Assembly: GCA_027317865.1 (NCBI GenBank)
Contig: DAHVQG010000005.1
Coordinates: 1-64,000 of the forward strand
Source of the DNA: Bdellovibrionales bacterium
GTDB lineage: Bacteria > Bdellovibrionota > Bdellovibrionia > Bdellovibrionales > UBA1609
Reading direction: 5' to 3'
DNA length: 64,000 nucleotides
In this document: positions 1-64,000 of the stretch, piece by piece
How positions within the stretch are numbered: the stretch's first letter is position 1
Layout of the letters: each line of letters begins with the position of its first letter
Translations under genes and position numbers: made by a program
The notes under the pieces: generated by a model
What the model was told of the DNA's origin: nothing
Database searches by the model: none
Seen by the model: only the letters and a program-made list of their open reading frames with translations

Positions 1-155
1 AGATCCTTGAGCATCCCCCACGCCATGGCGCGGGAGCCCGTCAGCGAACAGATGCTCGCGGCAAAGATCGCTAGCGCAAATGTAATCGCACGACGAATGA
101 TTTTGGATGCAGTAAATCCGTCAGTAAACGATAAATAAACTCGTTTCATAGGCAT
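1..155 (-). CDS. 5' part of a secreted protein paralogous to the 289-1176 metalloprotease (runs off window edge)
   Basis: Manual translation from ATG at 155 gives MPMKRVYLSFTDGFTASKIIRRAITFALAIFAASICSLTGSRAMAWGMLKD, matching ...CSLTGARAMAWGMLKE of the next gene. Confidence 0.85.
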   Translation of the reverse strand, partial: MPMKRVYLSFTDGFTASKIIRRAITFALAIFAASICSLTGSRAMAWGMLKD

Positions 156-158
156 GGG

Positions 159-223
159 GGCAATATAACATTGCCGTTGATTGGATCCAACAGTTCAACA
201 ATGGGTGTGTAAATCTTGACCGA
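159..223 (-). promoter_or_regulatory. sigma70-type promoter, copy 1 of a duplicated upstream region
   Basis: Minus strand TTGGAT-17bp-TATATT with extended -10 TG, 6 nt before ATG; GGCAAT-N5-ATTGCC palindrome; 19-bp GTGTGTAAATCTTGACCGA identical to 1226-1244. Confidence 0.65.
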
Positions 224-288
224 AGCGACTAATCGTTCAACAAATTACATTTATTCGGCTTGATTCTCTTTGCGCTGTTTGATTCGCC

Positions 289-1176
289 CTAGTTTACAGG
301 CGCAAATCTTCTAAACAACGCACGAATGCCGGCGATATCATCGGGGTAGAGATAGACGGGGCGATCGCAATGCATCACACTCGGTGGCTGCTCCGACGTG
401 TGCGGGACTGAGCTGTATTTTGGATCACAATTATGCGGTCCTTGATAGGTGTCGCACAATCCGAATGCGTGGCCAAATTCGTGGAGCATAAACGTAAAAG
501 AGTTATTGTAGACTTCCATAATGTCATCCCTATTAGGAAGGCCCGCCCAACTGACGATTTGTCTGTCCGACATCTTTTGACTAATTAATTTTTCGAGCGC
601 GCTTTTCAAGCTCAGTTGGGGGGGTATCAATTTTGCGAAATCAATAGCAGGCATCGAAATGCCATTAAGCGGATAGCGACCCACTGAATTTATAACGACA
701 TATTCATAGTTGTGCGACCGCATAAATGGATCGGCGGCCGAAAAGCTAGGCGCCGAATCGCTTAATGTGGGCGCACCAAAATAAACTATAAGATTGACGA
801 AATGGCTTTGGCAGCGAACACGTCTCAGCGTGACGGGCCCAGTGATGTCCGAAACCGCGTGCAACCATTCACCAAGAGCAATTTTAATTTCAGTATTGAT
901 GGTTTTATAGGTAAACCCCGCCCTTGGAGAAATGTCGCTTTCACTAAGCGAAATGCAGTAATTGATCTGATGATTTTTATAAACCGGAAACACGAGGTGC
1001 CCGTACTTGGCTGGCCCATCCATTTCTTTGAGCATCCCCCACGCCATGGCGCGCGCGCCGGTCAGGGAACAAACGCACGCGGCTAAAATTGCAAGCACGG
1101 ATGCAGCCGCACGAGAATAGACTCGGGGTATAGTGCCACTTTGCCGGCGTAATAGTGAAAAGCTCTTCATTGACAT
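289..1176 (-). CDS. secreted zinc metalloprotease (metzincin/matrixin-like)
   Basis: Signal peptide, HEFGHAFGLCD zinc motif (HExxHxxGxxD), downstream Met-turn PSVM. Confidence 0.85.
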   Translation of the reverse strand: MSMKSFSLLRRQSGTIPRVYSRAAASVLAILAACVCSLTGARAMAWGMLKEMDGPAKYGHLVFPVYKNHQINYCISLSESDISPRAGFTYKTINTEIKIALGEWLHAVSDITGPVTLRRVRCQSHFVNLIVYFGAPTLSDSAPSFSAADPFMRSHNYEYVVINSVGRYPLNGISMPAIDFAKLIPPQLSLKSALEKLISQKMSDRQIVSWAGLPNRDDIMEVYNNSFTFMLHEFGHAFGLCDTYQGPHNCDPKYSSVPHTSEQPPSVMHCDRPVYLYPDDIAGIRALFRRFAPVN

Positions 1177-1179
1177 AGC

Positions 1180-1244
1180 GGCAATATAACATTGCCCGTA
1201 GTTGGCTCCAACAGCTCAACAATAAGTGTGTAAATCTTGACCGA
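1180..1244 (-). promoter_or_regulatory. sigma70-type promoter, copy 2 of the duplicated upstream region
   Basis: TTGGAG-17bp-TATATT with TG, 6 nt before ATG at 1176; near-identical to 159-223. Confidence 0.65.
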
Positions 1245-1592
1245 TTTGGTTAGTCTATTTCTCAATTCTACAAATGGGTAAGATTCTCAACAAAGACAGT
1301 TGATTTCAGGATTTTTGCCAAAACTTTAGACAATCGTGAAAAACGATCGCCATGCTTTTTCCAGTTTAATGTTGCTAAATGACAGTAACGACAGCGAATT
1401 ATCAATAAATATTGTTGGGTTGGGAATTTTTTGTACAGGGCGTATACAGATTCGTAATTGTTTCAAGGTGCGCGGTTGGAGCACTTTGGGAGGATTTTGG
1501 TCGACCATTTGGACACATTTGTGCTAATGAAATTAAATCAGCATATTCAAATCGCGGCACTTGCGGCAGGAGATGTCAAACTCATGCGGAAT

Positions 1593-2099
1593 ATGAGCCC
1601 AAAAGAAATCATTCGCGCTTTAAAATTAAAGCCGCATCCGACAGAAGGTGGATATTTTCGCGAGACCTATAGATCGGTTAGCACAATAACAGTTGAGCGT
1701 GATGGCGCTAAAGACTCGATCACGCGCAGCTTGAGCACGCAAATTTATTACTTAATTACAGATAGAAGCTTCTCTACTCTACATAGGTTGAAGCAGGATG
1801 AAGTATTTCATTATTATGGTGGTCAAGCGGCAGAAATCTTTCTTATTTTGCCCGATGGCGGCGGAAAATTTTTTCATCTGGGCGGCGACATTTCTAATGG
1901 CGAAGTTCCGCAAGTCGTTGTGCCGGCAATGACTTGGCAGGGGCTGCGGTTGCCGACCGGAGTAAATGGATGGTGTTTAATGGGGAGCACCGTCACCCCA
2001 GGTTTTGATTATGCTGATTTTGAACTGGGCAGCCGTGAGAAATTGATTGGTCAATTTCCAAATTTGAAAGAGCTCATTACGCTTTATACGCGCGATTAG
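1593..2099 (+). CDS. cupin domain protein (DUF985/Cupin_5 family)
   Basis: LKLKPHPTEGGYFRETYRS, TQIYYL, HRL-x3-EVFHYYGG, PGFDYADFEL motifs; start may be 1584. Confidence 0.9.
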   Translation: MSPKEIIRALKLKPHPTEGGYFRETYRSVSTITVERDGAKDSITRSLSTQIYYLITDRSFSTLHRLKQDEVFHYYGGQAAEIFLILPDGGGKFFHLGGDISNGEVPQVVVPAMTWQGLRLPTGVNGWCLMGSTVTPGFDYADFELGSREKLIGQFPNLKELITLYTRD

Positions 2100-2252
2100 T
2101 TTTTGACCGTTTTCACGTCCCGCAGGCGCCTTGCGAAATCCGTGATAAATCGATTTTCGGAAATTTTATCCGACGAGTCGGACACTACCAAAACTATCGA
2201 CCCTCAGCTCACTTTGGGGCCCAAACATACTGGCCCAGAAATTGCGATAGCA

Positions 2253-2561
2253 ATGGACATGGGGATTAGCGACAACTTTCACAAATTTGATATCCGGTCG
2301 GGAATTATTGTTGACTCAAGACTCTCCAAAAAATCGACCTTACCCGCCTATGATGTTGAAATTGATTTTGGTTCTTTGGGAATCAAAAAAAGCATTACGG
2401 CTGTCACCAAAAACTACACGGCGGAGGAGCTGATTGGTTTGAATATAGTGGCAATTGTTGGTGGGCAAGAAGCCCTGATTCTTACGGCGGCATGTCCTGA
2501 TTTTGGGAATATACTTGTTACTACGACGAAACTCACAAGGCCGGGTTCGCCTGTGCGGTAA
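2253..2561 (+). CDS. CsaA-like tRNA-binding (OB-fold) protein, divergent
   Basis: FHKFDIRSGII, PAYDVEIDFGSLGIKKS, YTAEELIG, C-terminal PGSPV; start uncertain. Confidence 0.75.
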   Translation: MDMGISDNFHKFDIRSGIIVDSRLSKKSTLPAYDVEIDFGSLGIKKSITAVTKNYTAEELIGLNIVAIVGGQEALILTAACPDFGNILVTTTKLTRPGSPVR

Positions 2562-2732
2562 AAAAACCTTCTGTGGTCGAACCATGACCATTGAACCCGT
2601 GTTTGTTAAGGTGGTGGACCATGTGGCGACTTTAGGATTCTCACAATCAGAGTGAGCATTCACACCATCGTCAGGGACAGTCCCCTTATTCAGTCCATAG
2701 GGTTCACATTTCATGTGACCACAGAAGCGCTT
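2562..2732 (-). ncRNA. ssrS: probable 6S RNA
   Basis: About 170-nt intergenic rod: CTTCTGTGGTC (2568-2578) pairs with GACCACAGAAG (2717-2727); inner TGAACCC/GGGTTCA stem; upstream TTGTTT-17-TAGTAT promoter on minus strand; ends in T run. Confidence 0.75.
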
Positions 2733-2907
2733 CACACATACTACATTCTGAGCAATTGAAAAACAAAGAACGCAAATTGTATGCCGGTTAAAATAAATTT
2801 GCACCGGACTGGCTGGAACAAAAACTCGACTCAAGATGAGTCGCTAGTGCGCCTTTTAAGACAATTTGGCCGTTAACTTTCACCATCTAGGTGCCGACAA
2901 AGTGCCA

Positions 2908-3120
2908 ATGAGCGTTGAAAAGCTTGACTTTTTATTTCCATTTTTTGTTCTTGCTTACGGCGCAATTGTTACCTTTGTGTTGCATGCGCCATTTTTAGCG
3001 CGTGCTGAAAAGCGCCTCCCACAGGAGTGGGTATCGCAACTGCATACTCACCGCTATCTCGCGTTCATGTGCCTTATTATCGGCGGCCTCTGGTCGCTTC
3101 AAAACATTTGGTTTAGATAA
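2908..3120 (+). CDS. small membrane protein, two TM helices
   Basis: Two hydrophobic segments; fills the gap before xseA. Confidence 0.65.
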   Translation: MSVEKLDFLFPFFVLAYGAIVTFVLHAPFLARAEKRLPQEWVSQLHTHRYLAFMCLIIGGLWSLQNIWFR

Positions 3121-3143
3121 GCGGGCGTGGTAAAGAAATCCGA

Positions 3144-4631
3144 ATGAAGTCCTCTGATCTTCAAATCGGATTTGATTTTGATACGAATGCATCGTCTGGG
3201 GGTAAGGCCGCCCAGTCAGGCAAAGGGCGCTCAACCAAAAAGCCGGCGGTCAAAGAGCCGCAAGTTAATGAGCCTCAAAATGAAGAGATGCTAACGGAGG
3301 GACCAGAGTTAACAAAACCGCATGTTTACTCGATTTCAGAAATCAATGCGCACATCCGCCGCCGACTCGAAGGCGACTTCGGTGAAATTTGGATTCGCGG
3401 CGAGATTTCAAATTTTAAACCGCATTCTTCCGGCCATTTTTATTTTAGCCTCAAAGACGAAAGCGCGCAGATCAATGCAGTGATGTTTCGCGGGTTCAAT
3501 TCAAAATTAAAATTCAAGCCCGACAACGGGCTTGAAGTTCTGGTTCACGGCAAAATTACAGTTTATGAACCGAGGGGCAATTATCAGGTTTTTTGCGAGT
3601 ACATGGAGCCTGTCGGCGCCGGCGCGCTACAAAAAGCATTTGAACAGCTTAAAGAAAAGTTAAACGCTGAGGGACTTTTTGCTCCCGAGCGAAAACGCGC
3701 GATCCCCAAGTACCCGAGGCACATTGGCATCGTGACTTCGCCGACTGGGGCGGCACTTCAAGATATTTTAAATGTTTTAAGGCGACGCTATAAATCCGCA
3801 AAGATCACGCTTGCGCCCGCTCTCGTGCAAGGTGATGGCGCGACTGACTCCTTAGTTCAAGCGCTCGAAATGATTAACAAGGTTAAAGGCATTGACGTCC
3901 TTATCGTCGGGCGCGGCGGCGGTTCGGCCGAAGATCTTTGGTGTTTTAACGAAGAGCGCGTGGCGCGTGCGATTGCGGCCTCGAAAATTCCAACAATATC
4001 AGCCGTAGGCCACGAGATTGATTTTACAATCGCCGATTTTGTCGCCGATTTGCGTGCGCCGACTCCGTCAGCGGCGGCCGAACTAGTGGCAAAAAGCATT
4101 ACAGAAACTCTGGAGCGAATTCAGTCATTCAAACTTTGCTTGTGGCAGTGTTGGCGGTCGGGGATGGCAAAAAGAGTGGAGCGCGTCGGTGCGCTTAGCA
4201 GACAGCTCGTTGATCCGCAACGGCGGCTTCGTGATTTGCAGTTTCGAAACGATGAGCTGATGGTGCGGCTTGAAAATGCAATGTTTCGGTATTTTGAAGA
4301 CCAAAGTGTTTTTGTAGATCTAACCCGGCAAAAGATGCCAAGCCCGCAAGAAAAAATTCTACAACTGCATAAGCGGCTTGATTTCGCAGACGTTAAACTT
4401 TCAAGTTTTATACTGAAGTTTATTGAGGCTCGCGGGGCGCGCCTTCGCGAAGGGGCCGGGCGGCTCGACGCTATGAGCCCCTTGCGTGTCGTTGAAAGAG
4501 GGTACTCTATAGTTAAAAAGCAAGACGGAGTAATTGTGAAATATTCGGCGCAACTAAAGTTAGGCGAAAAAGTGCAGTTAACGTTTTCAAAGGGAACGGC
4601 GCTAGCCAATATCGAAAAAGTTGAACCTTAA
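3144..4631 (+). CDS. xseA: exodeoxyribonuclease VII large subunit
   Basis: GEISNF, SGHFYFSLKD, RGGGSAEDLW, GHEIDFTIADFVADLRAPTPSAAAE. Confidence 0.98.
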   Translation: MKSSDLQIGFDFDTNASSGGKAAQSGKGRSTKKPAVKEPQVNEPQNEEMLTEGPELTKPHVYSISEINAHIRRRLEGDFGEIWIRGEISNFKPHSSGHFYFSLKDESAQINAVMFRGFNSKLKFKPDNGLEVLVHGKITVYEPRGNYQVFCEYMEPVGAGALQKAFEQLKEKLNAEGLFAPERKRAIPKYPRHIGIVTSPTGAALQDILNVLRRRYKSAKITLAPALVQGDGATDSLVQALEMINKVKGIDVLIVGRGGGSAEDLWCFNEERVARAIAASKIPTISAVGHEIDFTIADFVADLRAPTPSAAAELVAKSITETLERIQSFKLCLWQCWRSGMAKRVERVGALSRQLVDPQRRLRDLQFRNDELMVRLENAMFRYFEDQSVFVDLTRQKMPSPQEKILQLHKRLDFADVKLSSFILKFIEARGARLREGAGRLDAMSPLRVVERGYSIVKKQDGVIVKYSAQLKLGEKVQLTFSKGTALANIEKVEP

Positions 4632-4641
4632 GGAGAAAAAA

Positions 4642-4860
4642 ATGGAATTTGAAAAAAAACTTGAGCGTCTTGAAGAGATCGTAAAGGTTATGGAGGCCGG
4701 GAATACATCCCTCGAAGAATCGCTGCGAATTTTTGAAGAGGGCGTACGCTTGTCGCGCGAGTTACAAAACACGCTCGCGGCCGCTGAAGAAAAAGTGAAG
4801 GTTCTTCTCAAGGTCGACGCCGATGGCAATGCCACTTATAAAGATACTGCTAAAGAATGA
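4642..4860 (+). CDS. xseB: exodeoxyribonuclease VII small subunit
   Basis: FEKKLERLEEIV...SLEESLRIFEEG; AGGAG RBS; follows xseA. Confidence 0.97.
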   Translation: MEFEKKLERLEEIVKVMEAGNTSLEESLRIFEEGVRLSRELQNTLAAAEEKVKVLLKVDADGNATYKDTAKE

Positions 4861-5732
4861 GTCCCGAAGATATTAGACTTCAAGCCGCAATAGACGGGTT
4901 GAATAATTTTTTTGAACGGCACCTTGAATCGCGTTCGCGGGCATTAGGTGAAAATTTGGCGAATGCGGCCATATTAAAGAGCGCGATGGAATATTCGCTC
5001 TTTTCTGGCGGCAAACGGTTTCGTCCACAAGTCGCGTTTTTAACGGCCGAGCTTTTAGAAATGGCGCCAGAGCGCGTGGTCGCTCACGCTGCTGCTGTTG
5101 AACTGGTTCACACCTATTCACTCATCCACGATGATTTGCCTTGCATGGACGACGACACGTTTCGGCGAGGTGTATATACGAATCATATTTTATATGGAGA
5201 AGATAAGGCCCTGCTTGCCGGCGATGCCCTTCTTACCGAGGCATTTGATGTGCTGGCCACGCATTACTCCTATGCGCCCGAAATTGGGCTGGAGCTCACG
5301 CGCCTGTTGTCTGAAGCCGCCGGGTTTACGGGTATGATTGCCGGTCAAATTGCCGATCTTGATTTGGCCCGGCGCGAGCATCAAGGGAGCGTCGAGAAAA
5401 TATTGGCGATGCACAGCCGAAAAACGGGAGCGCTTATTCGCTATGCGGCAGAAGGGACAGCAGTAGTTGCGAGAGCGTCAAAGTCGGAACAAGAAAAAAT
5501 CGGCCAATTTGGCACTCAGCTGGGACTTGCCTTCCAAATCGCGGATGACCTTCTTGATTACGCACCTAATTGTGTTGAGAAAAACGGCCTCCCCTATGTT
5601 TTGGGAGTCAAAAAGTCTCGCGAACTATTATTAAAAGTTACAAATGACTGTAAAAGGATATTGGAACAATACGGTGCGCGCGCAAAAGGTCTTTTAAAAA
5701 TTGTAGAAAACAATTGCCTGCGTGATCATTAG
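4857..5732 (+). CDS. ispA: farnesyl/geranylgeranyl diphosphate synthase
   Basis: GGKRFRP, SLIHDDLPCMDDD, KTGAL, AFQIADDLLD. Confidence 0.95.
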   Translation: MSPEDIRLQAAIDGLNNFFERHLESRSRALGENLANAAILKSAMEYSLFSGGKRFRPQVAFLTAELLEMAPERVVAHAAAVELVHTYSLIHDDLPCMDDDTFRRGVYTNHILYGEDKALLAGDALLTEAFDVLATHYSYAPEIGLELTRLLSEAAGFTGMIAGQIADLDLARREHQGSVEKILAMHSRKTGALIRYAAEGTAVVARASKSEQEKIGQFGTQLGLAFQIADDLLDYAPNCVEKNGLPYVLGVKKSRELLLKVTNDCKRILEQYGARAKGLLKIVENNCLRDH

Positions 5733-5754
5733 TCGCTAGTAATTGCCACCGATT

Positions 5755-6978
5755 ATGAAATCATTCTTGAAAACTCCGACAGCATTTTTTTCGGTTAGTG
5801 CATTTGTCGCTACAATTGCACTATTGTGTTTTTCGCTTCAGGCGCGAGCATATCCCGAGTACGCCACGCGCTACAATATAATGAGCTGTACCGCCTGCCA
5901 CGTCAGTCCATCGGGCGGCGGTCCGCGAACGCTTAACGGAAAACTATTTAGTGCGCACGGTTTTAAAATGAATCCCTTTTTAGTTCAACCGTACGTTTCA
6001 GCGGATTTCCGCACGATTTTTTATGATCCACAAAATGTGAAGCAATCCAGTGACGGCATGGGCGTCATGTCGGGTTCAATCGCCGCCAATTTGCCGGTGG
6101 ACGCCTCTCATCGCATCCACCTTGTAGTCAATCAAAACGTCGCGGGATTTTCAATTGCACCCACGCGAAGCGCCTATGCACTTTTTGAGTTGTCGCCAAA
6201 CGACGGTCGCCCGCACATGTTTGACGATTTAATGGTCGGTCGTATTCGGCCGGCATTCGGTATTGTAACCGATGAGCACCGCACCTATACGCACATTCAA
6301 ACAGGGACAATGTGGTACGAATTTGATACGGGAGCGCAACTCTCGGGCACTCCCACTCCACACATCCATTATGATTTAGCGCTTGTAAACGGAACTACAA
6401 GTCCAACGGCTGGAACCACCTTCGGGCAAGATCAAGCCCAACAGTTTGGCGGATTTTTTAATATTCGTTATATGCCCACTTGGGTGATGATCGGAGCAAG
6501 TGGGGAGTACTGGCCGGCGGCGGCGGGTCAGGCATCGCAGCAAGCGCTCACGCTTTATTCTATTGCTTCAATTGGGCGTGCAACTTGGAACCGAATACCT
6601 GTTGATATCAAACTTGAATTTGATGAAGCCCGAAACGAAGACAGCAATTTGACGACAAGTGGATTTATTAGCCAGACGTATGTTACTGCGCTGGGAGCCG
6701 CGCAGTCCCAAGGCGCCATGGCCTGGGTTGATTACAACGTAAATAACCGCCTGACACTTATTTATAAATATGACTACCTTGTGCCCGACGTCGATTACGG
6801 CGGAGATTATTTTGATCGAAACGGAATTGGATTTCGTTGGTTCATTGGCCCTGGCGTCGATATTCAAGCTCGAACCGAGCTTGCACACGTGACGGCGACC
6901 AATTCGGCTGTGCAAAACGATAAAACAGATTGGGGTACACAAAATGCCACATTTGCGTTTTTACAAATTGAGATTTAG
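5755..6978 (+). CDS. Cyc2-like outer-membrane cytochrome c-porin fusion
   Basis: Signal peptide (ARA|Y), N-terminal PEYATRY-x4-CTACH then GKLFSAHGF, followed by about 330 aa of amphipathic aromatic-rich beta strands ending AFLQIEI. Confidence 0.75.
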   Translation: MKSFLKTPTAFFSVSAFVATIALLCFSLQARAYPEYATRYNIMSCTACHVSPSGGGPRTLNGKLFSAHGFKMNPFLVQPYVSADFRTIFYDPQNVKQSSDGMGVMSGSIAANLPVDASHRIHLVVNQNVAGFSIAPTRSAYALFELSPNDGRPHMFDDLMVGRIRPAFGIVTDEHRTYTHIQTGTMWYEFDTGAQLSGTPTPHIHYDLALVNGTTSPTAGTTFGQDQAQQFGGFFNIRYMPTWVMIGASGEYWPAAAGQASQQALTLYSIASIGRATWNRIPVDIKLEFDEARNEDSNLTTSGFISQTYVTALGAAQSQGAMAWVDYNVNNRLTLIYKYDYLVPDVDYGGDYFDRNGIGFRWFIGPGVDIQARTELAHVTATNSAVQNDKTDWGTQNATFAFLQIEI

Positions 6979-7306
6979 CGCTGTTACGAGCGCAAAGCGC
7001 CTCGCCATTTGGGCAGGTCTTTTCTTTTTTATTGCAGCTCCGCTCGCGCACGCTGAGGTTATCGGAGACCCGAACCGCGGCAAAACAAAGGCGCAAATTT
7101 GCGCCGCCTGCCACGGAGCAAATGGTATTAGCGTCAACGATAATTGGCCAAATTTGGCGGGCCAAAAAGAGAATTATATTGTTGAACAGCTAAAGGCCTT
7201 TCAGGACGGCACTCGCGCTAACCCTATTATGAGTGGTATAGCAAAGATGCTCACCCAGCAGGACATCCACGATTTGGCGGCATACTTTTCGCATATGAAA
7301 CCATAA
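6944..7306 (+). CDS. periplasmic monoheme cytochrome c (c4/c553-type)
   Basis: Signal peptide AHA|E, CAACHGANG, PNLAGQ, RANPIM axial Met; true start may be slightly downstream. Confidence 0.93.
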   Translation: MPHLRFYKLRFSAVTSAKRLAIWAGLFFFIAAPLAHAEVIGDPNRGKTKAQICAACHGANGISVNDNWPNLAGQKENYIVEQLKAFQDGTRANPIMSGIAKMLTQQDIHDLAAYFSHMKP

Positions 7307-7307
7307 T

Positions 7308-8309
7308 ATGGTTAAATTAACTATTTTTGGGTCGTTTTTGGCTATTTTAATGGTCATTGTGTCTTCTTGTTCGCCCAATAATGGCAGGCACCTTGAAATT
7401 GCTCCAAACCAAGAAGAAAGTGGCGGCGGTGGTGGCAGCGGCGGAAATGGCCTGGCCTGGGACGGGCAAATAAAGGCGATTTTCTTTAACCGCTGTGGAC
7501 CTTGTCACCACGCCGGAGCTCCAATACCGGACTGGGAGAACTACCAGACGGTCTATCAATTTCGACAAAAAATATTTGATTATGCAGTCACCACGCATTT
7601 TATGCCGCTAAATAATGCGACGAACATGACTCAGGCGGAACGTAATATCCTCGGCGAATGGATTAAAGCGGGTGCACCAAAAACAAGCGGATCTCCAACG
7701 CCAAGTCCTTCGCCGACGCCTTCACCGACACCGTCACCCACGCCATCACCGCAACCTGGTCCAACCGTTGTGCACGCCTGTTTTGCTTGCCATGACAGCG
7801 ATGGTTTGGCCGAATCCTCGCCCGATTATATTCCGCGGCTAGCTGGCGAACCCGAACAATATATTGAAAATCAACTGAATGATTTTAAATCGGGTAAGCG
7901 CAATGATCCAAATGGAATAATGAACGCCGAAGCCCAAGCGCTGTCGAGCGAAGATATCAAAACAGTGGCAAAGTATTTTTCATCGCTCCCCGTGTTTACT
8001 AAAACAGTTGAACAGAATACGAAGCCGACCGTTTTGCCGCCGACTGAAGTGGCAACCTGGCAAGCCGGCCAAACCAAAGCCGCCGAGTGCATGACCTGTC
8101 ACGTGCCGCCTGGCCAGTCGCCGCTACCGGGTCTCGTTGTGCCGCACCTTTTGGCGCAAAAACAGGGGTACTTGGCTGCACAACTTAAAAGTTTTAGAGA
8201 CAAGTCTCGCAAAAACACAATTATGAACACAATGGCCGCGTCGCTTACCGACTCTGATATTCAAGCTTTGACGCTATATTTGTCTTTACCTACGGCCGTC
8301 ACGAAGTAA
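7308..8309 (+). CDS. triheme cytochrome c lipoprotein: N-terminal monoheme domain, Pro/Thr linker, diheme c4 domain
   Basis: Lipobox-like VSSC; CGPCH, CFACH, CMTCH; PRLAGE/PHLLAQ c4 motifs with distal Met. Confidence 0.88.
   Translation: MVKLTIFGSFLAILMVIVSSCSPNNGRHLEIAPNQEESGGGGGSGGNGLAWDGQIKAIFFNRCGPCHHAGAPIPDWENYQTVYQFRQKIFDYAVTTHFMPLNNATNMTQAERNILGEWIKAGAPKTSGSPTPSPSPTPSPTPSPTPSPQPGPTVVHACFACHDSDGLAESSPDYIPRLAGEPEQYIENQLNDFKSGKRNDPNGIMNAEAQALSSEDIKTVAKYFSSLPVFTKTVEQNTKPTVLPPTEVATWQAGQTKAAECMTCHVPPGQSPLPGLVVPHLLAQKQGYLAAQLKSFRDKSRKNTIMNTMAASLTDSDIQALTLYLSLPTAVTK
7692..7757 (+). repeat. in-frame (SPTP)n low-complexity linker
   Basis: Encodes SPTPSPSPTPSPTPSPTPSPQP with varied codons. Confidence 0.85.
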
Positions 8310-8321
8310 CATTTCTACCCT

Positions 8322-9095
8322 ATGAAAATGCGAATCGACCAAGCTCTTTTTGAGCTTGGTTTTGCTCCGTCAAAAACCAAAGCCCAAGAATTGATCTCCG
8401 CCGGTGAGGTCGAATTTCGAACAAAGAACGGGTTGTGGAGGCGCGCTGAAAAACCGGGGATGCCGATTACGGTTGAAGAGTACGAAATTCGAATATCTGA
8501 AGCTTCAGACATTTTGAAATATGTTTCTCGCGGAGGTCTCAAGCTCGAGGGAGCACTGCAAGGCCTAAGACTTAACGTCAACGGTTTTAGAGTGCTTGAC
8601 GTCGGAGTTTCAACTGGTGGATTTACCGACTGCCTTCTTCAACATGGGGCAGAGCATGTGACGGCAATTGACGTTTCACGCAACGGCGAGCTTGCCGAAA
8701 AACTTCGCAGAGATAACAGAGTGGAGTTTATTTGCCGCATCAATGCGCGCCACTTACGTGAGGAGCTTAAAGTTAACCAACTGTTCGATTTGGTGGTTAT
8801 CGATGTCTCATTTATTTCTCTCAGCGCGGTTTTGCCTGAAGTTTTTGATTTCATAATGCCCGGAGGTAAACTCCTTGGGCTAATCAAGCCGCAATTCGAG
8901 GTAGGGCAAAAGCATCTCAATAAGCGGGGTATCGTTAAATCCTCTGCCGCAATCGAGGAGGCGCTGACTCGCCTTAAGTCTGAAGCCGAAAAGGCGCGAT
9001 TTTTGGTTTGTGATGTTTTTAAGTCGCGGGTAAAAGGCAAGGATGGGAACCAGGAGTATTTTCTTTATGCACAAAAACCCAAGGGCGGTTTATAA
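8322..9095 (+). CDS. tlyA: TlyA family rRNA 2'-O-methyltransferase
   Basis: S4 domain, YVSRGGLKL, DVGVSTGGFTDCLLQ, DVSFISL, LIKPQFEVG, GKDGNQEY. Confidence 0.95.
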   Translation: MKMRIDQALFELGFAPSKTKAQELISAGEVEFRTKNGLWRRAEKPGMPITVEEYEIRISEASDILKYVSRGGLKLEGALQGLRLNVNGFRVLDVGVSTGGFTDCLLQHGAEHVTAIDVSRNGELAEKLRRDNRVEFICRINARHLREELKVNQLFDLVVIDVSFISLSAVLPEVFDFIMPGGKLLGLIKPQFEVGQKHLNKRGIVKSSAAIEEALTRLKSEAEKARFLVCDVFKSRVKGKDGNQEYFLYAQKPKGGL

Positions 9096-10026
9096 AAATC
9101 TGAGTCGTTTTGTCGTGGGCGCGATTTTTGGTCTCAGTATATTACTTAATGGTTGTACAAGCCTTACGCGCCGGATGACGGGCGAAAATGTCAACGCACC
9201 TTCAGGTAAAGCAGCAAACGCAACGTCGAACCAGTTTGGCACTCCATCGAACATTGCCCAATCTAATAAAAAAGTCGCGGTGATACTAGGTCCGGGCGGC
9301 TATAAATCCATAGCTGAAGTCGGCGTACTTAAGGAGCTTATAAAAGCAAAAATCCCGATACAAGCTGTTGCTGGGGTTGAATGGGGGGCTTTAGTCGGAG
9401 CGCTCTATGCACAACATGGGCAAATTAACGAAGCGGAATGGAAGCTCTACAAATTAAGCGCACTTCATCTCGGAGCCGTTAGTTTTTTTACAAGAAGGCG
9501 TGAAACCAAATCAGTCGGCGTGATTGCGCATTTTTTGCGCCAAAATTTGGCTAATGAAGATGTTTCGAAAACAAGCCTTCCGTTTATGTGCCCGACCCTG
9601 AATCTCATTTTAGGCACGGTGCAGATTCAAACACACGGGAACCTCCCCGAGGTGGTGCAAAACTGTTTGGCCCTCCCGCCAATATTTAATCCACGAGGGA
9701 GCTTGATGGCCGCGCCACTAAGTCTGCCCGACATAGTGATGGATTTGCGCGCGCAAGGTTACAACGTGATTATTTTAGTAAACGTGTTGGGCGACGGGGA
9801 TTTGTTTTACCATTCAAGAACCGTGGTTAATGATTCAACTATTGCTTTGTGGGATGAAATTCGCCGACAAATTTTTAGTGTCGAATCAATGGTGACGGAC
9901 GTCATCGACGTCGACACACAAGGGATAAGTCTTGACGATTTTAGCGCGCGTAATCGGCTTTTGACTGCTGGCGAAGTGGCCGGCGACAAAGCGACCGGTA
10001 CGCTATCAAATAAATACGGTTTTTAA
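9067..10026 (+). CDS. patatin-like lipoprotein, probably catalytically inactive
   Basis: Lipobox LNGC; VAVILGPGG-x6-GVL; GVEWGALVGALYA in place of GxSxG. Confidence 0.75.
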   Translation: MHKNPRAVYKNLSRFVVGAIFGLSILLNGCTSLTRRMTGENVNAPSGKAANATSNQFGTPSNIAQSNKKVAVILGPGGYKSIAEVGVLKELIKAKIPIQAVAGVEWGALVGALYAQHGQINEAEWKLYKLSALHLGAVSFFTRRRETKSVGVIAHFLRQNLANEDVSKTSLPFMCPTLNLILGTVQIQTHGNLPEVVQNCLALPPIFNPRGSLMAAPLSLPDIVMDLRAQGYNVIILVNVLGDGDLFYHSRTVVNDSTIALWDEIRRQIFSVESMVTDVIDVDTQGISLDDFSARNRLLTAGEVAGDKATGTLSNKYGF

Positions 10027-10043
10027 AAAAGAAGGAGCTACCC

Positions 10044-11360
10044 GTGCGAACGCCGCAATATGCAATGTCGATATTTAAAGAACGGCGAAAGAAATTGGCC
10101 AATCATTTAAAAGACAGCGCGCTGATATTGACCGCCAATCCCGAAGTTATCAGAAACGGCGATGTTCATTATCCTTTTCGGCAGAACTCCAACATGTTTT
10201 ATTTGACCGGTTTTGAAGAGCCAAATTCAGCGGTTATTTTTCGCCCGGGTAAAAATCCGGAAACGGTTTTATTTGTTATGTCAAAAGATCCGGCGCAAGA
10301 GACCTGGACGGGTTTTCGCTACGGCGTTGAGGGTGCCAAACGGTATTTTGAAGTCGACGAGGTCTATTCAATAGATTCGGTTCAAGACGAGCTGCCAAAG
10401 CTTCTTTCGGACGTGGATCAAATTTACTATTCTCTCTTTTCAAATACAAATTTTGATACAATTCTAATGGATATTATAAACGATTTGACCTGGTCTCGGT
10501 CGCGTTCTAACCGGGGCAATCTTCCGATAATTGATCCCTGTGCGATGCTGGGTGAAATGAGGCTTCGTAAATCCAATGTTGAAGTGGAATGGCACAGGCG
10601 CGCATGTGAGATTTCAGCCGAGGCGCATATCGAAGTGATGAAAACTATTCGGCCCGGCATAAACGAGCGCGCGCTTCACGGAGTTTTTCTGCGCTCGATT
10701 ATGGAGCGGGGCTGCGCGCGTGAAGGTTACGGAGCTATCGTTGCGGGCGGCGAAAATGCGACCACACTCCACTATGAGTTTAACGACCAAGTTTGCAAAG
10801 ATGGCGACCTTCTTCTTCTCGACGCGGGGGCAGAATACAATTATTTTTCAGGCGATATTACGCGGGTGTTTCCGGTGAACGGACGGTTTAGCGACACGCA
10901 AAAGCGAATTTATCAAAAAATGTTGAACGTGCAAAAAGACTTGGTGTCACTCGTAAAACCAGGGACAAGCCGTGAGGCTTTACAAACTGAAACGGTTTCT
11001 CGGCTCACTGAACTTATGATTGATGAAAAACTTTTGAAGGGCCGAAAAGACGACCTCATTGAAAAAAAAGAATACGAACGCTTTTACATGCATCGTGTTT
11101 CGCATTGGCTTGGCATGGAGGTTCATGACGCGGGGACAACCTTGGTTAACGGTGAGCCGCGCGTAATTGAGCCAGGATTTGTTCTTACAATTGAGCCAGG
11201 TCTTTACATTTCAAAAGACGCACCAGGGGTCCCGGATGAGTTGCGCGGCATCGGGATTCGTATTGAAGACGACGTTTTAGTTACCGAGTCGGGGCACGAA
11301 GTTCTCTCGAGTAAATGTCCAAAAGAAATTGCCGACATTGAGGCGGTCATGCGGCATTAA
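10044..11360 (+). CDS. pepP: Xaa-Pro aminopeptidase P
   Basis: FRQNSNMFYLTGFEEP, LLLDAGAE, DITR, HWLGMEVHD, TIEPGLY, GIRIEDD. Confidence 0.95.
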   Translation: MRTPQYAMSIFKERRKKLANHLKDSALILTANPEVIRNGDVHYPFRQNSNMFYLTGFEEPNSAVIFRPGKNPETVLFVMSKDPAQETWTGFRYGVEGAKRYFEVDEVYSIDSVQDELPKLLSDVDQIYYSLFSNTNFDTILMDIINDLTWSRSRSNRGNLPIIDPCAMLGEMRLRKSNVEVEWHRRACEISAEAHIEVMKTIRPGINERALHGVFLRSIMERGCAREGYGAIVAGGENATTLHYEFNDQVCKDGDLLLLDAGAEYNYFSGDITRVFPVNGRFSDTQKRIYQKMLNVQKDLVSLVKPGTSREALQTETVSRLTELMIDEKLLKGRKDDLIEKKEYERFYMHRVSHWLGMEVHDAGTTLVNGEPRVIEPGFVLTIEPGLYISKDAPGVPDELRGIGIRIEDDVLVTESGHEVLSSKCPKEIADIEAVMRH

Positions 11361-12100
11361 GGCCGATACGAATGAAAATGCCAACCGCGCGTGCGGGCAA
11401 CGGCAAGTAAGGCTTCTTCAGATTCCCGATTAAAATGTCCGGGAGGCGCGCCAAGGTTTGCAATGCGGATGCGCCGGGCACATTCGAGTAGCGGCAAATC
11501 GCCCATTGTATTGCCGGCGGCAAGAAACGGTAGTTTGCGGCCGGTTGCTTCGAGTAACCCGGTCACTTTACCTTCGTGCCAGGTCAGTGGGCCTTCAGGT
11601 TTTTCAGTAATTTTACCCTCGTAAATTTCAGTTTTAATGCCGATCACATTTTCCGCAGCAATCCCTATGGCCTCAGCAGCCGGTTCAACAGCCCAGCGAA
11701 CTGAAGCGGTAACACAATAAACGTGTACGTCACGCGCTTTTAAATAAGCGACAAGATCTTTCATGAACGGAAAAAACGGCGGTGGTTCAAGTGTGGCAAA
11801 CGCTTCGCGTGCCCAACCGCGAACGGTCGTAAGCGGAATATCCTTCATGATCTGCGCGAGCCAAACAAGAGCCCCAGGTGTTTCGCGAACGTACCACTGG
11901 CGATAATGCTCCCACGGGTTGGGGGGCAAATTCGGCAAAAGATTTTTTGCTATTTGGTACTGAAAAAAATGTTCGCCAACGTCGGTATCCCATAGTGTGC
12001 CGTCGGCATCGAATGCGGCAATTCGGTCGACACCGGCATCGAGCGCCTGGTCAATCTGCTTTTTAATCTTTACGATCTTCTCTTGCGGAAAAGGTTTCAT
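11357..12100 (-). CDS. HAD-family phosphatase
   Basis: AFDADGTLW motif I, TAS motif II, GNTMGD motif IV. Confidence 0.9.
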   Translation of the reverse strand: MKPFPQEKIVKIKKQIDQALDAGVDRIAAFDADGTLWDTDVGEHFFQYQIAKNLLPNLPPNPWEHYRQWYVRETPGALVWLAQIMKDIPLTTVRGWAREAFATLEPPPFFPFMKDLVAYLKARDVHVYCVTASVRWAVEPAAEAIGIAAENVIGIKTEIYEGKITEKPEGPLTWHEGKVTGLLEATGRKLPFLAAGNTMGDLPLLECARRIRIANLGAPPGHFNRESEEALLAVARTRGWHFHSYRP

Positions 12101-12117
12101 GCACGCTAGATTAAACT
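12101..12117. promoter_or_regulatory. candidate bidirectional promoter with overlapping -10 elements
   Basis: 17-bp gap between divergent ATGs; TAGATT (+, 12107-12112) and TAATCT (-, 12108-12113); no SD on either strand. Confidence 0.6.
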
Positions 12118-13818
12118 ATGGATCATGGCATTCTTCAACCCGCAATCACGGGTGAACTCTCGGCAAAAAGACGGCCTGAATTTATCAAACGGCTTCAAGA
12201 CGAAACGTTTGATCTTGCCATAATTGGCGGGGGCATTAACGGCGCAGGCGTGGCGCGCGATGCTTCAAGCCGCGGGATGAAAGTTGCGCTTATCGAGGCG
12301 CAAGATTTTGCAAGCGGTACAAGCTCGCGATCGAGTAAGCTCATTCACGGCGGGATTCGCTATCTTGAAAACCTTGAATTCGGATTGGTTTTTGAAGCTC
12401 TTCAAGAGCGGCGGCATCTCTTCGAGATGGCACCCCACCTCGTCCATCCCCTTCGCTTTATTCTGCCTGTTTACAAAAATTCGCGCGTGGGAATGTTCAA
12501 GCTCGGCCTTGGCATGATGCTTTATGATCTTTTGGCAACTTTTGAGATGCCTGAGCTTCATGAAAGGTTAAATAAGAACGAGTTACTTAACCGGGTTCCA
12601 ATGTTAAGCGACCAATCTTTATGTGGAGGTTACGCGTATTCCGACGCCTATATGGATGATGACCGTCTTGTTCTTGAGACAATTCGTTCGGCGGTAAGAT
12701 TCGGCACGGTCGCTGTTTCATATGTAAGGGCTACGGGCGCCCATTTTGAAAATGAAAAATCAAAAAGCGAGCGCGTGTGCGGGCTTGTTGCGCGTGACGA
12801 AGAAACGGGCCGCGAATTTACGATAAGAGCAAAACATTTTATAAGCACAGTCGGCCCGTGGACAGACCTTGTCGCCGCTAGAATGCTAAAGGGTTGGCGG
12901 CCTATTCTGCGGCCGTCAAAGGGGGTGCACCTTACCTTTATGCGCAGCCGCCTCCCGATTCATGATGCCGTCGTGATGATTACTGAAGACCAAAAACGGA
13001 TCGTATTTGCCATCCCACGGCACGAGATGGTGATTGTCGGTACAACGGACACGGATTATTCGGGCGACCCTGCGGAGGTGCGAACCACGCGCGAAGATGT
13101 TAGTTATCTTCTGCACATCATAAATCGCTATTTTGGCCATGCCAATCTCACGGATGCCGACATCGTGGCGAGTTACTCCGGCGTTAGGCCTTTAGTGGAT
13201 GATCACTCCGATACAGAAAGCAAAACGAGTCGTGAGCATAAAATCGTTTCTGACCCACGCAACATCACGTTTATCGCCGGAGGCAAATATACCACCTATC
13301 GCAAAGTTGCTGAGATGGTTGTTGAAACTGCATTAAATCAATTTTGCTTAGAAGATCAAGTGCGCTTCGCGAGAAATCAGACCACGGCGCCGCTCAACGC
13401 GCTCGCTAATGCCGCGTCGATTGAAAAGGCTCGGCGAGAGGCCAGCCATTGGGCAAAAGAATTCGGCATACATGAAAGCATTGTACATTTACTTGTTGAG
13501 CGCCACGGCGAAGAGGCAAAGGCGATTCTTGAAAACTATAGGGCGCGAACAAGCGGGGTCCATCGGTTGTGGCAGTTCGAAGCCGAACACGCGATTGATT
13601 CCACAATGTGTTTTCATTTGCGGGACTTTGTTCTGAGGCGCTCGCCACTTTTCTTGTCGCGTCCCGACCATGGATTTTTATTTTTGGACGATATCGCGCA
13701 GCTTTTTCAAAAAGAGCTCGGATGGAGTGACAACAAAAGGCTTGAAGAAACTGAAGCGGTGCGACAGCATCTCGATCGCGAGATGGGCTGGCGCGGCACC
13801 AAGCCGTTGAACAGTTAA
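12118..13818 (+). CDS. glpD: FAD-dependent glycerol-3-phosphate dehydrogenase
   Basis: IIGGGINGAGVARDA, GTSSRSSKLIHGGIRYL, SGVRPL, GGKYTTYR. Confidence 0.95.
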   Translation: MDHGILQPAITGELSAKRRPEFIKRLQDETFDLAIIGGGINGAGVARDASSRGMKVALIEAQDFASGTSSRSSKLIHGGIRYLENLEFGLVFEALQERRHLFEMAPHLVHPLRFILPVYKNSRVGMFKLGLGMMLYDLLATFEMPELHERLNKNELLNRVPMLSDQSLCGGYAYSDAYMDDDRLVLETIRSAVRFGTVAVSYVRATGAHFENEKSKSERVCGLVARDEETGREFTIRAKHFISTVGPWTDLVAARMLKGWRPILRPSKGVHLTFMRSRLPIHDAVVMITEDQKRIVFAIPRHEMVIVGTTDTDYSGDPAEVRTTREDVSYLLHIINRYFGHANLTDADIVASYSGVRPLVDDHSDTESKTSREHKIVSDPRNITFIAGGKYTTYRKVAEMVVETALNQFCLEDQVRFARNQTTAPLNALANAASIEKARREASHWAKEFGIHESIVHLLVERHGEEAKAILENYRARTSGVHRLWQFEAEHAIDSTMCFHLRDFVLRRSPLFLSRPDHGFLFLDDIAQLFQKELGWSDNKRLEETEAVRQHLDREMGWRGTKPLNS

Positions 13819-14181
13819 TAGATATCCTTTTTGTTTGAGTTCCATAATTGAGCATAGCGGCTTTATTCGGACATGCCCCTGCACGGCAAGGCTCGTGAAC
13901 TCCTTTAATAGGCTAGGTATGGTGTCATACGAGCGAGAGCTAAGTCTTCGAATGGATTCAGAAAAAAGAATCAACTCGAGATCGGCGTGAGGGGCCAAAC
14001 CTTCATCGGCATTGGCATTTAGTGTCGCCTGTTCGTTTTCTAAAACCAATCGACAGGACAATCGATCATCCAGTCGAAGGGCGAGTAAATGCGGTGGCGG
14101 TAGAAGTTTTAGAACTTCGGAAAATGCCGAACTTCGCGAGACGGCCGATCGCATGGACAATAAGAGTGAGTTTTCGTTCAT
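13678..14181 (-). CDS. hypothetical protein, possibly SCP2-like lipid-binding fold
   Basis: Fills the gap between glpD and mreB; beta-beta-ADLEL-helix pattern reminiscent of SCP2; 3' end overlaps glpD. Confidence 0.5.
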   Translation of the reverse strand: MNENSLLLSMRSAVSRSSAFSEVLKLLPPPHLLALRLDDRLSCRLVLENEQATLNANADEGLAPHADLELILFSESIRRLSSRSYDTIPSLLKEFTSLAVQGHVRIKPLCSIMELKQKGYLLTVQRLGAAPAHLAIEMLSHRFSFFKPFVVTPSELFLKKLRDIVQK

Positions 14182-14231
14182 AGATTGAACCGCAAGATTC
14201 GACCACATTACATAGACTTGTCAATGATCGG

Positions 14232-15317
<1,086 letters not shown>

Positions 15318-15370
15318 CGACATCATGCTCGTGCAGAAGCATGCCCGAAGCACTCGAAGCGAGGGAGCTT

Positions 15371-15835
15371 ATGCTATCTGAGAGTCTGGTTGAAAAAATC
15401 GCAATTTTTTATTATCTGACCTATTTGGATGAATCCAAAGCGCTCAGCGCGACGACGCGGACCCTTAAGCAATTGAGCCATCGTCAGATCGACAAGTTAA
15501 AAACTCCGCTCAATTTGCAAACAGCCGTCATTTGTAGCATCGAAGAGTCTGAAAAAAAGAGACGCAATCTATCCAAACCATCGAGTCTTAGTTTTTCGGC
15601 GGGATCAATTGTCGCTCCTGAGGCGACGGACTGGTCGCCGTGGTTTGAGTTTAGAAAACTTGCCGATGAGCGGGAATTTCGCACGGTTGTTTATTCACAG
15701 ATTATGAAGTTTTCGGACCAGGCAATTTCCGACGGGATGCAACTATCAATTGGAACGGTTCGCTACCGGTTAGGTCGGGGGCTTAAAACGCTTGGCCATA
15801 TATTAAAACCAGAAAAGAAGAGTCATCATGTCTGA
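15371..15835 (+). CDS. degenerate ECF sigma-like protein (region 4 HTH)
   Basis: C-terminal SDQAISDGMQLSIGTVRYRLGRG; GAGGGAG RBS; overlaps the next gene. Confidence 0.65.
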   Translation: MLSESLVEKIAIFYYLTYLDESKALSATTRTLKQLSHRQIDKLKTPLNLQTAVICSIEESEKKRRNLSKPSSLSFSAGSIVAPEATDWSPWFEFRKLADEREFRTVVYSQIMKFSDQAISDGMQLSIGTVRYRLGRGLKTLGHILKPEKKSHHV

Positions 15836-16784
15836 GCCACGATTGTCGCCGCCCGTGCGGCAACTTTCGCGATTTATGTGCGAGGAGTTGTTATACGAAT
15901 ATGCCGAAGACCGACTGGATGCTGAACGGCAAAAAGCGGTTAGTCTGGCTCTTCAATCGCAGCCGGAGTTACAAAACGAGTTTGCATCCATTAAATTAGC
16001 CAAAGAGTATTGTTCCCAAATTTCAAAGACGAGAATTTCGACCTTACAAATTGAAAATTTAAAATCAGCAAAACCGATTTACTCCCTAATTATTGAGCGG
16101 TTAAGATATAGAAACTGGCCAGATTTGCTGCAGTGGACCGTTCAAGCTTTTGTATTGTCGTCGCTTGTTGCGGGCGCGGCACTGATTATACCTTGGGGCC
16201 GAATTGAACGGCGTCTGACCCAACCAAAATCTATTCCGTCAGCAGAGAATGTTATCAAACCACCGTCTATTCCAGACGCAAGTTTGCCGGCGATAAGTGT
16301 TGCGGCCACAAAAGCCGTCAATTCAACGGCGGCAATCACTAAATCAAAAAAGCCGGCAACGAAGCCCGTAATCAAACCGACTGCCAAATCGGCCATCCAA
16401 AAGGCTCAGCCACAAGCGGCCGCCGTAGCTGCCGCTCCGAAGTTAAAAGGTGTTTTGTATAGAATGTGGATGGCAATTCCCCATGCCAATGTGGTTGGTG
16501 AAATTATTCGGCACAAGATTCTTACTCTTGGCGGGCACAAAGCCGGTGAAGTGAGACTGGGTTGGCACCGCACGCATCCCAGGGGTGTTTATTTTCACTT
16601 TGCATTGCCTAAGAAGCATTACAATACAATCATACTTTTTTTGAAAAAATACGCCCAAGTCGCAATTTCAAAAGATCCAAGCAGTCGAATTATGCCGAAA
16701 GGCGAAGTTCGAATTATTCTATGGGTCCAAGATTTAACACCCGAAGCCAAGGCCAATGATCGACAAGAAAAATCAAGCAAATAG
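15828..16784 (+). CDS. anti-sigma-like single-pass membrane protein
   Basis: CEELLYEYAEDRLD N-terminus typical of anti-sigma domains, one TM helix, Ala/Lys/Pro linker. Confidence 0.6.
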   Translation: MSEPRLSPPVRQLSRFMCEELLYEYAEDRLDAERQKAVSLALQSQPELQNEFASIKLAKEYCSQISKTRISTLQIENLKSAKPIYSLIIERLRYRNWPDLLQWTVQAFVLSSLVAGAALIIPWGRIERRLTQPKSIPSAENVIKPPSIPDASLPAISVAATKAVNSTAAITKSKKPATKPVIKPTAKSAIQKAQPQAAAVAAAPKLKGVLYRMWMAIPHANVVGEIIRHKILTLGGHKAGEVRLGWHRTHPRGVYFHFALPKKHYNTIILFLKKYAQVAISKDPSSRIMPKGEVRIILWVQDLTPEAKANDRQEKSSK

Positions 16785-18699
16785 ATTTAGATCGCGACGG
16801 CCCGCGCGTTCGCTGCGCACAATTTTGATGATGTGGCTGTTGATGTTTTCGATTGTGCCGCTTGCATTTTTGACCGGGTATTCACTCGTCCGCTATGAAC
16901 AGGCGATCGATCAAGAGATGGGGCAAAGACTTCGCGGTAATTACCGCGAAATCAAAATTATTTTTCAAGAGCTGCAAAATAACCTGCTGACGCATAACCA
17001 GGAGCACGCGCATGACCGCTCGCTCGTTTATTTTTTATCGGCTGAAGAGATAAATAACGCACGAAAACTTGCGTCACGGTGGTTAAAGGGTGCGGTGGCT
17101 AATCGACTTTCAATATTTAGTCCGCAGGGGCAATTGCTCGTCTCGCTTTATGTTGGCAAAGATGGGAAAATCAAGCGCCACGCGAAACTTGAGGGAACAA
17201 ATGTTTATCTATCAAGTGCCTTCTTAAAGGTAGCGGCCAAGCAAAATCAACTTGCCGTGGTTGATTTTAACGGAAAATCCGGAATGGATTTGGTCGCTTT
17301 TTCAAAAATATTAAATTCGTCGGATGCTCTAGTCGGATATATCGAAGAAGTTCTCAATGTAAATACGGCCTTTATGTTGAACTTAAGAAAACGACTCGAC
17401 GCCGAGGTCGTTTTTATCAGTGAAGATGGTGCCAAGAGTATTTCAAGCCAAAACGATCTAACTCAATATCAGCCTGGATTTTTTTCTAAGCGCTTACGGT
17501 CCAAAAGGCTTCTGGATCTGAACATTCGAGGCGTACCCTACGGATTTATAGTTAAGAAGATTCCCTGGGGGGGCCACTATTTTATTCTTGCAATCGGTGC
17601 TTCGAAGCGCGCGGCTAATGAAGTTTTAAAAAACGTGAATTATGCGTTTTTTACCGTGGTTGGCGCGATCATTCTGCTTTTGATCGTTTTGAGCTTTGTA
17701 TTTTCTAGGGTTTTGCTGCAACCGCTCCATCAGCTTGTGGACTTGGTGCAAAATGTCGATCTCAACGAGCCGCCCGTGCTCGAGCAAATTCGCCACGGCC
17801 AAGACACGGAGCTTGGGATTTTATCTGGCGCGTTTCACGACATGGTTGGGCGGGCATATGATTCTCAAAAGAAGCTTAAAGAAAACATAAAAAAATTAGA
17901 AAACGCAAATCAAGAAATTCGTGAAACGCAAGCAAAACTGGTACACGCCGCGAAAATGGCAAGCCTTGGGCAGTTAGTCGCCGGCGTCGCCCACGAACTC
18001 AATAACCCAATTAGTTTTATTTATAGCAACATGGCTCATTTGCGAGATTATTCCGAGCGTCTGATAGAGCTCATAGGCGTGGCGGAAAAAAATCCAGGCG
18101 GCTTGACATCAGCGAAAGAAGAAAAGGAATTTGATTTCATAGTAAAAGACATGCCAAAACTGATTCGCTCCTGCGAGGAGGGAGCGCGACGTACGCGCGA
18201 TATTGTTGTGGGACTAAGAAACTTTTCACGATTAGACGAGGCGAAAGAAAAAGAAGTCGATATTCACGAGGGGATAGAATCGACGCTTGCGCTTTTGGCC
18301 GGGGAGTTTAAGTCGCGCATTACCGTCGTAAAAAATTTCTCGGAGCTGCCTAAAATTCTGTGTTACCCAAGCCAACTCAACCAAGTTTTTATGAACATAT
18401 TGAGCAACGCCATACAAGCAATTCGTGATCGAGGTGAGATCATTATAACAACCCGGGTTGCGTCCAATGATACAATTGAAATTTCAATTCGCGATACCGG
18501 AGTTGGTATGTCCGAAGAAGTGACGCAAAAGCTATTTGATCCATTCTTTACAACTAAAGAAGTAAACGAAGGAACCGGTCTTGGAATGAGCATTGCCTAT
18601 GGCGTGATTGCCAAACACGGCGGGTCGATTGCGGTTCATTCCAAACCCGGTGTTGGTACGGAGTTTATTATTCAGCTACCAGTTCGGGCCGTAATTTAA
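16756..18699 (+). CDS. membrane sensor histidine kinase (HAMP, NtrB-like HisKA, HATPase)
   Basis: GVAHELNNP, QVFMNILSNA, DTGVGM, FDPFFTTK, GTGLG. Confidence 0.95.
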   Translation: MIDKKNQANRFRSRRPARSLRTILMMWLLMFSIVPLAFLTGYSLVRYEQAIDQEMGQRLRGNYREIKIIFQELQNNLLTHNQEHAHDRSLVYFLSAEEINNARKLASRWLKGAVANRLSIFSPQGQLLVSLYVGKDGKIKRHAKLEGTNVYLSSAFLKVAAKQNQLAVVDFNGKSGMDLVAFSKILNSSDALVGYIEEVLNVNTAFMLNLRKRLDAEVVFISEDGAKSISSQNDLTQYQPGFFSKRLRSKRLLDLNIRGVPYGFIVKKIPWGGHYFILAIGASKRAANEVLKNVNYAFFTVVGAIILLLIVLSFVFSRVLLQPLHQLVDLVQNVDLNEPPVLEQIRHGQDTELGILSGAFHDMVGRAYDSQKKLKENIKKLENANQEIRETQAKLVHAAKMASLGQLVAGVAHELNNPISFIYSNMAHLRDYSERLIELIGVAEKNPGGLTSAKEEKEFDFIVKDMPKLIRSCEEGARRTRDIVVGLRNFSRLDEAKEKEVDIHEGIESTLALLAGEFKSRITVVKNFSELPKILCYPSQLNQVFMNILSNAIQAIRDRGEIIITTRVASNDTIEISIRDTGVGMSEEVTQKLFDPFFTTKEVNEGTGLGMSIAYGVIAKHGGSIAVHSKPGVGTEFIIQLPVRAVI

Positions 18700-18747
18700 G
18701 CCTTTTGTCCCAACTTCCGATAAGGACAAAAAGGGTACCGGCTCAAT

Positions 18748-19347
18748 ATGAGGCGAAAGCATAACGCAACTGCCATTTTGCTGTTTATATCAGGATGCGC
18801 CATAGGCGCTTTTGCTGGATATTTACAGCTCACAAATCACCACATAAATTTGGCCTCACAAGAGCCGCCGGGTCAGGTCTCCATGAAACCGGCCCTCACC
18901 GTAATTCAAAAACATATTAATGAGGAGCTGAAAGACACGGCAAATCAAACCGCAATACAGCGTGAAACAACGAGCCAAGAAAATTCTGACTCCGAATCTC
19001 TTTCAGCTCGGGATTTTGACCAATCTTCGACACCCAAACCAATACCGCTTGTCTTGCAGCAACAGAATAACTTTCCGAAGGGTTCGCAAGGCGAAAATTC
19101 ACAACAGAATTTTCAAATGACGCCAAATGAACGAATATCGCAAATGCTCGAACAAAATGAAGCGATTCAAGATTACAATCGCCGCTATCGCCAAGCGTTC
19201 ATCAGGCAGTTCCTAAAAAACGCCCATGAACATGGTGTCGACGTCCGGTTGAATAAAAACTTAGATGTGACGGGTATCTCAATTGACACGTCAAATCGGC
19301 CGCTTTTATTTCCACCATCTGAAGTCCATTCCTCTAGCCGCAAATAA
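18748..19347 (+). CDS. hypothetical membrane-anchored protein
   Basis: N-terminal TM helix, Gln-rich; 199 aa. Confidence 0.7.
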   Translation: MRRKHNATAILLFISGCAIGAFAGYLQLTNHHINLASQEPPGQVSMKPALTVIQKHINEELKDTANQTAIQRETTSQENSDSESLSARDFDQSSTPKPIPLVLQQQNNFPKGSQGENSQQNFQMTPNERISQMLEQNEAIQDYNRRYRQAFIRQFLKNAHEHGVDVRLNKNLDVTGISIDTSNRPLLFPPSEVHSSSRK

Positions 19348-19407
19348 TCGAAAGTTGACAGTTCAGCCGTGAATTCGCCAGGATGAACCTTTAATAAAGG
19401 AGCGATC

Positions 19408-20010
19408 ATGAGCATTAAATTCATACTGGGTTTTATCTTTCTAAGCTTTATTTTAGCCGGGTGTGGACCCACGGCATTTGTAAACGGCAGTTATGATCAA
19501 AATATTAATCGCACCAATTTAATGAACGATCGATGGTCAGAGACGGACATGCAACATACGGTTAGAACCCTTGTGGCAAGTGCCCTGCGTAGCCGCGCAA
19601 TTGCGGATGCTCCTCGTCCGCCAGTTGTTTTAGTAGAACGGTTAAAAAATGACACAAGCGAAGTGATCGATACGAAAAGCATCACAAATATGATTATGGT
19701 TGAACTGTCAAAAAGCGGCAGAGTTCAGTTTATTAACGGATCAGAACGCAAAGCTATGGCTGCGGAATACAAATATGAAAATTCAGGCACGACTTCGCGG
19801 TTTTCAAAAAAGGCTAAAGGGCATCAAGTTGGAGCTGATCTTATTATGAACGGCCGAATTGACTCCATCACACAGCGTGTGGGCAATCGAGAGTCGATTT
19901 ATTATAAAATCACGCTTGAGATGACCAATCTTTCGACTGGTATCATTGTTTGGACGGATCAAAAACAAATACGAAAACTCTACAAGAAACACTCTGTGGC
20001 GTTATTTTGA
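19408..20010 (+). CDS. lpoB: penicillin-binding protein activator LpoB-family lipoprotein
   Basis: Lipobox LAGC; WSETD, NDTSEVID, GADL, YYKITLEMTNLSTGIIVW. Confidence 0.8.
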   Translation: MSIKFILGFIFLSFILAGCGPTAFVNGSYDQNINRTNLMNDRWSETDMQHTVRTLVASALRSRAIADAPRPPVVLVERLKNDTSEVIDTKSITNMIMVELSKSGRVQFINGSERKAMAAEYKYENSGTTSRFSKKAKGHQVGADLIMNGRIDSITQRVGNRESIYYKITLEMTNLSTGIIVWTDQKQIRKLYKKHSVALF

Positions 20011-21245
20011 ATTTTCGTCCCATCTGCTTCTCATTGTTAGTTGCCGCAACTGCGTTTACGACTGTTGGCTGCGCAACTTATCAAGACTATGTAAGGCAAG
20101 CTCGGAACCATCTTGAGGATGGAGATCCCGCGCTTGCCGCAACAGAATTAAAACCACTGGCAAATAAACCAGGCAAAGATCAACTCGTTTACGTACTTGA
20201 TTACGCAACCGCTCTACAGGCTGAAGGACGTTATAAGCTCAGCAACAAGTATTTCGACTTGGCCGATCAGTTGTCGGATTGGAAGGACTACATCAACCTC
20301 AGCCGTGAGGCGGGGTCTCTGCTTTTTGCTCAGGAGTTAGTCCAATATAAGGGCGAAGATTATGAGAAGCTTCTTATTAATCTCATGGAGGCACTCAATT
20401 ATCTTATGCTTGGCGATCATCAGGACGCACGTGTTGAAGTGCGAGCCATGAGCAACAAACTCGCCTATTTCAAAGAAAAAGAGGACAAATCATACGAACA
20501 AAATACTATGGCTCTTTATCTTAGCGGTCTTATGTGGGAGGACGATCATGATTTTGATTCGGCCTATATTGAATACGCCCACGCATATAAACACGACCCG
20601 AATATTCCGTCACTTCATGAAGCGCTCGTGCGAACCGCTAAGCTTGCGGGACGCACTCAAGCCTACAAAAAATGGTCCAAAAAATTTCATATAAAATGGA
20701 ATCCAAAATGGACTGACCCTCATTATGGCGAGCTTGTACTGATCTATGAACAAGGGTGGGCACCTAGAAAATATCCAATGCCAAATGCACCCGAATATCC
20801 CGAACTCTTTCCTGTGCAAAGTGCGACACAATCTGCGCGTCTTATTGTTGCAGGGGGGCCAAGCGTAAAAACTCAAACGGTATTTAGTGTACAAAAAGTT
20901 GCGATGAAGACGCTCAATGGTGAATACAAAACTCTTGCTGAAAAACAGTTGGCCGGTTTTGCAGCAAAACAAGTCGTGGCAAGCCAGGTGAGCCAAAAAA
21001 ATCAAGCATTGGGAACGATCCTTGATATTGCCATGCAAGCTTCTGATCGCGCGGATCTTAGGCAGTGGTCCACTTTACCTCAGACATTTCAAGTCGCTCG
21101 AGTGTTTTTGAAAGTAGGCTCGTACAAGGTATCAGTTCAAGGTTTAACAGCTGATGGCACCCCGTCGATTGATAGCCGGGCGCCACAAACATTTAAGATA
21201 GAGCCGCGCAGAAAGACTTTTTTTATCTGGCGATCATTTCATTGA
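20007..21245 (+). CDS. COG3014-like TPR lipoprotein
   Basis: Lipobox TVGC; YKGEDYEK, ARVEVR, ADLRQWSTLP; a usual neighbour of LpoB; TTG start inferred from stop overlap. Confidence 0.8.
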   Translation: MNFRPICFSLLVAATAFTTVGCATYQDYVRQARNHLEDGDPALAATELKPLANKPGKDQLVYVLDYATALQAEGRYKLSNKYFDLADQLSDWKDYINLSREAGSLLFAQELVQYKGEDYEKLLINLMEALNYLMLGDHQDARVEVRAMSNKLAYFKEKEDKSYEQNTMALYLSGLMWEDDHDFDSAYIEYAHAYKHDPNIPSLHEALVRTAKLAGRTQAYKKWSKKFHIKWNPKWTDPHYGELVLIYEQGWAPRKYPMPNAPEYPELFPVQSATQSARLIVAGGPSVKTQTVFSVQKVAMKTLNGEYKTLAEKQLAGFAAKQVVASQVSQKNQALGTILDIAMQASDRADLRQWSTLPQTFQVARVFLKVGSYKVSVQGLTADGTPSIDSRAPQTFKIEPRRKTFFIWRSFH

Positions 21246-21264
21246 GTTCGTGACTGAGCACGAA

Positions 21265-21822
21265 TTAATTGTTCAGGCCGCGGTTTGAAGTCGGCAAATC
21301 CGGGGTAACCTCTGCGTTGTTACTAAAGCCGGGTTTTGCAGCAGCGTTACTTGCTGCCTTTGTCGCGGCAGCTGCCGAGACAACACGGGCATCCAAAGTT
21401 TGTTTGAGATCGTCATAGGACGGTTTTGCCGCATTAAGCGAAGCATCAAGGGCGGCATCGCGCGCTTGCGCGGCCTGCTTTTCAGCGTAATCAGCCGGAA
21501 AAGCTCCCAACTTTGCAAGATAATTTGAAATGCTACCATTGCCCGTCTGAATGATTTCACGCAGTGTAAATAGCGGTGCGTATTGAGCCACTTTCTTTTC
21601 AGATTCAAAGATAATTTGAGTCAAGGTGGCTGCTGTAATGTCGTTTTTGCTTTTGTTGTCGATCACCATAACATCTTCGTTGGAACGGATCATTTTCGCG
21701 ATGTCATCGAGTGTTACATAGCAACTTTGCTGAGTGTCATAGAGTTTTCGGTTCTGATAACGTTTGATAATTTTTGTTCTCATGCTTGCATTTCCTGCCA
21801 TGATTGTTTCTTGATCGACCAC
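21265..21822 (-). CDS. PhaR-like N-terminal DNA-binding domain protein
   Basis: IIKRYQNRKLYDTQQSCYVTL...DIT-x2-TLTQII; GGAGG 7 nt before GTG. Confidence 0.88.
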   Translation of the reverse strand: MVDQETIMAGNASMRTKIIKRYQNRKLYDTQQSCYVTLDDIAKMIRSNEDVMVIDNKSKNDITAATLTQIIFESEKKVAQYAPLFTLREIIQTGNGSISNYLAKLGAFPADYAEKQAAQARDAALDASLNAAKPSYDDLKQTLDARVVSAAAATKAASNAAAKPGFSNNAEVTPDLPTSNRGLNN

Positions 21823-22068
21823 CAGATAGCCTCCCTCTGATCGTTTAGACGGGCGCAACATAACTGCCGCTGTCACGGCCTGTCAAGCGACCTGGGCCTT
21901 AACTTCGATAAATCACCTATTGCCAAAATCGCTCCGCGTCAACAACCTTTTAGCAATTATGACCCCACCGATTCACCGAACGGTTACCGGGGTCTGTAAG
22001 CTTTGACTAAAGTCTTAGTAAAGTATGCCGATGAGACTTGTATAGAGCAGATATGGGTAAGTCCAAGT

Positions 22069-22518
22069 ATGAAAAATGAAGAAAAATTACAAGATTTTAG
22101 CAGTTTTGACGCGGTTTCGTTGTTTGGTCTGCTTATCATGAGTCTAGCCATCGTCTGGGGGCTTGTTGTGCATGGTACAACCGCCCAAAGGCTGACGGAT
22201 GCACGAATCAACTGCGATCAGATTGCGGTTCAAATCTTAAGTTCGATGAGCGCAAAAACTGCCAGGCGCGTACCCGCATCAAATTTGGACTTTCGTCTGA
22301 TCCAGTACACAAAGAAGGTCGACCCATGGGGCCACCCGTATGCCTATCGAGTTTTAACGGACGGTGCAAATCGGCAGGTCGTCGCCGTTTATTCATCTGG
22401 ACCAAATGGAAGATTTGATACGACAACTCGCGACTTTTTAACTGACCGCGCGGGCCAATTCATAGCAGTTCATTTTCAGGGCGACGATATCGGCACTGTA
22501 CAAAGATCCTGGCGTTAA
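22069..22518 (+). CDS. GspG/pseudopilin-like C-terminal domain protein
   Basis: N-terminal TM, DPWGHPYAY, YSSGPNG, GDDI motifs. Confidence 0.75.
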   Translation: MKNEEKLQDFSSFDAVSLFGLLIMSLAIVWGLVVHGTTAQRLTDARINCDQIAVQILSSMSAKTARRVPASNLDFRLIQYTKKVDPWGHPYAYRVLTDGANRQVVAVYSSGPNGRFDTTTRDFLTDRAGQFIAVHFQGDDIGTVQRSWR

Positions 22519-22669
22519 GAAAATTTGCTAATGCTAGTTCGGCGGGGGCCACGATCTCGATAACTTAATCTTACGCCCGTCACAGTTTGATTCATTTTAC
22601 TAAAGCTTGGTCATCCGAAGTCCGATTTGTTTTCTATAAAGCATTTTTCGGAATGCGGGATGGTCCAAA

Positions 22670-24538
22670 TTGCATAAAAAATTATTTTTTATTTTTTGGT
22701 TTTTATCTGCATCGCTGATGATGGGTTGCTCAACTGTCAAAACGAATAATAATTTAAGCTACGTTCCTAATTCTATCTTGGGCAGTCTCAACCCGGCCCC
22801 GGCAGACTTGGCGCCACAAGACGTGACCGGTAAAAACCTGACAAGCAGCCCTATTTATAAACAAACTGAAGCGGATTCGCATTATGCGCTCGGCGAAGCG
22901 TATAGCCTTAACGGAAATTCAAATCGGGCCATAGAAGAATTTAAATTGGCGACAGTATATGACCCGACTTCGGCAACTATTCGCTTGCGCCTTGCAGGAG
23001 AATATTTACAAAAGGGATTGTTAACCGAAGCCGTCGAGCAGGCGCAAAAAGCTGAAAAGCTCGCTCCCAATGATAATAATGTACACATCTTTCTGGGTGG
23101 AGTTTATCAAGCGCTTCAAATGTATCCCCAATCGGAGGCGGAATATAAATCTATATTGGCGCGCGATCCAAAACAGGTCGATGCTCTCATTTATTTGGGG
23201 GCAGTAATGGCTGAACAGGAACGCTATGCAAGCGCCGCCGGGTATTTTAAAAAAGCGGCCGCAACACATTCGGATAAAAGCGCCCTTGCATATTACTATC
23301 TAGGAAAAATGCGAGCGAGCCAAGGCAAACGATACTACAAAAAAGCTGAATACGCGTTTGGCAAGAGCCTTGAGTTAAATCCCCGCTCCTCAGAAAGCGC
23401 GCTCGCTTTGTCTGACCTCTACGCGGCTGAAGGGCAAGAAAAAAAGGGAATTAAATTGCTTGAGTCGTTTGAGCAACAGTACGGCCCGAATCAAGACGTG
23501 GCGTCTCAGTTGAGCCAGATCTTTCTTGACGATAAAAATTATTCCGAAGCGCTCAAAAATTTAGAGGTTCTTGAGGGATTTGATGAGTCGGATCTAAACG
23601 TAAAAGTAAAAATCGCACTCATTCTGATCGAGGAGCAAAATTACAACGGCGCTATATATAAGCTTCAGCAAATTTTAGCCGCCGCGCCGAATTCCAACAA
23701 AATCCGTTTCTACCTTGGCGCCGTTTACGAACAGACCAAACAGTATCAGTTGGCGGCAGATTCCTACGAAAAAATTCAAAGCTCCAGCGAATATTATGCG
23801 GACGCCATTGTGCATGCGGCCTACTTACTTCAGAAGCTGAATCAGGACGGAGCCGCGAAAAAATTGTTAAAGGTGGCTCTTACAAAGCGCGACAATGTGC
23901 CGCAATTTTATGCTTTTTATGCTTCACTCTTAGACAACGAACATCAATATCAACAAGGGATAACTCTTCTGAATAGCGCCGTTAAAAAATTTCCGGCGAA
24001 TACGCAGCTGCGCTACTACCTGGGCGCGATGTATGATGACGTTGGCCAACGGCAAAAAACCGTAGCAGAAATGAAAAAAATATTATCGATTGATGCCGAT
24101 CACGTACAGGCTTTGAACTACTTGGCGTATACTTACGCCGAAGAAGGAAAGCATCTTAGCTCTGCCGAAAAATTGGCACAAAAGGCAATGCTTCTGCAAC
24201 CCAATGATCCTTACATTTTAGATACAATGGGGTGGGTACTTTTCAAACAAGGGCGCGTGGGCGACGCGATTCAATATTTGGAAGCTGCTTACAAATTAAA
24301 CAATCATGAAAGTGTGATTGCCGAACATCTTGGCGACGCTTATGATGTCTTCGAGTTGACTGATAAAGCCAAACAGATGTACGAGAGGGCGGCGGCAATT
24401 GAACATGATCCAGCGAAAGAAAGTGAAATTCGAGCCAAGCTTTTGTCTCTCGGGGCGACCTCCGGCAAGGGGCAAGTTTTGGCACATCCGGCTTCGGTGG
24501 ATCAAAAAGTACTCGCGCGAAAGCCGGCCTCATTATAA
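22670..24538 (+). CDS. TPR-repeat lipoprotein
   Basis: Lipobox MMGC; many TPRs; ALNYLAY and ILDTMGWV C-terminal motifs. Confidence 0.9.
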   Translation: MHKKLFFIFWFLSASLMMGCSTVKTNNNLSYVPNSILGSLNPAPADLAPQDVTGKNLTSSPIYKQTEADSHYALGEAYSLNGNSNRAIEEFKLATVYDPTSATIRLRLAGEYLQKGLLTEAVEQAQKAEKLAPNDNNVHIFLGGVYQALQMYPQSEAEYKSILARDPKQVDALIYLGAVMAEQERYASAAGYFKKAAATHSDKSALAYYYLGKMRASQGKRYYKKAEYAFGKSLELNPRSSESALALSDLYAAEGQEKKGIKLLESFEQQYGPNQDVASQLSQIFLDDKNYSEALKNLEVLEGFDESDLNVKVKIALILIEEQNYNGAIYKLQQILAAAPNSNKIRFYLGAVYEQTKQYQLAADSYEKIQSSSEYYADAIVHAAYLLQKLNQDGAAKKLLKVALTKRDNVPQFYAFYASLLDNEHQYQQGITLLNSAVKKFPANTQLRYYLGAMYDDVGQRQKTVAEMKKILSIDADHVQALNYLAYTYAEEGKHLSSAEKLAQKAMLLQPNDPYILDTMGWVLFKQGRVGDAIQYLEAAYKLNNHESVIAEHLGDAYDVFELTDKAKQMYERAAAIEHDPAKESEIRAKLLSLGATSGKGQVLAHPASVDQKVLARKPASL

Positions 24539-25232
24539 TTCGAAAACTAAAATACAAAAACTTGGTAAAATTTTAAGTTTAGTCGGCTTATCGGGGCTGC
24601 TTTTTGTCGGGATGGCCGGTTGCACGACAATGATGCCTCGCCGTTTTTCGAGATTAAATGAAGGCCAGTGGCAAGCAAAGGTGCTACTTCATGACAAGCA
24701 AACGGACCATTCGGGTATCGTTAATGTTACAATCAAGGCGGTAAAGGATAAACACCTTCGATTGGACATCACCTCGCCGATGGGCACATATTTGGGGAGT
24801 GTAACAATCAACGGCCGACAATTTAATTATTTAAGTGTCAGCGACCGAACAATTTATCACATGCCAGCGAACCGTCGGGCCATGCGCGCGGTTCTGAAAG
24901 TCGCGATGTCCCCAAGCGTTCTTTACGACGTCTTGTTTGATAATGCGCCCACGGGCCGTAATTGGGTTTGCCATCTTGATAGATACGGCTATCTACATTC
25001 GTGTATGAATAGGCATGAGAAATTAAAAATTTTGTGGCTCAGTCGGCGGGCGGATTCCCGAACAATAGAAATTGACGACCCGCAGGCGCAAGTGCAAATG
25101 GACCTGTACGATTTTAACGCGCAAATCCCAGGGCTTCAGACAGCATTTATTTTAAAAGCCCCGAGCTCATTTAAGGTAAAGAATTTGGGATACCGTCAAA
25201 CGTCTAGATCTGAGACGTTCGGTCGTAATTGA
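24399..25232 (+). CDS. LolB-like lipoprotein
   Basis: Lipobox MAGC; LRLDITSPMG motif; follows the TPR gene as lolB usually does; real start probably near 24540. Confidence 0.6.
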   Translation: MNMIQRKKVKFEPSFCLSGRPPARGKFWHIRLRWIKKYSRESRPHYNSKTKIQKLGKILSLVGLSGLLFVGMAGCTTMMPRRFSRLNEGQWQAKVLLHDKQTDHSGIVNVTIKAVKDKHLRLDITSPMGTYLGSVTINGRQFNYLSVSDRTIYHMPANRRAMRAVLKVAMSPSVLYDVLFDNAPTGRNWVCHLDRYGYLHSCMNRHEKLKILWLSRRADSRTIEIDDPQAQVQMDLYDFNAQIPGLQTAFILKAPSSFKVKNLGYRQTSRSETFGRN

Positions 25233-25304
25233 TTCGTCATTCCGGCATAATTAATTAAAGGCTGCGGCACTCGCGACCGGCAAGCCTTACGTTGGGAGCA
25301 AGCA

Positions 25305-27365
25305 ATGTCAGCAGGAGACTGGGGAAATATAAATTTTCAAACTATGCTACGAGACTGGCAGAACTCCAAAGAGTATCGGGATCTCAATTGGGTTGGTAGT
25401 TTTAACGACTACATCAATCTCGTAAAGCGAAACCCCAAAATTTCCCGCAATGCTTTTCAACGAATGTATGACCTCATTGTCGAAAAAGGGTTTGAGGAAT
25501 ACGTCGACGTGAAGAAACACGTCCTTCATTATAAATTTTTTGACGACGAAGAAAATGGCGGCAGAGATGCGGTTTTCGGACTTGATATTCCCCTTATGAA
25601 GCTTGTGAATATTTTAAAGGCTGCGGCCCAAGGCTACGGCGCGGAAAAGCGCGTAATTCTATTGCACGGTCCTGTGGGGAGCGCGAAATCTACCGTTTGC
25701 CGGATGCTCAAAAAAGGTGTGGAGGCCTATTCGAAAAGCGACCAAGGTGCCGTCTACACTTTTGAGTGGTTTGATGAAGCAGGTGAACACGAAGACATTT
25801 TCGGCAAAGGAGTTCGGATTTTTCCAAGCCCCATGCATGAGGAGCCGCTCCTGCTCGTTCCCGAAGAAATGCGCCCGAAGCTTTGCGATGAGTTAAATCG
25901 AAGCGTAAAGGACGATTTTCGCGTACAAATTCAAGGTGAACTTTGCCCGCCGAGCCGCTTTATCATGAGACGGCTCTTAGAAAAATATAATGGCAATATC
26001 GAGCGTGTTTTTAATCACGTGCGCGTGAAGAGACTTATTTTGAGCGAAGCGGATCGCGTCGGCATTGGCACCTTTCAGCCAAAAGACGAAAAAAACCAAG
26101 ACAGCACCGAGCTCACCGGCGATCTCAATTATAGAAAAATTGCGGAGTACGGCTCGGATTCGGACCCGCGGGCATTTAATTTTGACGGCGAATTCAATAT
26201 TGCCAATCGCGGAGTCATCGAGTTTGTCGAGGTTCTAAAGCTCGACGTTGCATTTTTGTACGACCTTTTGGGGGCTTCTCAAGAGCATCGGGTGAAACCA
26301 AAAAAGTTTGCTCAAACCCATATTGACGAAGTCATCATCGGCCATACCAACGAGCCCGAGTTTAGGCGGCTGCAAGATAACGAATTCATGGAGGCTTTGC
26401 GCGACCGCACAGTGCGCATCGACATCCCGTACATCACAAAGTGGAACGAAGAAATTAAAATATACAAAAAGGATTTTAACAGTAAGCGCTTAAAGGGCGT
26501 GAGTATTGCCCCGCACACAATTGAAATGGCGGCCATGTGGGCGGTGCTGACCCGCCTCGAAAAGCCCAAAAAAGCGAATCTCACGCGAGTGCAAAAACTT
26601 AAACTTTATGATGGCAAAACAATTCCGAATTTTACTGAAGACAATGTGAAAGAACTTCGAAAAGAAGCCAAGCGTGAGGGCTTAGACGGAATTTCACCCC
26701 GGTACATTCAAGATAAAATTTCTAATGCGATTGTAATGGCTCAACAACTCAATCGCGGGTCTGTGAGCCCGATGTTGGTTCTCAATGAACTCGAGTCGGG
26801 CCTTAAAAATCATCCGCTCATGGCCAATAACGAAGAAATTCGAAACGACTATCGGGAACTTATCGGCGTGGTTAAGCAAGAGTACGAAGAAATTATTAAG
26901 GCCGAGGTTCAACATGCAGTGAGTAACGACGAGGGCGCATTAGATCGCTTGTGTTCAAATTATATTGAGAACGTAAAGGCCTATACGCAGGGCAAAGAGG
27001 TCGACGAGCGACTCATGCGATCGATTGAAGATAAAATCGATATACCGGAATCAAGAAAAGACGACTTTCGACACGAAATACGCAATTACATCGATTCACA
27101 CGCGCTCGAAGGCAAAAAATTTGATTACAAGACAAACGAGCGGCTCCACCGGGCATTTGAACGAAAATTATTTGAGGATGAGCGCGACACGATAAAACTC
27201 ACCGCCCACATTTCTTCAGAAGATAGCAAAGAAACGCGTGAAAAAGTCGACATTGTGAAATCAAGACTTATAAAGGAATTTGGTTACGACGAAATTTCGG
27301 CCCACGATGTACTAGAGCATGTAGCCGGGATTTTCGCGCGAGGCGATGTAAAAGAGAAAAAATAG
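25305..27365 (+). CDS. prkA: PrkA/YeaG AAA+ serine protein kinase
   Basis: [41 protein letters not shown]. Confidence 0.95.
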
Positions 27366-27394
27366 GGCCGGCAAATCCCCCTGCGAGTATCACT

Positions 27395-28492
27395 ATGTCG
27401 ATTTTAGAAGACCATCGACGGTTTCGCGAAATTATTAAGGGCCGTATCAAGCAACATTTCAAGAAATACGTCACACAAGGCGAAATGATCGGAAAGCAAG
27501 AAAAGGAATTTGTGAAAATTCCTGTGCCGTCGATTGAAATTCCAAAATTTAAATATGGACCGAAGGATCAAAGCGGAGTGGGCCAGGGTCAGGGTCAACC
27601 CGGTGACGCCGTTCAAGGCCAGCAAGGTGAAGGCAAAGGTCAAGCTGGTGATACCCCCGGTCAACATATGCTTGAAGTCGACGTTTCACTTGAAGAACTC
27701 GCCGACATTTTGGGCGAAGAATTGGAGCTTCCGCGTATTCAGCCAAAAGGCAATAAGACAATTGAAACAGTACAGACGCGCTACACGGGTCGCTCCCCGA
27801 TTGGACCGAACTCCCTGCGGCTTTTTAAACAAAGTTACAAAGAGGCGCTGAAGAGGCAAATTACAGAAGGCACTTACAACGCCGACGATCCTGTTGTGGT
27901 ACCGATTAAAGACGATATGCGTTTTCGGACGTTTAAAAAAGTAACCCGCCCGCAAGCCAACGCAGTAGTCATCTATATGATGGATGTTTCTGGCTCGATG
28001 GGCGATGAGCAAAAAGAAATTGTGCGGCTTGAAAGTTTTTGGATTAATACATGGCTAAGGCGAAATTATCGCGGCCTTGAAACTCGATTTATCATTCACG
28101 ATGCCGCGGCAAAAGAAGTTGATGAGAAAACTTTTTTCTCGACTAGTGAATCCGGCGGCACGCTGATCTCTTCGGCCTATAAGCTTGCGCGAAAAATCGT
28201 AGAAGAAGAATATCCGGCGAACGCTTGGAATATCTACCCGTTTCATTTCAGCGACGGAGACAATTGGAGCGGCGAAGACACGCGCGTTTGCCTAAGCCTT
28301 CTTAAAGATTTTTTTCTTCCGAGTGTTAATATGTTTGGCTACGGCCAAGTTGAGTCGAAATACGGCTCGGGTCAATTTCTCAAAGATCTTGAAAAGGCGT
28401 TTACCGCTGACGATCGTTTAGTAATGAGTAAAATTGAAAATCGCGATAAAATCATGCAATCGATAAAAGAATTTTTGGGCCGGGGTCGCTGA
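27395..28492 (+). CDS. yeaH: YeaH/YhbH (DUF444) vWA-like protein
   Basis: DHRRF, MMDVSGSM, SESGGT, FHFSDGDNW. Confidence 0.93.
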   Translation: MSILEDHRRFREIIKGRIKQHFKKYVTQGEMIGKQEKEFVKIPVPSIEIPKFKYGPKDQSGVGQGQGQPGDAVQGQQGEGKGQAGDTPGQHMLEVDVSLEELADILGEELELPRIQPKGNKTIETVQTRYTGRSPIGPNSLRLFKQSYKEALKRQITEGTYNADDPVVVPIKDDMRFRTFKKVTRPQANAVVIYMMDVSGSMGDEQKEIVRLESFWINTWLRRNYRGLETRFIIHDAAAKEVDEKTFFSTSESGGTLISSAYKLARKIVEEEYPANAWNIYPFHFSDGDNWSGEDTRVCLSLLKDFFLPSVNMFGYGQVESKYGSGQFLKDLEKAFTADDRLVMSKIENRDKIMQSIKEFLGRGR

Positions 28493-28514
28493 TGAAAGTA
28501 AAAGGGTGTTGTAG

Positions 28515-29948
28515 ATGAGCGAAAAACGCCTGCCGCAAGAGCTTGAAAAGGCCCGCATCTATATCTGTGACGAGGCCAGAAAGCACGGGCTTGATTTTTT
28601 CGAAACAATTTTTGAGCTTGTAACCTACAAACAGCTCAACGAAATCGCGGCCAAGGGGGGATTCCCCACGCGTTACCCGCACTGGCGTTTCGGTATGGAT
28701 TACGAACAGCTTTCAAAAAGTTACGAATTTGGACTGTCAAAAATTTATGAACTCGTAATCAACAACGATCCTTGCTACGCGTATCTTATGGAAGGCAACG
28801 ACTTTGTCGACCAAAAACTCGTTATGGCCCACGTCTACGGGCACTGTGATTTTTTTAAAAACAATAAATGGTTCGGAAAGACAAACCGCAAGATGATTAA
28901 CGAAATGGCTAACCATGCGGTCAAAGTTCGCAGACTCATTGACGAGCACGGCCTCGATGTCGTCGAAGATTTTATCGACCGTTGTTTGAGCTTAGAAAAT
29001 TTAATCAACGCATACAGTGTTTATAAGGGCCCGTCGATTTCACGCCAGAGAAACGGTCAGGAGGTCGAAAGCCCGCCCACTCTTGATCGGGCAGAGCGGG
29101 ACATTTTAAAATTTCTTCTTGATTATGCGCCACTAGAAGAATGGCAACATGCCGTCTTAAACATCGTCCGCGATGAAGCCTACTATTTCGCTCCACAAGC
29201 GATGACAAAAATAATGAATGAGGGATGGGCATCATATTGGCACGCAAAACTCATGACTGAGCGGGTTTTGCACGATTGTGAAATTGTGGACTTTGCTGAC
29301 CGGCACAGCGGGGCGCTGGTGATGCCCCCGTCAGGTTTTAATCCGTATAAAATTGGTATCGAGCTTTTTCGGGAGATTGAATCGCGCTGGAACCGCGGGC
29401 AGTTTGGGCCGGAGTGGGAAAGCTGTGACGATTTAGCGGCAAAAAAAAATTGGGATACAAAAGTGGGCCGGGGGCGTGAAAAGATTTTCGAAGTCCGGCG
29501 CGACTATAACGATGTTACATTTATTGACGAGTTTTTAACCGAAGGATTTTGTCGCGAGCACAAAATGTTCGTTTATCATTTTAATAAGCGAACAGGGCAA
29601 TTCGAGGTCGACAATCGCGATTTTAAAACGATAAAGAAAAAGTTTTTATTTCAGATTACGAACATGGGCATGCCGATCATCAGTGTTGTCGACGGCAATT
29701 TCAATCAAAACGGCGAGCTCCTCCTCACGCATCTTTTTGAGGGTGTTGAAATGCAGCCCGATTACATGCGGGCAACAATGGAGAATCTCTTTGCGCTTTG
29801 GAAGAAGCCGGTTCACGTTGCGACGGTTATGGATGGTGAAGGGCGAATTTTCACCTGGGATGGATCGGAATTTCGTCATTCGCCTTTTGGAGACATTGCT
29901 GTCGCAGCGGACGACAAAGAAGAAGCGGAATCAACCGAATCCGATTAA
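28515..29948 (+). CDS. spoVR: SpoVR/YcgB family protein
   Basis: RYPHWRFG, IYELVINNDP, AHVYGHCDFF, TKIMNEGWASYWH. Confidence 0.95.
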   Translation: MSEKRLPQELEKARIYICDEARKHGLDFFETIFELVTYKQLNEIAAKGGFPTRYPHWRFGMDYEQLSKSYEFGLSKIYELVINNDPCYAYLMEGNDFVDQKLVMAHVYGHCDFFKNNKWFGKTNRKMINEMANHAVKVRRLIDEHGLDVVEDFIDRCLSLENLINAYSVYKGPSISRQRNGQEVESPPTLDRAERDILKFLLDYAPLEEWQHAVLNIVRDEAYYFAPQAMTKIMNEGWASYWHAKLMTERVLHDCEIVDFADRHSGALVMPPSGFNPYKIGIELFREIESRWNRGQFGPEWESCDDLAAKKNWDTKVGRGREKIFEVRRDYNDVTFIDEFLTEGFCREHKMFVYHFNKRTGQFEVDNRDFKTIKKKFLFQITNMGMPIISVVDGNFNQNGELLLTHLFEGVEMQPDYMRATMENLFALWKKPVHVATVMDGEGRIFTWDGSEFRHSPFGDIAVAADDKEEAESTESD

Positions 29949-30358
29949 TGCGTCTTTTCTACCCGATACTCTGTTTGACAGCTTGGACATTTAACCCAAA
30001 ACGGATATTGATCGGCGCGCTTACTGGGCAACATGATATCGGCGTGGCATTTCTCGCATTTGAGTTTTATATTTTCGATTTCGACATTGTCGACATAAGC
30101 ATTCACGGCCATAAAAATAGAAAGCAATAAAAAGCCGGGAACCAAAATCAAGTGTAATATTGGGACAAATACGGCGCCGACCGCGAGGCCCAAAAAAATA
30201 AAATAACTTTTGGCGGCCTTTCTAAGGCGCACTCGATTTGGAATCCGTGACAGTACCGCTTGACCGGAAATCGGCGCGACGACCTCCGCGTCTGATGAGT
30301 TTTCAGTTTTGGGGACTTGGCGCGTGGCTTGTATGGGTACTAGCTCGGGTTCATTCAT
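29945..30358 (-). CDS. membrane protein with C-terminal zinc ribbon
   Basis: Two TM helices (VPILHLILVPG), CEKC...CPSC; GGAG RBS before ATG 30358; the upstream ORF extension is the off-frame shadow of the acidic tail. Confidence 0.75.
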   Translation of the reverse strand: MNEPELVPIQATRQVPKTENSSDAEVVAPISGQAVLSRIPNRVRLRKAAKSYFIFLGLAVGAVFVPILHLILVPGFLLLSIFMAVNAYVDNVEIENIKLKCEKCHADIMLPSKRADQYPFWVKCPSCQTEYRVEKTH

Positions 30359-30800
30359 AGTTATCTCCTTCGGAGTCATCGTCATCGTTCTCGTCATCAT
30401 CCTCATCGTCGTCGTCCTCTTCGTCGTCGTCCTCTTCGTCGTCATCGTTGCGACTTGCGCGCAGAGAAATGCGATCGAGTTTGTCAGGGTCATCCGCTTC
30501 AACTTTAAACAGCCACCCCTCATCTGTTGGGTCTTCTTGCAAAAGCCCGGGATTTTCGAGAACAGCGTCATTTATTTCGATAACTGTGCCGGAGACAGGA
30601 CAATACAAATTTAGATTCCCGTTGTCTGATTCAATATCGCCACAAACTTTGCCGGCAAGAACGGAGTCATCCGCTTCGGGCAAATTAATTGTAATTTGAT
30701 CGGATAAGTCTGAAACGGCCTCGTCGGTAAGGCCAACCGTGACCACGCCGTCTTCAACGGCAATCCATTCGTAGCCCATATAAGTCATTGTGTCGTTCAT
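30351..30800 (-). CDS. GcvH-like protein without lipoyl-lysine, with poly-acidic tail
   Basis: EWIAVE-x4-TVGLTD, IESDNG, PVSGTVIEIN, DP-x2-EGWLFKV. Confidence 0.85.
   Translation of the reverse strand: MNDTMTYMGYEWIAVEDGVVTVGLTDEAVSDLSDQITINLPEADDSVLAGKVCGDIESDNGNLNLYCPVSGTVIEINDAVLENPGLLQEDPTDEGWLFKVEADDPDKLDRISLRASRNDDDEEDDDEEDDDDEDDDENDDDDSEGDNYE
30373..30449 (-). repeat. Asp/Glu low-complexity repeat
   Basis: GAC/GAT/GAA/GAG codon run encoding DDDEEDDDEEDDDDEDDDENDDDD. Confidence 0.85.
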
Positions 30801-30842
30801 TGTGGCTTTGTTTGTGCCACAAACGGCGCGGCTCGGCAAGTA

Positions 30843-30866
30843 AGCTACAGGGAAATTCCTGTAGCT
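30843..30866 (-). terminator. hairpin downstream of glnA
   Basis: AGCTACAGG-6nt-CCTGTAGCT perfect 9-bp stem; weak U tail. Confidence 0.6.
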
Positions 30867-30878
30867 CAGGTCTTACTG

Positions 30879-32294
30879 TTAGAGATCATAGTAAAGATGA
30901 AACTCGTACGGCGAAGGACGAGCTTGCATGGGGCGAATTTCTTTGTCGAATTTGTAAGATGTCCAGGTTTCAAGTAGGTCTTTTGAAAACACGTCGCCCT
31001 TGAGCAAAAACGTGTGATCGGACTCAAGACGAGCCAGGGCCTCTTCAAGTGAGCCGGGGATTGAGGGAATCTTTGCCAACTCCTGCGGCGGTAAACCGTA
31101 AATATCTTTGTCAAGTGGCTCGCCAGGTAAGATTTTGTTCTGTACGCCGTCAATACCTGCCATGAGCATCGCTGCAAACGACAAATATACATTAGCGCTT
31201 GGGTCCGGCGTTCTAAACTCAATGCGTTTTGCCTTGGGGTTAGATCCGCTATTCGGGATGCGAATCGCGGCGGAGCGGTTTTTGTAGGAATAAGCGAGTT
31301 TAATCGGCGCCTCAAAGCCCGGAACTAACCGCTTGTATGAATTAGTCGTTGGATTTGTAAATGCGCAGGTGGCGGGAGCATGCTTTAGAACGCCACCTAT
31401 GAAATAGAGGGCAAGATCTGAAAGTCCAGCATATTTGTCGCCGGCAAACAGTGGCTCGCCGTTTTTCCACAATGACATGTGGGTATGCATGCCTGAACCG
31501 TTGTCGCCAAAAATAGGTTTGGGCATAAACGTCGCGGTTTTGCGATGGCGGCGTGCAACGTTTTTCACAATGTATTTAAACCACATCATTTTATCGGCCA
31601 TTTCGAGAATTGAATCGAATCGGATATCAATTTCGCCTTGGCCCGCCGTACTGACTTCGTGATGTTGGCGCTCGACGGTCATCCCACATTTTTCAAGCTC
31701 TAAACAAATTTCAGTACGTAAATTATGAGTGGCATCGACTGGAAGTACGGGAAAATAACCCTCTTTGTGGCGAGGCTTGTAACCAAGATTTCGCCCCTCT
31801 TCGTCGCGGCCGGTGTTCCAGGTCGCTTCTTCGGAGTCGAGTTGATAAAATCCGCCATAGGCCGTTTGATCATAGCGAATGTCGTCGAAAATAAAAAATT
31901 CGGCCTCGGGTCCAAAATTGGCAACGTCGGCGATGCCGCTTGATTTTAAATACGCGACAGCGCGCTTAACTATATTGCGCGGATCGCGTGCATAAGGCTC
32001 GCCCGTGTCTGGGCTCACGACATCACAGATAAGTGAAAGGGTCGGCACTTCCATAAAAGGATCGATTTTAGCCGTTTTTGGATCCGGCACGACATACATG
32101 TCCGAGTCATTGATACTCTTCCAACCGCGAATCGAACTGCCATCAAATCCTAGGCCGCTCTCAAAAACTTCTTCGTTTAATTCATATAGTGGGATTGTAA
32201 AATGTTGCCAGGTGCCCGGTAGGTCGACAAATTTTAAGTCGACCATTTTTACTCCGCGATCTTTAGCATATTTTATCACTTCGGTCGGGGTCAT
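30879..32294 (-). CDS. glnA: glutamine synthetase type I
   Basis: [39 protein letters not shown] adenylylation Tyr. Confidence 0.98.
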
Positions 32295-32347
32295 GGAGCC
32301 TCCTTGTTTTTTAAAAGTTCATTACAAATTCAAAATTTTCTCGGCAC

Positions 32348-33452
<1,105 letters not shown>

Positions 33453-33468
33453 GGTTTTTGCGGGTATT

Positions 33469-33984
33469 ATGAGCCACTATTCTCAGACCCTTTTTGATGT
33501 TGTCTTGATTGAGCCAGAGATCCCCAACAATACCGGTAATATCGGACGAACTTGTGTGGGATTATGGTCAAGGCTTCATTTGGTCGGTCCGCTTGGCTTT
33601 TCTATTGATGATAAGCAAGTTCGCCGGGCCGGCCTTGATTACTGGCCAAATTTGGACCTTGTTTATCATCCAACGAGGCAGAGCTGGCTAAAAAGCTTGG
33701 AGCCCGGCCAACGAGTTCACCTCATAGAAACAACCGGCGAGAAGACAATTTTCGATATTGAGTTTCGACCGGGCGATGCGCTTGTATTTGGCAAAGAAAC
33801 GAAGGGCATGCCAAGCGACATTCTCGGCCACTTTGAAGATCATGTGTATCGCATCCCGTTCCCCGGCAAAATTCGTAGTTTTAATTTGGCAAATTGCGTG
33901 GCGATGGTTATGGGAGAAGCGCTACGTCAGCTCATTCAAGCTGGCTACACGACAGGCATAGACAGGTCGCGCCTAAAATTATAA
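33469..33984 (+). CDS. trmL: tRNA (cytidine/uridine-34 2'-O)-methyltransferase
   Basis: PEIPNNTGNIGR, RRAGLDYW, FGKETKG, RSFNLAN. Confidence 0.95.
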   Translation: MSHYSQTLFDVVLIEPEIPNNTGNIGRTCVGLWSRLHLVGPLGFSIDDKQVRRAGLDYWPNLDLVYHPTRQSWLKSLEPGQRVHLIETTGEKTIFDIEFRPGDALVFGKETKGMPSDILGHFEDHVYRIPFPGKIRSFNLANCVAMVMGEALRQLIQAGYTTGIDRSRLKL

Positions 33985-33987
33985 AGT
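33959..33987 (+). promoter_or_regulatory. sigma70 promoter of leaderless secA
   Basis: TAGACA-17bp-TAAAGT, 6 nt before ATG 33994; no SD. Confidence 0.6.
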
Positions 33988-33993
33988 CATCTG

Positions 33994-36765
33994 ATGATCA
34001 ATAAGTTATTTAAGAAGGTTGTAGGGACAAGCCATGAGCGCGAAATGCGCCGCTTGCGCCCGACAGTCGAGCACATCGCAACGTTCGAATCGAAGCTACA
34101 GGGGCTAAGCGATGCCGAACTCAAAGCAAAAACCCCTGAATTTAAAGAACGAATTTCGCGGGGTGAAAAACTCGAAGAGTTATTGCCCGAAGCCTTTGCG
34201 GTCGTGCGTGAAGCCTCAAAGCGTACGCTTGGCATGCGCCACTACGACGTGCAAATGATCGGCGGGATTGTTTTGTTTCGCGGCGGTATTGCTGAAATGC
34301 GAACGGGTGAGGGCAAAACTCTGGTTGCCACCCTGCCCCTTTATTTAAACGCTTTAACGGGTAAAGGCGCGCATCTTGTTACCGTTAACGATTATCTTGC
34401 GAAACGCGACTGCGAGTGGATGGGTCAGATTTATCATTATCTCGGCCTTACTACGGGCACAATTGTGCACGAAAAAACAGACGAAGAACGCAAAATAGAA
34501 TACGCGGCCGATATTACGTACGGGACGAATAACGAATTTGGCTTTGATTATTTACGCGACAATATGAAGTTTGACCTTTCCGATTACGTGCAAAGGCCAC
34601 ATCACTTTGCCATTGTTGACGAGTGCGATTCAATTTTGGTCGACGAGGCGAGAACTCCGCTTATTATTTCAGGGCCATCTGAGGAATCGACTGACAAATA
34701 CGAAAAAATCGATCGAATCATCCCTCAGTTGAAACTCGACGAGCATTTTACAATGGAGGAGAAAACCAAAACGGTTTCGCTTACCGAAGAAGGCAACACA
34801 AAATGCGAAGAGCTTCTCGGGGTCGACAATCTTTATGATCCGCAGCACATCGAACTTGTACACCACATTTATCAAGGTTTAAAGGCCCACCACCTTTATC
34901 ATCGCGACGTCGATTACATGGTCGTCAATGGCGAAATCGTGATCGTTGACGAGTTTACGGGGCGTCTCATGCCCGGCCGGCGTTGGAGCGATGGCATGCA
35001 CCAAGCGATCGAAGCCAAAGAACACGTGCCGATTCGAAGTGAAAACCAAACCCTCGCGACGATTACGTTTCAAAACTATTTTAGGATGTATGAAAGATTG
35101 TCGGGTATGACGGGCACCGCTGAGACCGAAGCGGTCGAATTCAAGAAAATTTATAACCTTGATGTAACAGTAATTCCGACAAATAGGCCCATTAGGCGAT
35201 TTGATCACGAAGACATCGTGTACAAAAATGAAAACGCGAAATATCGGGCTATCGTTCGTGACATTCAGGAACGAAATCAAAAAGGCCAGCCCGTGCTGGT
35301 TGGTACGGTAAGCATTGAGAGATCTGAAAAGCTAAGTCGGTTTTTAAAAAATGATGGGATCACCCATAATGTATTAAACGCGAAACAACACGAGCGCGAA
35401 GCTGAAATTGTCGCGCAAGCGGGTCGAAAAGGCGCGATCACGATTGCCACAAATATGGCCGGCCGCGGGACGGACATCGTGCTTGGTGGTAATGCCGAAT
35501 TTTTGGCGCGTGCGGAATTGCGGCGCGCTTCAGGCGGCAAAGAAGTCGACTCAAACCGCAATGAATTCAAGCAAGTGCTTGAAAAGTACAAAGTCCAATG
35601 TGCGGCAGAAAAAGAAGAAGTGGTGGCGGCCGGCGGGCTCTATATTATCGGAACAGAACGCCATGAGGCGCGCCGTATCGACAATCAATTGCGTGGTCGG
35701 TCGGGACGACAAGGCGACCCAGGGGAGTCGCGATTTTATTTGTCTCTTGAAGACGATCTCATGCGTAAATTTAACGGTGAGCGCATCCAAAAAATTATGA
35801 CGATGTTAAAGGTTCCAGAGGATGAACCAATTACCGCGCGCATGGTGACAAATGCCATAGAAGGAGCGCAACGCAAAGTTGAAGGGCACAACTTTGATAT
35901 TCGTAAGCATCTTCTTGAGTACGACGATGTCATGAATAAACAGCGCACCGCAATTTATGGGCTTCGCCGCGAAATTTTAAACGGAAAGCCAGAAGATCTC
36001 GAGCGCATTATTTTAGATTTTCTTGGTGACACAACGTCGCGTACGCTTGAGCAATTTGCTCCCGAAAAAGGCAAGCCGTCCGATTGGGATCTGTCCGGTC
36101 TTCGAACGGCGTTGCAAAAACAATTTGGCATTGACCTTGAATTTGATCATTCAACGGCAACCGTTGAGAGTCTTACTAACGCTGTTCGCGATGAAGTAAA
36201 GCGCACTTACGACCAGCAGAAGAAGGAAATTGGCGAGCATTGGCCGCAGATGCAAAAAATGATTTTGCTCCAAACGCTCGATATGCGTTGGAAGGATCAC
36301 CTTAAAATCATTGATTACTTGCAAGATGCTGTTCGGCTTCGTTTTACCGCGCAACAGGATCCGCTTGTACAGTACAAGACCGAGGGTTTTGCGGCATTTG
36401 AACGGATGAATGAAGTCATCGCTTCAGAAGTGATTGAAAAACTCATCAAGGTTCGCATTCTATCTCCCGAAGAAGCGGAAGAGGCAAATCGCTTTGAAAT
36501 GGAATGGCGAAGACGACAAGGGCAACAACAGTTCAACTATCAAGGCAGCGAGGCGTCAGAGGGCGCAAGCTTTTTAAACCAAGCTCCGGGCGTAAATGCC
36601 GCAACTCAAAGTGGTTCTGAAAGAAATGGGGCTGGCTACGGTGCATCTCCAGCGGGCATGCCATCTGAGGCCGAGTTTGCGCGCGATGATATGATGAATT
36701 CCGAGCCAAAAATGAACCGCGCTCAGCGTCGCGCAATGGAGCGAAAAAAGCATAAGAGGGCGTAG
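33994..36765 (+). CDS. secA: preprotein translocase ATPase SecA
   Basis: [53 protein letters not shown]. Confidence 0.99.
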
Positions 36766-36766
36766 A

Positions 36767-37324
36767 GTGAGCATAAAGTGCCCGTTGTGTCAGGCCGAAA
36801 TTAATTCCGACGCTTTTGGTTTAATTACGTGTCCAAGCTGCGGGGGGCAAATCGTGGTCGGGATGGATGACGAGATTGCCGACGCCGACGCTAGTCACGA
36901 TGAAATTCAGCCACAAATTGAAGGTCAAACCGACGCAAGTGAAGCGGCGAGCGCTCCCGAGCCGATAGATAATGAAACAGTTTCGCCGACTGAGATAAAA
37001 TCAGTTGAGCCCACAAATAATGCCGGCGACCTTGCCGATATTGCTGAATACGGTAACTCCCCCGAATCGCAGGCGCGTGAGGGTCTGTTGAGGTTTAATA
37101 TTTGCCTAACAAATATTGACACTTCGGATGTGCGAAAATCTGTGCGTGAAGTTCTTGAAGATCCTAGATTTTTGTTTGACGTCGAAGCCATTTTGCACTC
37201 GATTCGAGATGGAGTAGTGAAAATTTCAGACGTGACTCCCGTGAAGGCGGCGGTGTTAATTCAAAGGCTTCGCGGTTTGCCGGTCGGAATAACTTGGGAG
37301 CAATATGCGATTCATTCACCCTAA
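36767..37324 (+). CDS. zinc-ribbon protein
   Basis: CPLC-x12-CPSC N-terminus, acidic linker, C-terminal alpha/beta domain. Confidence 0.75.
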   Translation: MSIKCPLCQAEINSDAFGLITCPSCGGQIVVGMDDEIADADASHDEIQPQIEGQTDASEAASAPEPIDNETVSPTEIKSVEPTNNAGDLADIAEYGNSPESQAREGLLRFNICLTNIDTSDVRKSVREVLEDPRFLFDVEAILHSIRDGVVKISDVTPVKAAVLIQRLRGLPVGITWEQYAIHSP

Positions 37325-37892
37325 AGCGGAGTTGAACTTTATAAAAATGGCGATTGTCGCCGTTGTCATTGCAGGTGGGATTGCGGTACGCGCGAATGCC
37401 GAAGGTGCGGATCGTGAATGGGCGGTGCGAATCACACGTCTAAACAAACTTCAGGCTCGTATTCAATCTGATAAAAAAACACTGCTTTCGGCAATTGTGG
37501 CAAAGAGGTCCGGCAATCACTACGTCATTTCTAATAGTAAGAAGATCGGTGTTTTAAAAGAAATCGTGAAATCTTATAAAGACATGATGCACTCGATGGA
37601 TCAATACAATCATCAGACAGAAATTCTCAAATATGAGTATCCGGAAGAAGGGGCGGCAATCGACCGGCATTATTTATTAATGCACAAAAAGCCCCTTCAC
37701 GAATATGAGACGCAATCGGGCCTCGAGGGTGAACTCACAGCCCTAAAAAATAATATAGATAAAAAATACGAGCCGATCATGGGCCGCCCCCTTAAGCCTA
37801 CAGTTGAACAAATCAATCGCGCGCACGGCATCTTACCGGCGCAACCTAAAGAAAACAAAAATTCTGCCGGGCGATTGAAGTTAAGCGAATAG
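37305..37892 (+). CDS. hypothetical exported helical protein
   Basis: Signal peptide ANA|E; basic; overlaps the upstream gene. Confidence 0.7.
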   Translation: MRFIHPKAELNFIKMAIVAVVIAGGIAVRANAEGADREWAVRITRLNKLQARIQSDKKTLLSAIVAKRSGNHYVISNSKKIGVLKEIVKSYKDMMHSMDQYNHQTEILKYEYPEEGAAIDRHYLLMHKKPLHEYETQSGLEGELTALKNNIDKKYEPIMGRPLKPTVEQINRAHGILPAQPKENKNSAGRLKLSE

Positions 37893-37927
37893 CGACCGGG
37901 AAAAGCTTTACAAATTAGAAATACTGA

Positions 37928-38266
37928 TTATTGGCCAACGGGCTGAAAGTGCCCCGACGATTTGTTGGGGAGTTTGTTGGGGCGCCCCACATAAGTGACA
38001 CGATTGTGTGCAAAAAACACATCCGTTGTAACAAATTTATGATTGGTACCGTCGTCGGTCTCGTATACCCACCGATCCTGATTAAGACGCCGGTCCGAAA
38101 TCTTTGGGCTACCTGCAATATTTAGAACTTCCGACTTTGACATGCCAACACGAATTTGGCGCAGGGCCTGGCTTTCGGGCAGACTTGAACAACCAAACAG
38201 CGCACTACAACAACAAGCGGCAATAATTATTTTCAGATTGTGTCGAATGATCTTTTCGTGTTTCAC
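37928..38266 (-). CDS. BamE/SmpA-family outer membrane lipoprotein
   Basis: Lipobox LFGC; IRVGMSKSEVLNIAGSP...WVY; TAAGCT 6 nt before GTG. Confidence 0.8.
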   Translation of the reverse strand: MKHEKIIRHNLKIIIAACCCSALFGCSSLPESQALRQIRVGMSKSEVLNIAGSPKISDRRLNQDRWVYETDDGTNHKFVTTDVFFAHNRVTYVGRPNKLPNKSSGHFQPVGQ

Positions 38267-38443
38267 AAACACAGCTTACGCACAATTTTTTTGGGCGACT
38301 AGTAATCGCAGCCGCCAACGCGTTGCAAAATTTGAGTCATCTTTACTCAATTTATGCCAAATTGTTCAACATTAGTGACTTGTTATTGTTTTGCATTTAT
38401 ATGTGAAAACACAAAACAAGATTTTTCAGCCGAAGAGAGTCTT

Positions 38444-38998
38444 ATGTCTAGTGATCAAGATGACTACGACAAAGGCGGCCTGATTGCCTTTGTCTTCGCG
38501 ATGGGTTTTAGCATTTTATTTATCACCTACATTGCATTCTTTCACAAGGGCGTTGACCTGAAAGAAATCCCAACGGGTCACGAAACTGCGACAACCCAAA
38601 TGCCCTTAGCAACGGCCGGTGGCGTGAAAGATGTCGACGTTTCAGGCATTACCAATCCATGGGTTCCTAACCCAAAAATGGTTCAACACGGCCATTTCGT
38701 GTTTGAACAAAACTGTACGATGTGCCATGGCCCACAAGGGTTAGGTAACGGTCCAGCGGCAGCAACACTTAATCCGCATCCGCGCAATCTCGTCAAAGGG
38801 CACTGGCATTCGAAGGGCGATTCGATCGCGTTATTCAAAGTCTTGCAAAAGGGTATCCCCGGCAGTGCGATGCCTTCATGGAAGGCCTTGCCCGTTAAGG
38901 ATCGTTGGGCGCTTGTGCAATTCATTCGGTCAATTACGCACAATAAAGTTCCTGACAATCCTGCCGAACTTGCGGAGTTTGCGAAGACTGCAAATTAA
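38444..38998 (+). CDS. membrane-anchored monoheme cytochrome c
   Basis: TM helix, CTMCHGPQGLGNGP, PRNL, GIPGSAMP. Confidence 0.9.
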   Translation: MSSDQDDYDKGGLIAFVFAMGFSILFITYIAFFHKGVDLKEIPTGHETATTQMPLATAGGVKDVDVSGITNPWVPNPKMVQHGHFVFEQNCTMCHGPQGLGNGPAAATLNPHPRNLVKGHWHSKGDSIALFKVLQKGIPGSAMPSWKALPVKDRWALVQFIRSITHNKVPDNPAELAEFAKTAN

Positions 38999-39000
38999 AA

Positions 39001-39894
39001 ATGATTAAAGGCGAAAGAATGCTACGAAAGTTAATGACATCGATTGTGGTTGTTTTTTTAGCCATTCCATCGACGGCCATTGCTGCGGAAGCATATCCCG
39101 GCGAGAACGAATCACAGGTCGCCTCAACTGTCGTGCCCCAACAATTGCAAGGCGTGGGCATCACCCAACATTTGGGTAAAAAAATTGATCTCAATTTGCA
39201 GTTCACCAGCTCGAGCGGGAAGACGCATAAACTTGCCGATTTTTTTAATCATAAACATCCCGTTGTAATGGCGATGGTCTATTACCGCTGCAGAAACCTT
39301 TGTGGATATTTAATGATGGGTCTTGCCCATACATTTAAAAAAATGAAGGTTAAGGCTGGCAAATTCTACAGCGTGATTATCGTAAGCATGGATCCGACTG
39401 AAACACCCAAAATGGCTGCGGCAAAGAAATCTATGATTATGAAAGCGTTGGGCGAGCCAGGCGCGGGCAAGCACTGGCATTTTATGGTGGGCAATAAAGC
39501 CAATGTTCATGCGCTCGCTAATGAATTGGGATTTCATTATAAGTGGGACGCGCAACTCAAAGAATTTGCCCATCCAACATCCACTTATATTTTGACATCT
39601 AAAGGTAAAATTACCCGGTATTTGTTTGGTATTGGTTTTCCGGCTGAAACGATGCGCCTTTCGCTCGTTCAGGCGGGGCGCGGTCAAGTCGGGAGATTCA
39701 CGGACGAGCTTGCGCTTTGTTGTTTTCGGTTCAGCTCCGGCGACAACAAATACATTTTGTGGTCGTTTAATCTTATGCGAATCGCCTGCGTTATCACCGT
39801 AATTATTTTAGCAATAGTGTTACTCCCTGCTTGGATTAAAGGACGAAAACGTGGTCCACCTAACAAAACCTCAAATCCGTCAGCAGGGCCCTAA
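39001..39894 (+). CDS. SCO/SenC copper chaperone
   Basis: CRNLC (CxxxC), FAHP His, C-terminal TM; precedes coxB. Confidence 0.9.
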   Translation: MIKGERMLRKLMTSIVVVFLAIPSTAIAAEAYPGENESQVASTVVPQQLQGVGITQHLGKKIDLNLQFTSSSGKTHKLADFFNHKHPVVMAMVYYRCRNLCGYLMMGLAHTFKKMKVKAGKFYSVIIVSMDPTETPKMAAAKKSMIMKALGEPGAGKHWHFMVGNKANVHALANELGFHYKWDAQLKEFAHPTSTYILTSKGKITRYLFGIGFPAETMRLSLVQAGRGQVGRFTDELALCCFRFSSGDNKYILWSFNLMRIACVITVIILAIVLLPAWIKGRKRGPPNKTSNPSAGP

Positions 39895-39906
39895 AGGAGA
39901 GACGAA

Positions 39907-40875
39907 ATGGTTTGGCTTCTGAGTTCAATTCTCCAATCTGTTACGGCGCATGCAAGTTTCAGTTTTTTGCCTCCTGATGGGGATACAATTGCGCCGATGT
40001 TTGACCATTTGTATGAGTTTATGGTCATCATCTGCTCCATTGCCTCGATTTTGGTTATTGGCGGAATGATTTATTTTGCCCTCAAGTACCGCCGTCGCCC
40101 GGGTCAAAAGTCGGCCTACATTACGCACAATACAATGCTTGAGTTCTTGTGGAGCTTTATACCGTTTGTGCTCTTTATGGTGGCGTTTGGTTGGGGTTGG
40201 TACGTTTACTTTCATATGCGAACGGTTCCGAAAAAACACTTTGAGGTTAACGTTATAGCTCAACAGTGGTTGTGGTCGTTCGAATACAATAGCGGCAGGA
40301 TCGAAGCTCGAAATTTGTACGTTCCGGTCAATACGCCTATCGAGCTCATCATGACCTCAAAGGACGTCATTCATAGCTTTTTTGTTCCGGCTTTTAGACA
40401 AAAGCAAGACGTCGTGCCTGGAACTTACACGTATACTTGGTTTGATGCGACCCACGTCGGGACATACGATCTTTTTTGTACGCAATTTTGCGGTGTGGGT
40501 CATTCGTCGATGCTTGGCAAAGTTCATGTGCTAACAAAGGTAGCCTTTGACCATTGGCTTGAGGCCAACCCGAATAAAGGACTGACACCGGTCGAAATTG
40601 GCCACAAGATTTATGAGCAACGGTGCTCAGTCTGCCACAACATTACGACGCAACCGAAAATAGGTCCGGGCTGGGCGCATCTTTATGGTTCGATGGTGCA
40701 ATTGCAGGGGCAACCGCCTCATCGCGCCGACGCGAACTATATTCGAACGCACATTTTGACTCCGGCAAGATACACTGTGAAGGGGTTCCCGAAAGGTGTC
40801 ATGCCGTCCTTTCAGGGGCAGCTAACGGAAACACAAATCAACGGAATAATTGCATTCATCAAGAGTCTCAAATAA
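39907..40875 (+). CDS. coxB: cytochrome c oxidase subunit II with fused cytochrome c (caa3)
   Basis: DVIHSF, CTQFCGVGHSSM CuA site, CSVCH heme, MPSF. Confidence 0.96.
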   Translation: MVWLLSSILQSVTAHASFSFLPPDGDTIAPMFDHLYEFMVIICSIASILVIGGMIYFALKYRRRPGQKSAYITHNTMLEFLWSFIPFVLFMVAFGWGWYVYFHMRTVPKKHFEVNVIAQQWLWSFEYNSGRIEARNLYVPVNTPIELIMTSKDVIHSFFVPAFRQKQDVVPGTYTYTWFDATHVGTYDLFCTQFCGVGHSSMLGKVHVLTKVAFDHWLEANPNKGLTPVEIGHKIYEQRCSVCHNITTQPKIGPGWAHLYGSMVQLQGQPPHRADANYIRTHILTPARYTVKGFPKGVMPSFQGQLTETQINGIIAFIKSLK

Positions 40876-40884
40876 GGAGCCGTC

Positions 40885-42483
40885 ATGTCGAGCGCAACCG
40901 CAACTGCTGAAAAAAGCGATAATTATTTGACCCATGAAAAAGGACTGTGGTCCTGGTTAACGACGCTTGACCACAAGCGAATCGGCATTTTGTACATGGT
41001 TACAGTCATGATTTTTTTCTTATTTGGCGGAATCATGGCGATGCTTATGCGCACCGAGCTTCTCACGCCGTCGCACACGATTATGGGGCCAGAAACTTAT
41101 AACCGGATTCTCACTTATCACGGCACCGTCATGATTTTCATGGTGATTATCCCAGGAATCCCGGCATTTTTGGGGAATTTCGTATTGCCGCTTCAAATCG
41201 GCGCGAAGGATGTCGCCTTCCCGAGGTTAAACCTTTTAAGCTGGTATTGTTTAATTACCGGTGCCACAATTTCACTGTTGTCGTTATTCGCCCACGGGGT
41301 TGACACGGGCTGGACATTCTATACGCCTTATTCGCTAAGAACTCATACCGGTGTGACATTCATGGTGCTTGGCGCATTTGTTATGGGATTTTCATCAATT
41401 TTAACGGGGCTCAATTTTATCGTTACTGTTCATAAGCTGCGCGCGCCGGGCATGACATTTTTTAAGATGCCGCTGTTCGTTTGGGGCATTTACTCAACGG
41501 CGATCATTCAAGTTCTTGCGACTCCCGTTTTGGCGATTACGCTTTTTTTAATTGCGGCTGAAAGGCTCATCGGCGTCGGGATTTTTGATCCGACCATGGG
41601 CGGCGACCCGATATTGTTTGAGCACTTTTTTTGGTTTTATTCGCATCCAGCCGTATACATTATGATCTTGCCTGCGATGGGAATAATAAGCGAATTAATC
41701 ACGACATTTTCGCATAAAACTATTTTCGGATACAAAGCGATAGCGTTTTCATCAATCGGTATTGCCGCCGTTAGTTTTTTTGTGTGGGGGCACCACTTGT
41801 TTGTGTCCGGCCAATCCGAAGTCGTGGGTCTGATATTTTCATTCTTGACGATGCTAGTTGGCGTACCCACTGCGATTAAAGTTTTTAACTGGATAGCAAC
41901 TTTATATAAGGGCCAGATTCAGTTTAAGCCGCCCATGCTTTTTGCTTTTGGCTTTTTGTTTTTGTTCACGATTGGCGGCGTGACAGGGATTATGCTCGCC
42001 ACAATTGCTCTGGATGTACACCTTCACGATACTTACTTCGTTATCGCGCACTTTCACTACGTGATGGTGGGTGGTACTCTCATGGCCCTTATGGGTGGAA
42101 TTTACTATTGGTTCCCCAAGATATTTGGGCGCATGTATAATGAATTTTGGGCGCGGATTACGTTTGTTTTTATTTTTATTGGTTTTAACGTGACGTTTTT
42201 TCCGCAGTTCATTTTAGGCGCGATGGGCATGCCGCGACGGTATTACGCTTATCTGCCGCCATTTGAGTCGCTCAATCGGATTTCGACCATTGGCGCTTAC
42301 ACCATCGGAACCGGTTTTTTGATTGCACTGGCTGTTATACTTCACGGAATTTTTAAAGGTGAAAAAGCGCCCGATAATCCTTGGGGTGCGAGAACATTAG
42401 AGTGGACGACGCCATCACCGCCGCCTCACGATAATTTTGCAGTTGAACCCATCATCACGGCAGGTCCCTATGAGTACCGCTAA
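40885..42483 (+). CDS. coxA: cytochrome c oxidase subunit I, type A2
   Basis: DHKRIG, WFYSHPAVY (YS motif), WGHH, HDTYFVIAHFHY, GMPRRY. Confidence 0.98.
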   Translation: MSSATATAEKSDNYLTHEKGLWSWLTTLDHKRIGILYMVTVMIFFLFGGIMAMLMRTELLTPSHTIMGPETYNRILTYHGTVMIFMVIIPGIPAFLGNFVLPLQIGAKDVAFPRLNLLSWYCLITGATISLLSLFAHGVDTGWTFYTPYSLRTHTGVTFMVLGAFVMGFSSILTGLNFIVTVHKLRAPGMTFFKMPLFVWGIYSTAIIQVLATPVLAITLFLIAAERLIGVGIFDPTMGGDPILFEHFFWFYSHPAVYIMILPAMGIISELITTFSHKTIFGYKAIAFSSIGIAAVSFFVWGHHLFVSGQSEVVGLIFSFLTMLVGVPTAIKVFNWIATLYKGQIQFKPPMLFAFGFLFLFTIGGVTGIMLATIALDVHLHDTYFVIAHFHYVMVGGTLMALMGGIYYWFPKIFGRMYNEFWARITFVFIFIGFNVTFFPQFILGAMGMPRRYYAYLPPFESLNRISTIGAYTIGTGFLIALAVILHGIFKGEKAPDNPWGARTLEWTTPSPPPHDNFAVEPIITAGPYEYR

Positions 42484-43132
42484 TACAGTGGCCCATCCTC
42501 AACATCACTCACCGCTTGCGCATCATTTTAAAGATTTGGGCCAGCAATTTGATGCGGCTAAGATGGGCATTTGGCTCTTCATACTTTCAGAAATTATGAT
42601 GTTTGGCGGGTTGTTTGTGGCCTACATTATTTTTCACGGGCTCTACCCCAAGATGTTTGCCGAAGGGGCTAAATTCTGTGATTGGCGTTTTGGCGCAACC
42701 AACACGGCAGATCTCATTATCAGTTCATTTTCTATGGCCTGCGCCGTCTATTATGCTCAAACGAATCAAACTAAGAAAAGCATAATATGTATGTCGATTA
42801 CCGCCGCTTTGGGAGTCGTTTTTCTCATCATTCACGGCATCGAATATCATGACATTTGGAAGCTCGGCCTTTTGCCGGAGCACTACTTTCGTTACAAAGG
42901 TCCACATGCCAAAAACTTGGCTATGTTTTTCGCGCTCTATTTTATTATGACGGGACTTCACGGTCTTCACGTCACCGTTGGTGTTTGTCTCATCATTTGG
43001 ATGATTATTCGTAGCAAACGTGGCGAGTTTAATAGCGAGTACTACACGCCGGTTGAGTTGACGGGTCTTTATTGGCACTTTGTCGATATTATTTGGATCT
43101 TCTTGTTTCCTCTTTTGTATTTAGTGGGGTAA
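42470..43132 (+). CDS. coxC: cytochrome c oxidase subunit III
   Basis: WLFILSEIMMFGGLF, TGLHGLHV, YWHFVDIIW. Confidence 0.96.
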   Translation: MSTANTVAHPQHHSPLAHHFKDLGQQFDAAKMGIWLFILSEIMMFGGLFVAYIIFHGLYPKMFAEGAKFCDWRFGATNTADLIISSFSMACAVYYAQTNQTKKSIICMSITAALGVVFLIIHGIEYHDIWKLGLLPEHYFRYKGPHAKNLAMFFALYFIMTGLHGLHVTVGVCLIIWMIIRSKRGEFNSEYYTPVELTGLYWHFVDIIWIFLFPLLYLVG

Positions 43133-43138
43133 AAAATT

Positions 43139-43507
43139 ATGGCAGACAGTAAAGTTGTAACAGCTGGACACGCGGGCGGGCACTCACACGGCAGTCATCA
43201 CATAACGCCCATCTCAACTTACTTTAAAACAATGATCGCGCTTTTGTGCTTAACGATCTTGACGACGCTGGTGGCAAGACCGGTAACCGGTTTCAACATT
43301 GGCATCTTCAATACATTTCTTAATTTTTTAATTGCCGCAATAAAGGGCTCGCTCGTACTCGCCTTTTTTATGGGACTTAAATATGACAAAAAAATACACC
43401 TCGTGATATTTTCAATGGGATTATTTTTTCTACTAATATTTCTGTCATTTTGCCTACTCGACATTTACACCCGAGTGCATGTAATAAGTCCCCTTGTTGG
43501 CGCTTAA
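43139..43507 (+). CDS. coxD: cytochrome c oxidase subunit IV
   Basis: LLCLTILT, IAAIKGSLVLAFFMGLKY; three TMs. Confidence 0.9.
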   Translation: MADSKVVTAGHAGGHSHGSHHITPISTYFKTMIALLCLTILTTLVARPVTGFNIGIFNTFLNFLIAAIKGSLVLAFFMGLKYDKKIHLVIFSMGLFFLLIFLSFCLLDIYTRVHVISPLVGA

Positions 43508-43509
43508 CT

Positions 43510-44406
43510 ATGAAAGCATTTTTTAAACTGACAAAACCGGGAATCTCGCTGTTTGTGATGATCAGCGGGCTTGCCGGTTACGCGATCAGCTTACCGTTTC
43601 ACCGGCCTTTTGATCTCACCGTGCCCTGTTTATTGCTTTTTGGTTTGTATCTGGTGAGCACCGGAAGTTTTGCGCTCAATCAAGCTCAGGAGTGGCGACT
43701 CGATCAATTGATGCCGCGAACTTCTATGAGGCCGCTCCCGCAGGGCGATATGTCGTTGGTACAAGTCTATTCGATCGCGACACTCTGTCTTTTGTTTGGA
43801 TTTTTGGTGTTGCTACTTCTTAGCCCATGGACGGCGTTGCTCGCTTTTCTTACGGTCATCTTTTACAACGGATTTTATACGCTTTTATGGAAGAAGCGTC
43901 TGGCTTTTGCGGCTGTACCAGGCGCAATTCCGGGTGCGATGCCGGTTCTGGTGGGATACTCGGTTAACTCCATTATGCTGTGGCGGCCAGACTGCATTTA
44001 TTTATTTTTAATTATGTTTTTGTGGCAGATGCCCCATTTCTGGGCGCTTTCGGTTCGGTACAAGGACGACTATGCCAAAGCGGGCTTTCCGGTTTTACCG
44101 AATAGAATCGGCGTTGAGAGGACAATTTATTATATTGGTCTTTATACGTTTGCGTATGTCGCCCTTGCGCTATCGGCACCGGTTTTTGTTCCAGCCCATT
44201 ACTTGCAGGTTTTTATCGTGATACCGATTGCCGTTAAAGTTTTGTGGGAATTTTTCAAGTATCAAAAGTCATCTGAAACGGCGGCCGAAGGTCACATTAA
44301 ATGGCTGCCATTTTTTTTGTGGACGAATCTCAGTATGCTCGTTTTCATTTGTGCCCCCGTGTTTGACCGTTGGTGTTTCTATTTTATGGGCGGTCGGGGA
44401 GCATAG
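43510..44406 (+). CDS. ctaB: protoheme IX farnesyltransferase (heme O synthase)
   Basis: LTKPGI, D-x2-MPRT-x2-RPLP, GAIPGAMP, WQMPHFWAL, DYAKAGFP. Confidence 0.95.
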   Translation: MKAFFKLTKPGISLFVMISGLAGYAISLPFHRPFDLTVPCLLLFGLYLVSTGSFALNQAQEWRLDQLMPRTSMRPLPQGDMSLVQVYSIATLCLLFGFLVLLLLSPWTALLAFLTVIFYNGFYTLLWKKRLAFAAVPGAIPGAMPVLVGYSVNSIMLWRPDCIYLFLIMFLWQMPHFWALSVRYKDDYAKAGFPVLPNRIGVERTIYYIGLYTFAYVALALSAPVFVPAHYLQVFIVIPIAVKVLWEFFKYQKSSETAAEGHIKWLPFFLWTNLSMLVFICAPVFDRWCFYFMGGRGA

Positions 44407-44435
44407 TTGTCCGCGCGCTTTGAAGGGCTTTAGCG

Positions 44436-45329
44436 GTGAATGAAAGACACCTAAAAGGTTACAAATATTTCTGTGTTACGATTTTCTGTTTAATTTTGCT
44501 TGGGGCCTTTGTGCGCTCCATGAATGCCGGCTTGTCGTGTCCGGATTGGCCGCTTTGTCTTGGCAGAATAATTCCGCATTATCAGCCGCGAGTTTATTTT
44601 GAATTCTTGCATCGGGTATTGGCGGGGCTTATTTCACTAGCGGCCGTTTATCTAAACTTCAAAATTATTCTAAATAAATCCATGCCGAAATCTCTGAAGT
44701 GGATTGTGAGTGCTGCGCTCGTTTTATTGGTCGGACAAATTATTTTAGGCGGGTTAACGGTTCTACTGCGGTTGAATTACGGCATTGTGACGAGCCATCT
44801 TGCAATGGGCACAGCGTTTTTTGAGCTTTCGTTTTGGGCGTACCTTTCGCTGCGTGATATTTTGAGGGATTCGAACAAATCCACCCCGACAACAAGGAAG
44901 ACGGATCCGCGAGTATTCACTATTGTTTTGGTTGCCGCCGTATATGGGCAAATTTTATTAGGTGGGCTTGTTGCCTCAAACTACGCTGGGCTCGTTTGCC
45001 CGTATTTTCCGCTTTGTGAAGGCAGCCTCATCCCAACGCTTCACGGACTGATTGGTCTGCAGGTGATTCATCGCTTGGGGGCTTATACGCTTGCAACAAT
45101 TATAATTATTTACACAATTTACGTTTTCAAGCGAGTGGACGATCTCGTTATGCGAAGACTCGTAAAATGGCTTTTGGGGCTAATTATTCTTCAAATCGGC
45201 GTGGGCGTCGCGAACATTGAATTACAAATTCCGCCGCTTGTTCAGGTTATACATTTGGGTGTTGCGGTTTTAATTCTAACAGTGGCGGTGCGCCTACTGT
45301 ACGCTTCACTCCGAATCCGGCTGTCTTGA
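44436..45329 (+). CDS. ctaA: heme A synthase
   Basis: AGLSCPDWPLC, EFLHR, conserved His in TM segments, second Cys pair. Confidence 0.93.
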   Translation: MNERHLKGYKYFCVTIFCLILLGAFVRSMNAGLSCPDWPLCLGRIIPHYQPRVYFEFLHRVLAGLISLAAVYLNFKIILNKSMPKSLKWIVSAALVLLVGQIILGGLTVLLRLNYGIVTSHLAMGTAFFELSFWAYLSLRDILRDSNKSTPTTRKTDPRVFTIVLVAAVYGQILLGGLVASNYAGLVCPYFPLCEGSLIPTLHGLIGLQVIHRLGAYTLATIIIIYTIYVFKRVDDLVMRRLVKWLLGLIILQIGVGVANIELQIPPLVQVIHLGVAVLILTVAVRLLYASLRIRLS

Positions 45330-45956
45330 GGGGTGGGCGAGCACAAAGGGCTCGAGCTCTTCGACGGCATGGTAAACCTGTAGCACAGTCGGATAGTTTT
45401 CAAGTTCAACGCCGAATCGGCGAGCTGAAAAAATTTGTGGAACAATAAAGCAGTCAGCCGCAGTAACGTCGTCACCAAAGGCATAATCACCAGCTGTCAT
45501 TTTTAAAAGATCTTCGAGGGCGCGAAGACCACGGTGATTCCATTCTTTAATCCAATTTTTTTTCTGCTCGGCTGAAAAGCCGTATGTTTTTTCAAGCTCC
45601 TGCATGACGGCGGCGTTTTGTAGCGGCTGAATCCCACTATTAACGATTTCACAAATTTGTGTCACTACCGCCCGATCAAAGGGTTCGAGTGGGAATAAAT
45701 GTGGCTCCGGCGAGATGTTCTCTAGATAGTCGAAAATTGCCATCGACTGCGCAATGGGGTGGCCGGCATGAATGAGACAGGGGACTTGTTTGAGCGGATT
45801 AAGCTTTCGGTATTCGGGGCCGTGTTGTTCGCCGCCATTATTTAAAAGATGCACTGGCCGGTATTCGTATTTAATATTTTTTAGATTAAGTGCGATGCGC
45901 ACACGATACGAGGCTGAACTTCGGTAATAACTATAGAGCACAAATTCAGACGCCAT
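45306..45956 (-). CDS. maiA: maleylacetoacetate isomerase (zeta GST)
   Basis: YYRSSASYRVRIALNLK, SGIQPLQN, AHPSRQPD. Confidence 0.95.
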   Translation of the reverse strand: MASEFVLYSYYRSSASYRVRIALNLKNIKYEYRPVHLLNNGGEQHGPEYRKLNPLKQVPCLIHAGHPIAQSMAIFDYLENISPEPHLFPLEPFDRAVVTQICEIVNSGIQPLQNAAVMQELEKTYGFSAEQKKNWIKEWNHRGLRALEDLLKMTAGDYAFGDDVTAADCFIVPQIFSARRFGVELENYPTVLQVYHAVEELEPFVLAHPSRQPDSE

Positions 45957-46027
45957 GGTAAATTCCTCGCGCTTTACGGGTCAATTCTTTCAAGGTATCT
46001 TCAAGATATAGAGGTAGACCGTTAAAC

Positions 46028-47023
46028 ATGAAGTTGGCAACTTTGAAAAGCGCAATATGCCGGGATGGCGAACTGGTTGTTGTAAGCCGCGATAATAGCC
46101 GCGCCGTCAAACCGCACGTTTTGACCGACGGAGCCACTCCCTCGACACTTCGAGAAAGCGTTGAACGCTGGTCGACGGTGAGCCCAAAACTTGAACAGAT
46201 TTATTCCGACTTAAACCAAAAATCAGTGCCGGGCGAGTTTAAGGTTGTCGAGCACGATTTGCATTCGCCACTTCCGCGTGCGTTTCAGTGGGCGGACGGT
46301 TCGGCGTTTTTACATCATGTAAAGCTTGTTCGGCAGGCACGAGGAGCTGAAACTCCTCCGAATTTTTTCTCTACTCCGCTTATGTATCAGGGCGGGAGCG
46401 ACACGTTTCTTGCACCGACGGATGAAATCCCCCAAATTGATGAAAAATACGGTACGGATTTTGAGGGCGAAATCGCCGTCATAACCGATGATGTGCCGAT
46501 GGGCGTGTCTGCCGATGAGGCTCTTAAACACATAGTACTTGTGATGTTAGTGAACGATGTTTCGTTGCGCGGGCTCATCCCTGAGGAGCTTGCGATGGGT
46601 TTTGGTTTTTTTCAAAGTAAGCCGTCGTCGGCATTTGCACCGTTTGCGCTCACGCCAGAGGAGCTGGGTGACAATTGGCGGCAGGGTCGGCTTCATTTGC
46701 CACTTCTTGTGGATTTCAATGGCCAATTTTTTGGACGAGCCAATGGCGGCGAGATGCATTTTCACTTTGGCCAGCTTATAGCTCACGCCGCTAAAACACG
46801 CATGCTCAGTGCGGGCACCATTATTGGAAGTGGTACAGTTTCAAATGAAGACCCAACTGTTGGCTCAAGTTGCCTCGCCGAGCGGCGAATGATCGAAAAA
46901 ATCGAAGCAGGCTCGTCAAAAACGCCATTTATGAAGGTCGGGGACAGAGTCGAAATCAAAATGCTCGACTCAAATGGTCAGAATCTATTTGGCGCGATCA
47001 AACAAGAGGTGCGAAAGCTTTAA
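46028..47023 (+). CDS. fumarylacetoacetate hydrolase family protein
   Basis: MKLATL, PLPRAFQWADGSA, PLMYQG, DFEGE, NDVSLR, GSGTVSN. Confidence 0.93.
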   Translation: MKLATLKSAICRDGELVVVSRDNSRAVKPHVLTDGATPSTLRESVERWSTVSPKLEQIYSDLNQKSVPGEFKVVEHDLHSPLPRAFQWADGSAFLHHVKLVRQARGAETPPNFFSTPLMYQGGSDTFLAPTDEIPQIDEKYGTDFEGEIAVITDDVPMGVSADEALKHIVLVMLVNDVSLRGLIPEELAMGFGFFQSKPSSAFAPFALTPEELGDNWRQGRLHLPLLVDFNGQFFGRANGGEMHFHFGQLIAHAAKTRMLSAGTIIGSGTVSNEDPTVGSSCLAERRMIEKIEAGSSKTPFMKVGDRVEIKMLDSNGQNLFGAIKQEVRKL

Positions 47024-47028
47024 ATATA

Positions 47029-47044
47029 CTAGACCAAGGTCTAG
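47029..47044 (+). terminator. short hairpin after the FAH gene
   Basis: CTAGACC-AA-GGTCTAG followed by AGTTTC. Confidence 0.35.
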
Positions 47045-47096
47045 AGTTTCTAATGCGACTTTGCTGCCGCCTATGGACGCTCGCTAAGATTTTTTA

Positions 47097-48491
47097 GTGA
47101 TAAATAAAAGGCTAAAGCGACTCGCCAAAAGACCGGTATATTTTGCTCTTATTTTAGCTTCGTTTATATTTTTTTCTGGTTGCTCAAAATTTCAATCCGA
47201 AAGTTGGGCTCAGGCACCGCTAAACCGCCTTGCAAAGCCGGCACCGCCGATTTGTCGCGGAGAGACCGCCCCCTATCAAATGAAATTCGAAATTCGCGAT
47301 GAATCTTCGCCAGCCAATTTAAAGCAATTTTTACTGCAGCAATCGAACTTTCGTGACTCGTTGACCGCAATGAGTCTTCGCGAAAATTCATATTTAACAC
47401 CAACAAAAAGAGTGCCGCTTGAGCAATGGCCGGAACTTTTAGATGATTTGAATTTCGCCGAAATGCCCCTTGCAATAGACCGGCAAATTGCACATTACCA
47501 ACAGATAAATTTATCGGGCTACATTCGCCTTGGGAATGATGTTTACCCCCTTGCACAAGCGGAGAAAAGTTTAGAGGTTTTTAAATATCTTATAGAAAAA
47601 GATCTGGCGTGTACGGTAGGTCACACCTATCAATATTGCCTTCAACGATTTAACTCTGAAGTACGTGCGCAATTTAATCTTTATGAACCGTCTTTAGATC
47701 CGGGGGACCCTCGATACGGAGAGCCCGACGACGCCCTGTTTACGGGATATTATACCCCCGATATTTCTGTCAGCCGGATAAAAACCGCAATCTATAACCA
47801 CGCCATTTATGCAATGCCGGCAACTGATTCGTTACGTCAATCAAGTCGGGATCTTATTGATTTTCACAACCGCCTTGCCGGTCAACATTTGAGTTTGTTT
47901 TACGCCAGCGATTTGTTTTCGGTATATCTCGCGCAAATCCAAGGTAATGCCCACGTGTTTATTCAAGGCGCCGAGCATCCTGCAAGTTTTTACTTAAACT
48001 ATTCAGGAACAAATGGCCTTCGCTGGCGATTTATTTCTGAATACATGTACCGCATGCATTACATCAATAACACGTCGATTCATGCGCAACACCAGTTCCT
48101 AAGAGAACATCCAAACAAACAAGAACAGATCTATTCGACATGTCCTTCTTATGTATACTTTGAAAAAACGACCTCGCCTCCAATTGGTTCGGGCGACGTT
48201 CCCGTGACCGCAAACCGCACAATTGCCACCGACGAAAATTATTATCCCTTCAAGGGCCTTTTGGCTTTTGTTCAAGCGCAGCGCCCAACTGCAAAACAAA
48301 ATTTAAATACTCCGTGCCCGGCGATTCAATTTCAGAATTTTTCGCGGTTTTTTATCGACCAAGATTCGGGCGGCGCCATTCGCGGTAAAGCGCGCGCCGA
48401 TATTTATTTTGGCGAAGGTTCTTACGCGCGGCTTGCGGCCTATAATGAAGACACGCGTGGTAACATTTACTTTCTAATGCTAAAGAAGTAA
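47097..48491 (+). CDS. mltA: membrane-bound lytic transglycosylase A family lipoprotein
   Basis: Lipobox FSGC; FTGYYTP, QIQG, PSYVYF, QDSGGAIRG-x2-RADIYFG; TTGCTG-18-TAAGAT 6 nt before GTG. Confidence 0.9.
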   Translation: MINKRLKRLAKRPVYFALILASFIFFSGCSKFQSESWAQAPLNRLAKPAPPICRGETAPYQMKFEIRDESSPANLKQFLLQQSNFRDSLTAMSLRENSYLTPTKRVPLEQWPELLDDLNFAEMPLAIDRQIAHYQQINLSGYIRLGNDVYPLAQAEKSLEVFKYLIEKDLACTVGHTYQYCLQRFNSEVRAQFNLYEPSLDPGDPRYGEPDDALFTGYYTPDISVSRIKTAIYNHAIYAMPATDSLRQSSRDLIDFHNRLAGQHLSLFYASDLFSVYLAQIQGNAHVFIQGAEHPASFYLNYSGTNGLRWRFISEYMYRMHYINNTSIHAQHQFLREHPNKQEQIYSTCPSYVYFEKTTSPPIGSGDVPVTANRTIATDENYYPFKGLLAFVQAQRPTAKQNLNTPCPAIQFQNFSRFFIDQDSGGAIRGKARADIYFGEGSYARLAAYNEDTRGNIYFLMLKK

Positions 48492-48501
48492 AAACTTCGT
48501 T

Positions 48502-49128
48502 GTGAACCCATTAATCAAAAAGTTGAAAGTTTTAGCGTTCGCCTCTGGATACGGCTCAACGCTCGAACACCTATTGAAGTATGAAACAAGCCAAAATCCG
48601 CAATGGACGGTGACCGGTGTGGTTTGTGACAACCCCCGGGCGCGCGCGCTAACGGTTGCAAAACAGTACGCAAGAGCAGCTGTTTTGGTTTCTCGGCAAG
48701 ACTTCAAATCGAGTACCGAATTTGACCATGCAATTTTTAAGGCGGTCGAACAACAATCGCCAGATGTCATTTTTCTTTTGGGGTATTTGAAGAAAGTAGA
48801 CGCAAAACTGATTAATTCGTTTTCAGGGAGAATTTTTAACTCCCATCCGAGCTTATTACCAAAATACGGCGGCAAGAAAATGTATGGCCGGGCCGTGCAT
48901 GAAGCGGTTTTACGTGCCGGCGAATTAGAAACGGGCGTGACTCTTCACGAGGTCAACGAAAATTATGATAGCGGGCGTGTCCGAGTACAAAAGAAAATTC
49001 AAATCAAATCATCTTGGACTGTGGATGAAGTTGAGAATGCAGTTAAAATTTTTGAGAAACAAACGATTGTCGAATTCTTAAATCAAATTGCCGGCGCCGG
49101 CGCGGGTGCGTTTGAGGCAAAAATGTGA
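48502..49128 (+). CDS. purN: phosphoribosylglycinamide formyltransferase
   Basis: ASGYGS, LGYLK, NSHPSLLPKYGG, TGVTLH, YDSG. Confidence 0.92.
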   Translation: MNPLIKKLKVLAFASGYGSTLEHLLKYETSQNPQWTVTGVVCDNPRARALTVAKQYARAAVLVSRQDFKSSTEFDHAIFKAVEQQSPDVIFLLGYLKKVDAKLINSFSGRIFNSHPSLLPKYGGKKMYGRAVHEAVLRAGELETGVTLHEVNENYDSGRVRVQKKIQIKSSWTVDEVENAVKIFEKQTIVEFLNQIAGAGAGAFEAKM

Positions 49129-50066
49129 ATTGCGGATGGCTCGGCTTCAAAAACTCGGTTTCGGTTTGTGAGTCGAAATTTACAGGCCACACACGTCGAA
49201 CGATTGCGATCGAGAAAAAAATTTAGTTCAGTAGACCAATCAAATAACATGAGCATTCCAAGGCCGGCGCCGCCGTTGTTGTTGATTTTTGGGGTTCTTT
49301 CGACCGCCGCGCGATTGAGCGCCCTTACGAGAGTATTGCGGTCAAGTGACCCAAAAGGATCGCAAACCATCAGCCAAAAATAATTTTGTTCATGCCCGTA
49401 TGTCAGCGTGATCGTTTCGCCCTTTTCAAGAGCGAATTTTACCCGCCGGTCCGTTACGAGCGGGGCGCCAGTTTTGAGGTTTCGCTTACCGTTATAAAAT
49501 GCATTTGTTAGTAGTTCGGATGCCGCAGTTAAAACAACTCCTTCAAAGCCTGGAAAGCAATTTAAGCTTTGAACGTATTTGCCAAGCTGGCGGTATAAAT
49601 CGTCGCACTGATCAGAGTTTGTAAGTGTCACATCTTGACGGTGAACTAATTGACCCGGTTGAAAGTGCTTCGGGGCAAATCTCTGTCTTTGTGACAATAG
49701 TTGTATGATGCAGGACCGCGAATTTTCTGAAGCGCGCGGGATAATGTGATCAATCGGATGTTTTAGCATGAGAGCCGTCATCTCGGCATTGGGGAGATCA
49801 TCGTAAACCAATGCAATCGTGGGTTGGCATTCGCGAATAACTTTTTCTAAATCGTTCTGCTTCGAGCGGACAATGTTTGAATTAACAAATAGCATTGCTT
49901 CTTGGCCGAATACTCGAACTGCGTCGTGTGCAGCGAGTAGGTCGGGAACAATTACGAAATGAGAAGAAACGAGTGCCTCCCGGGTGAAATCGCCGGGGTC
50001 ACCGCAAAATACGAATTGTGCCATCTGTACCAAAATTTTCCCGGCAAAGTTCGCGGCGCGCAACAT
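49083..50066 (-). CDS. RsbW-like HATPase with degenerate receiver-like N-terminus
   Basis: SELLTNAFYNG N-box, DPFGS, GGAGLG; no H-box; start may be 50024. Confidence 0.75.
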   Translation of the reverse strand: MLRAANFAGKILVQMAQFVFCGDPGDFTREALVSSHFVIVPDLLAAHDAVRVFGQEAMLFVNSNIVRSKQNDLEKVIRECQPTIALVYDDLPNAEMTALMLKHPIDHIIPRASENSRSCIIQLLSQRQRFAPKHFQPGQLVHRQDVTLTNSDQCDDLYRQLGKYVQSLNCFPGFEGVVLTAASELLTNAFYNGKRNLKTGAPLVTDRRVKFALEKGETITLTYGHEQNYFWLMVCDPFGSLDRNTLVRALNRAAVERTPKINNNGGAGLGMLMLFDWSTELNFFLDRNRSTCVACKFRLTNRNRVFEAEPSAIHIFASNAPAPAPAI

Positions 50067-50184
50067 GATTTTAGAGGCTGGACTTCGAACCAGAGCTCAA
50101 TAAGTTTGATTGATTTAGATGGCGTCGGTCATTACTCTAAAAAAACGCGGGCAAATTTAGTGGGTCCGCCAGTGGGAGCGCGAT

Positions 50185-50691
50185 GTGAAGGCAGCGGTTT
50201 TACCTAATACCCTGGCATTTGATGGGATTCTGGATGAAGTCTCCTCGTTTAATCACCTAGTTGAAGCATTCGAAAAATTAAAACAGACCGGCATGAAGCC
50301 ACCCGTGAATCTCGATTTTTCGAAAGTGAGCTATGCCAATTCCGCCGGGATCGTAACGTGGCTTAAATTTACCCAGGCCGCGAAAATCTCCTTCAAATAC
50401 ATTAATGCGCCAATTTGGCTAGTAAATCAGTTCAACATGATCCGCGATTATTTTCAAAACGGCAGCTATGCAGAAAGCATTGAAGCGCCGTATTTTTCAC
50501 CGGCAACCCAAGAATCGCGCGCATTCACGCTTCAGTTGGGCAAAGATATTCCGCTTCTAAACGACTATACAAACTTTGTTATGCCGAACCGGAATGTAAG
50601 TGGGCGTGTTTACGAAATCGATTTCTCCCCTGAACTTTACTTTTCTTTTATAAGCGAAAATTATCCTATGTTTAAAGAACTCCTAAAATGA
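50185..50691 (+). CDS. STAS-like anti-anti-sigma domain protein
   Basis: LAFDGILDE...LDFSKVSYANSAGIVTW with the phosphorylatable Ser. Confidence 0.75.
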   Translation: MKAAVLPNTLAFDGILDEVSSFNHLVEAFEKLKQTGMKPPVNLDFSKVSYANSAGIVTWLKFTQAAKISFKYINAPIWLVNQFNMIRDYFQNGSYAESIEAPYFSPATQESRAFTLQLGKDIPLLNDYTNFVMPNRNVSGRVYEIDFSPELYFSFISENYPMFKELLK

Positions 50692-51644
50692 ATAACGTCA
50701 CGGTTGTCAGCCACTTTTCTTTAGCCAATTGGCCGATCGTAAACAAACTTAGTGCGATTTGTAAGTGTCTCGAAGTTACAATGGTGCATTGTTCGGCAAT
50801 TGAAAAGTTGCGTTCGGTTATGAAAGAATTGCCTCCGGGTCGCCGGCTATTTTTTACGGATGAGGGGCTTGTATCCGTCGTGCAAGAAATCGAGACACAA
50901 TCGCATGGCGCAGTCGATGTGGCGATGTTTATAAATTCGCCGATTTCGAAAGTCGCTGAGAAGATAAACACCTTGCGATCGGTCAAATATTTAATTGGCG
51001 GGCAAAATGCCGAGTCGACTGGTCGGGATCTGTCGATCTTGATAAAAAAATATACGGACGGCGACATTCTTGATCTTGATAAATACTTGGCGTTTGGTTG
51101 TAAAATTCATACTCGAGTGGTGAATTCGGCGAAAGCAAAGCGAGACGCGATTGATTCCGTTGCAAAATATATCTCGCGCCTCGGTGACCCCGGTTATCGG
51201 CATCCATTTGACGAATACGCCCGGCGCATCTCTGAATTGACCGATGAGCTACTTTTAAACGCCGTATTTAACGCGAACCCGAGACTTCGCAATGCGGATC
51301 GTGGGGCGCAATTTCACTTACAACCCGAAGAAGAAGTTCGAATGTCATTTGGCTACGATGGTGATTATTTCGGCGTCTCGGTACGCGATCCGTTTGGCCA
51401 ATTTAACCCAGATACAATTATGAGCTACCTTGCTGCTAACCGTGAATCCGGCGGGATCGCAAAGTCAAAAAGTGCGGGGCTCGGGTTAAAATTTATATTT
51501 GAAAAAGCCCATCAAATCGTTGCGAATGTAAAAGAAGAGCGCGCCACTGAGGTCATAGCGCTGGTGCGATTTTCGAGTCGATTATTGGAATTTGAGAAAC
51601 AGAAAAAATCATTTTATTTTTTTGATTCAAGGAGGCGGGCCTGA
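50688..51644 (+). CDS. RsbW-like HATPase, paralog of 49083-50066
   Basis: DELLLNAVFNA, RDPFGQF, SAGLGL. Confidence 0.75.
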   Translation: MNNVTVVSHFSLANWPIVNKLSAICKCLEVTMVHCSAIEKLRSVMKELPPGRRLFFTDEGLVSVVQEIETQSHGAVDVAMFINSPISKVAEKINTLRSVKYLIGGQNAESTGRDLSILIKKYTDGDILDLDKYLAFGCKIHTRVVNSAKAKRDAIDSVAKYISRLGDPGYRHPFDEYARRISELTDELLLNAVFNANPRLRNADRGAQFHLQPEEEVRMSFGYDGDYFGVSVRDPFGQFNPDTIMSYLAANRESGGIAKSKSAGLGLKFIFEKAHQIVANVKEERATEVIALVRFSSRLLEFEKQKKSFYFFDSRRRA

Positions 51645-52792
51645 TGAAGACGAAGCAGATCGTTATTAAAAGTAAGGACCTCAATAATGCGAAACTTGAC
51701 GCTCTTTCGGCGATTGCTCCACAAGTTGGATTTTTATTTGGTTCGGTATCGACCTTCGAGAATCAGAGCTTTCTAAAGAAGCTGATTGATCAAAAGCCCA
51801 AATTGCAATGGGTTGGCTGCACAACCGCCGGTGAAGTGAGTCAAAGCGGCGTTTCTGACGACACTGCGGTTCTCACGGCAATTCATTTTGACAATCCAAA
51901 CGCCAAATTTAAAATCGCAACCGCGCGAATCGAATCCGCCGAAAAGAGCGAGCCGGCCGGGGAGAAGTTGGCAAAAGATCTTTCGACGCCGGAGTTGCGT
52001 GGCATTTTGGTTATAAGCCCCGGAGTTAACGTCAATGGTAGCCAGCTTGTTAAGGGCATTACAAAGGTGACGGGCAGCAGAGTCATAGTGACTGGCGGAT
52101 TAGCTGGTGACGGGGGCAAGTTTCAAAAAACGTTTACACTGTCCCCCGAAGGCGCAAGCGACAATCACGTGGTCGGGGTAGGCCTTTATGGGGACGCGAT
52201 CGAACTTCGTCACGGCTGTATGGGAGGGTGGGATCCATTTGGCAAGACCCGTCAGGTGACAAAATCGAATCTGAACGTGGTATTCGAACTCGACGGTAAA
52301 CCGGCGCTGGACATATATAAAGAATACTTAGGTGAACATGCTAAAGATCTCCCGGCATCCGGGCTTATGTTCCCTTTTGCGATACTAAACGATAAACAAG
52401 CGGACACGGGGCTAATTCGAACAATTCTTGCGGTTGACGATAAGGCGGGATCATTGACATTTGCCGGGGATGTTCCGGAGGGTTGCTATGTCAAACTCAT
52501 GCATGCCAATACAAAAGGTTTAGTAAGCGGAGCAAAAGGTGCGGCCGAACAGTCCATCACAAAGGGCGGCTTGGCTTCTAGTGCATTCGCGATGCTTATC
52601 AGCTGTGTCGGCAGAAAATTAGTCATGGGGCCGAACGTTGACGAAGAAATCGAGGCCATAAGCGACGTATTCGGAAGTGGCTGTGCATTATCCGGATTTT
52701 ACTCGTACGGCGAGATCAGCCCATTTTTAGACAAAGTGGGTTGCCAGCTTCACAACCAAACCATGACGATTAGCTATCTCAGCGAGCGATGA
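51644..52792 (+). CDS. FIST N+C domain sensor (NosP-like)
   Basis: GCTTAGE, GGLAGDG, ELDGKPAL, SCVGR, GFYSYGEI, LHNQT. Confidence 0.93.
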   Translation: MKTKQIVIKSKDLNNAKLDALSAIAPQVGFLFGSVSTFENQSFLKKLIDQKPKLQWVGCTTAGEVSQSGVSDDTAVLTAIHFDNPNAKFKIATARIESAEKSEPAGEKLAKDLSTPELRGILVISPGVNVNGSQLVKGITKVTGSRVIVTGGLAGDGGKFQKTFTLSPEGASDNHVVGVGLYGDAIELRHGCMGGWDPFGKTRQVTKSNLNVVFELDGKPALDIYKEYLGEHAKDLPASGLMFPFAILNDKQADTGLIRTILAVDDKAGSLTFAGDVPEGCYVKLMHANTKGLVSGAKGAAEQSITKGGLASSAFAMLISCVGRKLVMGPNVDEEIEAISDVFGSGCALSGFYSYGEISPFLDKVGCQLHNQTMTISYLSER

Positions 52793-54480
52793 CCAATAAA
52801 ACGCTTTTGCGTATTATTCGAAAGACGTTTGGGGCGCGTTCAAACGGAGAGCTTGTGGCTTTGCTTGACGAGCGAAGGTCGCAAGTAACAGCGCCTGAAG
52901 CGAAAGTTCAATTTAATGATTTTGCTGATGCCCTTCTCGACTGCCTTGAGACGGTTGACGCGGCAATAACCGATCTTGATCGCGTAATCGATATTCGTGA
53001 TCGAAGTCTTGCTATTAGCTCTAAGGAACTTACCGCGCTCAACGAGCAGATTAGCGACGAAGCGGCAAAGCAGCGGGATGTACTCGATGAGCTCCAAGGA
53101 ATTTTGAGATTGTTGAGTGAAAACTCTGATGGTGTCGAATTTAAATCCGTAGCCGACACCGATGTCGATGCCGAAAAAAGCAATTTAACCGCACTTGTGG
53201 CAAAAGTTGATCAGCTTGTTAAAAATCAAATGAACTCGGCGCGCAATCTAAAAAATCTTTTTGAGGAGGGTCTACGAGTCTCATCGGCGATGGACTTCAA
53301 GTCTCTCGAAAGCCAGCTGCAAGAATCGGCATTGAATATCCTTGGCGTGGGAGTAAACATCAAAATATATTTCGCGGCGTCGCTATTCGGCCGTCGTTCT
53401 TCGAGAAGTGATCTAGCGGACGACGAGGCAAATAAATATTATTCGTGCAATGCCAGCAACGAACCGGACGAGGAGCTTAGCGCTAGATCGTCGCTTGGGC
53501 AGTCTTTTCAAATCGTGAGTTCGTCGAAGAGTAACGGGATATTAGCTTTTGCGAAAATGTCTTTGCAATCGCAGGCCGAAGCCGACTTCGAAAGCGCGGC
53601 ACAGGTAATTGCGGAGTACTGGACGAGACTTCAACCGTTGCTGCCGAATGTGGCAACGACTCTAGAAAATATTCGACTGCTCCAAGATGAAAAGCACCGG
53701 CAACGAATTGAGACGGAATTGCAAACGGCGCGGTTTGTTCAACAAGCCCTGTTGCCTCCGTCGGAACCGCTGGCACTTGGTAACGCACTCGAGGTGTGTG
53801 GTTTCTATCAAAACGCATCGGAGTGCGGTGGAGATTGGTGGTCACATATCAAAATGGCCGATGGGCGGCACGTTGTTTTTGTCGGTGACGTGACCGGGCA
53901 CGGAACTGCAAGCGCGATGGTCTGTGCCGTGGTTAAGGGTTATTGCGATTCATTTTCAGATCGAAGCGGGATAGCGCTTTCGTCTATGCTTGAAGAATTA
54001 AATGAGGTTGTTTACCGGGTGGGCTCGGACGCCGGTAGGGCCATGACGATGGCTGCAATTGCTTTTGACCCGCAGAAGGGCGAGCTAACGCTGGTCAATG
54101 CCGGCCATCCCCCGCCCATTCGAATTCGTTACAATGACGAGGCTAAGGGCGCCAAAGGCGTGAAATCTGTTGTGCAGTATTTAATTGCGCCGACCGGGAC
54201 CATTCTTGGGTTAAACGAAAAGGTCGTTTTTAAGGAGAAAACATTTCCGCTTAAAAAAAATGACGCGATTATTTTGTACTCGGACGGCGTAATTGAATAC
54301 ACGCGACACAATCGCGAAGTCTACGGCGATCGTCGGCTTTACCGTGTTGCCGCGTTGGCCAGCGGTGTGAACTCAACGGCTTACGAATTAAATCAAGCGG
54401 TAATTCGCGATCTGCAAGAATTTGCGCTTGGTGACGAACCGAGTGACGATGTTACGGCGGTTGTAATCAAAGCAATTTAG
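52789..54480 (+). CDS. PP2C/SpoIIE (RsbU-like) phosphatase, cytoplasmic
   Basis: ARFVQQALLP, CGGDWW, GDVTGHG, NAGHP, YSDGVIE, DDVT. Confidence 0.92.
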   Translation: MTNKTLLRIIRKTFGARSNGELVALLDERRSQVTAPEAKVQFNDFADALLDCLETVDAAITDLDRVIDIRDRSLAISSKELTALNEQISDEAAKQRDVLDELQGILRLLSENSDGVEFKSVADTDVDAEKSNLTALVAKVDQLVKNQMNSARNLKNLFEEGLRVSSAMDFKSLESQLQESALNILGVGVNIKIYFAASLFGRRSSRSDLADDEANKYYSCNASNEPDEELSARSSLGQSFQIVSSSKSNGILAFAKMSLQSQAEADFESAAQVIAEYWTRLQPLLPNVATTLENIRLLQDEKHRQRIETELQTARFVQQALLPPSEPLALGNALEVCGFYQNASECGGDWWSHIKMADGRHVVFVGDVTGHGTASAMVCAVVKGYCDSFSDRSGIALSSMLEELNEVVYRVGSDAGRAMTMAAIAFDPQKGELTLVNAGHPPPIRIRYNDEAKGAKGVKSVVQYLIAPTGTILGLNEKVVFKEKTFPLKKNDAIILYSDGVIEYTRHNREVYGDRRLYRVAALASGVNSTAYELNQAVIRDLQEFALGDEPSDDVTAVVIKAI

Positions 54481-55319
54481 ACGCCCGTAATCGGCCGGTA
54501 AATCGACGAAACAAATTGGTGTGAACTTGCCGCCAGTTGCCCGGCCGTTTCGGCGTGCAAAGTGGAATATATTGGGGCGCCAAAGGTAACTCGGACTTTC
54601 GCGCGGCGAATGCTCCAAAAATTCCAGAGATGCGAAAAAAAAGGCATGTCACCGTACCAAAAAAGAAGGTCACGATTGAATGGCGTAACGCGCTCATTAT
54701 TAATTGTTTCATAGTTTAAACATGCCGGTAATACAGGTTGTCCACTTATAACTGCGGCGTTGTACAGCGGTTGACGAAATCGCAATACACTTTCACCGTT
54801 TGTGCTTGTCGCCTCGGGGAACACACAAACGTTAAGACGCGAATTTAGGGCCCGTGTCAGTTCTATAATTTCGCTTTCAATATTAGCCTTATTTCTGCGC
54901 TCCACATAAAGACAGCCAGAAAGTCTTGTAAGCCAACCAATAAAAAATGCGTCGCGCATTTCAACTGACGTCACAAACGAAACAGGAAGCAATGAGGACA
55001 ACACCAGCGCGTCGAGGTAGCCAAGATGATTGGAAACAATAAAATTTGAATTAATTCGGCTGGTCGAAGATATATCGACGCCAGGATTTTGCGAATCGAC
55101 ACCAATAGACACTCCAAAAATAAAAAGCAAAAGACGAGAGTGAAGTCGAACCCATCGGGCTAAAAACATGCGCGTTCTAAATTTGTCTCGAGTAAAAAAA
55201 TAAATAAGAATTGCCCCCGAACCATAAGTCAGCACGAGAAGCGAAAACATAGCCAGGCGAAAAACTTGTCGAAAAAAAGTAGTAGCGCGATCGCACGCGT
55301 CACGCATTCGGCGTCTCAC
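54477..55319 (-). CDS. olsA: lysophospholipid acyltransferase, probable lyso-ornithine lipid acyltransferase
   Basis: NHLGYLD, FPEATSTNG; translationally coupled to an OlsB-like GNAT. Confidence 0.75.
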   Translation of the reverse strand: MRRRMRDACDRATTFFRQVFRLAMFSLLVLTYGSGAILIYFFTRDKFRTRMFLARWVRLHSRLLLFIFGVSIGVDSQNPGVDISSTSRINSNFIVSNHLGYLDALVLSSLLPVSFVTSVEMRDAFFIGWLTRLSGCLYVERRNKANIESEIIELTRALNSRLNVCVFPEATSTNGESVLRFRQPLYNAAVISGQPVLPACLNYETINNERVTPFNRDLLFWYGDMPFFSHLWNFWSIRRAKVRVTFGAPIYSTLHAETAGQLAASSHQFVSSIYRPITGV

Positions 55320-56155
55320 GCAAAAAAATATCGTTTGCTATATTTTGGGTGAACGGCATTTAGATCTAGAGTTATAAGAAAGTCTACGCAGCCAAAAAAA
55401 GTGTCAAGAGCGGGTTCGCTGCAAATGTGAGCCCCGGCCTGAAGATAAGATTTCAGCAGCGCCGGGATTTGCGGCTCTACCGTTTGCCATCCGGGTAATG
55501 AATCGAAATTTGATGGCCTGGGGCACAGATAGCGCGGAGTAACTTTTGCCGCAATTTGAGAATTAAAAAATAACGGGTAAAGATGCCAGTACATCGAATA
55601 AGCGATATCAGGCGAAATTGTTTTTACACTGGCACAACCAAACAAAAATCTCGCGCCGACAAGACTTGCGTAGCGGGCTAAACCCTTCCATACGAGATTA
55701 AGCGTCACACCGTTGCGATGATCGCGGTGAACACACGCGCGGCCAAGTTCGATTTTAACGCCCGGCAAATTTAGAATACGGGCTATGTCGAATTCTTCGC
55801 CGCTATAAAACCGGGAAGAATAGTCCGTGCAGATAACACGGTAAGATCCAAGGATTTCTTTTGTATCGATGTGTTTTACAATGATGTGGTCGGCTAAAAT
55901 ATCAAAGTGATCGAAATCGATCCATCCCGGTTCCGCAGCGGTGGCAAAATCTTCGATAAACGAATGCCGGCGCAGCTCTATAATTTTCAGCAAATCTTCG
56001 GTGGAGGTTGCGACTTCTATGCGGTACGGGCCGCACTCCATTTGAAAAAAAACTTTGGGGGAAAATTTGCGCATGAGATTGCTCACGCGCGCCTTTTCGC
56101 TTTCGTCAAACGACTGGGGCGCTAAACGTTTGAATTCTGTCGTCAAAGCGTTCAT
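55316..56155 (-). CDS. olsB: OlsB-like ornithine N-acyltransferase (GNAT)
   Basis: DFDHFD, GSYR, FYSGEEFD, ELGRACVHRDHRNG, LFGCAS, PALLKSYL-x2-GA, PALD-x2-F. Confidence 0.8.
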   Translation of the reverse strand: MNALTTEFKRLAPQSFDESEKARVSNLMRKFSPKVFFQMECGPYRIEVATSTEDLLKIIELRRHSFIEDFATAAEPGWIDFDHFDILADHIIVKHIDTKEILGSYRVICTDYSSRFYSGEEFDIARILNLPGVKIELGRACVHRDHRNGVTLNLVWKGLARYASLVGARFLFGCASVKTISPDIAYSMYWHLYPLFFNSQIAAKVTPRYLCPRPSNFDSLPGWQTVEPQIPALLKSYLQAGAHICSEPALDTFFGCVDFLITLDLNAVHPKYSKRYFFA

Positions 56156-56275
56156 GGTGCCTCCTTTTTATTATATTTTAGCAAAAACGGTCGCCAAGCG
56201 AGTTAGATCGCGGTGAGGAGATCGCAAGGATAGGATGAGAAAACTCCTCGACGGTTGCGAGGCGAATGTGTCAAA

Positions 56276-56788
56276 ATGGCGTTTGAAATGGGGCGGAAAT
56301 TAAAAATCATTGGAATTCTCCTACTTTTGCTACTCCTGTTGAGCGGGAGTGGTTTTGTACTTTACCGCTACTACAGCTATTTTTTCTCTCGAACAGTGAC
56401 GGGGCTAATCGTAAATGTTGAAAGTGCTACACCCGCAGCCTCTCGAGATATAATGACGTTTGCTGTAGCGATCCAGACTAAAGACGGTGAAATTGTCACC
56501 GGCGCTTCAAACGATCGCGAATGGGCGGTGGCAAGACCGGGGCTTTGCGCGCGAGCTCGGTTTTTTCCGCATCCACCATGGCAACTTGATAAGGCCGGAA
56601 CGTATTTTAACGTGCGCCTACTCAAGCTTTTTGTGTGCCACGAGACTTCGCCACTTTTAAAAGAGGCACCATTAACGCTAATTCCGCCAAGGTCGGCGCC
56701 GGTTCAGCCCAAATCTTCGACGAAGAAAAATGCCGGTAAAAATAAATTACCTAAAACAACAGGCGAAAAGGGTCGTAAAGGTTCATAA
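56276..56788 (+). CDS. hypothetical single-TM protein
   Basis: TM helix, beta-rich domain (FAVAI, DREWAV, PPW), basic tail. Confidence 0.7.
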   Translation: MAFEMGRKLKIIGILLLLLLLLSGSGFVLYRYYSYFFSRTVTGLIVNVESATPAASRDIMTFAVAIQTKDGEIVTGASNDREWAVARPGLCARARFFPHPPWQLDKAGTYFNVRLLKLFVCHETSPLLKEAPLTLIPPRSAPVQPKSSTKKNAGKNKLPKTTGEKGRKGS

Positions 56789-58664
56789 AGAACGGATCAA
56801 CAATGTGGTGGGCGGCCATGAGTTCCTCACGGTGCCAATAGTAAAGATGTGTTGCGATCCAACCATATCCGTATTTATAACTTGTTGGATTATTGCTTTC
56901 TGAGAATACGTCTGACGTCGGATAACGGTCGTAATTTGTCATTACATATTTCATTATGGTGCCCGCGTTTTGACGAACTTTGTAGGCGCGCTCGATCCAG
57001 TAATTCCGCAAAATCTTATTGTGCCAATGCTCGATGGCCTCACGTATATCAAGAGCGTCATGCATGCGCAGAAAGGTAACCTGAAGCATTTCGCGAAGTT
57101 CAATGTTTTTAACGCCTTGAATTTGTGGGGCGGCTTGAATTGCTTTTTTTAAAAGCGCAATTTGCCAATCAAGATAGGATTCTTTGTGAAAAAGATCACG
57201 AATCAATACTCGGCGATGTATGGGTTTGTTCCAAGGCAGCTCATCCCAAAAGTTTGATGTCGACAGCGCCTGAATTAATTGTTTGTGTTTAAAATAAAGC
57301 GTTTCAAAGTTGAGAATTTTTTGCCAAACATTTAAATTTTCACCAAGAAGTTGAAGTCCGATCATTGGGTTCCCGGTGTATTCGCTATCGGATTGAAGAG
57401 CGAGATTCCAATCAAAAAGCCAATAGCCCAGTTCTTGCCCGCTAGTGGAATCGAGTACTCCATTAACGCCGAGGTTGACGACGTGTTTATAATCCTGCGC
57501 GCGCGCCACCAAATAGTCGGTGAGAAAAAGTGGCACATCGAGATCCATGCCTATTAAAAAACTGGTCTCGGGAGAGTACCATGTGCGGCGTTGATGAATT
57601 TCTTTGGCCATAAATCGGTCTATGTCCATAAAGTTTTTACGTCCGTACACAGGAGCGTTGTTATCAAGTAGGCCGTAAAACATTGCGGTACGCGCCAACA
57701 CGCCTATATCAGAGGGCCCGCGAGCCGGCAGAAAGTTGTAGTTGCCGTATGTCTCATCGTATTCGTTGGTGGTGTCATTTACTTTTACCATTAGGTACCG
57801 GCCGCGCATTTGAAGTATTGAGCTAATCAACGACAGCCAATGAACGGTTTTGCCATACCATGTGGGGGTAAATGCCGTAAATCCGGTATCGACGCTTAAA
57901 AAATCGAAATCAATTTTATCAATAAGAGTTTCAACGCGGCGGCGTAGAATATCGTCGCTTTCAATTGTGGTAAAAGCCGACCAGAAAGGGAGTAAACGAT
58001 AGCGGCGTTGGTCAATCATCGAAATGCTGACGCCGATGCCAACTTGAATTTGCAAACTGTGGGCTAATTGAATGACCGAGGCATTATGGCGCGCAAACTC
58101 ATTTAGTGTTCCCTTAAGAAGCTCGACCTCCATTAGATTTTGAAAATTTCGCGCAAGCCAAAAAACCGTATCGCGGGCAATTCTTGTATGGCCTTGAAAA
58201 AATCCCGATACCCATTCGTTGGGGTATTCGGTTTGAAAATCAAAACCTCGATGCGCCAGCGCGGGAATCCACGAAAATGTTTGCCCGCAATGAGAGCGCA
58301 AAGCCCCAAGTACCGGACTGATTTGCATTCGCGGATGCGGAAATAAAAAACCCAATTTATGTAAGCCAAAATAAAACGCCGAGACGCTCTCGGGGGCGGG
58401 GCCGCGCACATTCAGTTCGATATGGTTTGCCGTGCAAGTTACGGCAATAGTGGAGGCGACGGTCTTAGCCGACGGAGTCATTTTCGGCGCAACGGCGTGA
58501 ATATTAAAACCAATCAAGTTTGCCGGGAGGTGGGCAGTTACTAAAATTCGATTGAGATCTTGATTGAGGACCATTTGCGTACTTGACGCAATTGCTTGAG
58601 CCGATGTGCTACACAACAGTGCCGAAGCGGATAAAGCAACAATGGCGTTAAGCTTAAAATTCAT
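56751..58664 (-). CDS. large secreted hypothetical protein, possible glycoside-hydrolase-like barrel
   Basis: Signal peptide; FYFGLHKLGF...PALAHRG pattern resembles the N-domain/barrel junction of hexosaminidase-like enzymes. Confidence 0.65.
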   Translation of the reverse strand: MNFKLNAIVALSASALLCSTSAQAIASSTQMVLNQDLNRILVTAHLPANLIGFNIHAVAPKMTPSAKTVASTIAVTCTANHIELNVRGPAPESVSAFYFGLHKLGFLFPHPRMQISPVLGALRSHCGQTFSWIPALAHRGFDFQTEYPNEWVSGFFQGHTRIARDTVFWLARNFQNLMEVELLKGTLNEFARHNASVIQLAHSLQIQVGIGVSISMIDQRRYRLLPFWSAFTTIESDDILRRRVETLIDKIDFDFLSVDTGFTAFTPTWYGKTVHWLSLISSILQMRGRYLMVKVNDTTNEYDETYGNYNFLPARGPSDIGVLARTAMFYGLLDNNAPVYGRKNFMDIDRFMAKEIHQRRTWYSPETSFLIGMDLDVPLFLTDYLVARAQDYKHVVNLGVNGVLDSTSGQELGYWLFDWNLALQSDSEYTGNPMIGLQLLGENLNVWQKILNFETLYFKHKQLIQALSTSNFWDELPWNKPIHRRVLIRDLFHKESYLDWQIALLKKAIQAAPQIQGVKNIELREMLQVTFLRMHDALDIREAIEHWHNKILRNYWIERAYKVRQNAGTIMKYVMTNYDRYPTSDVFSESNNPTSYKYGYGWIATHLYYWHREELMAAHHIVDPFFMNLYDPFRLLF

Positions 58665-59421
58665 AACCGACCTGCACATACGAAACGTCTGGCGTGACAA
58701 TCGGGATAATCGTCAAAGATTTAGAGACGTGTTTTAAAGCACTTTCATTTTGGCGATAATAAACGCCAAGTCCGTAAGTAGTACCGATAAGCGCCCCGGC
58801 TGTGACATCGTGTAAATAGTGTTTGTTGTCGTTCATCCGGCTGAAGGCGACAAATGAGGCCAATGCGTATGCCCCGACACCGTAGTACCACGCGTGTTCG
58901 GCGCCAACAATTGAGGCAAAAGCAAACGCAACCGTCGAATGACCGGACGGAAAAGAAGCGAGATCCGGTGAGCCGTTGGGTCTTCGCTCTCGCACAATCG
59001 GCTTGAGTAAGTCCGTAAATACTCCCGAATAAAGTGTGGCTTTTACCATCAGTATGGATCGCTCTAGAGCAAGTGACGAGCCGGTTAGCTCGTAATCGGC
59101 AAGCATGCCCCCGGCGTAGAGGACGTTCGGGATCAGTTTACCCATATAGTTACCGAAATTTGACGTTGTTCCGAGCGGTTGTGTTTCGGCAATATGGGGC
59201 TGAATTTTTTGCGAAAATTGAGCATGTGTAAGAAGAAGAACAGCCTCTACGCCAAGTCCGGGCCAAAGAACTCGCGATGCTGGAGTTGTGACAGGTGATT
59301 CAATATCGCGTTTAGTGCCTTGCCAAAATGTTTCACCGGGTAGAGTCCAAACATTGGCAAACGCAGTCGAAGAAAAAAGAATTAAACTCGCAGCCAGAAA
59401 AATCGAACGCATGAAGTTCAC
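58654..59421 (-). CDS. exported PAP2-family phosphatase
   Basis: K-x6-RP, SFPSGHS, SR-x5-H-x3-D; signal peptide AFA|N. Confidence 0.9.
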   Translation of the reverse strand: MNFMRSIFLAASLILFSSTAFANVWTLPGETFWQGTKRDIESPVTTPASRVLWPGLGVEAVLLLTHAQFSQKIQPHIAETQPLGTTSNFGNYMGKLIPNVLYAGGMLADYELTGSSLALERSILMVKATLYSGVFTDLLKPIVRERRPNGSPDLASFPSGHSTVAFAFASIVGAEHAWYYGVGAYALASFVAFSRMNDNKHYLHDVTAGALIGTTYGLGVYYRQNESALKHVSKSLTIIPIVTPDVSYVQVGYEF

Positions 59422-60098
59422 GTTTCTAAACTGAAGGGGTTAAAATCCGTCTGGTAGTCGTAGTAATCCTCTTGTTCGTGGCGCTTGAGAAATGCAACAA
59501 CCTTGTAGGTCACGGGGGTCATGAGTGCCTCCCATAAAACCTTTAAAATATAATTCGTCAGCAGAACGACAAGTACCAAATGCGGCTTCCAGACACCCCA
59601 AAATGCTAGTGGATAAAAAATAAGCGAGTCAATAAATTCGCCGACAATTGTTGAACCGACGGTTCGTGTCCAAAGAAAACGGCCACGTGTCCAAATTTTC
59701 ATTTTTGCAAGAGTAAACGAGTTTGCAAATTCACCAGCGAAGTATGCGGCCAAAGAGGCGATCACGATTCGCGACGTGTCGCCAAACGCGATTTTGTACG
59801 CGGCCTGGTATGGCCAACCGGGCGCGGGTGGTAGATATAAAATGAACCAGGCCATGAAACTCGCAAAACCCATGGCGGCGAAACCGACCCAAACGACTTT
59901 GCGCGAACGTGCATAACCGTAAACTTCAGTCAAAATATCGCCGAAAATGTAGCTGATCGGGAAAAATAAAACGCCGGCACCGAACGTAATGCCCGCGACA
60001 TTGCACACTTTGCCGGCACCGATTAAATTTGAACATAATATTATAGTTACAAATGCGGCCATGACCACGTCATAGTAACGAAAGGACTTGGTGGTCAT
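59418..60098 (-). CDS. queuosine precursor transporter (VUT/YhhQ family)
   Basis: FPISYIFGDILTEVYG, RIVIASLAAY, RTVGST, DSLIF. Confidence 0.92.
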   Translation of the reverse strand: MTTKSFRYYDVVMAAFVTIILCSNLIGAGKVCNVAGITFGAGVLFFPISYIFGDILTEVYGYARSRKVVWVGFAAMGFASFMAWFILYLPPAPGWPYQAAYKIAFGDTSRIVIASLAAYFAGEFANSFTLAKMKIWTRGRFLWTRTVGSTIVGEFIDSLIFYPLAFWGVWKPHLVLVVLLTNYILKVLWEALMTPVTYKVVAFLKRHEQEDYYDYQTDFNPFSLET

Positions 60099-60118
60099 AG
60101 CTCGATCTCCAATCAGGT

Positions 60119-61918
60119 TTAAAACGCAGTCGCAGGGGTCTCTTGAACGAGCGGTTGGGTTTCAAGCGCTGGCCGTCTTACAACTAAAAGCGTGCAATCA
60201 TCCTGTAGAGTAAGACCGCCATGAAACTCCCTAAAGTCGGAAACTACAGTACTAATGATGGCGTGGCGCTTAAGCCCGACAGAAACAAGTGATTTAAATA
60301 AGCGCCGCTCACCGAACATGACGTTGTCGCTATTTTGCATTTCGAGAATTCCATCAGTGTATAAAAATAGCGCGTCACCGGGTGAGAGCCGATGTTCTCC
60401 GCTTTCATATTGGGCCATTGGTAAACTGGCAAAAGCGGGTCCGGGCGGCACGTCTAAAAATTCAAGATCTTTCTTTTTTAAATCTTCTTTGTACGGAAGA
60501 TAAACGGCGGGATGGTGGCTGGCGTTACAGTACTCAACTACTCCATCAGCTTTACGATATTTGCCCAAGAAAAACGTCATCGTCGTCGCACCCTTTGACA
60601 TCGAATAAAGCGCTTCGTTGATATATGTCATGAGTTCTGGAAGAGTCGTACTGGGGATGTGTGTCAATGTCGCAAAGGCACTACGCGCAGCGCTTGTCAT
60701 AAGTGCGGCTGGAGCGCCGTGTCCGGTTACGTCACCGACGCAAAAAAGTACGTGCTCCGGAAAGTCTTGATAAAACCACCAGTCACCCGAGCACTCCGAC
60801 GCGGATTCGTAAAAACCTTCGATTTCAATATCTTCAGTCTTAAGATTGCCCTGCGGGAACAATTGTTCCTGCACGGCCTTTGCGGTTTTGAGCTCGTTTG
60901 CCATGCGCGCTTTTTCAGCGGTTTCGGCAAGTAGCCGCTTAATCTCACCGGCCATGGCGTTAAATCGGCTGGCCAAGATCCCCACTTCGTCGCGTTCGCG
61001 CGGCACAATGTTGAGATTGAAATCGCCCTGCGAAATTTTGATTGTTGCGGCCGTCAAGTCGCTAAGAGTTTGGGTTATACGTCCGGTACTAAAAATACTT
61101 ATCGCAATGATGAGGAATATTAAAAATACTGAAAATAAAATTGTTTTGAGTTCTAATTTTTGGGTTGCTAAAAACGCCACTTTTCTAGGTGTGCCCGCGA
61201 GGATAAAAAGATTTCCGAAAGCCAGACGTGAAATACCGATAAGCCAATTCTCGTTGTTGATTTTAAGGGTTTCCGTTTTGACCGCGAAAGGCCCGAGCTC
61301 TCGGGCGAATGAAATATTCGAAAAATTCGGATGTTGAAAAAACTGAGGATGCGCCGGAGCAATTAGAACTTTGCTGTTCGGACCAACCACAAAGTAATCT
61401 TGCACGCCGGTATTGTTCTCAATAAATGAAAATGGGTTGTCATTCCATATTGATTCAAGAAGGTAACCGGAGGCGCCGTTAATACGGGCCGTCAACCGCC
61501 AATCTTTTGAATTGGGGATTTGCTCGATATCAACTGACGTCGAGGTCAGGATCGGTGTTTTCGCGCGAAATTCATTTCGGCCGTCGCGGGACCATTCAAG
61601 ATTTGGCGCAATCGGTGCGCCTGGTTTACGAAGCGCAATGGCTTCAAGATCGTGCATGCTTAAAAAGGACTTAGCCGTTGCTTTTGTGATTCCCGTATTT
61701 TGATTGATCTGAGCGACCAGCGGTGCAAGTGCGCGTAGCCGGCTCTTCAATAGGAGATTGATAATTTCGGCGCCATGAATAGCGGCCTGCGTGTTGGAAT
61801 CGAGCACGTATGCGACTTTGTCCCGGCGAAAATCGTGAAGCGCCACAAATGCAAACAGTGCGAGCGAACCGATGCTCGTAATGAGTGTAAATAAAATCAG
61901 CTTTTTACGAAGCGACAT
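60119..61918 (-). CDS. membrane HAMP-PP2C/SpoIIE phosphatase
   Basis: Two TMs, HAMP (DEVGILA), CSGDWW, GDVTGHG, YTDG, DDCT. Confidence 0.92.
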   Translation of the reverse strand: MSLRKKLILFTLITSIGSLALFAFVALHDFRRDKVAYVLDSNTQAAIHGAEIINLLLKSRLRALAPLVAQINQNTGITKATAKSFLSMHDLEAIALRKPGAPIAPNLEWSRDGRNEFRAKTPILTSTSVDIEQIPNSKDWRLTARINGASGYLLESIWNDNPFSFIENNTGVQDYFVVGPNSKVLIAPAHPQFFQHPNFSNISFARELGPFAVKTETLKINNENWLIGISRLAFGNLFILAGTPRKVAFLATQKLELKTILFSVFLIFLIIAISIFSTGRITQTLSDLTAATIKISQGDFNLNIVPRERDEVGILASRFNAMAGEIKRLLAETAEKARMANELKTAKAVQEQLFPQGNLKTEDIEIEGFYESASECSGDWWFYQDFPEHVLFCVGDVTGHGAPAALMTSAARSAFATLTHIPSTTLPELMTYINEALYSMSKGATTMTFFLGKYRKADGVVEYCNASHHPAVYLPYKEDLKKKDLEFLDVPPGPAFASLPMAQYESGEHRLSPGDALFLYTDGILEMQNSDNVMFGERRLFKSLVSVGLKRHAIISTVVSDFREFHGGLTLQDDCTLLVVRRPALETQPLVQETPATAF

Positions 61919-61927
61919 GATTCCCCC

Positions 61928-63241
61928 TTAAAGTTCACTATCTATTGGCGGTAAAATCCCAAGTTCTTTGTAAATCGGTCTAATTTTTTCACCAATCGAT
62001 GGTAGGATATGATAAAAAACAAAAGCCGCAATCGTGCAAGTAAAACCGCTGATAAAAAGGGTCGTGGGAGCCCCGTAATATTTTGCGATGGTTCCGGCAA
62101 AAAGGCTCCCAAACGGGACCATGCCGGCGACCGCCATTGCGTAAAGGCTCATCACTCGCCCGCGTTTATCCTCGTCGATTATGGTTTGTAAGATCGTGTT
62201 GCCGGCGGCCAGTTGAACCATTAGGCCCAATCCGACAAAGAAAATGAAAAACATTGAGATCAGCGGCAAGCGAGAAAGCGAAAAGCACATGAGGCCCACT
62301 CCAAGCGTGGCAGAAGCCATTACAATTACTCGTCCCAGACCAAGCACGGATGGTCGAGATGCCAAATAGAGCACTCCGCACAGGGCGCCCAAGCCGGCGA
62401 ATGCTGTAAGGTAGCCGAGCAAGGCCGCGTTACCGTGTAGGCGAGCCACAATCATTGGCAATATCACCATGTAAGGCAAACCCATAAAACTCGCAACGGC
62501 GAGCATAAGCAAAAGCACAAGAACCGGTCGAAACGAAATAGCGTAGCGCACGCCCTCGACGAGTTCGTGCCTGACGCGTTTTCTTTCGTGCGCATGTTTG
62601 ACCTGCGGCTTGATCCGCATCATGAATAGGCACGCAATCACAGCCAAGTAGCTGACCGCATCGATGGCAAAACAGCCGCCTTCACCAACTGTTGCAATGA
62701 GAATACCTGCAAATGACGGCCCCACAAGCCGCGCCATATTGACCATCGACGAGTTAAGCGCGATGGCATTGGGTAAGTCTTCGCGGGATTCAACCATTTG
62801 AATAACAAAAGCTTGGCGGGTGGGCATATCAAATGTGTTGATAAAGCCCTGAAAAACACTCAACGCAATGATGTCGGTTATCGTAATTTTTCCGCTAATG
62901 GTAAAAACCGCAAGCAGTGCGGATTGAATCATAAACAGGGTTTGCGTTAGTTTTAGAATGTGATGACGATTTAGTCGATCAACCCACACGCCAGCAACCG
63001 ATGCGAACAAGAACATCGGAATTTGCCCCGCAAAACTGACAAATCCCAACATAAATGCCGACTTCGTGAGGCGATAAACGAGCCAGCTTGTTGCCACCCT
63101 CGTCAGCCACGTACCAATAAGTGAAATACTTTGGCCCGTAAAAAAAAGCCGGTAATTGCGATGCTTGAGGGCGCGGCCAAAGCGCGCGCGGATGCTCGTT
63201 GACCAGTCGCTAAAAGCTGAAAATCGCGGGATAACTCGCAT
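61928..63241 (-). CDS. MFS transporter (H+ antiporter-like)
   Basis: RNYRLFFTGQSISLIGTW, DMPTRQAF, NAIALNS, RGRVMS; about 12 TMs. Confidence 0.93.
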   Translation of the reverse strand: MRVIPRFSAFSDWSTSIRARFGRALKHRNYRLFFTGQSISLIGTWLTRVATSWLVYRLTKSAFMLGFVSFAGQIPMFLFASVAGVWVDRLNRHHILKLTQTLFMIQSALLAVFTISGKITITDIIALSVFQGFINTFDMPTRQAFVIQMVESREDLPNAIALNSSMVNMARLVGPSFAGILIATVGEGGCFAIDAVSYLAVIACLFMMRIKPQVKHAHERKRVRHELVEGVRYAISFRPVLVLLLMLAVASFMGLPYMVILPMIVARLHGNAALLGYLTAFAGLGALCGVLYLASRPSVLGLGRVIVMASATLGVGLMCFSLSRLPLISMFFIFFVGLGLMVQLAAGNTILQTIIDEDKRGRVMSLYAMAVAGMVPFGSLFAGTIAKYYGAPTTLFISGFTCTIAAFVFYHILPSIGEKIRPIYKELGILPPIDSEL

Positions 63242-63260
63242 TTCAGAAGCTTAGCACCTT

Positions 63261-64000
63261 TTAAAGGCCTAGTTCACGAGCTATTAGTTCTTTCATAATC
63301 TCGTTACTGCCGCCATATACACGTTGTACGCGAGCATCGACGAAATAGCGGGATATCGGATATTCCCGCATGTAACCATAACCACCGAAAAGCTGCAGGC
63401 AATCATCGGCAACTTGAAATTGGGTTTCGGTAATCCAGTATTTTGCAATACTGACCTCTTTGACAAGTTTTTCGTTGTTCAGGTGCCGGACAATTAAGTC
63501 GTCTAAATAAGATTGAGCGAGTGAAACACGCGCTGCGGCTTCAGCCAATTTGAAGCGGGTATTTTGAAATTTCGAAAGTGGCTGCCCGAAGGCGTGCCGT
63601 GTTTTCACATATTCAACTGTGAGGTCTAGACTTCCGGCGGCGGCGGCGGCCGCGCCGATAGCCAGAACAAGCCGCTCTTGCTGAAGGTTTTGCATTAAAT
63701 ATTTGAAACCTTCATTTTCCTTTCCCAGCAAATTAGCTACGGGTACGCGGCAATCTTCAAAAAATATCTCGGAGGTGTCTTGAGCATGAAATCCAACTTT
63801 ATCGAGATTCTTGCCACGACTGAACCCTTTGCAATTCGAATCAACCAGAATAAGGCTGATACCCCGATGAGCCGGCTCGGCCTTTGGATCTGTGCGCACT
63901 GCGACCACGAACAAATCCGCGAGTTGTCCGTTACTGATGAAAGTCTTCGAGCCGTTTAAGACATAATAATCGCCGTCTCGGCGCGCTTCGGTCGTCAAAT
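63261..64000 (-). CDS. acyl-CoA dehydrogenase, 3' part (5' end outside window)
   Basis: LNGSKTFISNG, DTSEIFFED, QERL, FQNTRF, CLQLFGGYGYM, YGGSNEIMKE. Confidence 0.95.
   Translation of the reverse strand, partial: LTTEARRDGDYYVLNGSKTFISNGQLADLFVVAVRTDPKAEPAHRGISLILVDSNCKGFSRGKNLDKVGFHAQDTSEIFFEDCRVPVANLLGKENEGFKYLMQNLQQERLVLAIGAAAAAAGSLDLTVEYVKTRHAFGQPLSKFQNTRFKLAEAAARVSLAQSYLDDLIVRHLNNEKLVKEVSIAKYWITETQFQVADDCLQLFGGYGYMREYPISRYFVDARVQRVYGGSNEIMKELIARELGL

What the first reader, a model, noticed from the sequence alone, without database searches (positions are those of the whole stretch)
5755..8309. Cyc2-like cytochrome-porin plus c4 cytochromes: candidate Fe(II)-oxidation or electron-uptake conduit in a predator-like bacterium
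Seen: three tightly coupled genes (overlap, then a 1-bp gap) between ispA and tlyA. Gene 1 has a single CxxCH right after the signal peptide in the context P-x-YA-x-RY-x4-CxxCH-x11-GxxFxxxGF, followed by a porin-like barrel. Gene 2 is a soluble c4-type monoheme and gene 3 a triheme. Known: Cyc2 of Acidithiobacillus, Gallionellaceae and Zetaproteobacteria has this architecture (PxFAR-x5-CxxCH...GxxFxxxGY plus barrel), and in A. ferrooxidans electrons pass via rusticyanin and the diheme c4 Cyc1 to an aa3 oxidase. A caa3 operon lies at 38444-45329. Inference: an outer-membrane-to-oxidase wire allowing lithotrophic supplementation, or tapping of prey periplasmic electron carriers. Caveat: the SPSGGG segment differs from the canonical PxL, and many Cyc2-like proteins have no proven iron oxidase activity.
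Basis: partly seen in the sequence, partly recalled or inferred. Interest (0 to 1): 0.88.

Follow-up and report, generated by a model that had tools for sequence, protein, structure and literature searches.

The report
Cyc2-like heme-porin electron conduit operon
Three adjacent genes encode an outer-membrane pore with a built-in heme plus two partner cytochromes, a layout like the iron-oxidising Cyc2 system but from an undescribed protein family found in relatives of predatory bacteria.

Summary
Gene 1 (5755-6978) has a signal peptide, one CxxCH 12 residues into the mature protein, and a confidently predicted 16-strand porin barrel (pLDDT 82.8) whose best solved look-alikes include OprP and OprO, the templates quoted for Cyc2. 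Gene 2 is a secreted monoheme half-c4. Gene 3 is a lipoprotein with three hemes: a divergent class I domain, a Pro/Thr linker and a diheme c4.

Gene 1 belongs to an unannotated family with no Pfam or NCBIfam hit. 154 of 157 full-length relatives keep the heme site. In 59 of 66 related genome loci, all from Bdellovibrionota-type MAGs, a c-type cytochrome lies within 1.5 kb, and cytochromes are the only recurrent neighbours.

It is not a Cyc2 member by the published definition. The motif reads AYPEYATRY, not AxPxFAR[QK][TY], and PxL is replaced by P-x-GGG-x-R. None of the 361 relatives fetched carries the strict motif. I could not obtain canonical Cyc2 sequences or FeGenie models for a direct test.

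Best reading: a trans-outer-membrane electron conduit built like Cyc2. Fe(II) as substrate, inward electron flow and the caa3 link are inferred. Prey tapping has no support.

The parts
5755..6978 (+). Gene 1: outer-membrane monoheme cytochrome-porin fusion, 407 aa (an alternative TTG start lies at 5743)
   Evidence: ORF. No Pfam or NCBIfam family at E<=10. AF2 model has mean pLDDT 82.8, pTM 0.81 and 16 strands. Foldseek PDB hits are 16-strand porins, with OprP at rank 2 and OprO at rank 7. Relatives: 55 and 223.
5755..5850 (+). Gene 1 signal peptide (aa 1-32, ending ARA before Y33)
   Evidence: Read from the sequence: a hydrophobic stretch followed by A-R-A. The relatives align from this point on. 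The cleavage site is inferred, not predicted by a tool.
5851..5994 (+). Gene 1 heme-binding segment (aa 33-80): A32-Y-P-E-Y-A-T-R-Y40, C45TACH49 (nt 5887-5901), P52-S-GGG-P-R58, G62KLF65SAHGF70
   Evidence: Invariant in 27 aligned relatives: A32, C45, C48, H49, G54, G62, K63. pLDDT is 82-84 for residues 41-80.
5995..6975 (+). Gene 1 16-strand beta-barrel (aa 81-407), with short periplasmic turns and long outer loops
   Evidence: Strand list. Fold matches. The C-terminal residue is hydrophobic or aromatic in all 154 full-length relatives (L 64, F 48, I 33, Y 4, M 4, V 1).
6247..6324 (+). Gene 1 long loop between strands 5 and 6 (aa 165-190, RPAFGIVTDEHRTYTHIQ...), in the position of a porin's constriction loop; it holds the family's most conserved block
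   Evidence: Invariant F168, G169, H175, R176, T177, Y178. H175 and M105 are conserved at 90% or more in the wider alignment A2. pLDDT is 80-90. A role as heme ligand or substrate site is inferred.
6944..7306 (+). Gene 2: secreted monoheme class I cytochrome c (half of a c4), CAACH at nt 7100-7114
   Evidence: Pfam Cytochrom_C 37.9 bits against a cut-off of 21.3. Best PDB sequence match is cytochrome c4 6q2u, E 2.8e-28. It overlaps the end of gene 1.
7308..8309 (+). Gene 3: triheme lipoprotein cytochrome. Lipobox Cys21 (nt 7368-7370); heme-1 domain (CGPCH, nt 7494-7508; M99-P100); Pro/Thr/Ser linker about aa 124-150; diheme c4 (CFACH 7779-7793, CMTCH 8088-8102)
   Evidence: Alignment of 28 triheme partners has C21, the three CxxCH, P100 and M306 invariant. 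Residues 150-326 match A. ferrooxidans cytochrome c4 1h1o, E 1.3e-17. By fold, the best match is c4 of the P. aeruginosa bc1-cbb3 supercomplex, 8smr_K, E 1.3e-08, with 1h1o at ranks 5-6. AF2 pLDDT 82.3.
38354..45329 (+). caa3-type cytochrome c oxidase operon with assembly genes; a candidate electron sink, not shown to be linked
   Evidence: Pfam: Cytochrom_C, SCO1-SenC, COX2 plus Cytochrom_C, COX1 (E 6.4e-154), COX3, COX4_pro, UbiA, COX15-CtaA. The link to genes 1-3 is inference only.

Best explanation
Genes 1-3 encode a three-part electron conduit across the outer membrane.

Gene 1 is a 16-strand porin whose first roughly 48 mature residues carry one covalently bound c-type heme. By porin topology, this N-terminal segment enters the barrel from the periplasmic side. 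The conserved long loop between strands 5 and 6 (GRxRPxFGIVTDEHRTY) folds in from outside. The heme would therefore sit in or at the mouth of the pore, where a small dissolved redox-active solute can reach it from outside the cell.

Electrons are then exchanged with gene 3, a triheme cytochrome tethered to a membrane by its lipid anchor, with a c4 domain on a flexible Pro/Thr linker. They are also exchanged with gene 2, a small soluble monoheme c. These two connect to the periplasmic cytochrome c pool and a cytochrome c oxidase such as the caa3 enzyme in the window.

By analogy with Cyc2, then Cyc1 (c4), then oxidase, the most likely direction is inward and the most likely substrate is dissolved Fe(II) or a similar soluble reductant. 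This would supply supplementary energy or detoxification in a heterotrophic or predatory bacterium.

Shown here: the architecture, the fold class, conservation of the heme site, the c4 identity of the partners, and the conserved gene linkage.

Inferred: the position of the heme, the axial ligand, physical contact between the proteins, the direction of flow, the substrate and the terminal oxidase.

The confidence given is for the inward conduit as a whole. Fe(II) specifically as the substrate I put at about 0.3.
For: - Heme site and barrel. There is one CxxCH 12 residues after the predicted signal cleavage site, followed by 16 strands. Periplasmic turns are short (2-10 residues) and outer loops are long. 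pLDDT is 82-84 over the heme segment, so it is predicted to pack rather than hang free.
- Fold. Foldseek against PDB gives 235 matches at E<=1e-3, all top hits being 16-18-strand porins. OprP 2o4v is at rank 2 and OprO 4rjw at rank 7. Keffer et al. name the same two structures for the Cyc2 porin (PMC8406198, passages).
- The family is a heme family, not a plain porin family. 154 of 157 full-length relatives keep CxxCH.
- Motif. The upstream A-x-P-x-[YF]-A-x-[RK] agrees with the Cyc2 consensus AxPxFAR[QK][TY] at A, P, F/Y, A and Y, and has R where Cyc2 has Q/K. It lies at the same offset from the heme Cys.
- Linkage. 59 of 66 related loci have a CxxCH ORF within 1.5 kb. Cytochromes are the only neighbour clusters found in more than 2 loci: 54, 5 and 3 loci. 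Gene order and orientation vary between loci, so the linkage has survived rearrangement.
- Partners. 28 partners at the related loci have gene 3's triheme layout, and 27 of them were aligned with it. The lipobox Cys is invariant in that alignment. c4 proteins are established carriers to cbb3/aa3 oxidases: 8smr_K is c4 in a bc1-cbb3 supercomplex, and 1h1o is the A. ferrooxidans c4. Cyc1 is described as the diheme carrier of the Cyc2 pathway (PMC7029218 passages; PMC10654088 passages).
- A caa3 operon is present in the window.
Against: - The two motifs that define Cyc2 are not met.
- No canonical Cyc2 sequence was retrieved by any search, so homology to a proven iron oxidase is not demonstrated.
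- No curated family matches gene 1.
- The AF2 model carries no heme, and I could not read its coordinates. The heme position and its sixth ligand are therefore unknown.
- Genes 1-3 sit in a tight co-directional array with housekeeping genes (xseAB, ispA, tlyA, pepP), with no promoter or terminator signal above chance. This gives no hint of Fe-responsive control.
- The MAG titles of the relatives point to many habitat types rather than iron-rich sites in particular.
- 7 of 66 loci show no cytochrome neighbour. Two of those are cut at the contig end, and in one the gene is split.
- The two closest relatives lack gene 3.
- No carbon-fixation or other lithotrophy gene was seen among the 32 window ORFs scanned.
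Confidence: 0.55

Rival explanations
1. Same conduit, opposite direction. Electrons from the respiratory cytochrome c pool leave through genes 2 and 3 and the porin heme to an extracellular or pore-accessible oxidant. Candidates are Fe(III) chelates, humics, or O2/H2O2 or NO as a detoxifying outer-membrane reductase or peroxidase.
For: c4 cytochromes normally receive electrons from bc1 (8smr supercomplex), so they could feed the porin heme as readily as drain it. AlphaFold 3 models of canonical Cyc2 proteins quoted in a 2026 review show only one axial His (PMC13741234 passages), a geometry also typical of ligand-binding or peroxidatic hemes. A 2022 preprint reports both oxidative and reductive EET markers in Bdellovibrionia OTUs (10.1101/2022.03.26.485925 passage).
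Against: All experimentally tested fused monoheme cytochrome-porins are iron oxidases (PMC8406198 passages). Known outward conduits use multiheme chains in 26-strand barrels. No peroxidase-type family matched gene 1.
Confidence: 0.18
2. It is an ordinary, divergent member of the Cyc2 family (for example the loosely defined Cluster 3). FeGenie would call it Cyc2, so it is a known kind of gene in a new host phylum.
For: It has the same architecture and length class, a near-identical upstream motif and the same porin templates. Keffer et al. state that the consensus motif differs between clusters and that Cluster 3 is highly divergent. FeGenie has reported Cyc2 in a Krumholzibacteria MAG (PMC7914226 passages). 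A two-heme relative of gene 1 is abundant in proteins that their sources name as Krumholzibacteria, Eisenbacteria or Latescibacterota. One Bdellovibrionota MAG is listed among MAGs with FeGenie iron-oxidation genes (PMC12501874 table).
Against: 0 of 361 fetched relatives carry PxFAR[QK][TY], the filter used to build the published 1,593-sequence tree. 0 of 154 have PxL. A full phmmer scan of 1.84 billion representatives returned only 223 hits, and none of the 150 listed is motif-positive. FeGenie at default settings found no iron gene in two other Bdellovibrionota MAGs (PMC13200544 passage). None of the papers names which gene was hit.
Confidence: 0.15
3. It is a solute porin in which the heme is a structural plug, sensor or gate, or a heme/iron acquisition device, and the neighbouring cytochromes serve unrelated respiration.
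For: The barrel resembles anion- and phosphate-selective porins. Many invariant charged residues (R86, R138, R163, D173, E174, R176, R238, E288, K338, D351, R355, R373, E375) would also suit a selective channel. Three superfamily members give sub-threshold Porin_O_P hits.
Against: The cytochrome linkage holds in 59 of 66 loci and is the only conserved neighbourhood. That is hard to explain without a shared redox function. Translational overlap of genes 1 and 2 is seen in the window and in several relatives.
Confidence: 0.08
4. It is a predation device: the conduit taps reduced electron carriers of the prey periplasm during attack.
For: Only circumstantial. The relatives come from a phylum known for predators (record titles), and a preprint speculates that predatory bacteria might use EET.
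Against: No predation gene is linked to the module in any of 66 loci. All 67 related records are MAGs, and no cultured predator appears among them. The monoheme pore design suits small dissolved solutes, not protein carriers (Keffer et al. passages).
Confidence: 0.03

Closest known systems
Cyc2 fused cytochrome-porin iron oxidases (A. ferrooxidans Cyc2, Mariprofundus Cyc2PV-1, Leptospirillum Cyt572)
   Same: Both have a signal peptide, a single CxxCH within the first few dozen mature residues, and a fused 16-strand barrel that models on OprO/OprP. Both are about 400 aa or more. The upstream motif agrees at A-x-P-x-(F/Y)-A, at a basic residue one position later, and at Y. Both are genetically associated with a c4-type cytochrome.
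   Different: The Arg of FAR is replaced (T in the window; V or A in the family). PxL is replaced by P-x-GGG-x-R. The cytochrome segment is shorter, with the barrel starting at residue 81. The partner is a lipoprotein triheme rather than a soluble diheme. There is no rusticyanin or cupredoxin and no adjacent oxidase. No sequence-level match to canonical Cyc2 was obtained. Activity is unknown.
Cytochrome c4 / Cyc1 (PDB 1h1o, 6q2u, 1etp; c4 of the bc1-cbb3 supercomplex 8smr)
   Same: Gene 3 residues 150-326 and gene 2 match c4 by sequence (E 1.3e-17 and 2.8e-28) and by fold (TM on target 0.75-0.77). Each domain has CxxCH plus a Met.
   Different: Gene 2 is a single domain, half of a c4. Gene 3 adds a lipid anchor, a disordered tether with a conserved His, a third divergent heme domain and a Pro/Thr linker.
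OprP/OprO phosphate porins and general 16-strand porins
   Same: They share the barrel fold: E 2.6e-11 and 6.5e-11, TM about 0.5.
   Different: Identity is about 11%. There is no Pfam Porin_O_P hit for gene 1 even at E<=10. The porins carry no heme.
Porin-cytochrome complexes MtrCAB, MtoAB/PioAB, Geobacter Pcc
   Same: They share the outer-membrane barrel plus c-type cytochromes, including a lipoprotein cytochrome, encoded side by side.
   Different: Those use a 26-strand barrel with a separate decaheme inserted through it (Keffer et al. passages). Here the barrel has 16 strands with one fused heme, and the partners are class I c4-type cytochromes.

Membership tests
Cyc2 (as defined by Keffer et al. 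2021, PMC8406198) | Signal peptide and a single CXXCH near the N-terminus | tested here: met
   One CxxCH at aa 45-49, after a hydrophobic leader ending ARA.
Cyc2 (as defined by Keffer et al. 2021, PMC8406198) | AXPXFAR[Q/K][T/Y] motif 5 residues upstream of CXXCH (used as an inclusion filter) | tested here: not met
   The window reads A-Y-P-E-Y-A-T-R-Y, ending 5 positions before C45. It has F to Y, R to T, and Q/K to R. 0 of 361 fetched relatives match P.FAR[QK][TY].
Cyc2 (as defined by Keffer et al. 2021, PMC8406198) | PXL motif 4 residues downstream of CXXCH | tested here: not met
   The window reads H49-V-S-P-S-G-G-G-P-R-T-L. 0 of 154 full-length relatives have PxL at +3/+4, while 140 of 154 have the P-x-GGG-like form.
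Cyc2 (as defined by Keffer et al. 2021, PMC8406198) | Fused 16-strand beta-barrel porin with OprO/OprP-like structure | tested here: met
   16 strands, pLDDT 82.8. 2o4v is at rank 2 and 4rjw at rank 7.
Cyc2 (as defined by Keffer et al. 2021, PMC8406198) | Length of at least 365 aa | tested here: met
   407 aa.
Cyc2 (as defined by Keffer et al. 2021, PMC8406198) | Match to a FeGenie Cyc2 cluster HMM, or placement inside the Cyc2 tree | not testable with these tools
   No FeGenie models or canonical Cyc2 sequences were available. Four attempts to reach them through relatives or plasmid records failed.
Cyc2 (as defined by Keffer et al. 2021, PMC8406198) | Fe(II) oxidation by the heme | not testable with these tools
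   Needs biochemistry.
Cytochrome c4 / class I cytochrome c (genes 2 and 3) | Class I cytochrome c domain(s) with CxxCH and a distal Met; two such domains in c4 | tested here: met
   Pfam Cytochrom_C scores 37.9 and 49.6 bits against a cut-off of 21.3. PDB c4 matches. M306 is invariant and M205 is conserved at 90% or more in 28 partners.
Bacterial lipoprotein (gene 3) | Signal peptide ending in a lipobox with an invariant Cys | tested here: met
   I-V-S-S-C21. This Cys is invariant in all 28 aligned triheme partners. No dedicated predictor was run.
Porin_O_P (PF07396) | Pfam model match above the gathering score | tested here: not met
   No hit for gene 1 at E<=10. Three wider relatives score 12-19 bits against a cut-off of 20.9. 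The similarity is in fold only.
MtrB/PioB-type porin-cytochrome complex | 26-strand barrel enclosing a separate multiheme cytochrome | tested here: not met
   16 strands and one fused heme. The partners are class I cytochromes.

The most novel reading that the evidence does not exclude
Gene 1 represents an unrecognised superfamily of fused cytochrome-porins. Its hallmarks are AxPx[YF]Ax[RK] ... CxxCH-xx-P-x-GGG-x-R, plus a conserved GRFxPxFG...D(E)H loop inside the barrel. The superfamily includes two-heme forms and is spread over several uncultured phyla.

It is a sister design to Cyc2 that the published motif filter excludes. In Bdellovibrionota it is hard-wired to a lipid-anchored triheme c4 cytochrome.

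If it oxidises dissolved Fe(II) or another extracellular reductant, then relatives of obligate predators can draw respiratory electrons from their surroundings, and surveys of iron oxidisers are missing a whole class of candidates.
Probability: 0.3. Interest if true: 0.8.

Novelty: new variant of a known kind. Interest (0 to 1): 0.6.

Why it matters
Cyc2 is the main genetic marker used to find iron-oxidising bacteria, and it is recognised largely by a short motif. This work shows a conserved family with the same fused heme-porin design and a cytochrome c4 partner set, but with a different motif and no annotation.

That has two consequences. First, marker-based surveys may under-count organisms able to exchange electrons across the outer membrane. 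Second, the Bdellovibrionota, usually treated as predators living on prey, may carry a route for extracellular electron exchange.

The module is small (three genes, five hemes). It could be tested directly by the E. coli expression approach already used for Cyc2PV-1.

Tried and rejected
- Complex prediction of gene 1 (aa 33-407) with the gene 3 N-terminal part (aa 21-125) and two hemes gave no verdict (score 0.01 against a mark of 0.32). It counts neither for nor against binding.

- Reaching canonical Cyc2 sequences for a profile comparison failed. A search with a profile of the five most divergent relatives found 43 proteins, all of the P-x-GGG type. A search with the two-heme relative P0240 listed 120 of 245 proteins, all two-heme forms from FCB-group MAGs, with none motif-positive. 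tblastn of P0001 and P0189 against 72,556 plasmid records at E<=10 gave no match.

I used the record titles instead.

- Pfam and NCBIfam on gene 1 and 12 diverse relatives at E<=10 gave nothing above cut-off.

- PccH (PF22297) matches to the heme-1 domain of some partners cover only the first 30-47 profile positions, around the heme site. They are near the cut-off in most cases; the best shown is 38.1 bits in L031. I treat this as a lead, not as an assignment.

- The promoter and terminator scan of 2800-11500 found 4 promoter-like sites against 9.2 expected, and 13 terminator-like sites against 12.4 expected. Nothing is usable.

- Five antisense ORFs within 6128-8092 have no Pfam family at E<=0.01.

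- Base composition shows nothing foreign about 6001-8000: GC is 0.492, within a window range of 0.439-0.498.

- Literature. No paper holds both 'cytochrome-porin' and 'Bdellovibrio'. Papers holding Cyc2 with Bdellovibrionota or Bdellovibrio numbered 7 and 11. In the five I opened at passages, these were co-mentions, one table row and one speculative sentence. The bioRxiv supplements that might name the genes are closed.


Full report
**What is in the sequence.** Three + strand ORFs fill the space between a polyprenyl/FPP synthase gene (4857-5732) and a TlyA-type rRNA methyltransferase gene (8322-9095). Gene 1 is at 5755-6978 (407 aa, with an alternative TTG start at 5743), gene 2 at 6944-7306 (120 aa) and gene 3 at 7308-8309 (333 aa). 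Genes 1 and 2 overlap by 35 nt, or by 11 nt from the TTG at 6968. Genes 2 and 3 are 1 bp apart.

The whole stretch xseA-xseB-ispA-g1-g2-g3-tlyA-patatin-pepP is co-directional and tightly packed. Promoter-like and terminator-like sites do not exceed chance. The antisense ORFs have no family, and base composition is unremarkable.

Gene 1 has one CxxCH (aa 45-49), gene 2 one (aa 53-57) and gene 3 three (aa 63-67, 158-162, 261-265).

**Gene 1 is a heme-bearing porin.** It matches no Pfam or NCBIfam model, even at E<=10. An AlphaFold2 model built on 27 relatives is confident (mean pLDDT 82.8, pTM 0.81). It shows 16 strands from residue 81 to the C-terminus.

Counting from a periplasmic N-terminus, the periplasmic turns are short (2-10 residues). 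The outer loops are long, at residues 165-190, 212-231, 294-316 and 381-397. The 48 mature residues ahead of the barrel, which hold the heme site, score pLDDT 82-84. They are therefore predicted to pack against the barrel rather than float.

Foldseek against the PDB returns only porins at the top. OprP (2o4v) is at rank 2 and OprO (4rjw) at rank 7. Keffer et al. name these same two structures as the best structural matches of the Cyc2 porin (PMC8406198, passages read). [quoted passage not shown] I could not read the model's coordinates, and the model has no heme. The position of the heme and its sixth ligand remain inferred.

**The family.** A word-indexed search of 5.8 billion proteins found 55 relatives. 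The best non-identical one is 66% identical, and only one carried a name (a Bdellovibrionales MAG protein). A full phmmer scan of 1.84 billion cluster representatives found 223 hits at E<=1e-3, 131 at E<=1e-10 and 101 at E<=1e-30.

Of the 201 proteins in hand after these two searches, 157 are at least 360 aa long, and 154 of those have CxxCH within the first 120 residues. The three exceptions are weak hits. This is a heme-protein family, not a generic porin family that happens to have a CxxCH.

The consensus around the heme is A-R-P-E-Y-A-[VA]-[RK]-x(4-5)-CxxCH-x-S-P-x-GGG-P-R-N-x-N-G-K-x-[FY]-G. The most conserved block inside the barrel is G-R-F-R-x-P-F-G-I-V-T-D-E-H-R-T-Y. It runs from the end of strand 5 into the long loop before strand 6, the position of the constriction loop in classical porins. 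F168, G169, H175, R176, T177 and Y178 are invariant there. M105 and H175 remain conserved at 90% or more in an alignment that includes the most distant relatives. One of them is my candidate for the distal heme ligand, which is an inference.

**A wider superfamily.** The weakest phmmer hits, and two further searches seeded from them, revealed other groups with the same plan and the same CxxCH-xx-P-x-GGG-x-R signature. One is a large group with two CxxCH motifs (118 of 119 proteins). Its few named members are Krumholzibacteria, Eisenbacteria and Latescibacterota MAG proteins.

The ESM Atlas places gene 1 nearest to unnamed clusters whose commonest phyla are Bdellovibrionota, Myxococcota and Nitrospirota. 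The nearest cluster with any Pfam family has Porin_O_P on 20% of its members. That result is a lead only.

**Is it Cyc2?** Keffer et al. define the family by four features: a single CXXCH; the motif AXPXFAR[Q/K][T/Y] five residues upstream, which they call unique to Cyc2 and used as an inclusion filter; a PXL four residues downstream; and a fused 16-strand porin of at least 365 aa.

Gene 1 meets the architecture and length criteria. Its upstream string, A-Y-P-E-Y-A-T-R-Y, ends five positions before the heme Cys. It agrees at A, P, A and Y, has Y for F and R for Q/K, but lacks the Arg of FAR. PXL is replaced by P-S-GGG-P-R-T-L.

None of the 361 relatives I fetched matches the strict motif, and none of the 154 full-length ones has PXL. 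By the published definition it is therefore not a member.

The resemblance in motif, position and fold is too close for me to regard the two as unrelated designs. However, I could not obtain a canonical Cyc2 sequence or the FeGenie models. Common descent is thus plausible but untested.

**The partners.** Gene 2 has a Sec-type leader and a single class I cytochrome c domain. Its best solved relative is the N-terminal half of P. aeruginosa cytochrome c4 (E 2.8e-28).

Gene 3 begins with a lipoprotein signal (IVSSC21). Next comes a tether predicted to be disordered (pLDDT below 50 at residues 22-46). Then come a divergent class I heme domain (CGPCH, with M99-P100), a Pro/Thr/Ser linker and a diheme c4. 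Residues 150-326 match A. ferrooxidans cytochrome c4 (1h1o, E 1.3e-17) about as well as they match other c4 proteins. By fold, the best match is the c4 subunit of the P. aeruginosa bc1-cbb3 supercomplex, with 1h1o at ranks 5-6.

**Conserved linkage.** One scan of 185,579 species-representative genomes used the peptide pattern [PA]FG[IL]x[TN]DEHR. It gave 67 loci, all from records titled MAG. 65 are named within Bdellovibrionota lineages (Bdellovibrionales, Pseudobdellovibrionaceae, Bdellovibrio sp., Oligoflexia, Bacteriovoracaceae, Halobacteriovoraceae) and 2 are named only Proteobacteria or Deltaproteobacteria. The pattern came from a Bdellovibrionota-heavy alignment, so this does not bound the family's range.

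In the 66 loci with a callable gene 1 ORF (L055 is cut by the contig end), 59 have at least one CxxCH ORF within 1.5 kb. Of the 7 without one, two are truncated at that side, and in one the gene 1 homologue is split. Within 1.5 kb, 97 of 270 ORFs carry CxxCH, against 6 of 373 farther out.

Clustering of 585 neighbouring ORFs found only cytochromes recurring in more than two loci: 54, 5 and 3 loci. All the cytochromes that I scanned were class I domain proteins.

Order and orientation differ among loci. 28 partners share gene 3's triheme layout. In the alignment of 27 of them with gene 3, the lipobox Cys is invariant, and a His 5-8 residues after it is present in 24 of 28 rows.

The ispA-tlyA setting is shared only by the two closest relatives, L001 and L002. 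There, gene 1 is 65-66% identical, within the range of its housekeeping neighbours (56-85%), and gene 3 is absent. The next clade (L003-L009) has g1-g2-(diheme)-g3 in the same order, so loss of gene 3 in L001/L002 is the simpler reading. This is an inference.

**How it most likely works.** The shown facts are an outer-membrane barrel with a built-in heme, a lipid-anchored triheme and a small soluble monoheme, always encoded together. Together they describe a short electron wire across the outer membrane.

The monoheme pore design suits a small dissolved redox partner, as Keffer et al. argue for Cyc2. c4 proteins are established donors to cytochrome c oxidases. The Cyc2 pathway model is Cyc2, then a diheme Cyc1, then a terminal oxidase.

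The window holds a complete caa3 operon 30 kb away. I therefore favour inward flow from dissolved Fe(II), or a similar reductant, to oxygen. Direction, substrate and oxidase are all inferred.

Outward flow to an external oxidant, or a peroxidase-like detoxifying role, is a serious rival. A non-redox porin role is unlikely given the linkage. The prey-tapping idea has no evidence for it.

**What is known already.** I found no paper holding both 'cytochrome-porin' and 'Bdellovibrio'. Passages in a 2022 preprint note oxidative and reductive EET marker hits in Bdellovibrionia OTUs, and speculate about EET in predators. One hot-spring study lists a single Bdellovibrionota MAG among those with FeGenie iron-oxidation genes, without naming the gene. 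A bioreactor study reports a FeGenie Cyc2 call in a Krumholzibacteria MAG. Another study found no FeGenie hit at default settings in two magnetotactic Bdellovibrionota MAGs. The supplements that might identify the genes were not open to me.

**Verdict.** The finding is real and more specific than a chance motif. It is best filed as a new variant of the fused cytochrome-porin kind: Cyc2-like in how it is built and probably in how it works, but outside the family as currently defined, and with an unusual lipoprotein triheme partner. Its function needs biochemistry.

Noticed in passing
window 7368-7391 (gene 3 aa 21-28); alignment A4: A His 5-8 residues after the lipid-anchor Cys (mostly as G-P-H) is present in 24 of 28 aligned triheme partners. 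The surrounding tether is otherwise variable and predicted to be disordered. Its purpose is unknown; it could be a heme ligand or a docking residue.
   Followed up: partly
L001 2347-3473; L002 5173-6293: The two closest relatives keep the same xseAB-ispA-g1-g2-tlyA-patatin-pepP order but have no gene 3. The gene 2 stop overlaps the tlyA start, leaving no remnant.
   Followed up: partly
L056 5917-7217: The gene 1 homologue is split into two ORFs (5917-6663 and 6693-7217) in a chromosome-level MAG. This is a possible pseudogene or assembly error, and no cytochrome neighbour is present there.
   Followed up: no
proteins P0240, P0243-P0361: There is a large family of about 475-aa heme-porins with two CxxCH motifs. 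The first is followed by x-x-P-x-L, as in Cyc2, and the second by the P-x-GGG form. The few named members are Krumholzibacteria, Eisenbacteria and Latescibacterota MAG proteins. This may be what FeGenie reported as Cyc2 in a Krumholzibacteria MAG, but that is untested.
   Followed up: partly
L003-L009, between the gene 2 and gene 3 homologues (for example L007 5332-6213): A fourth cytochrome of about 283-340 aa, with two CxxCH in most of the ORFs, sits between the monoheme and the triheme in the clade next to the window's. It is absent from the window.
   Followed up: partly
window 25305-29948: A prkA - DUF444 - spoVR gene trio (the yeaG-yeaH-ycgB type of stress operon).
   Followed up: no
window 51644-54480 and 60119-61918: A FIST-domain sensor next to a SpoIIE-type phosphatase, and a second HAMP-SpoIIE phosphatase nearby.
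   Followed up: no
window 38354-38998: The caa3 operon opens with a separate 214-aa monoheme cytochrome c ahead of SCO1 and COX2. This is a further candidate link between periplasmic carriers and the oxidase.
   Followed up: no
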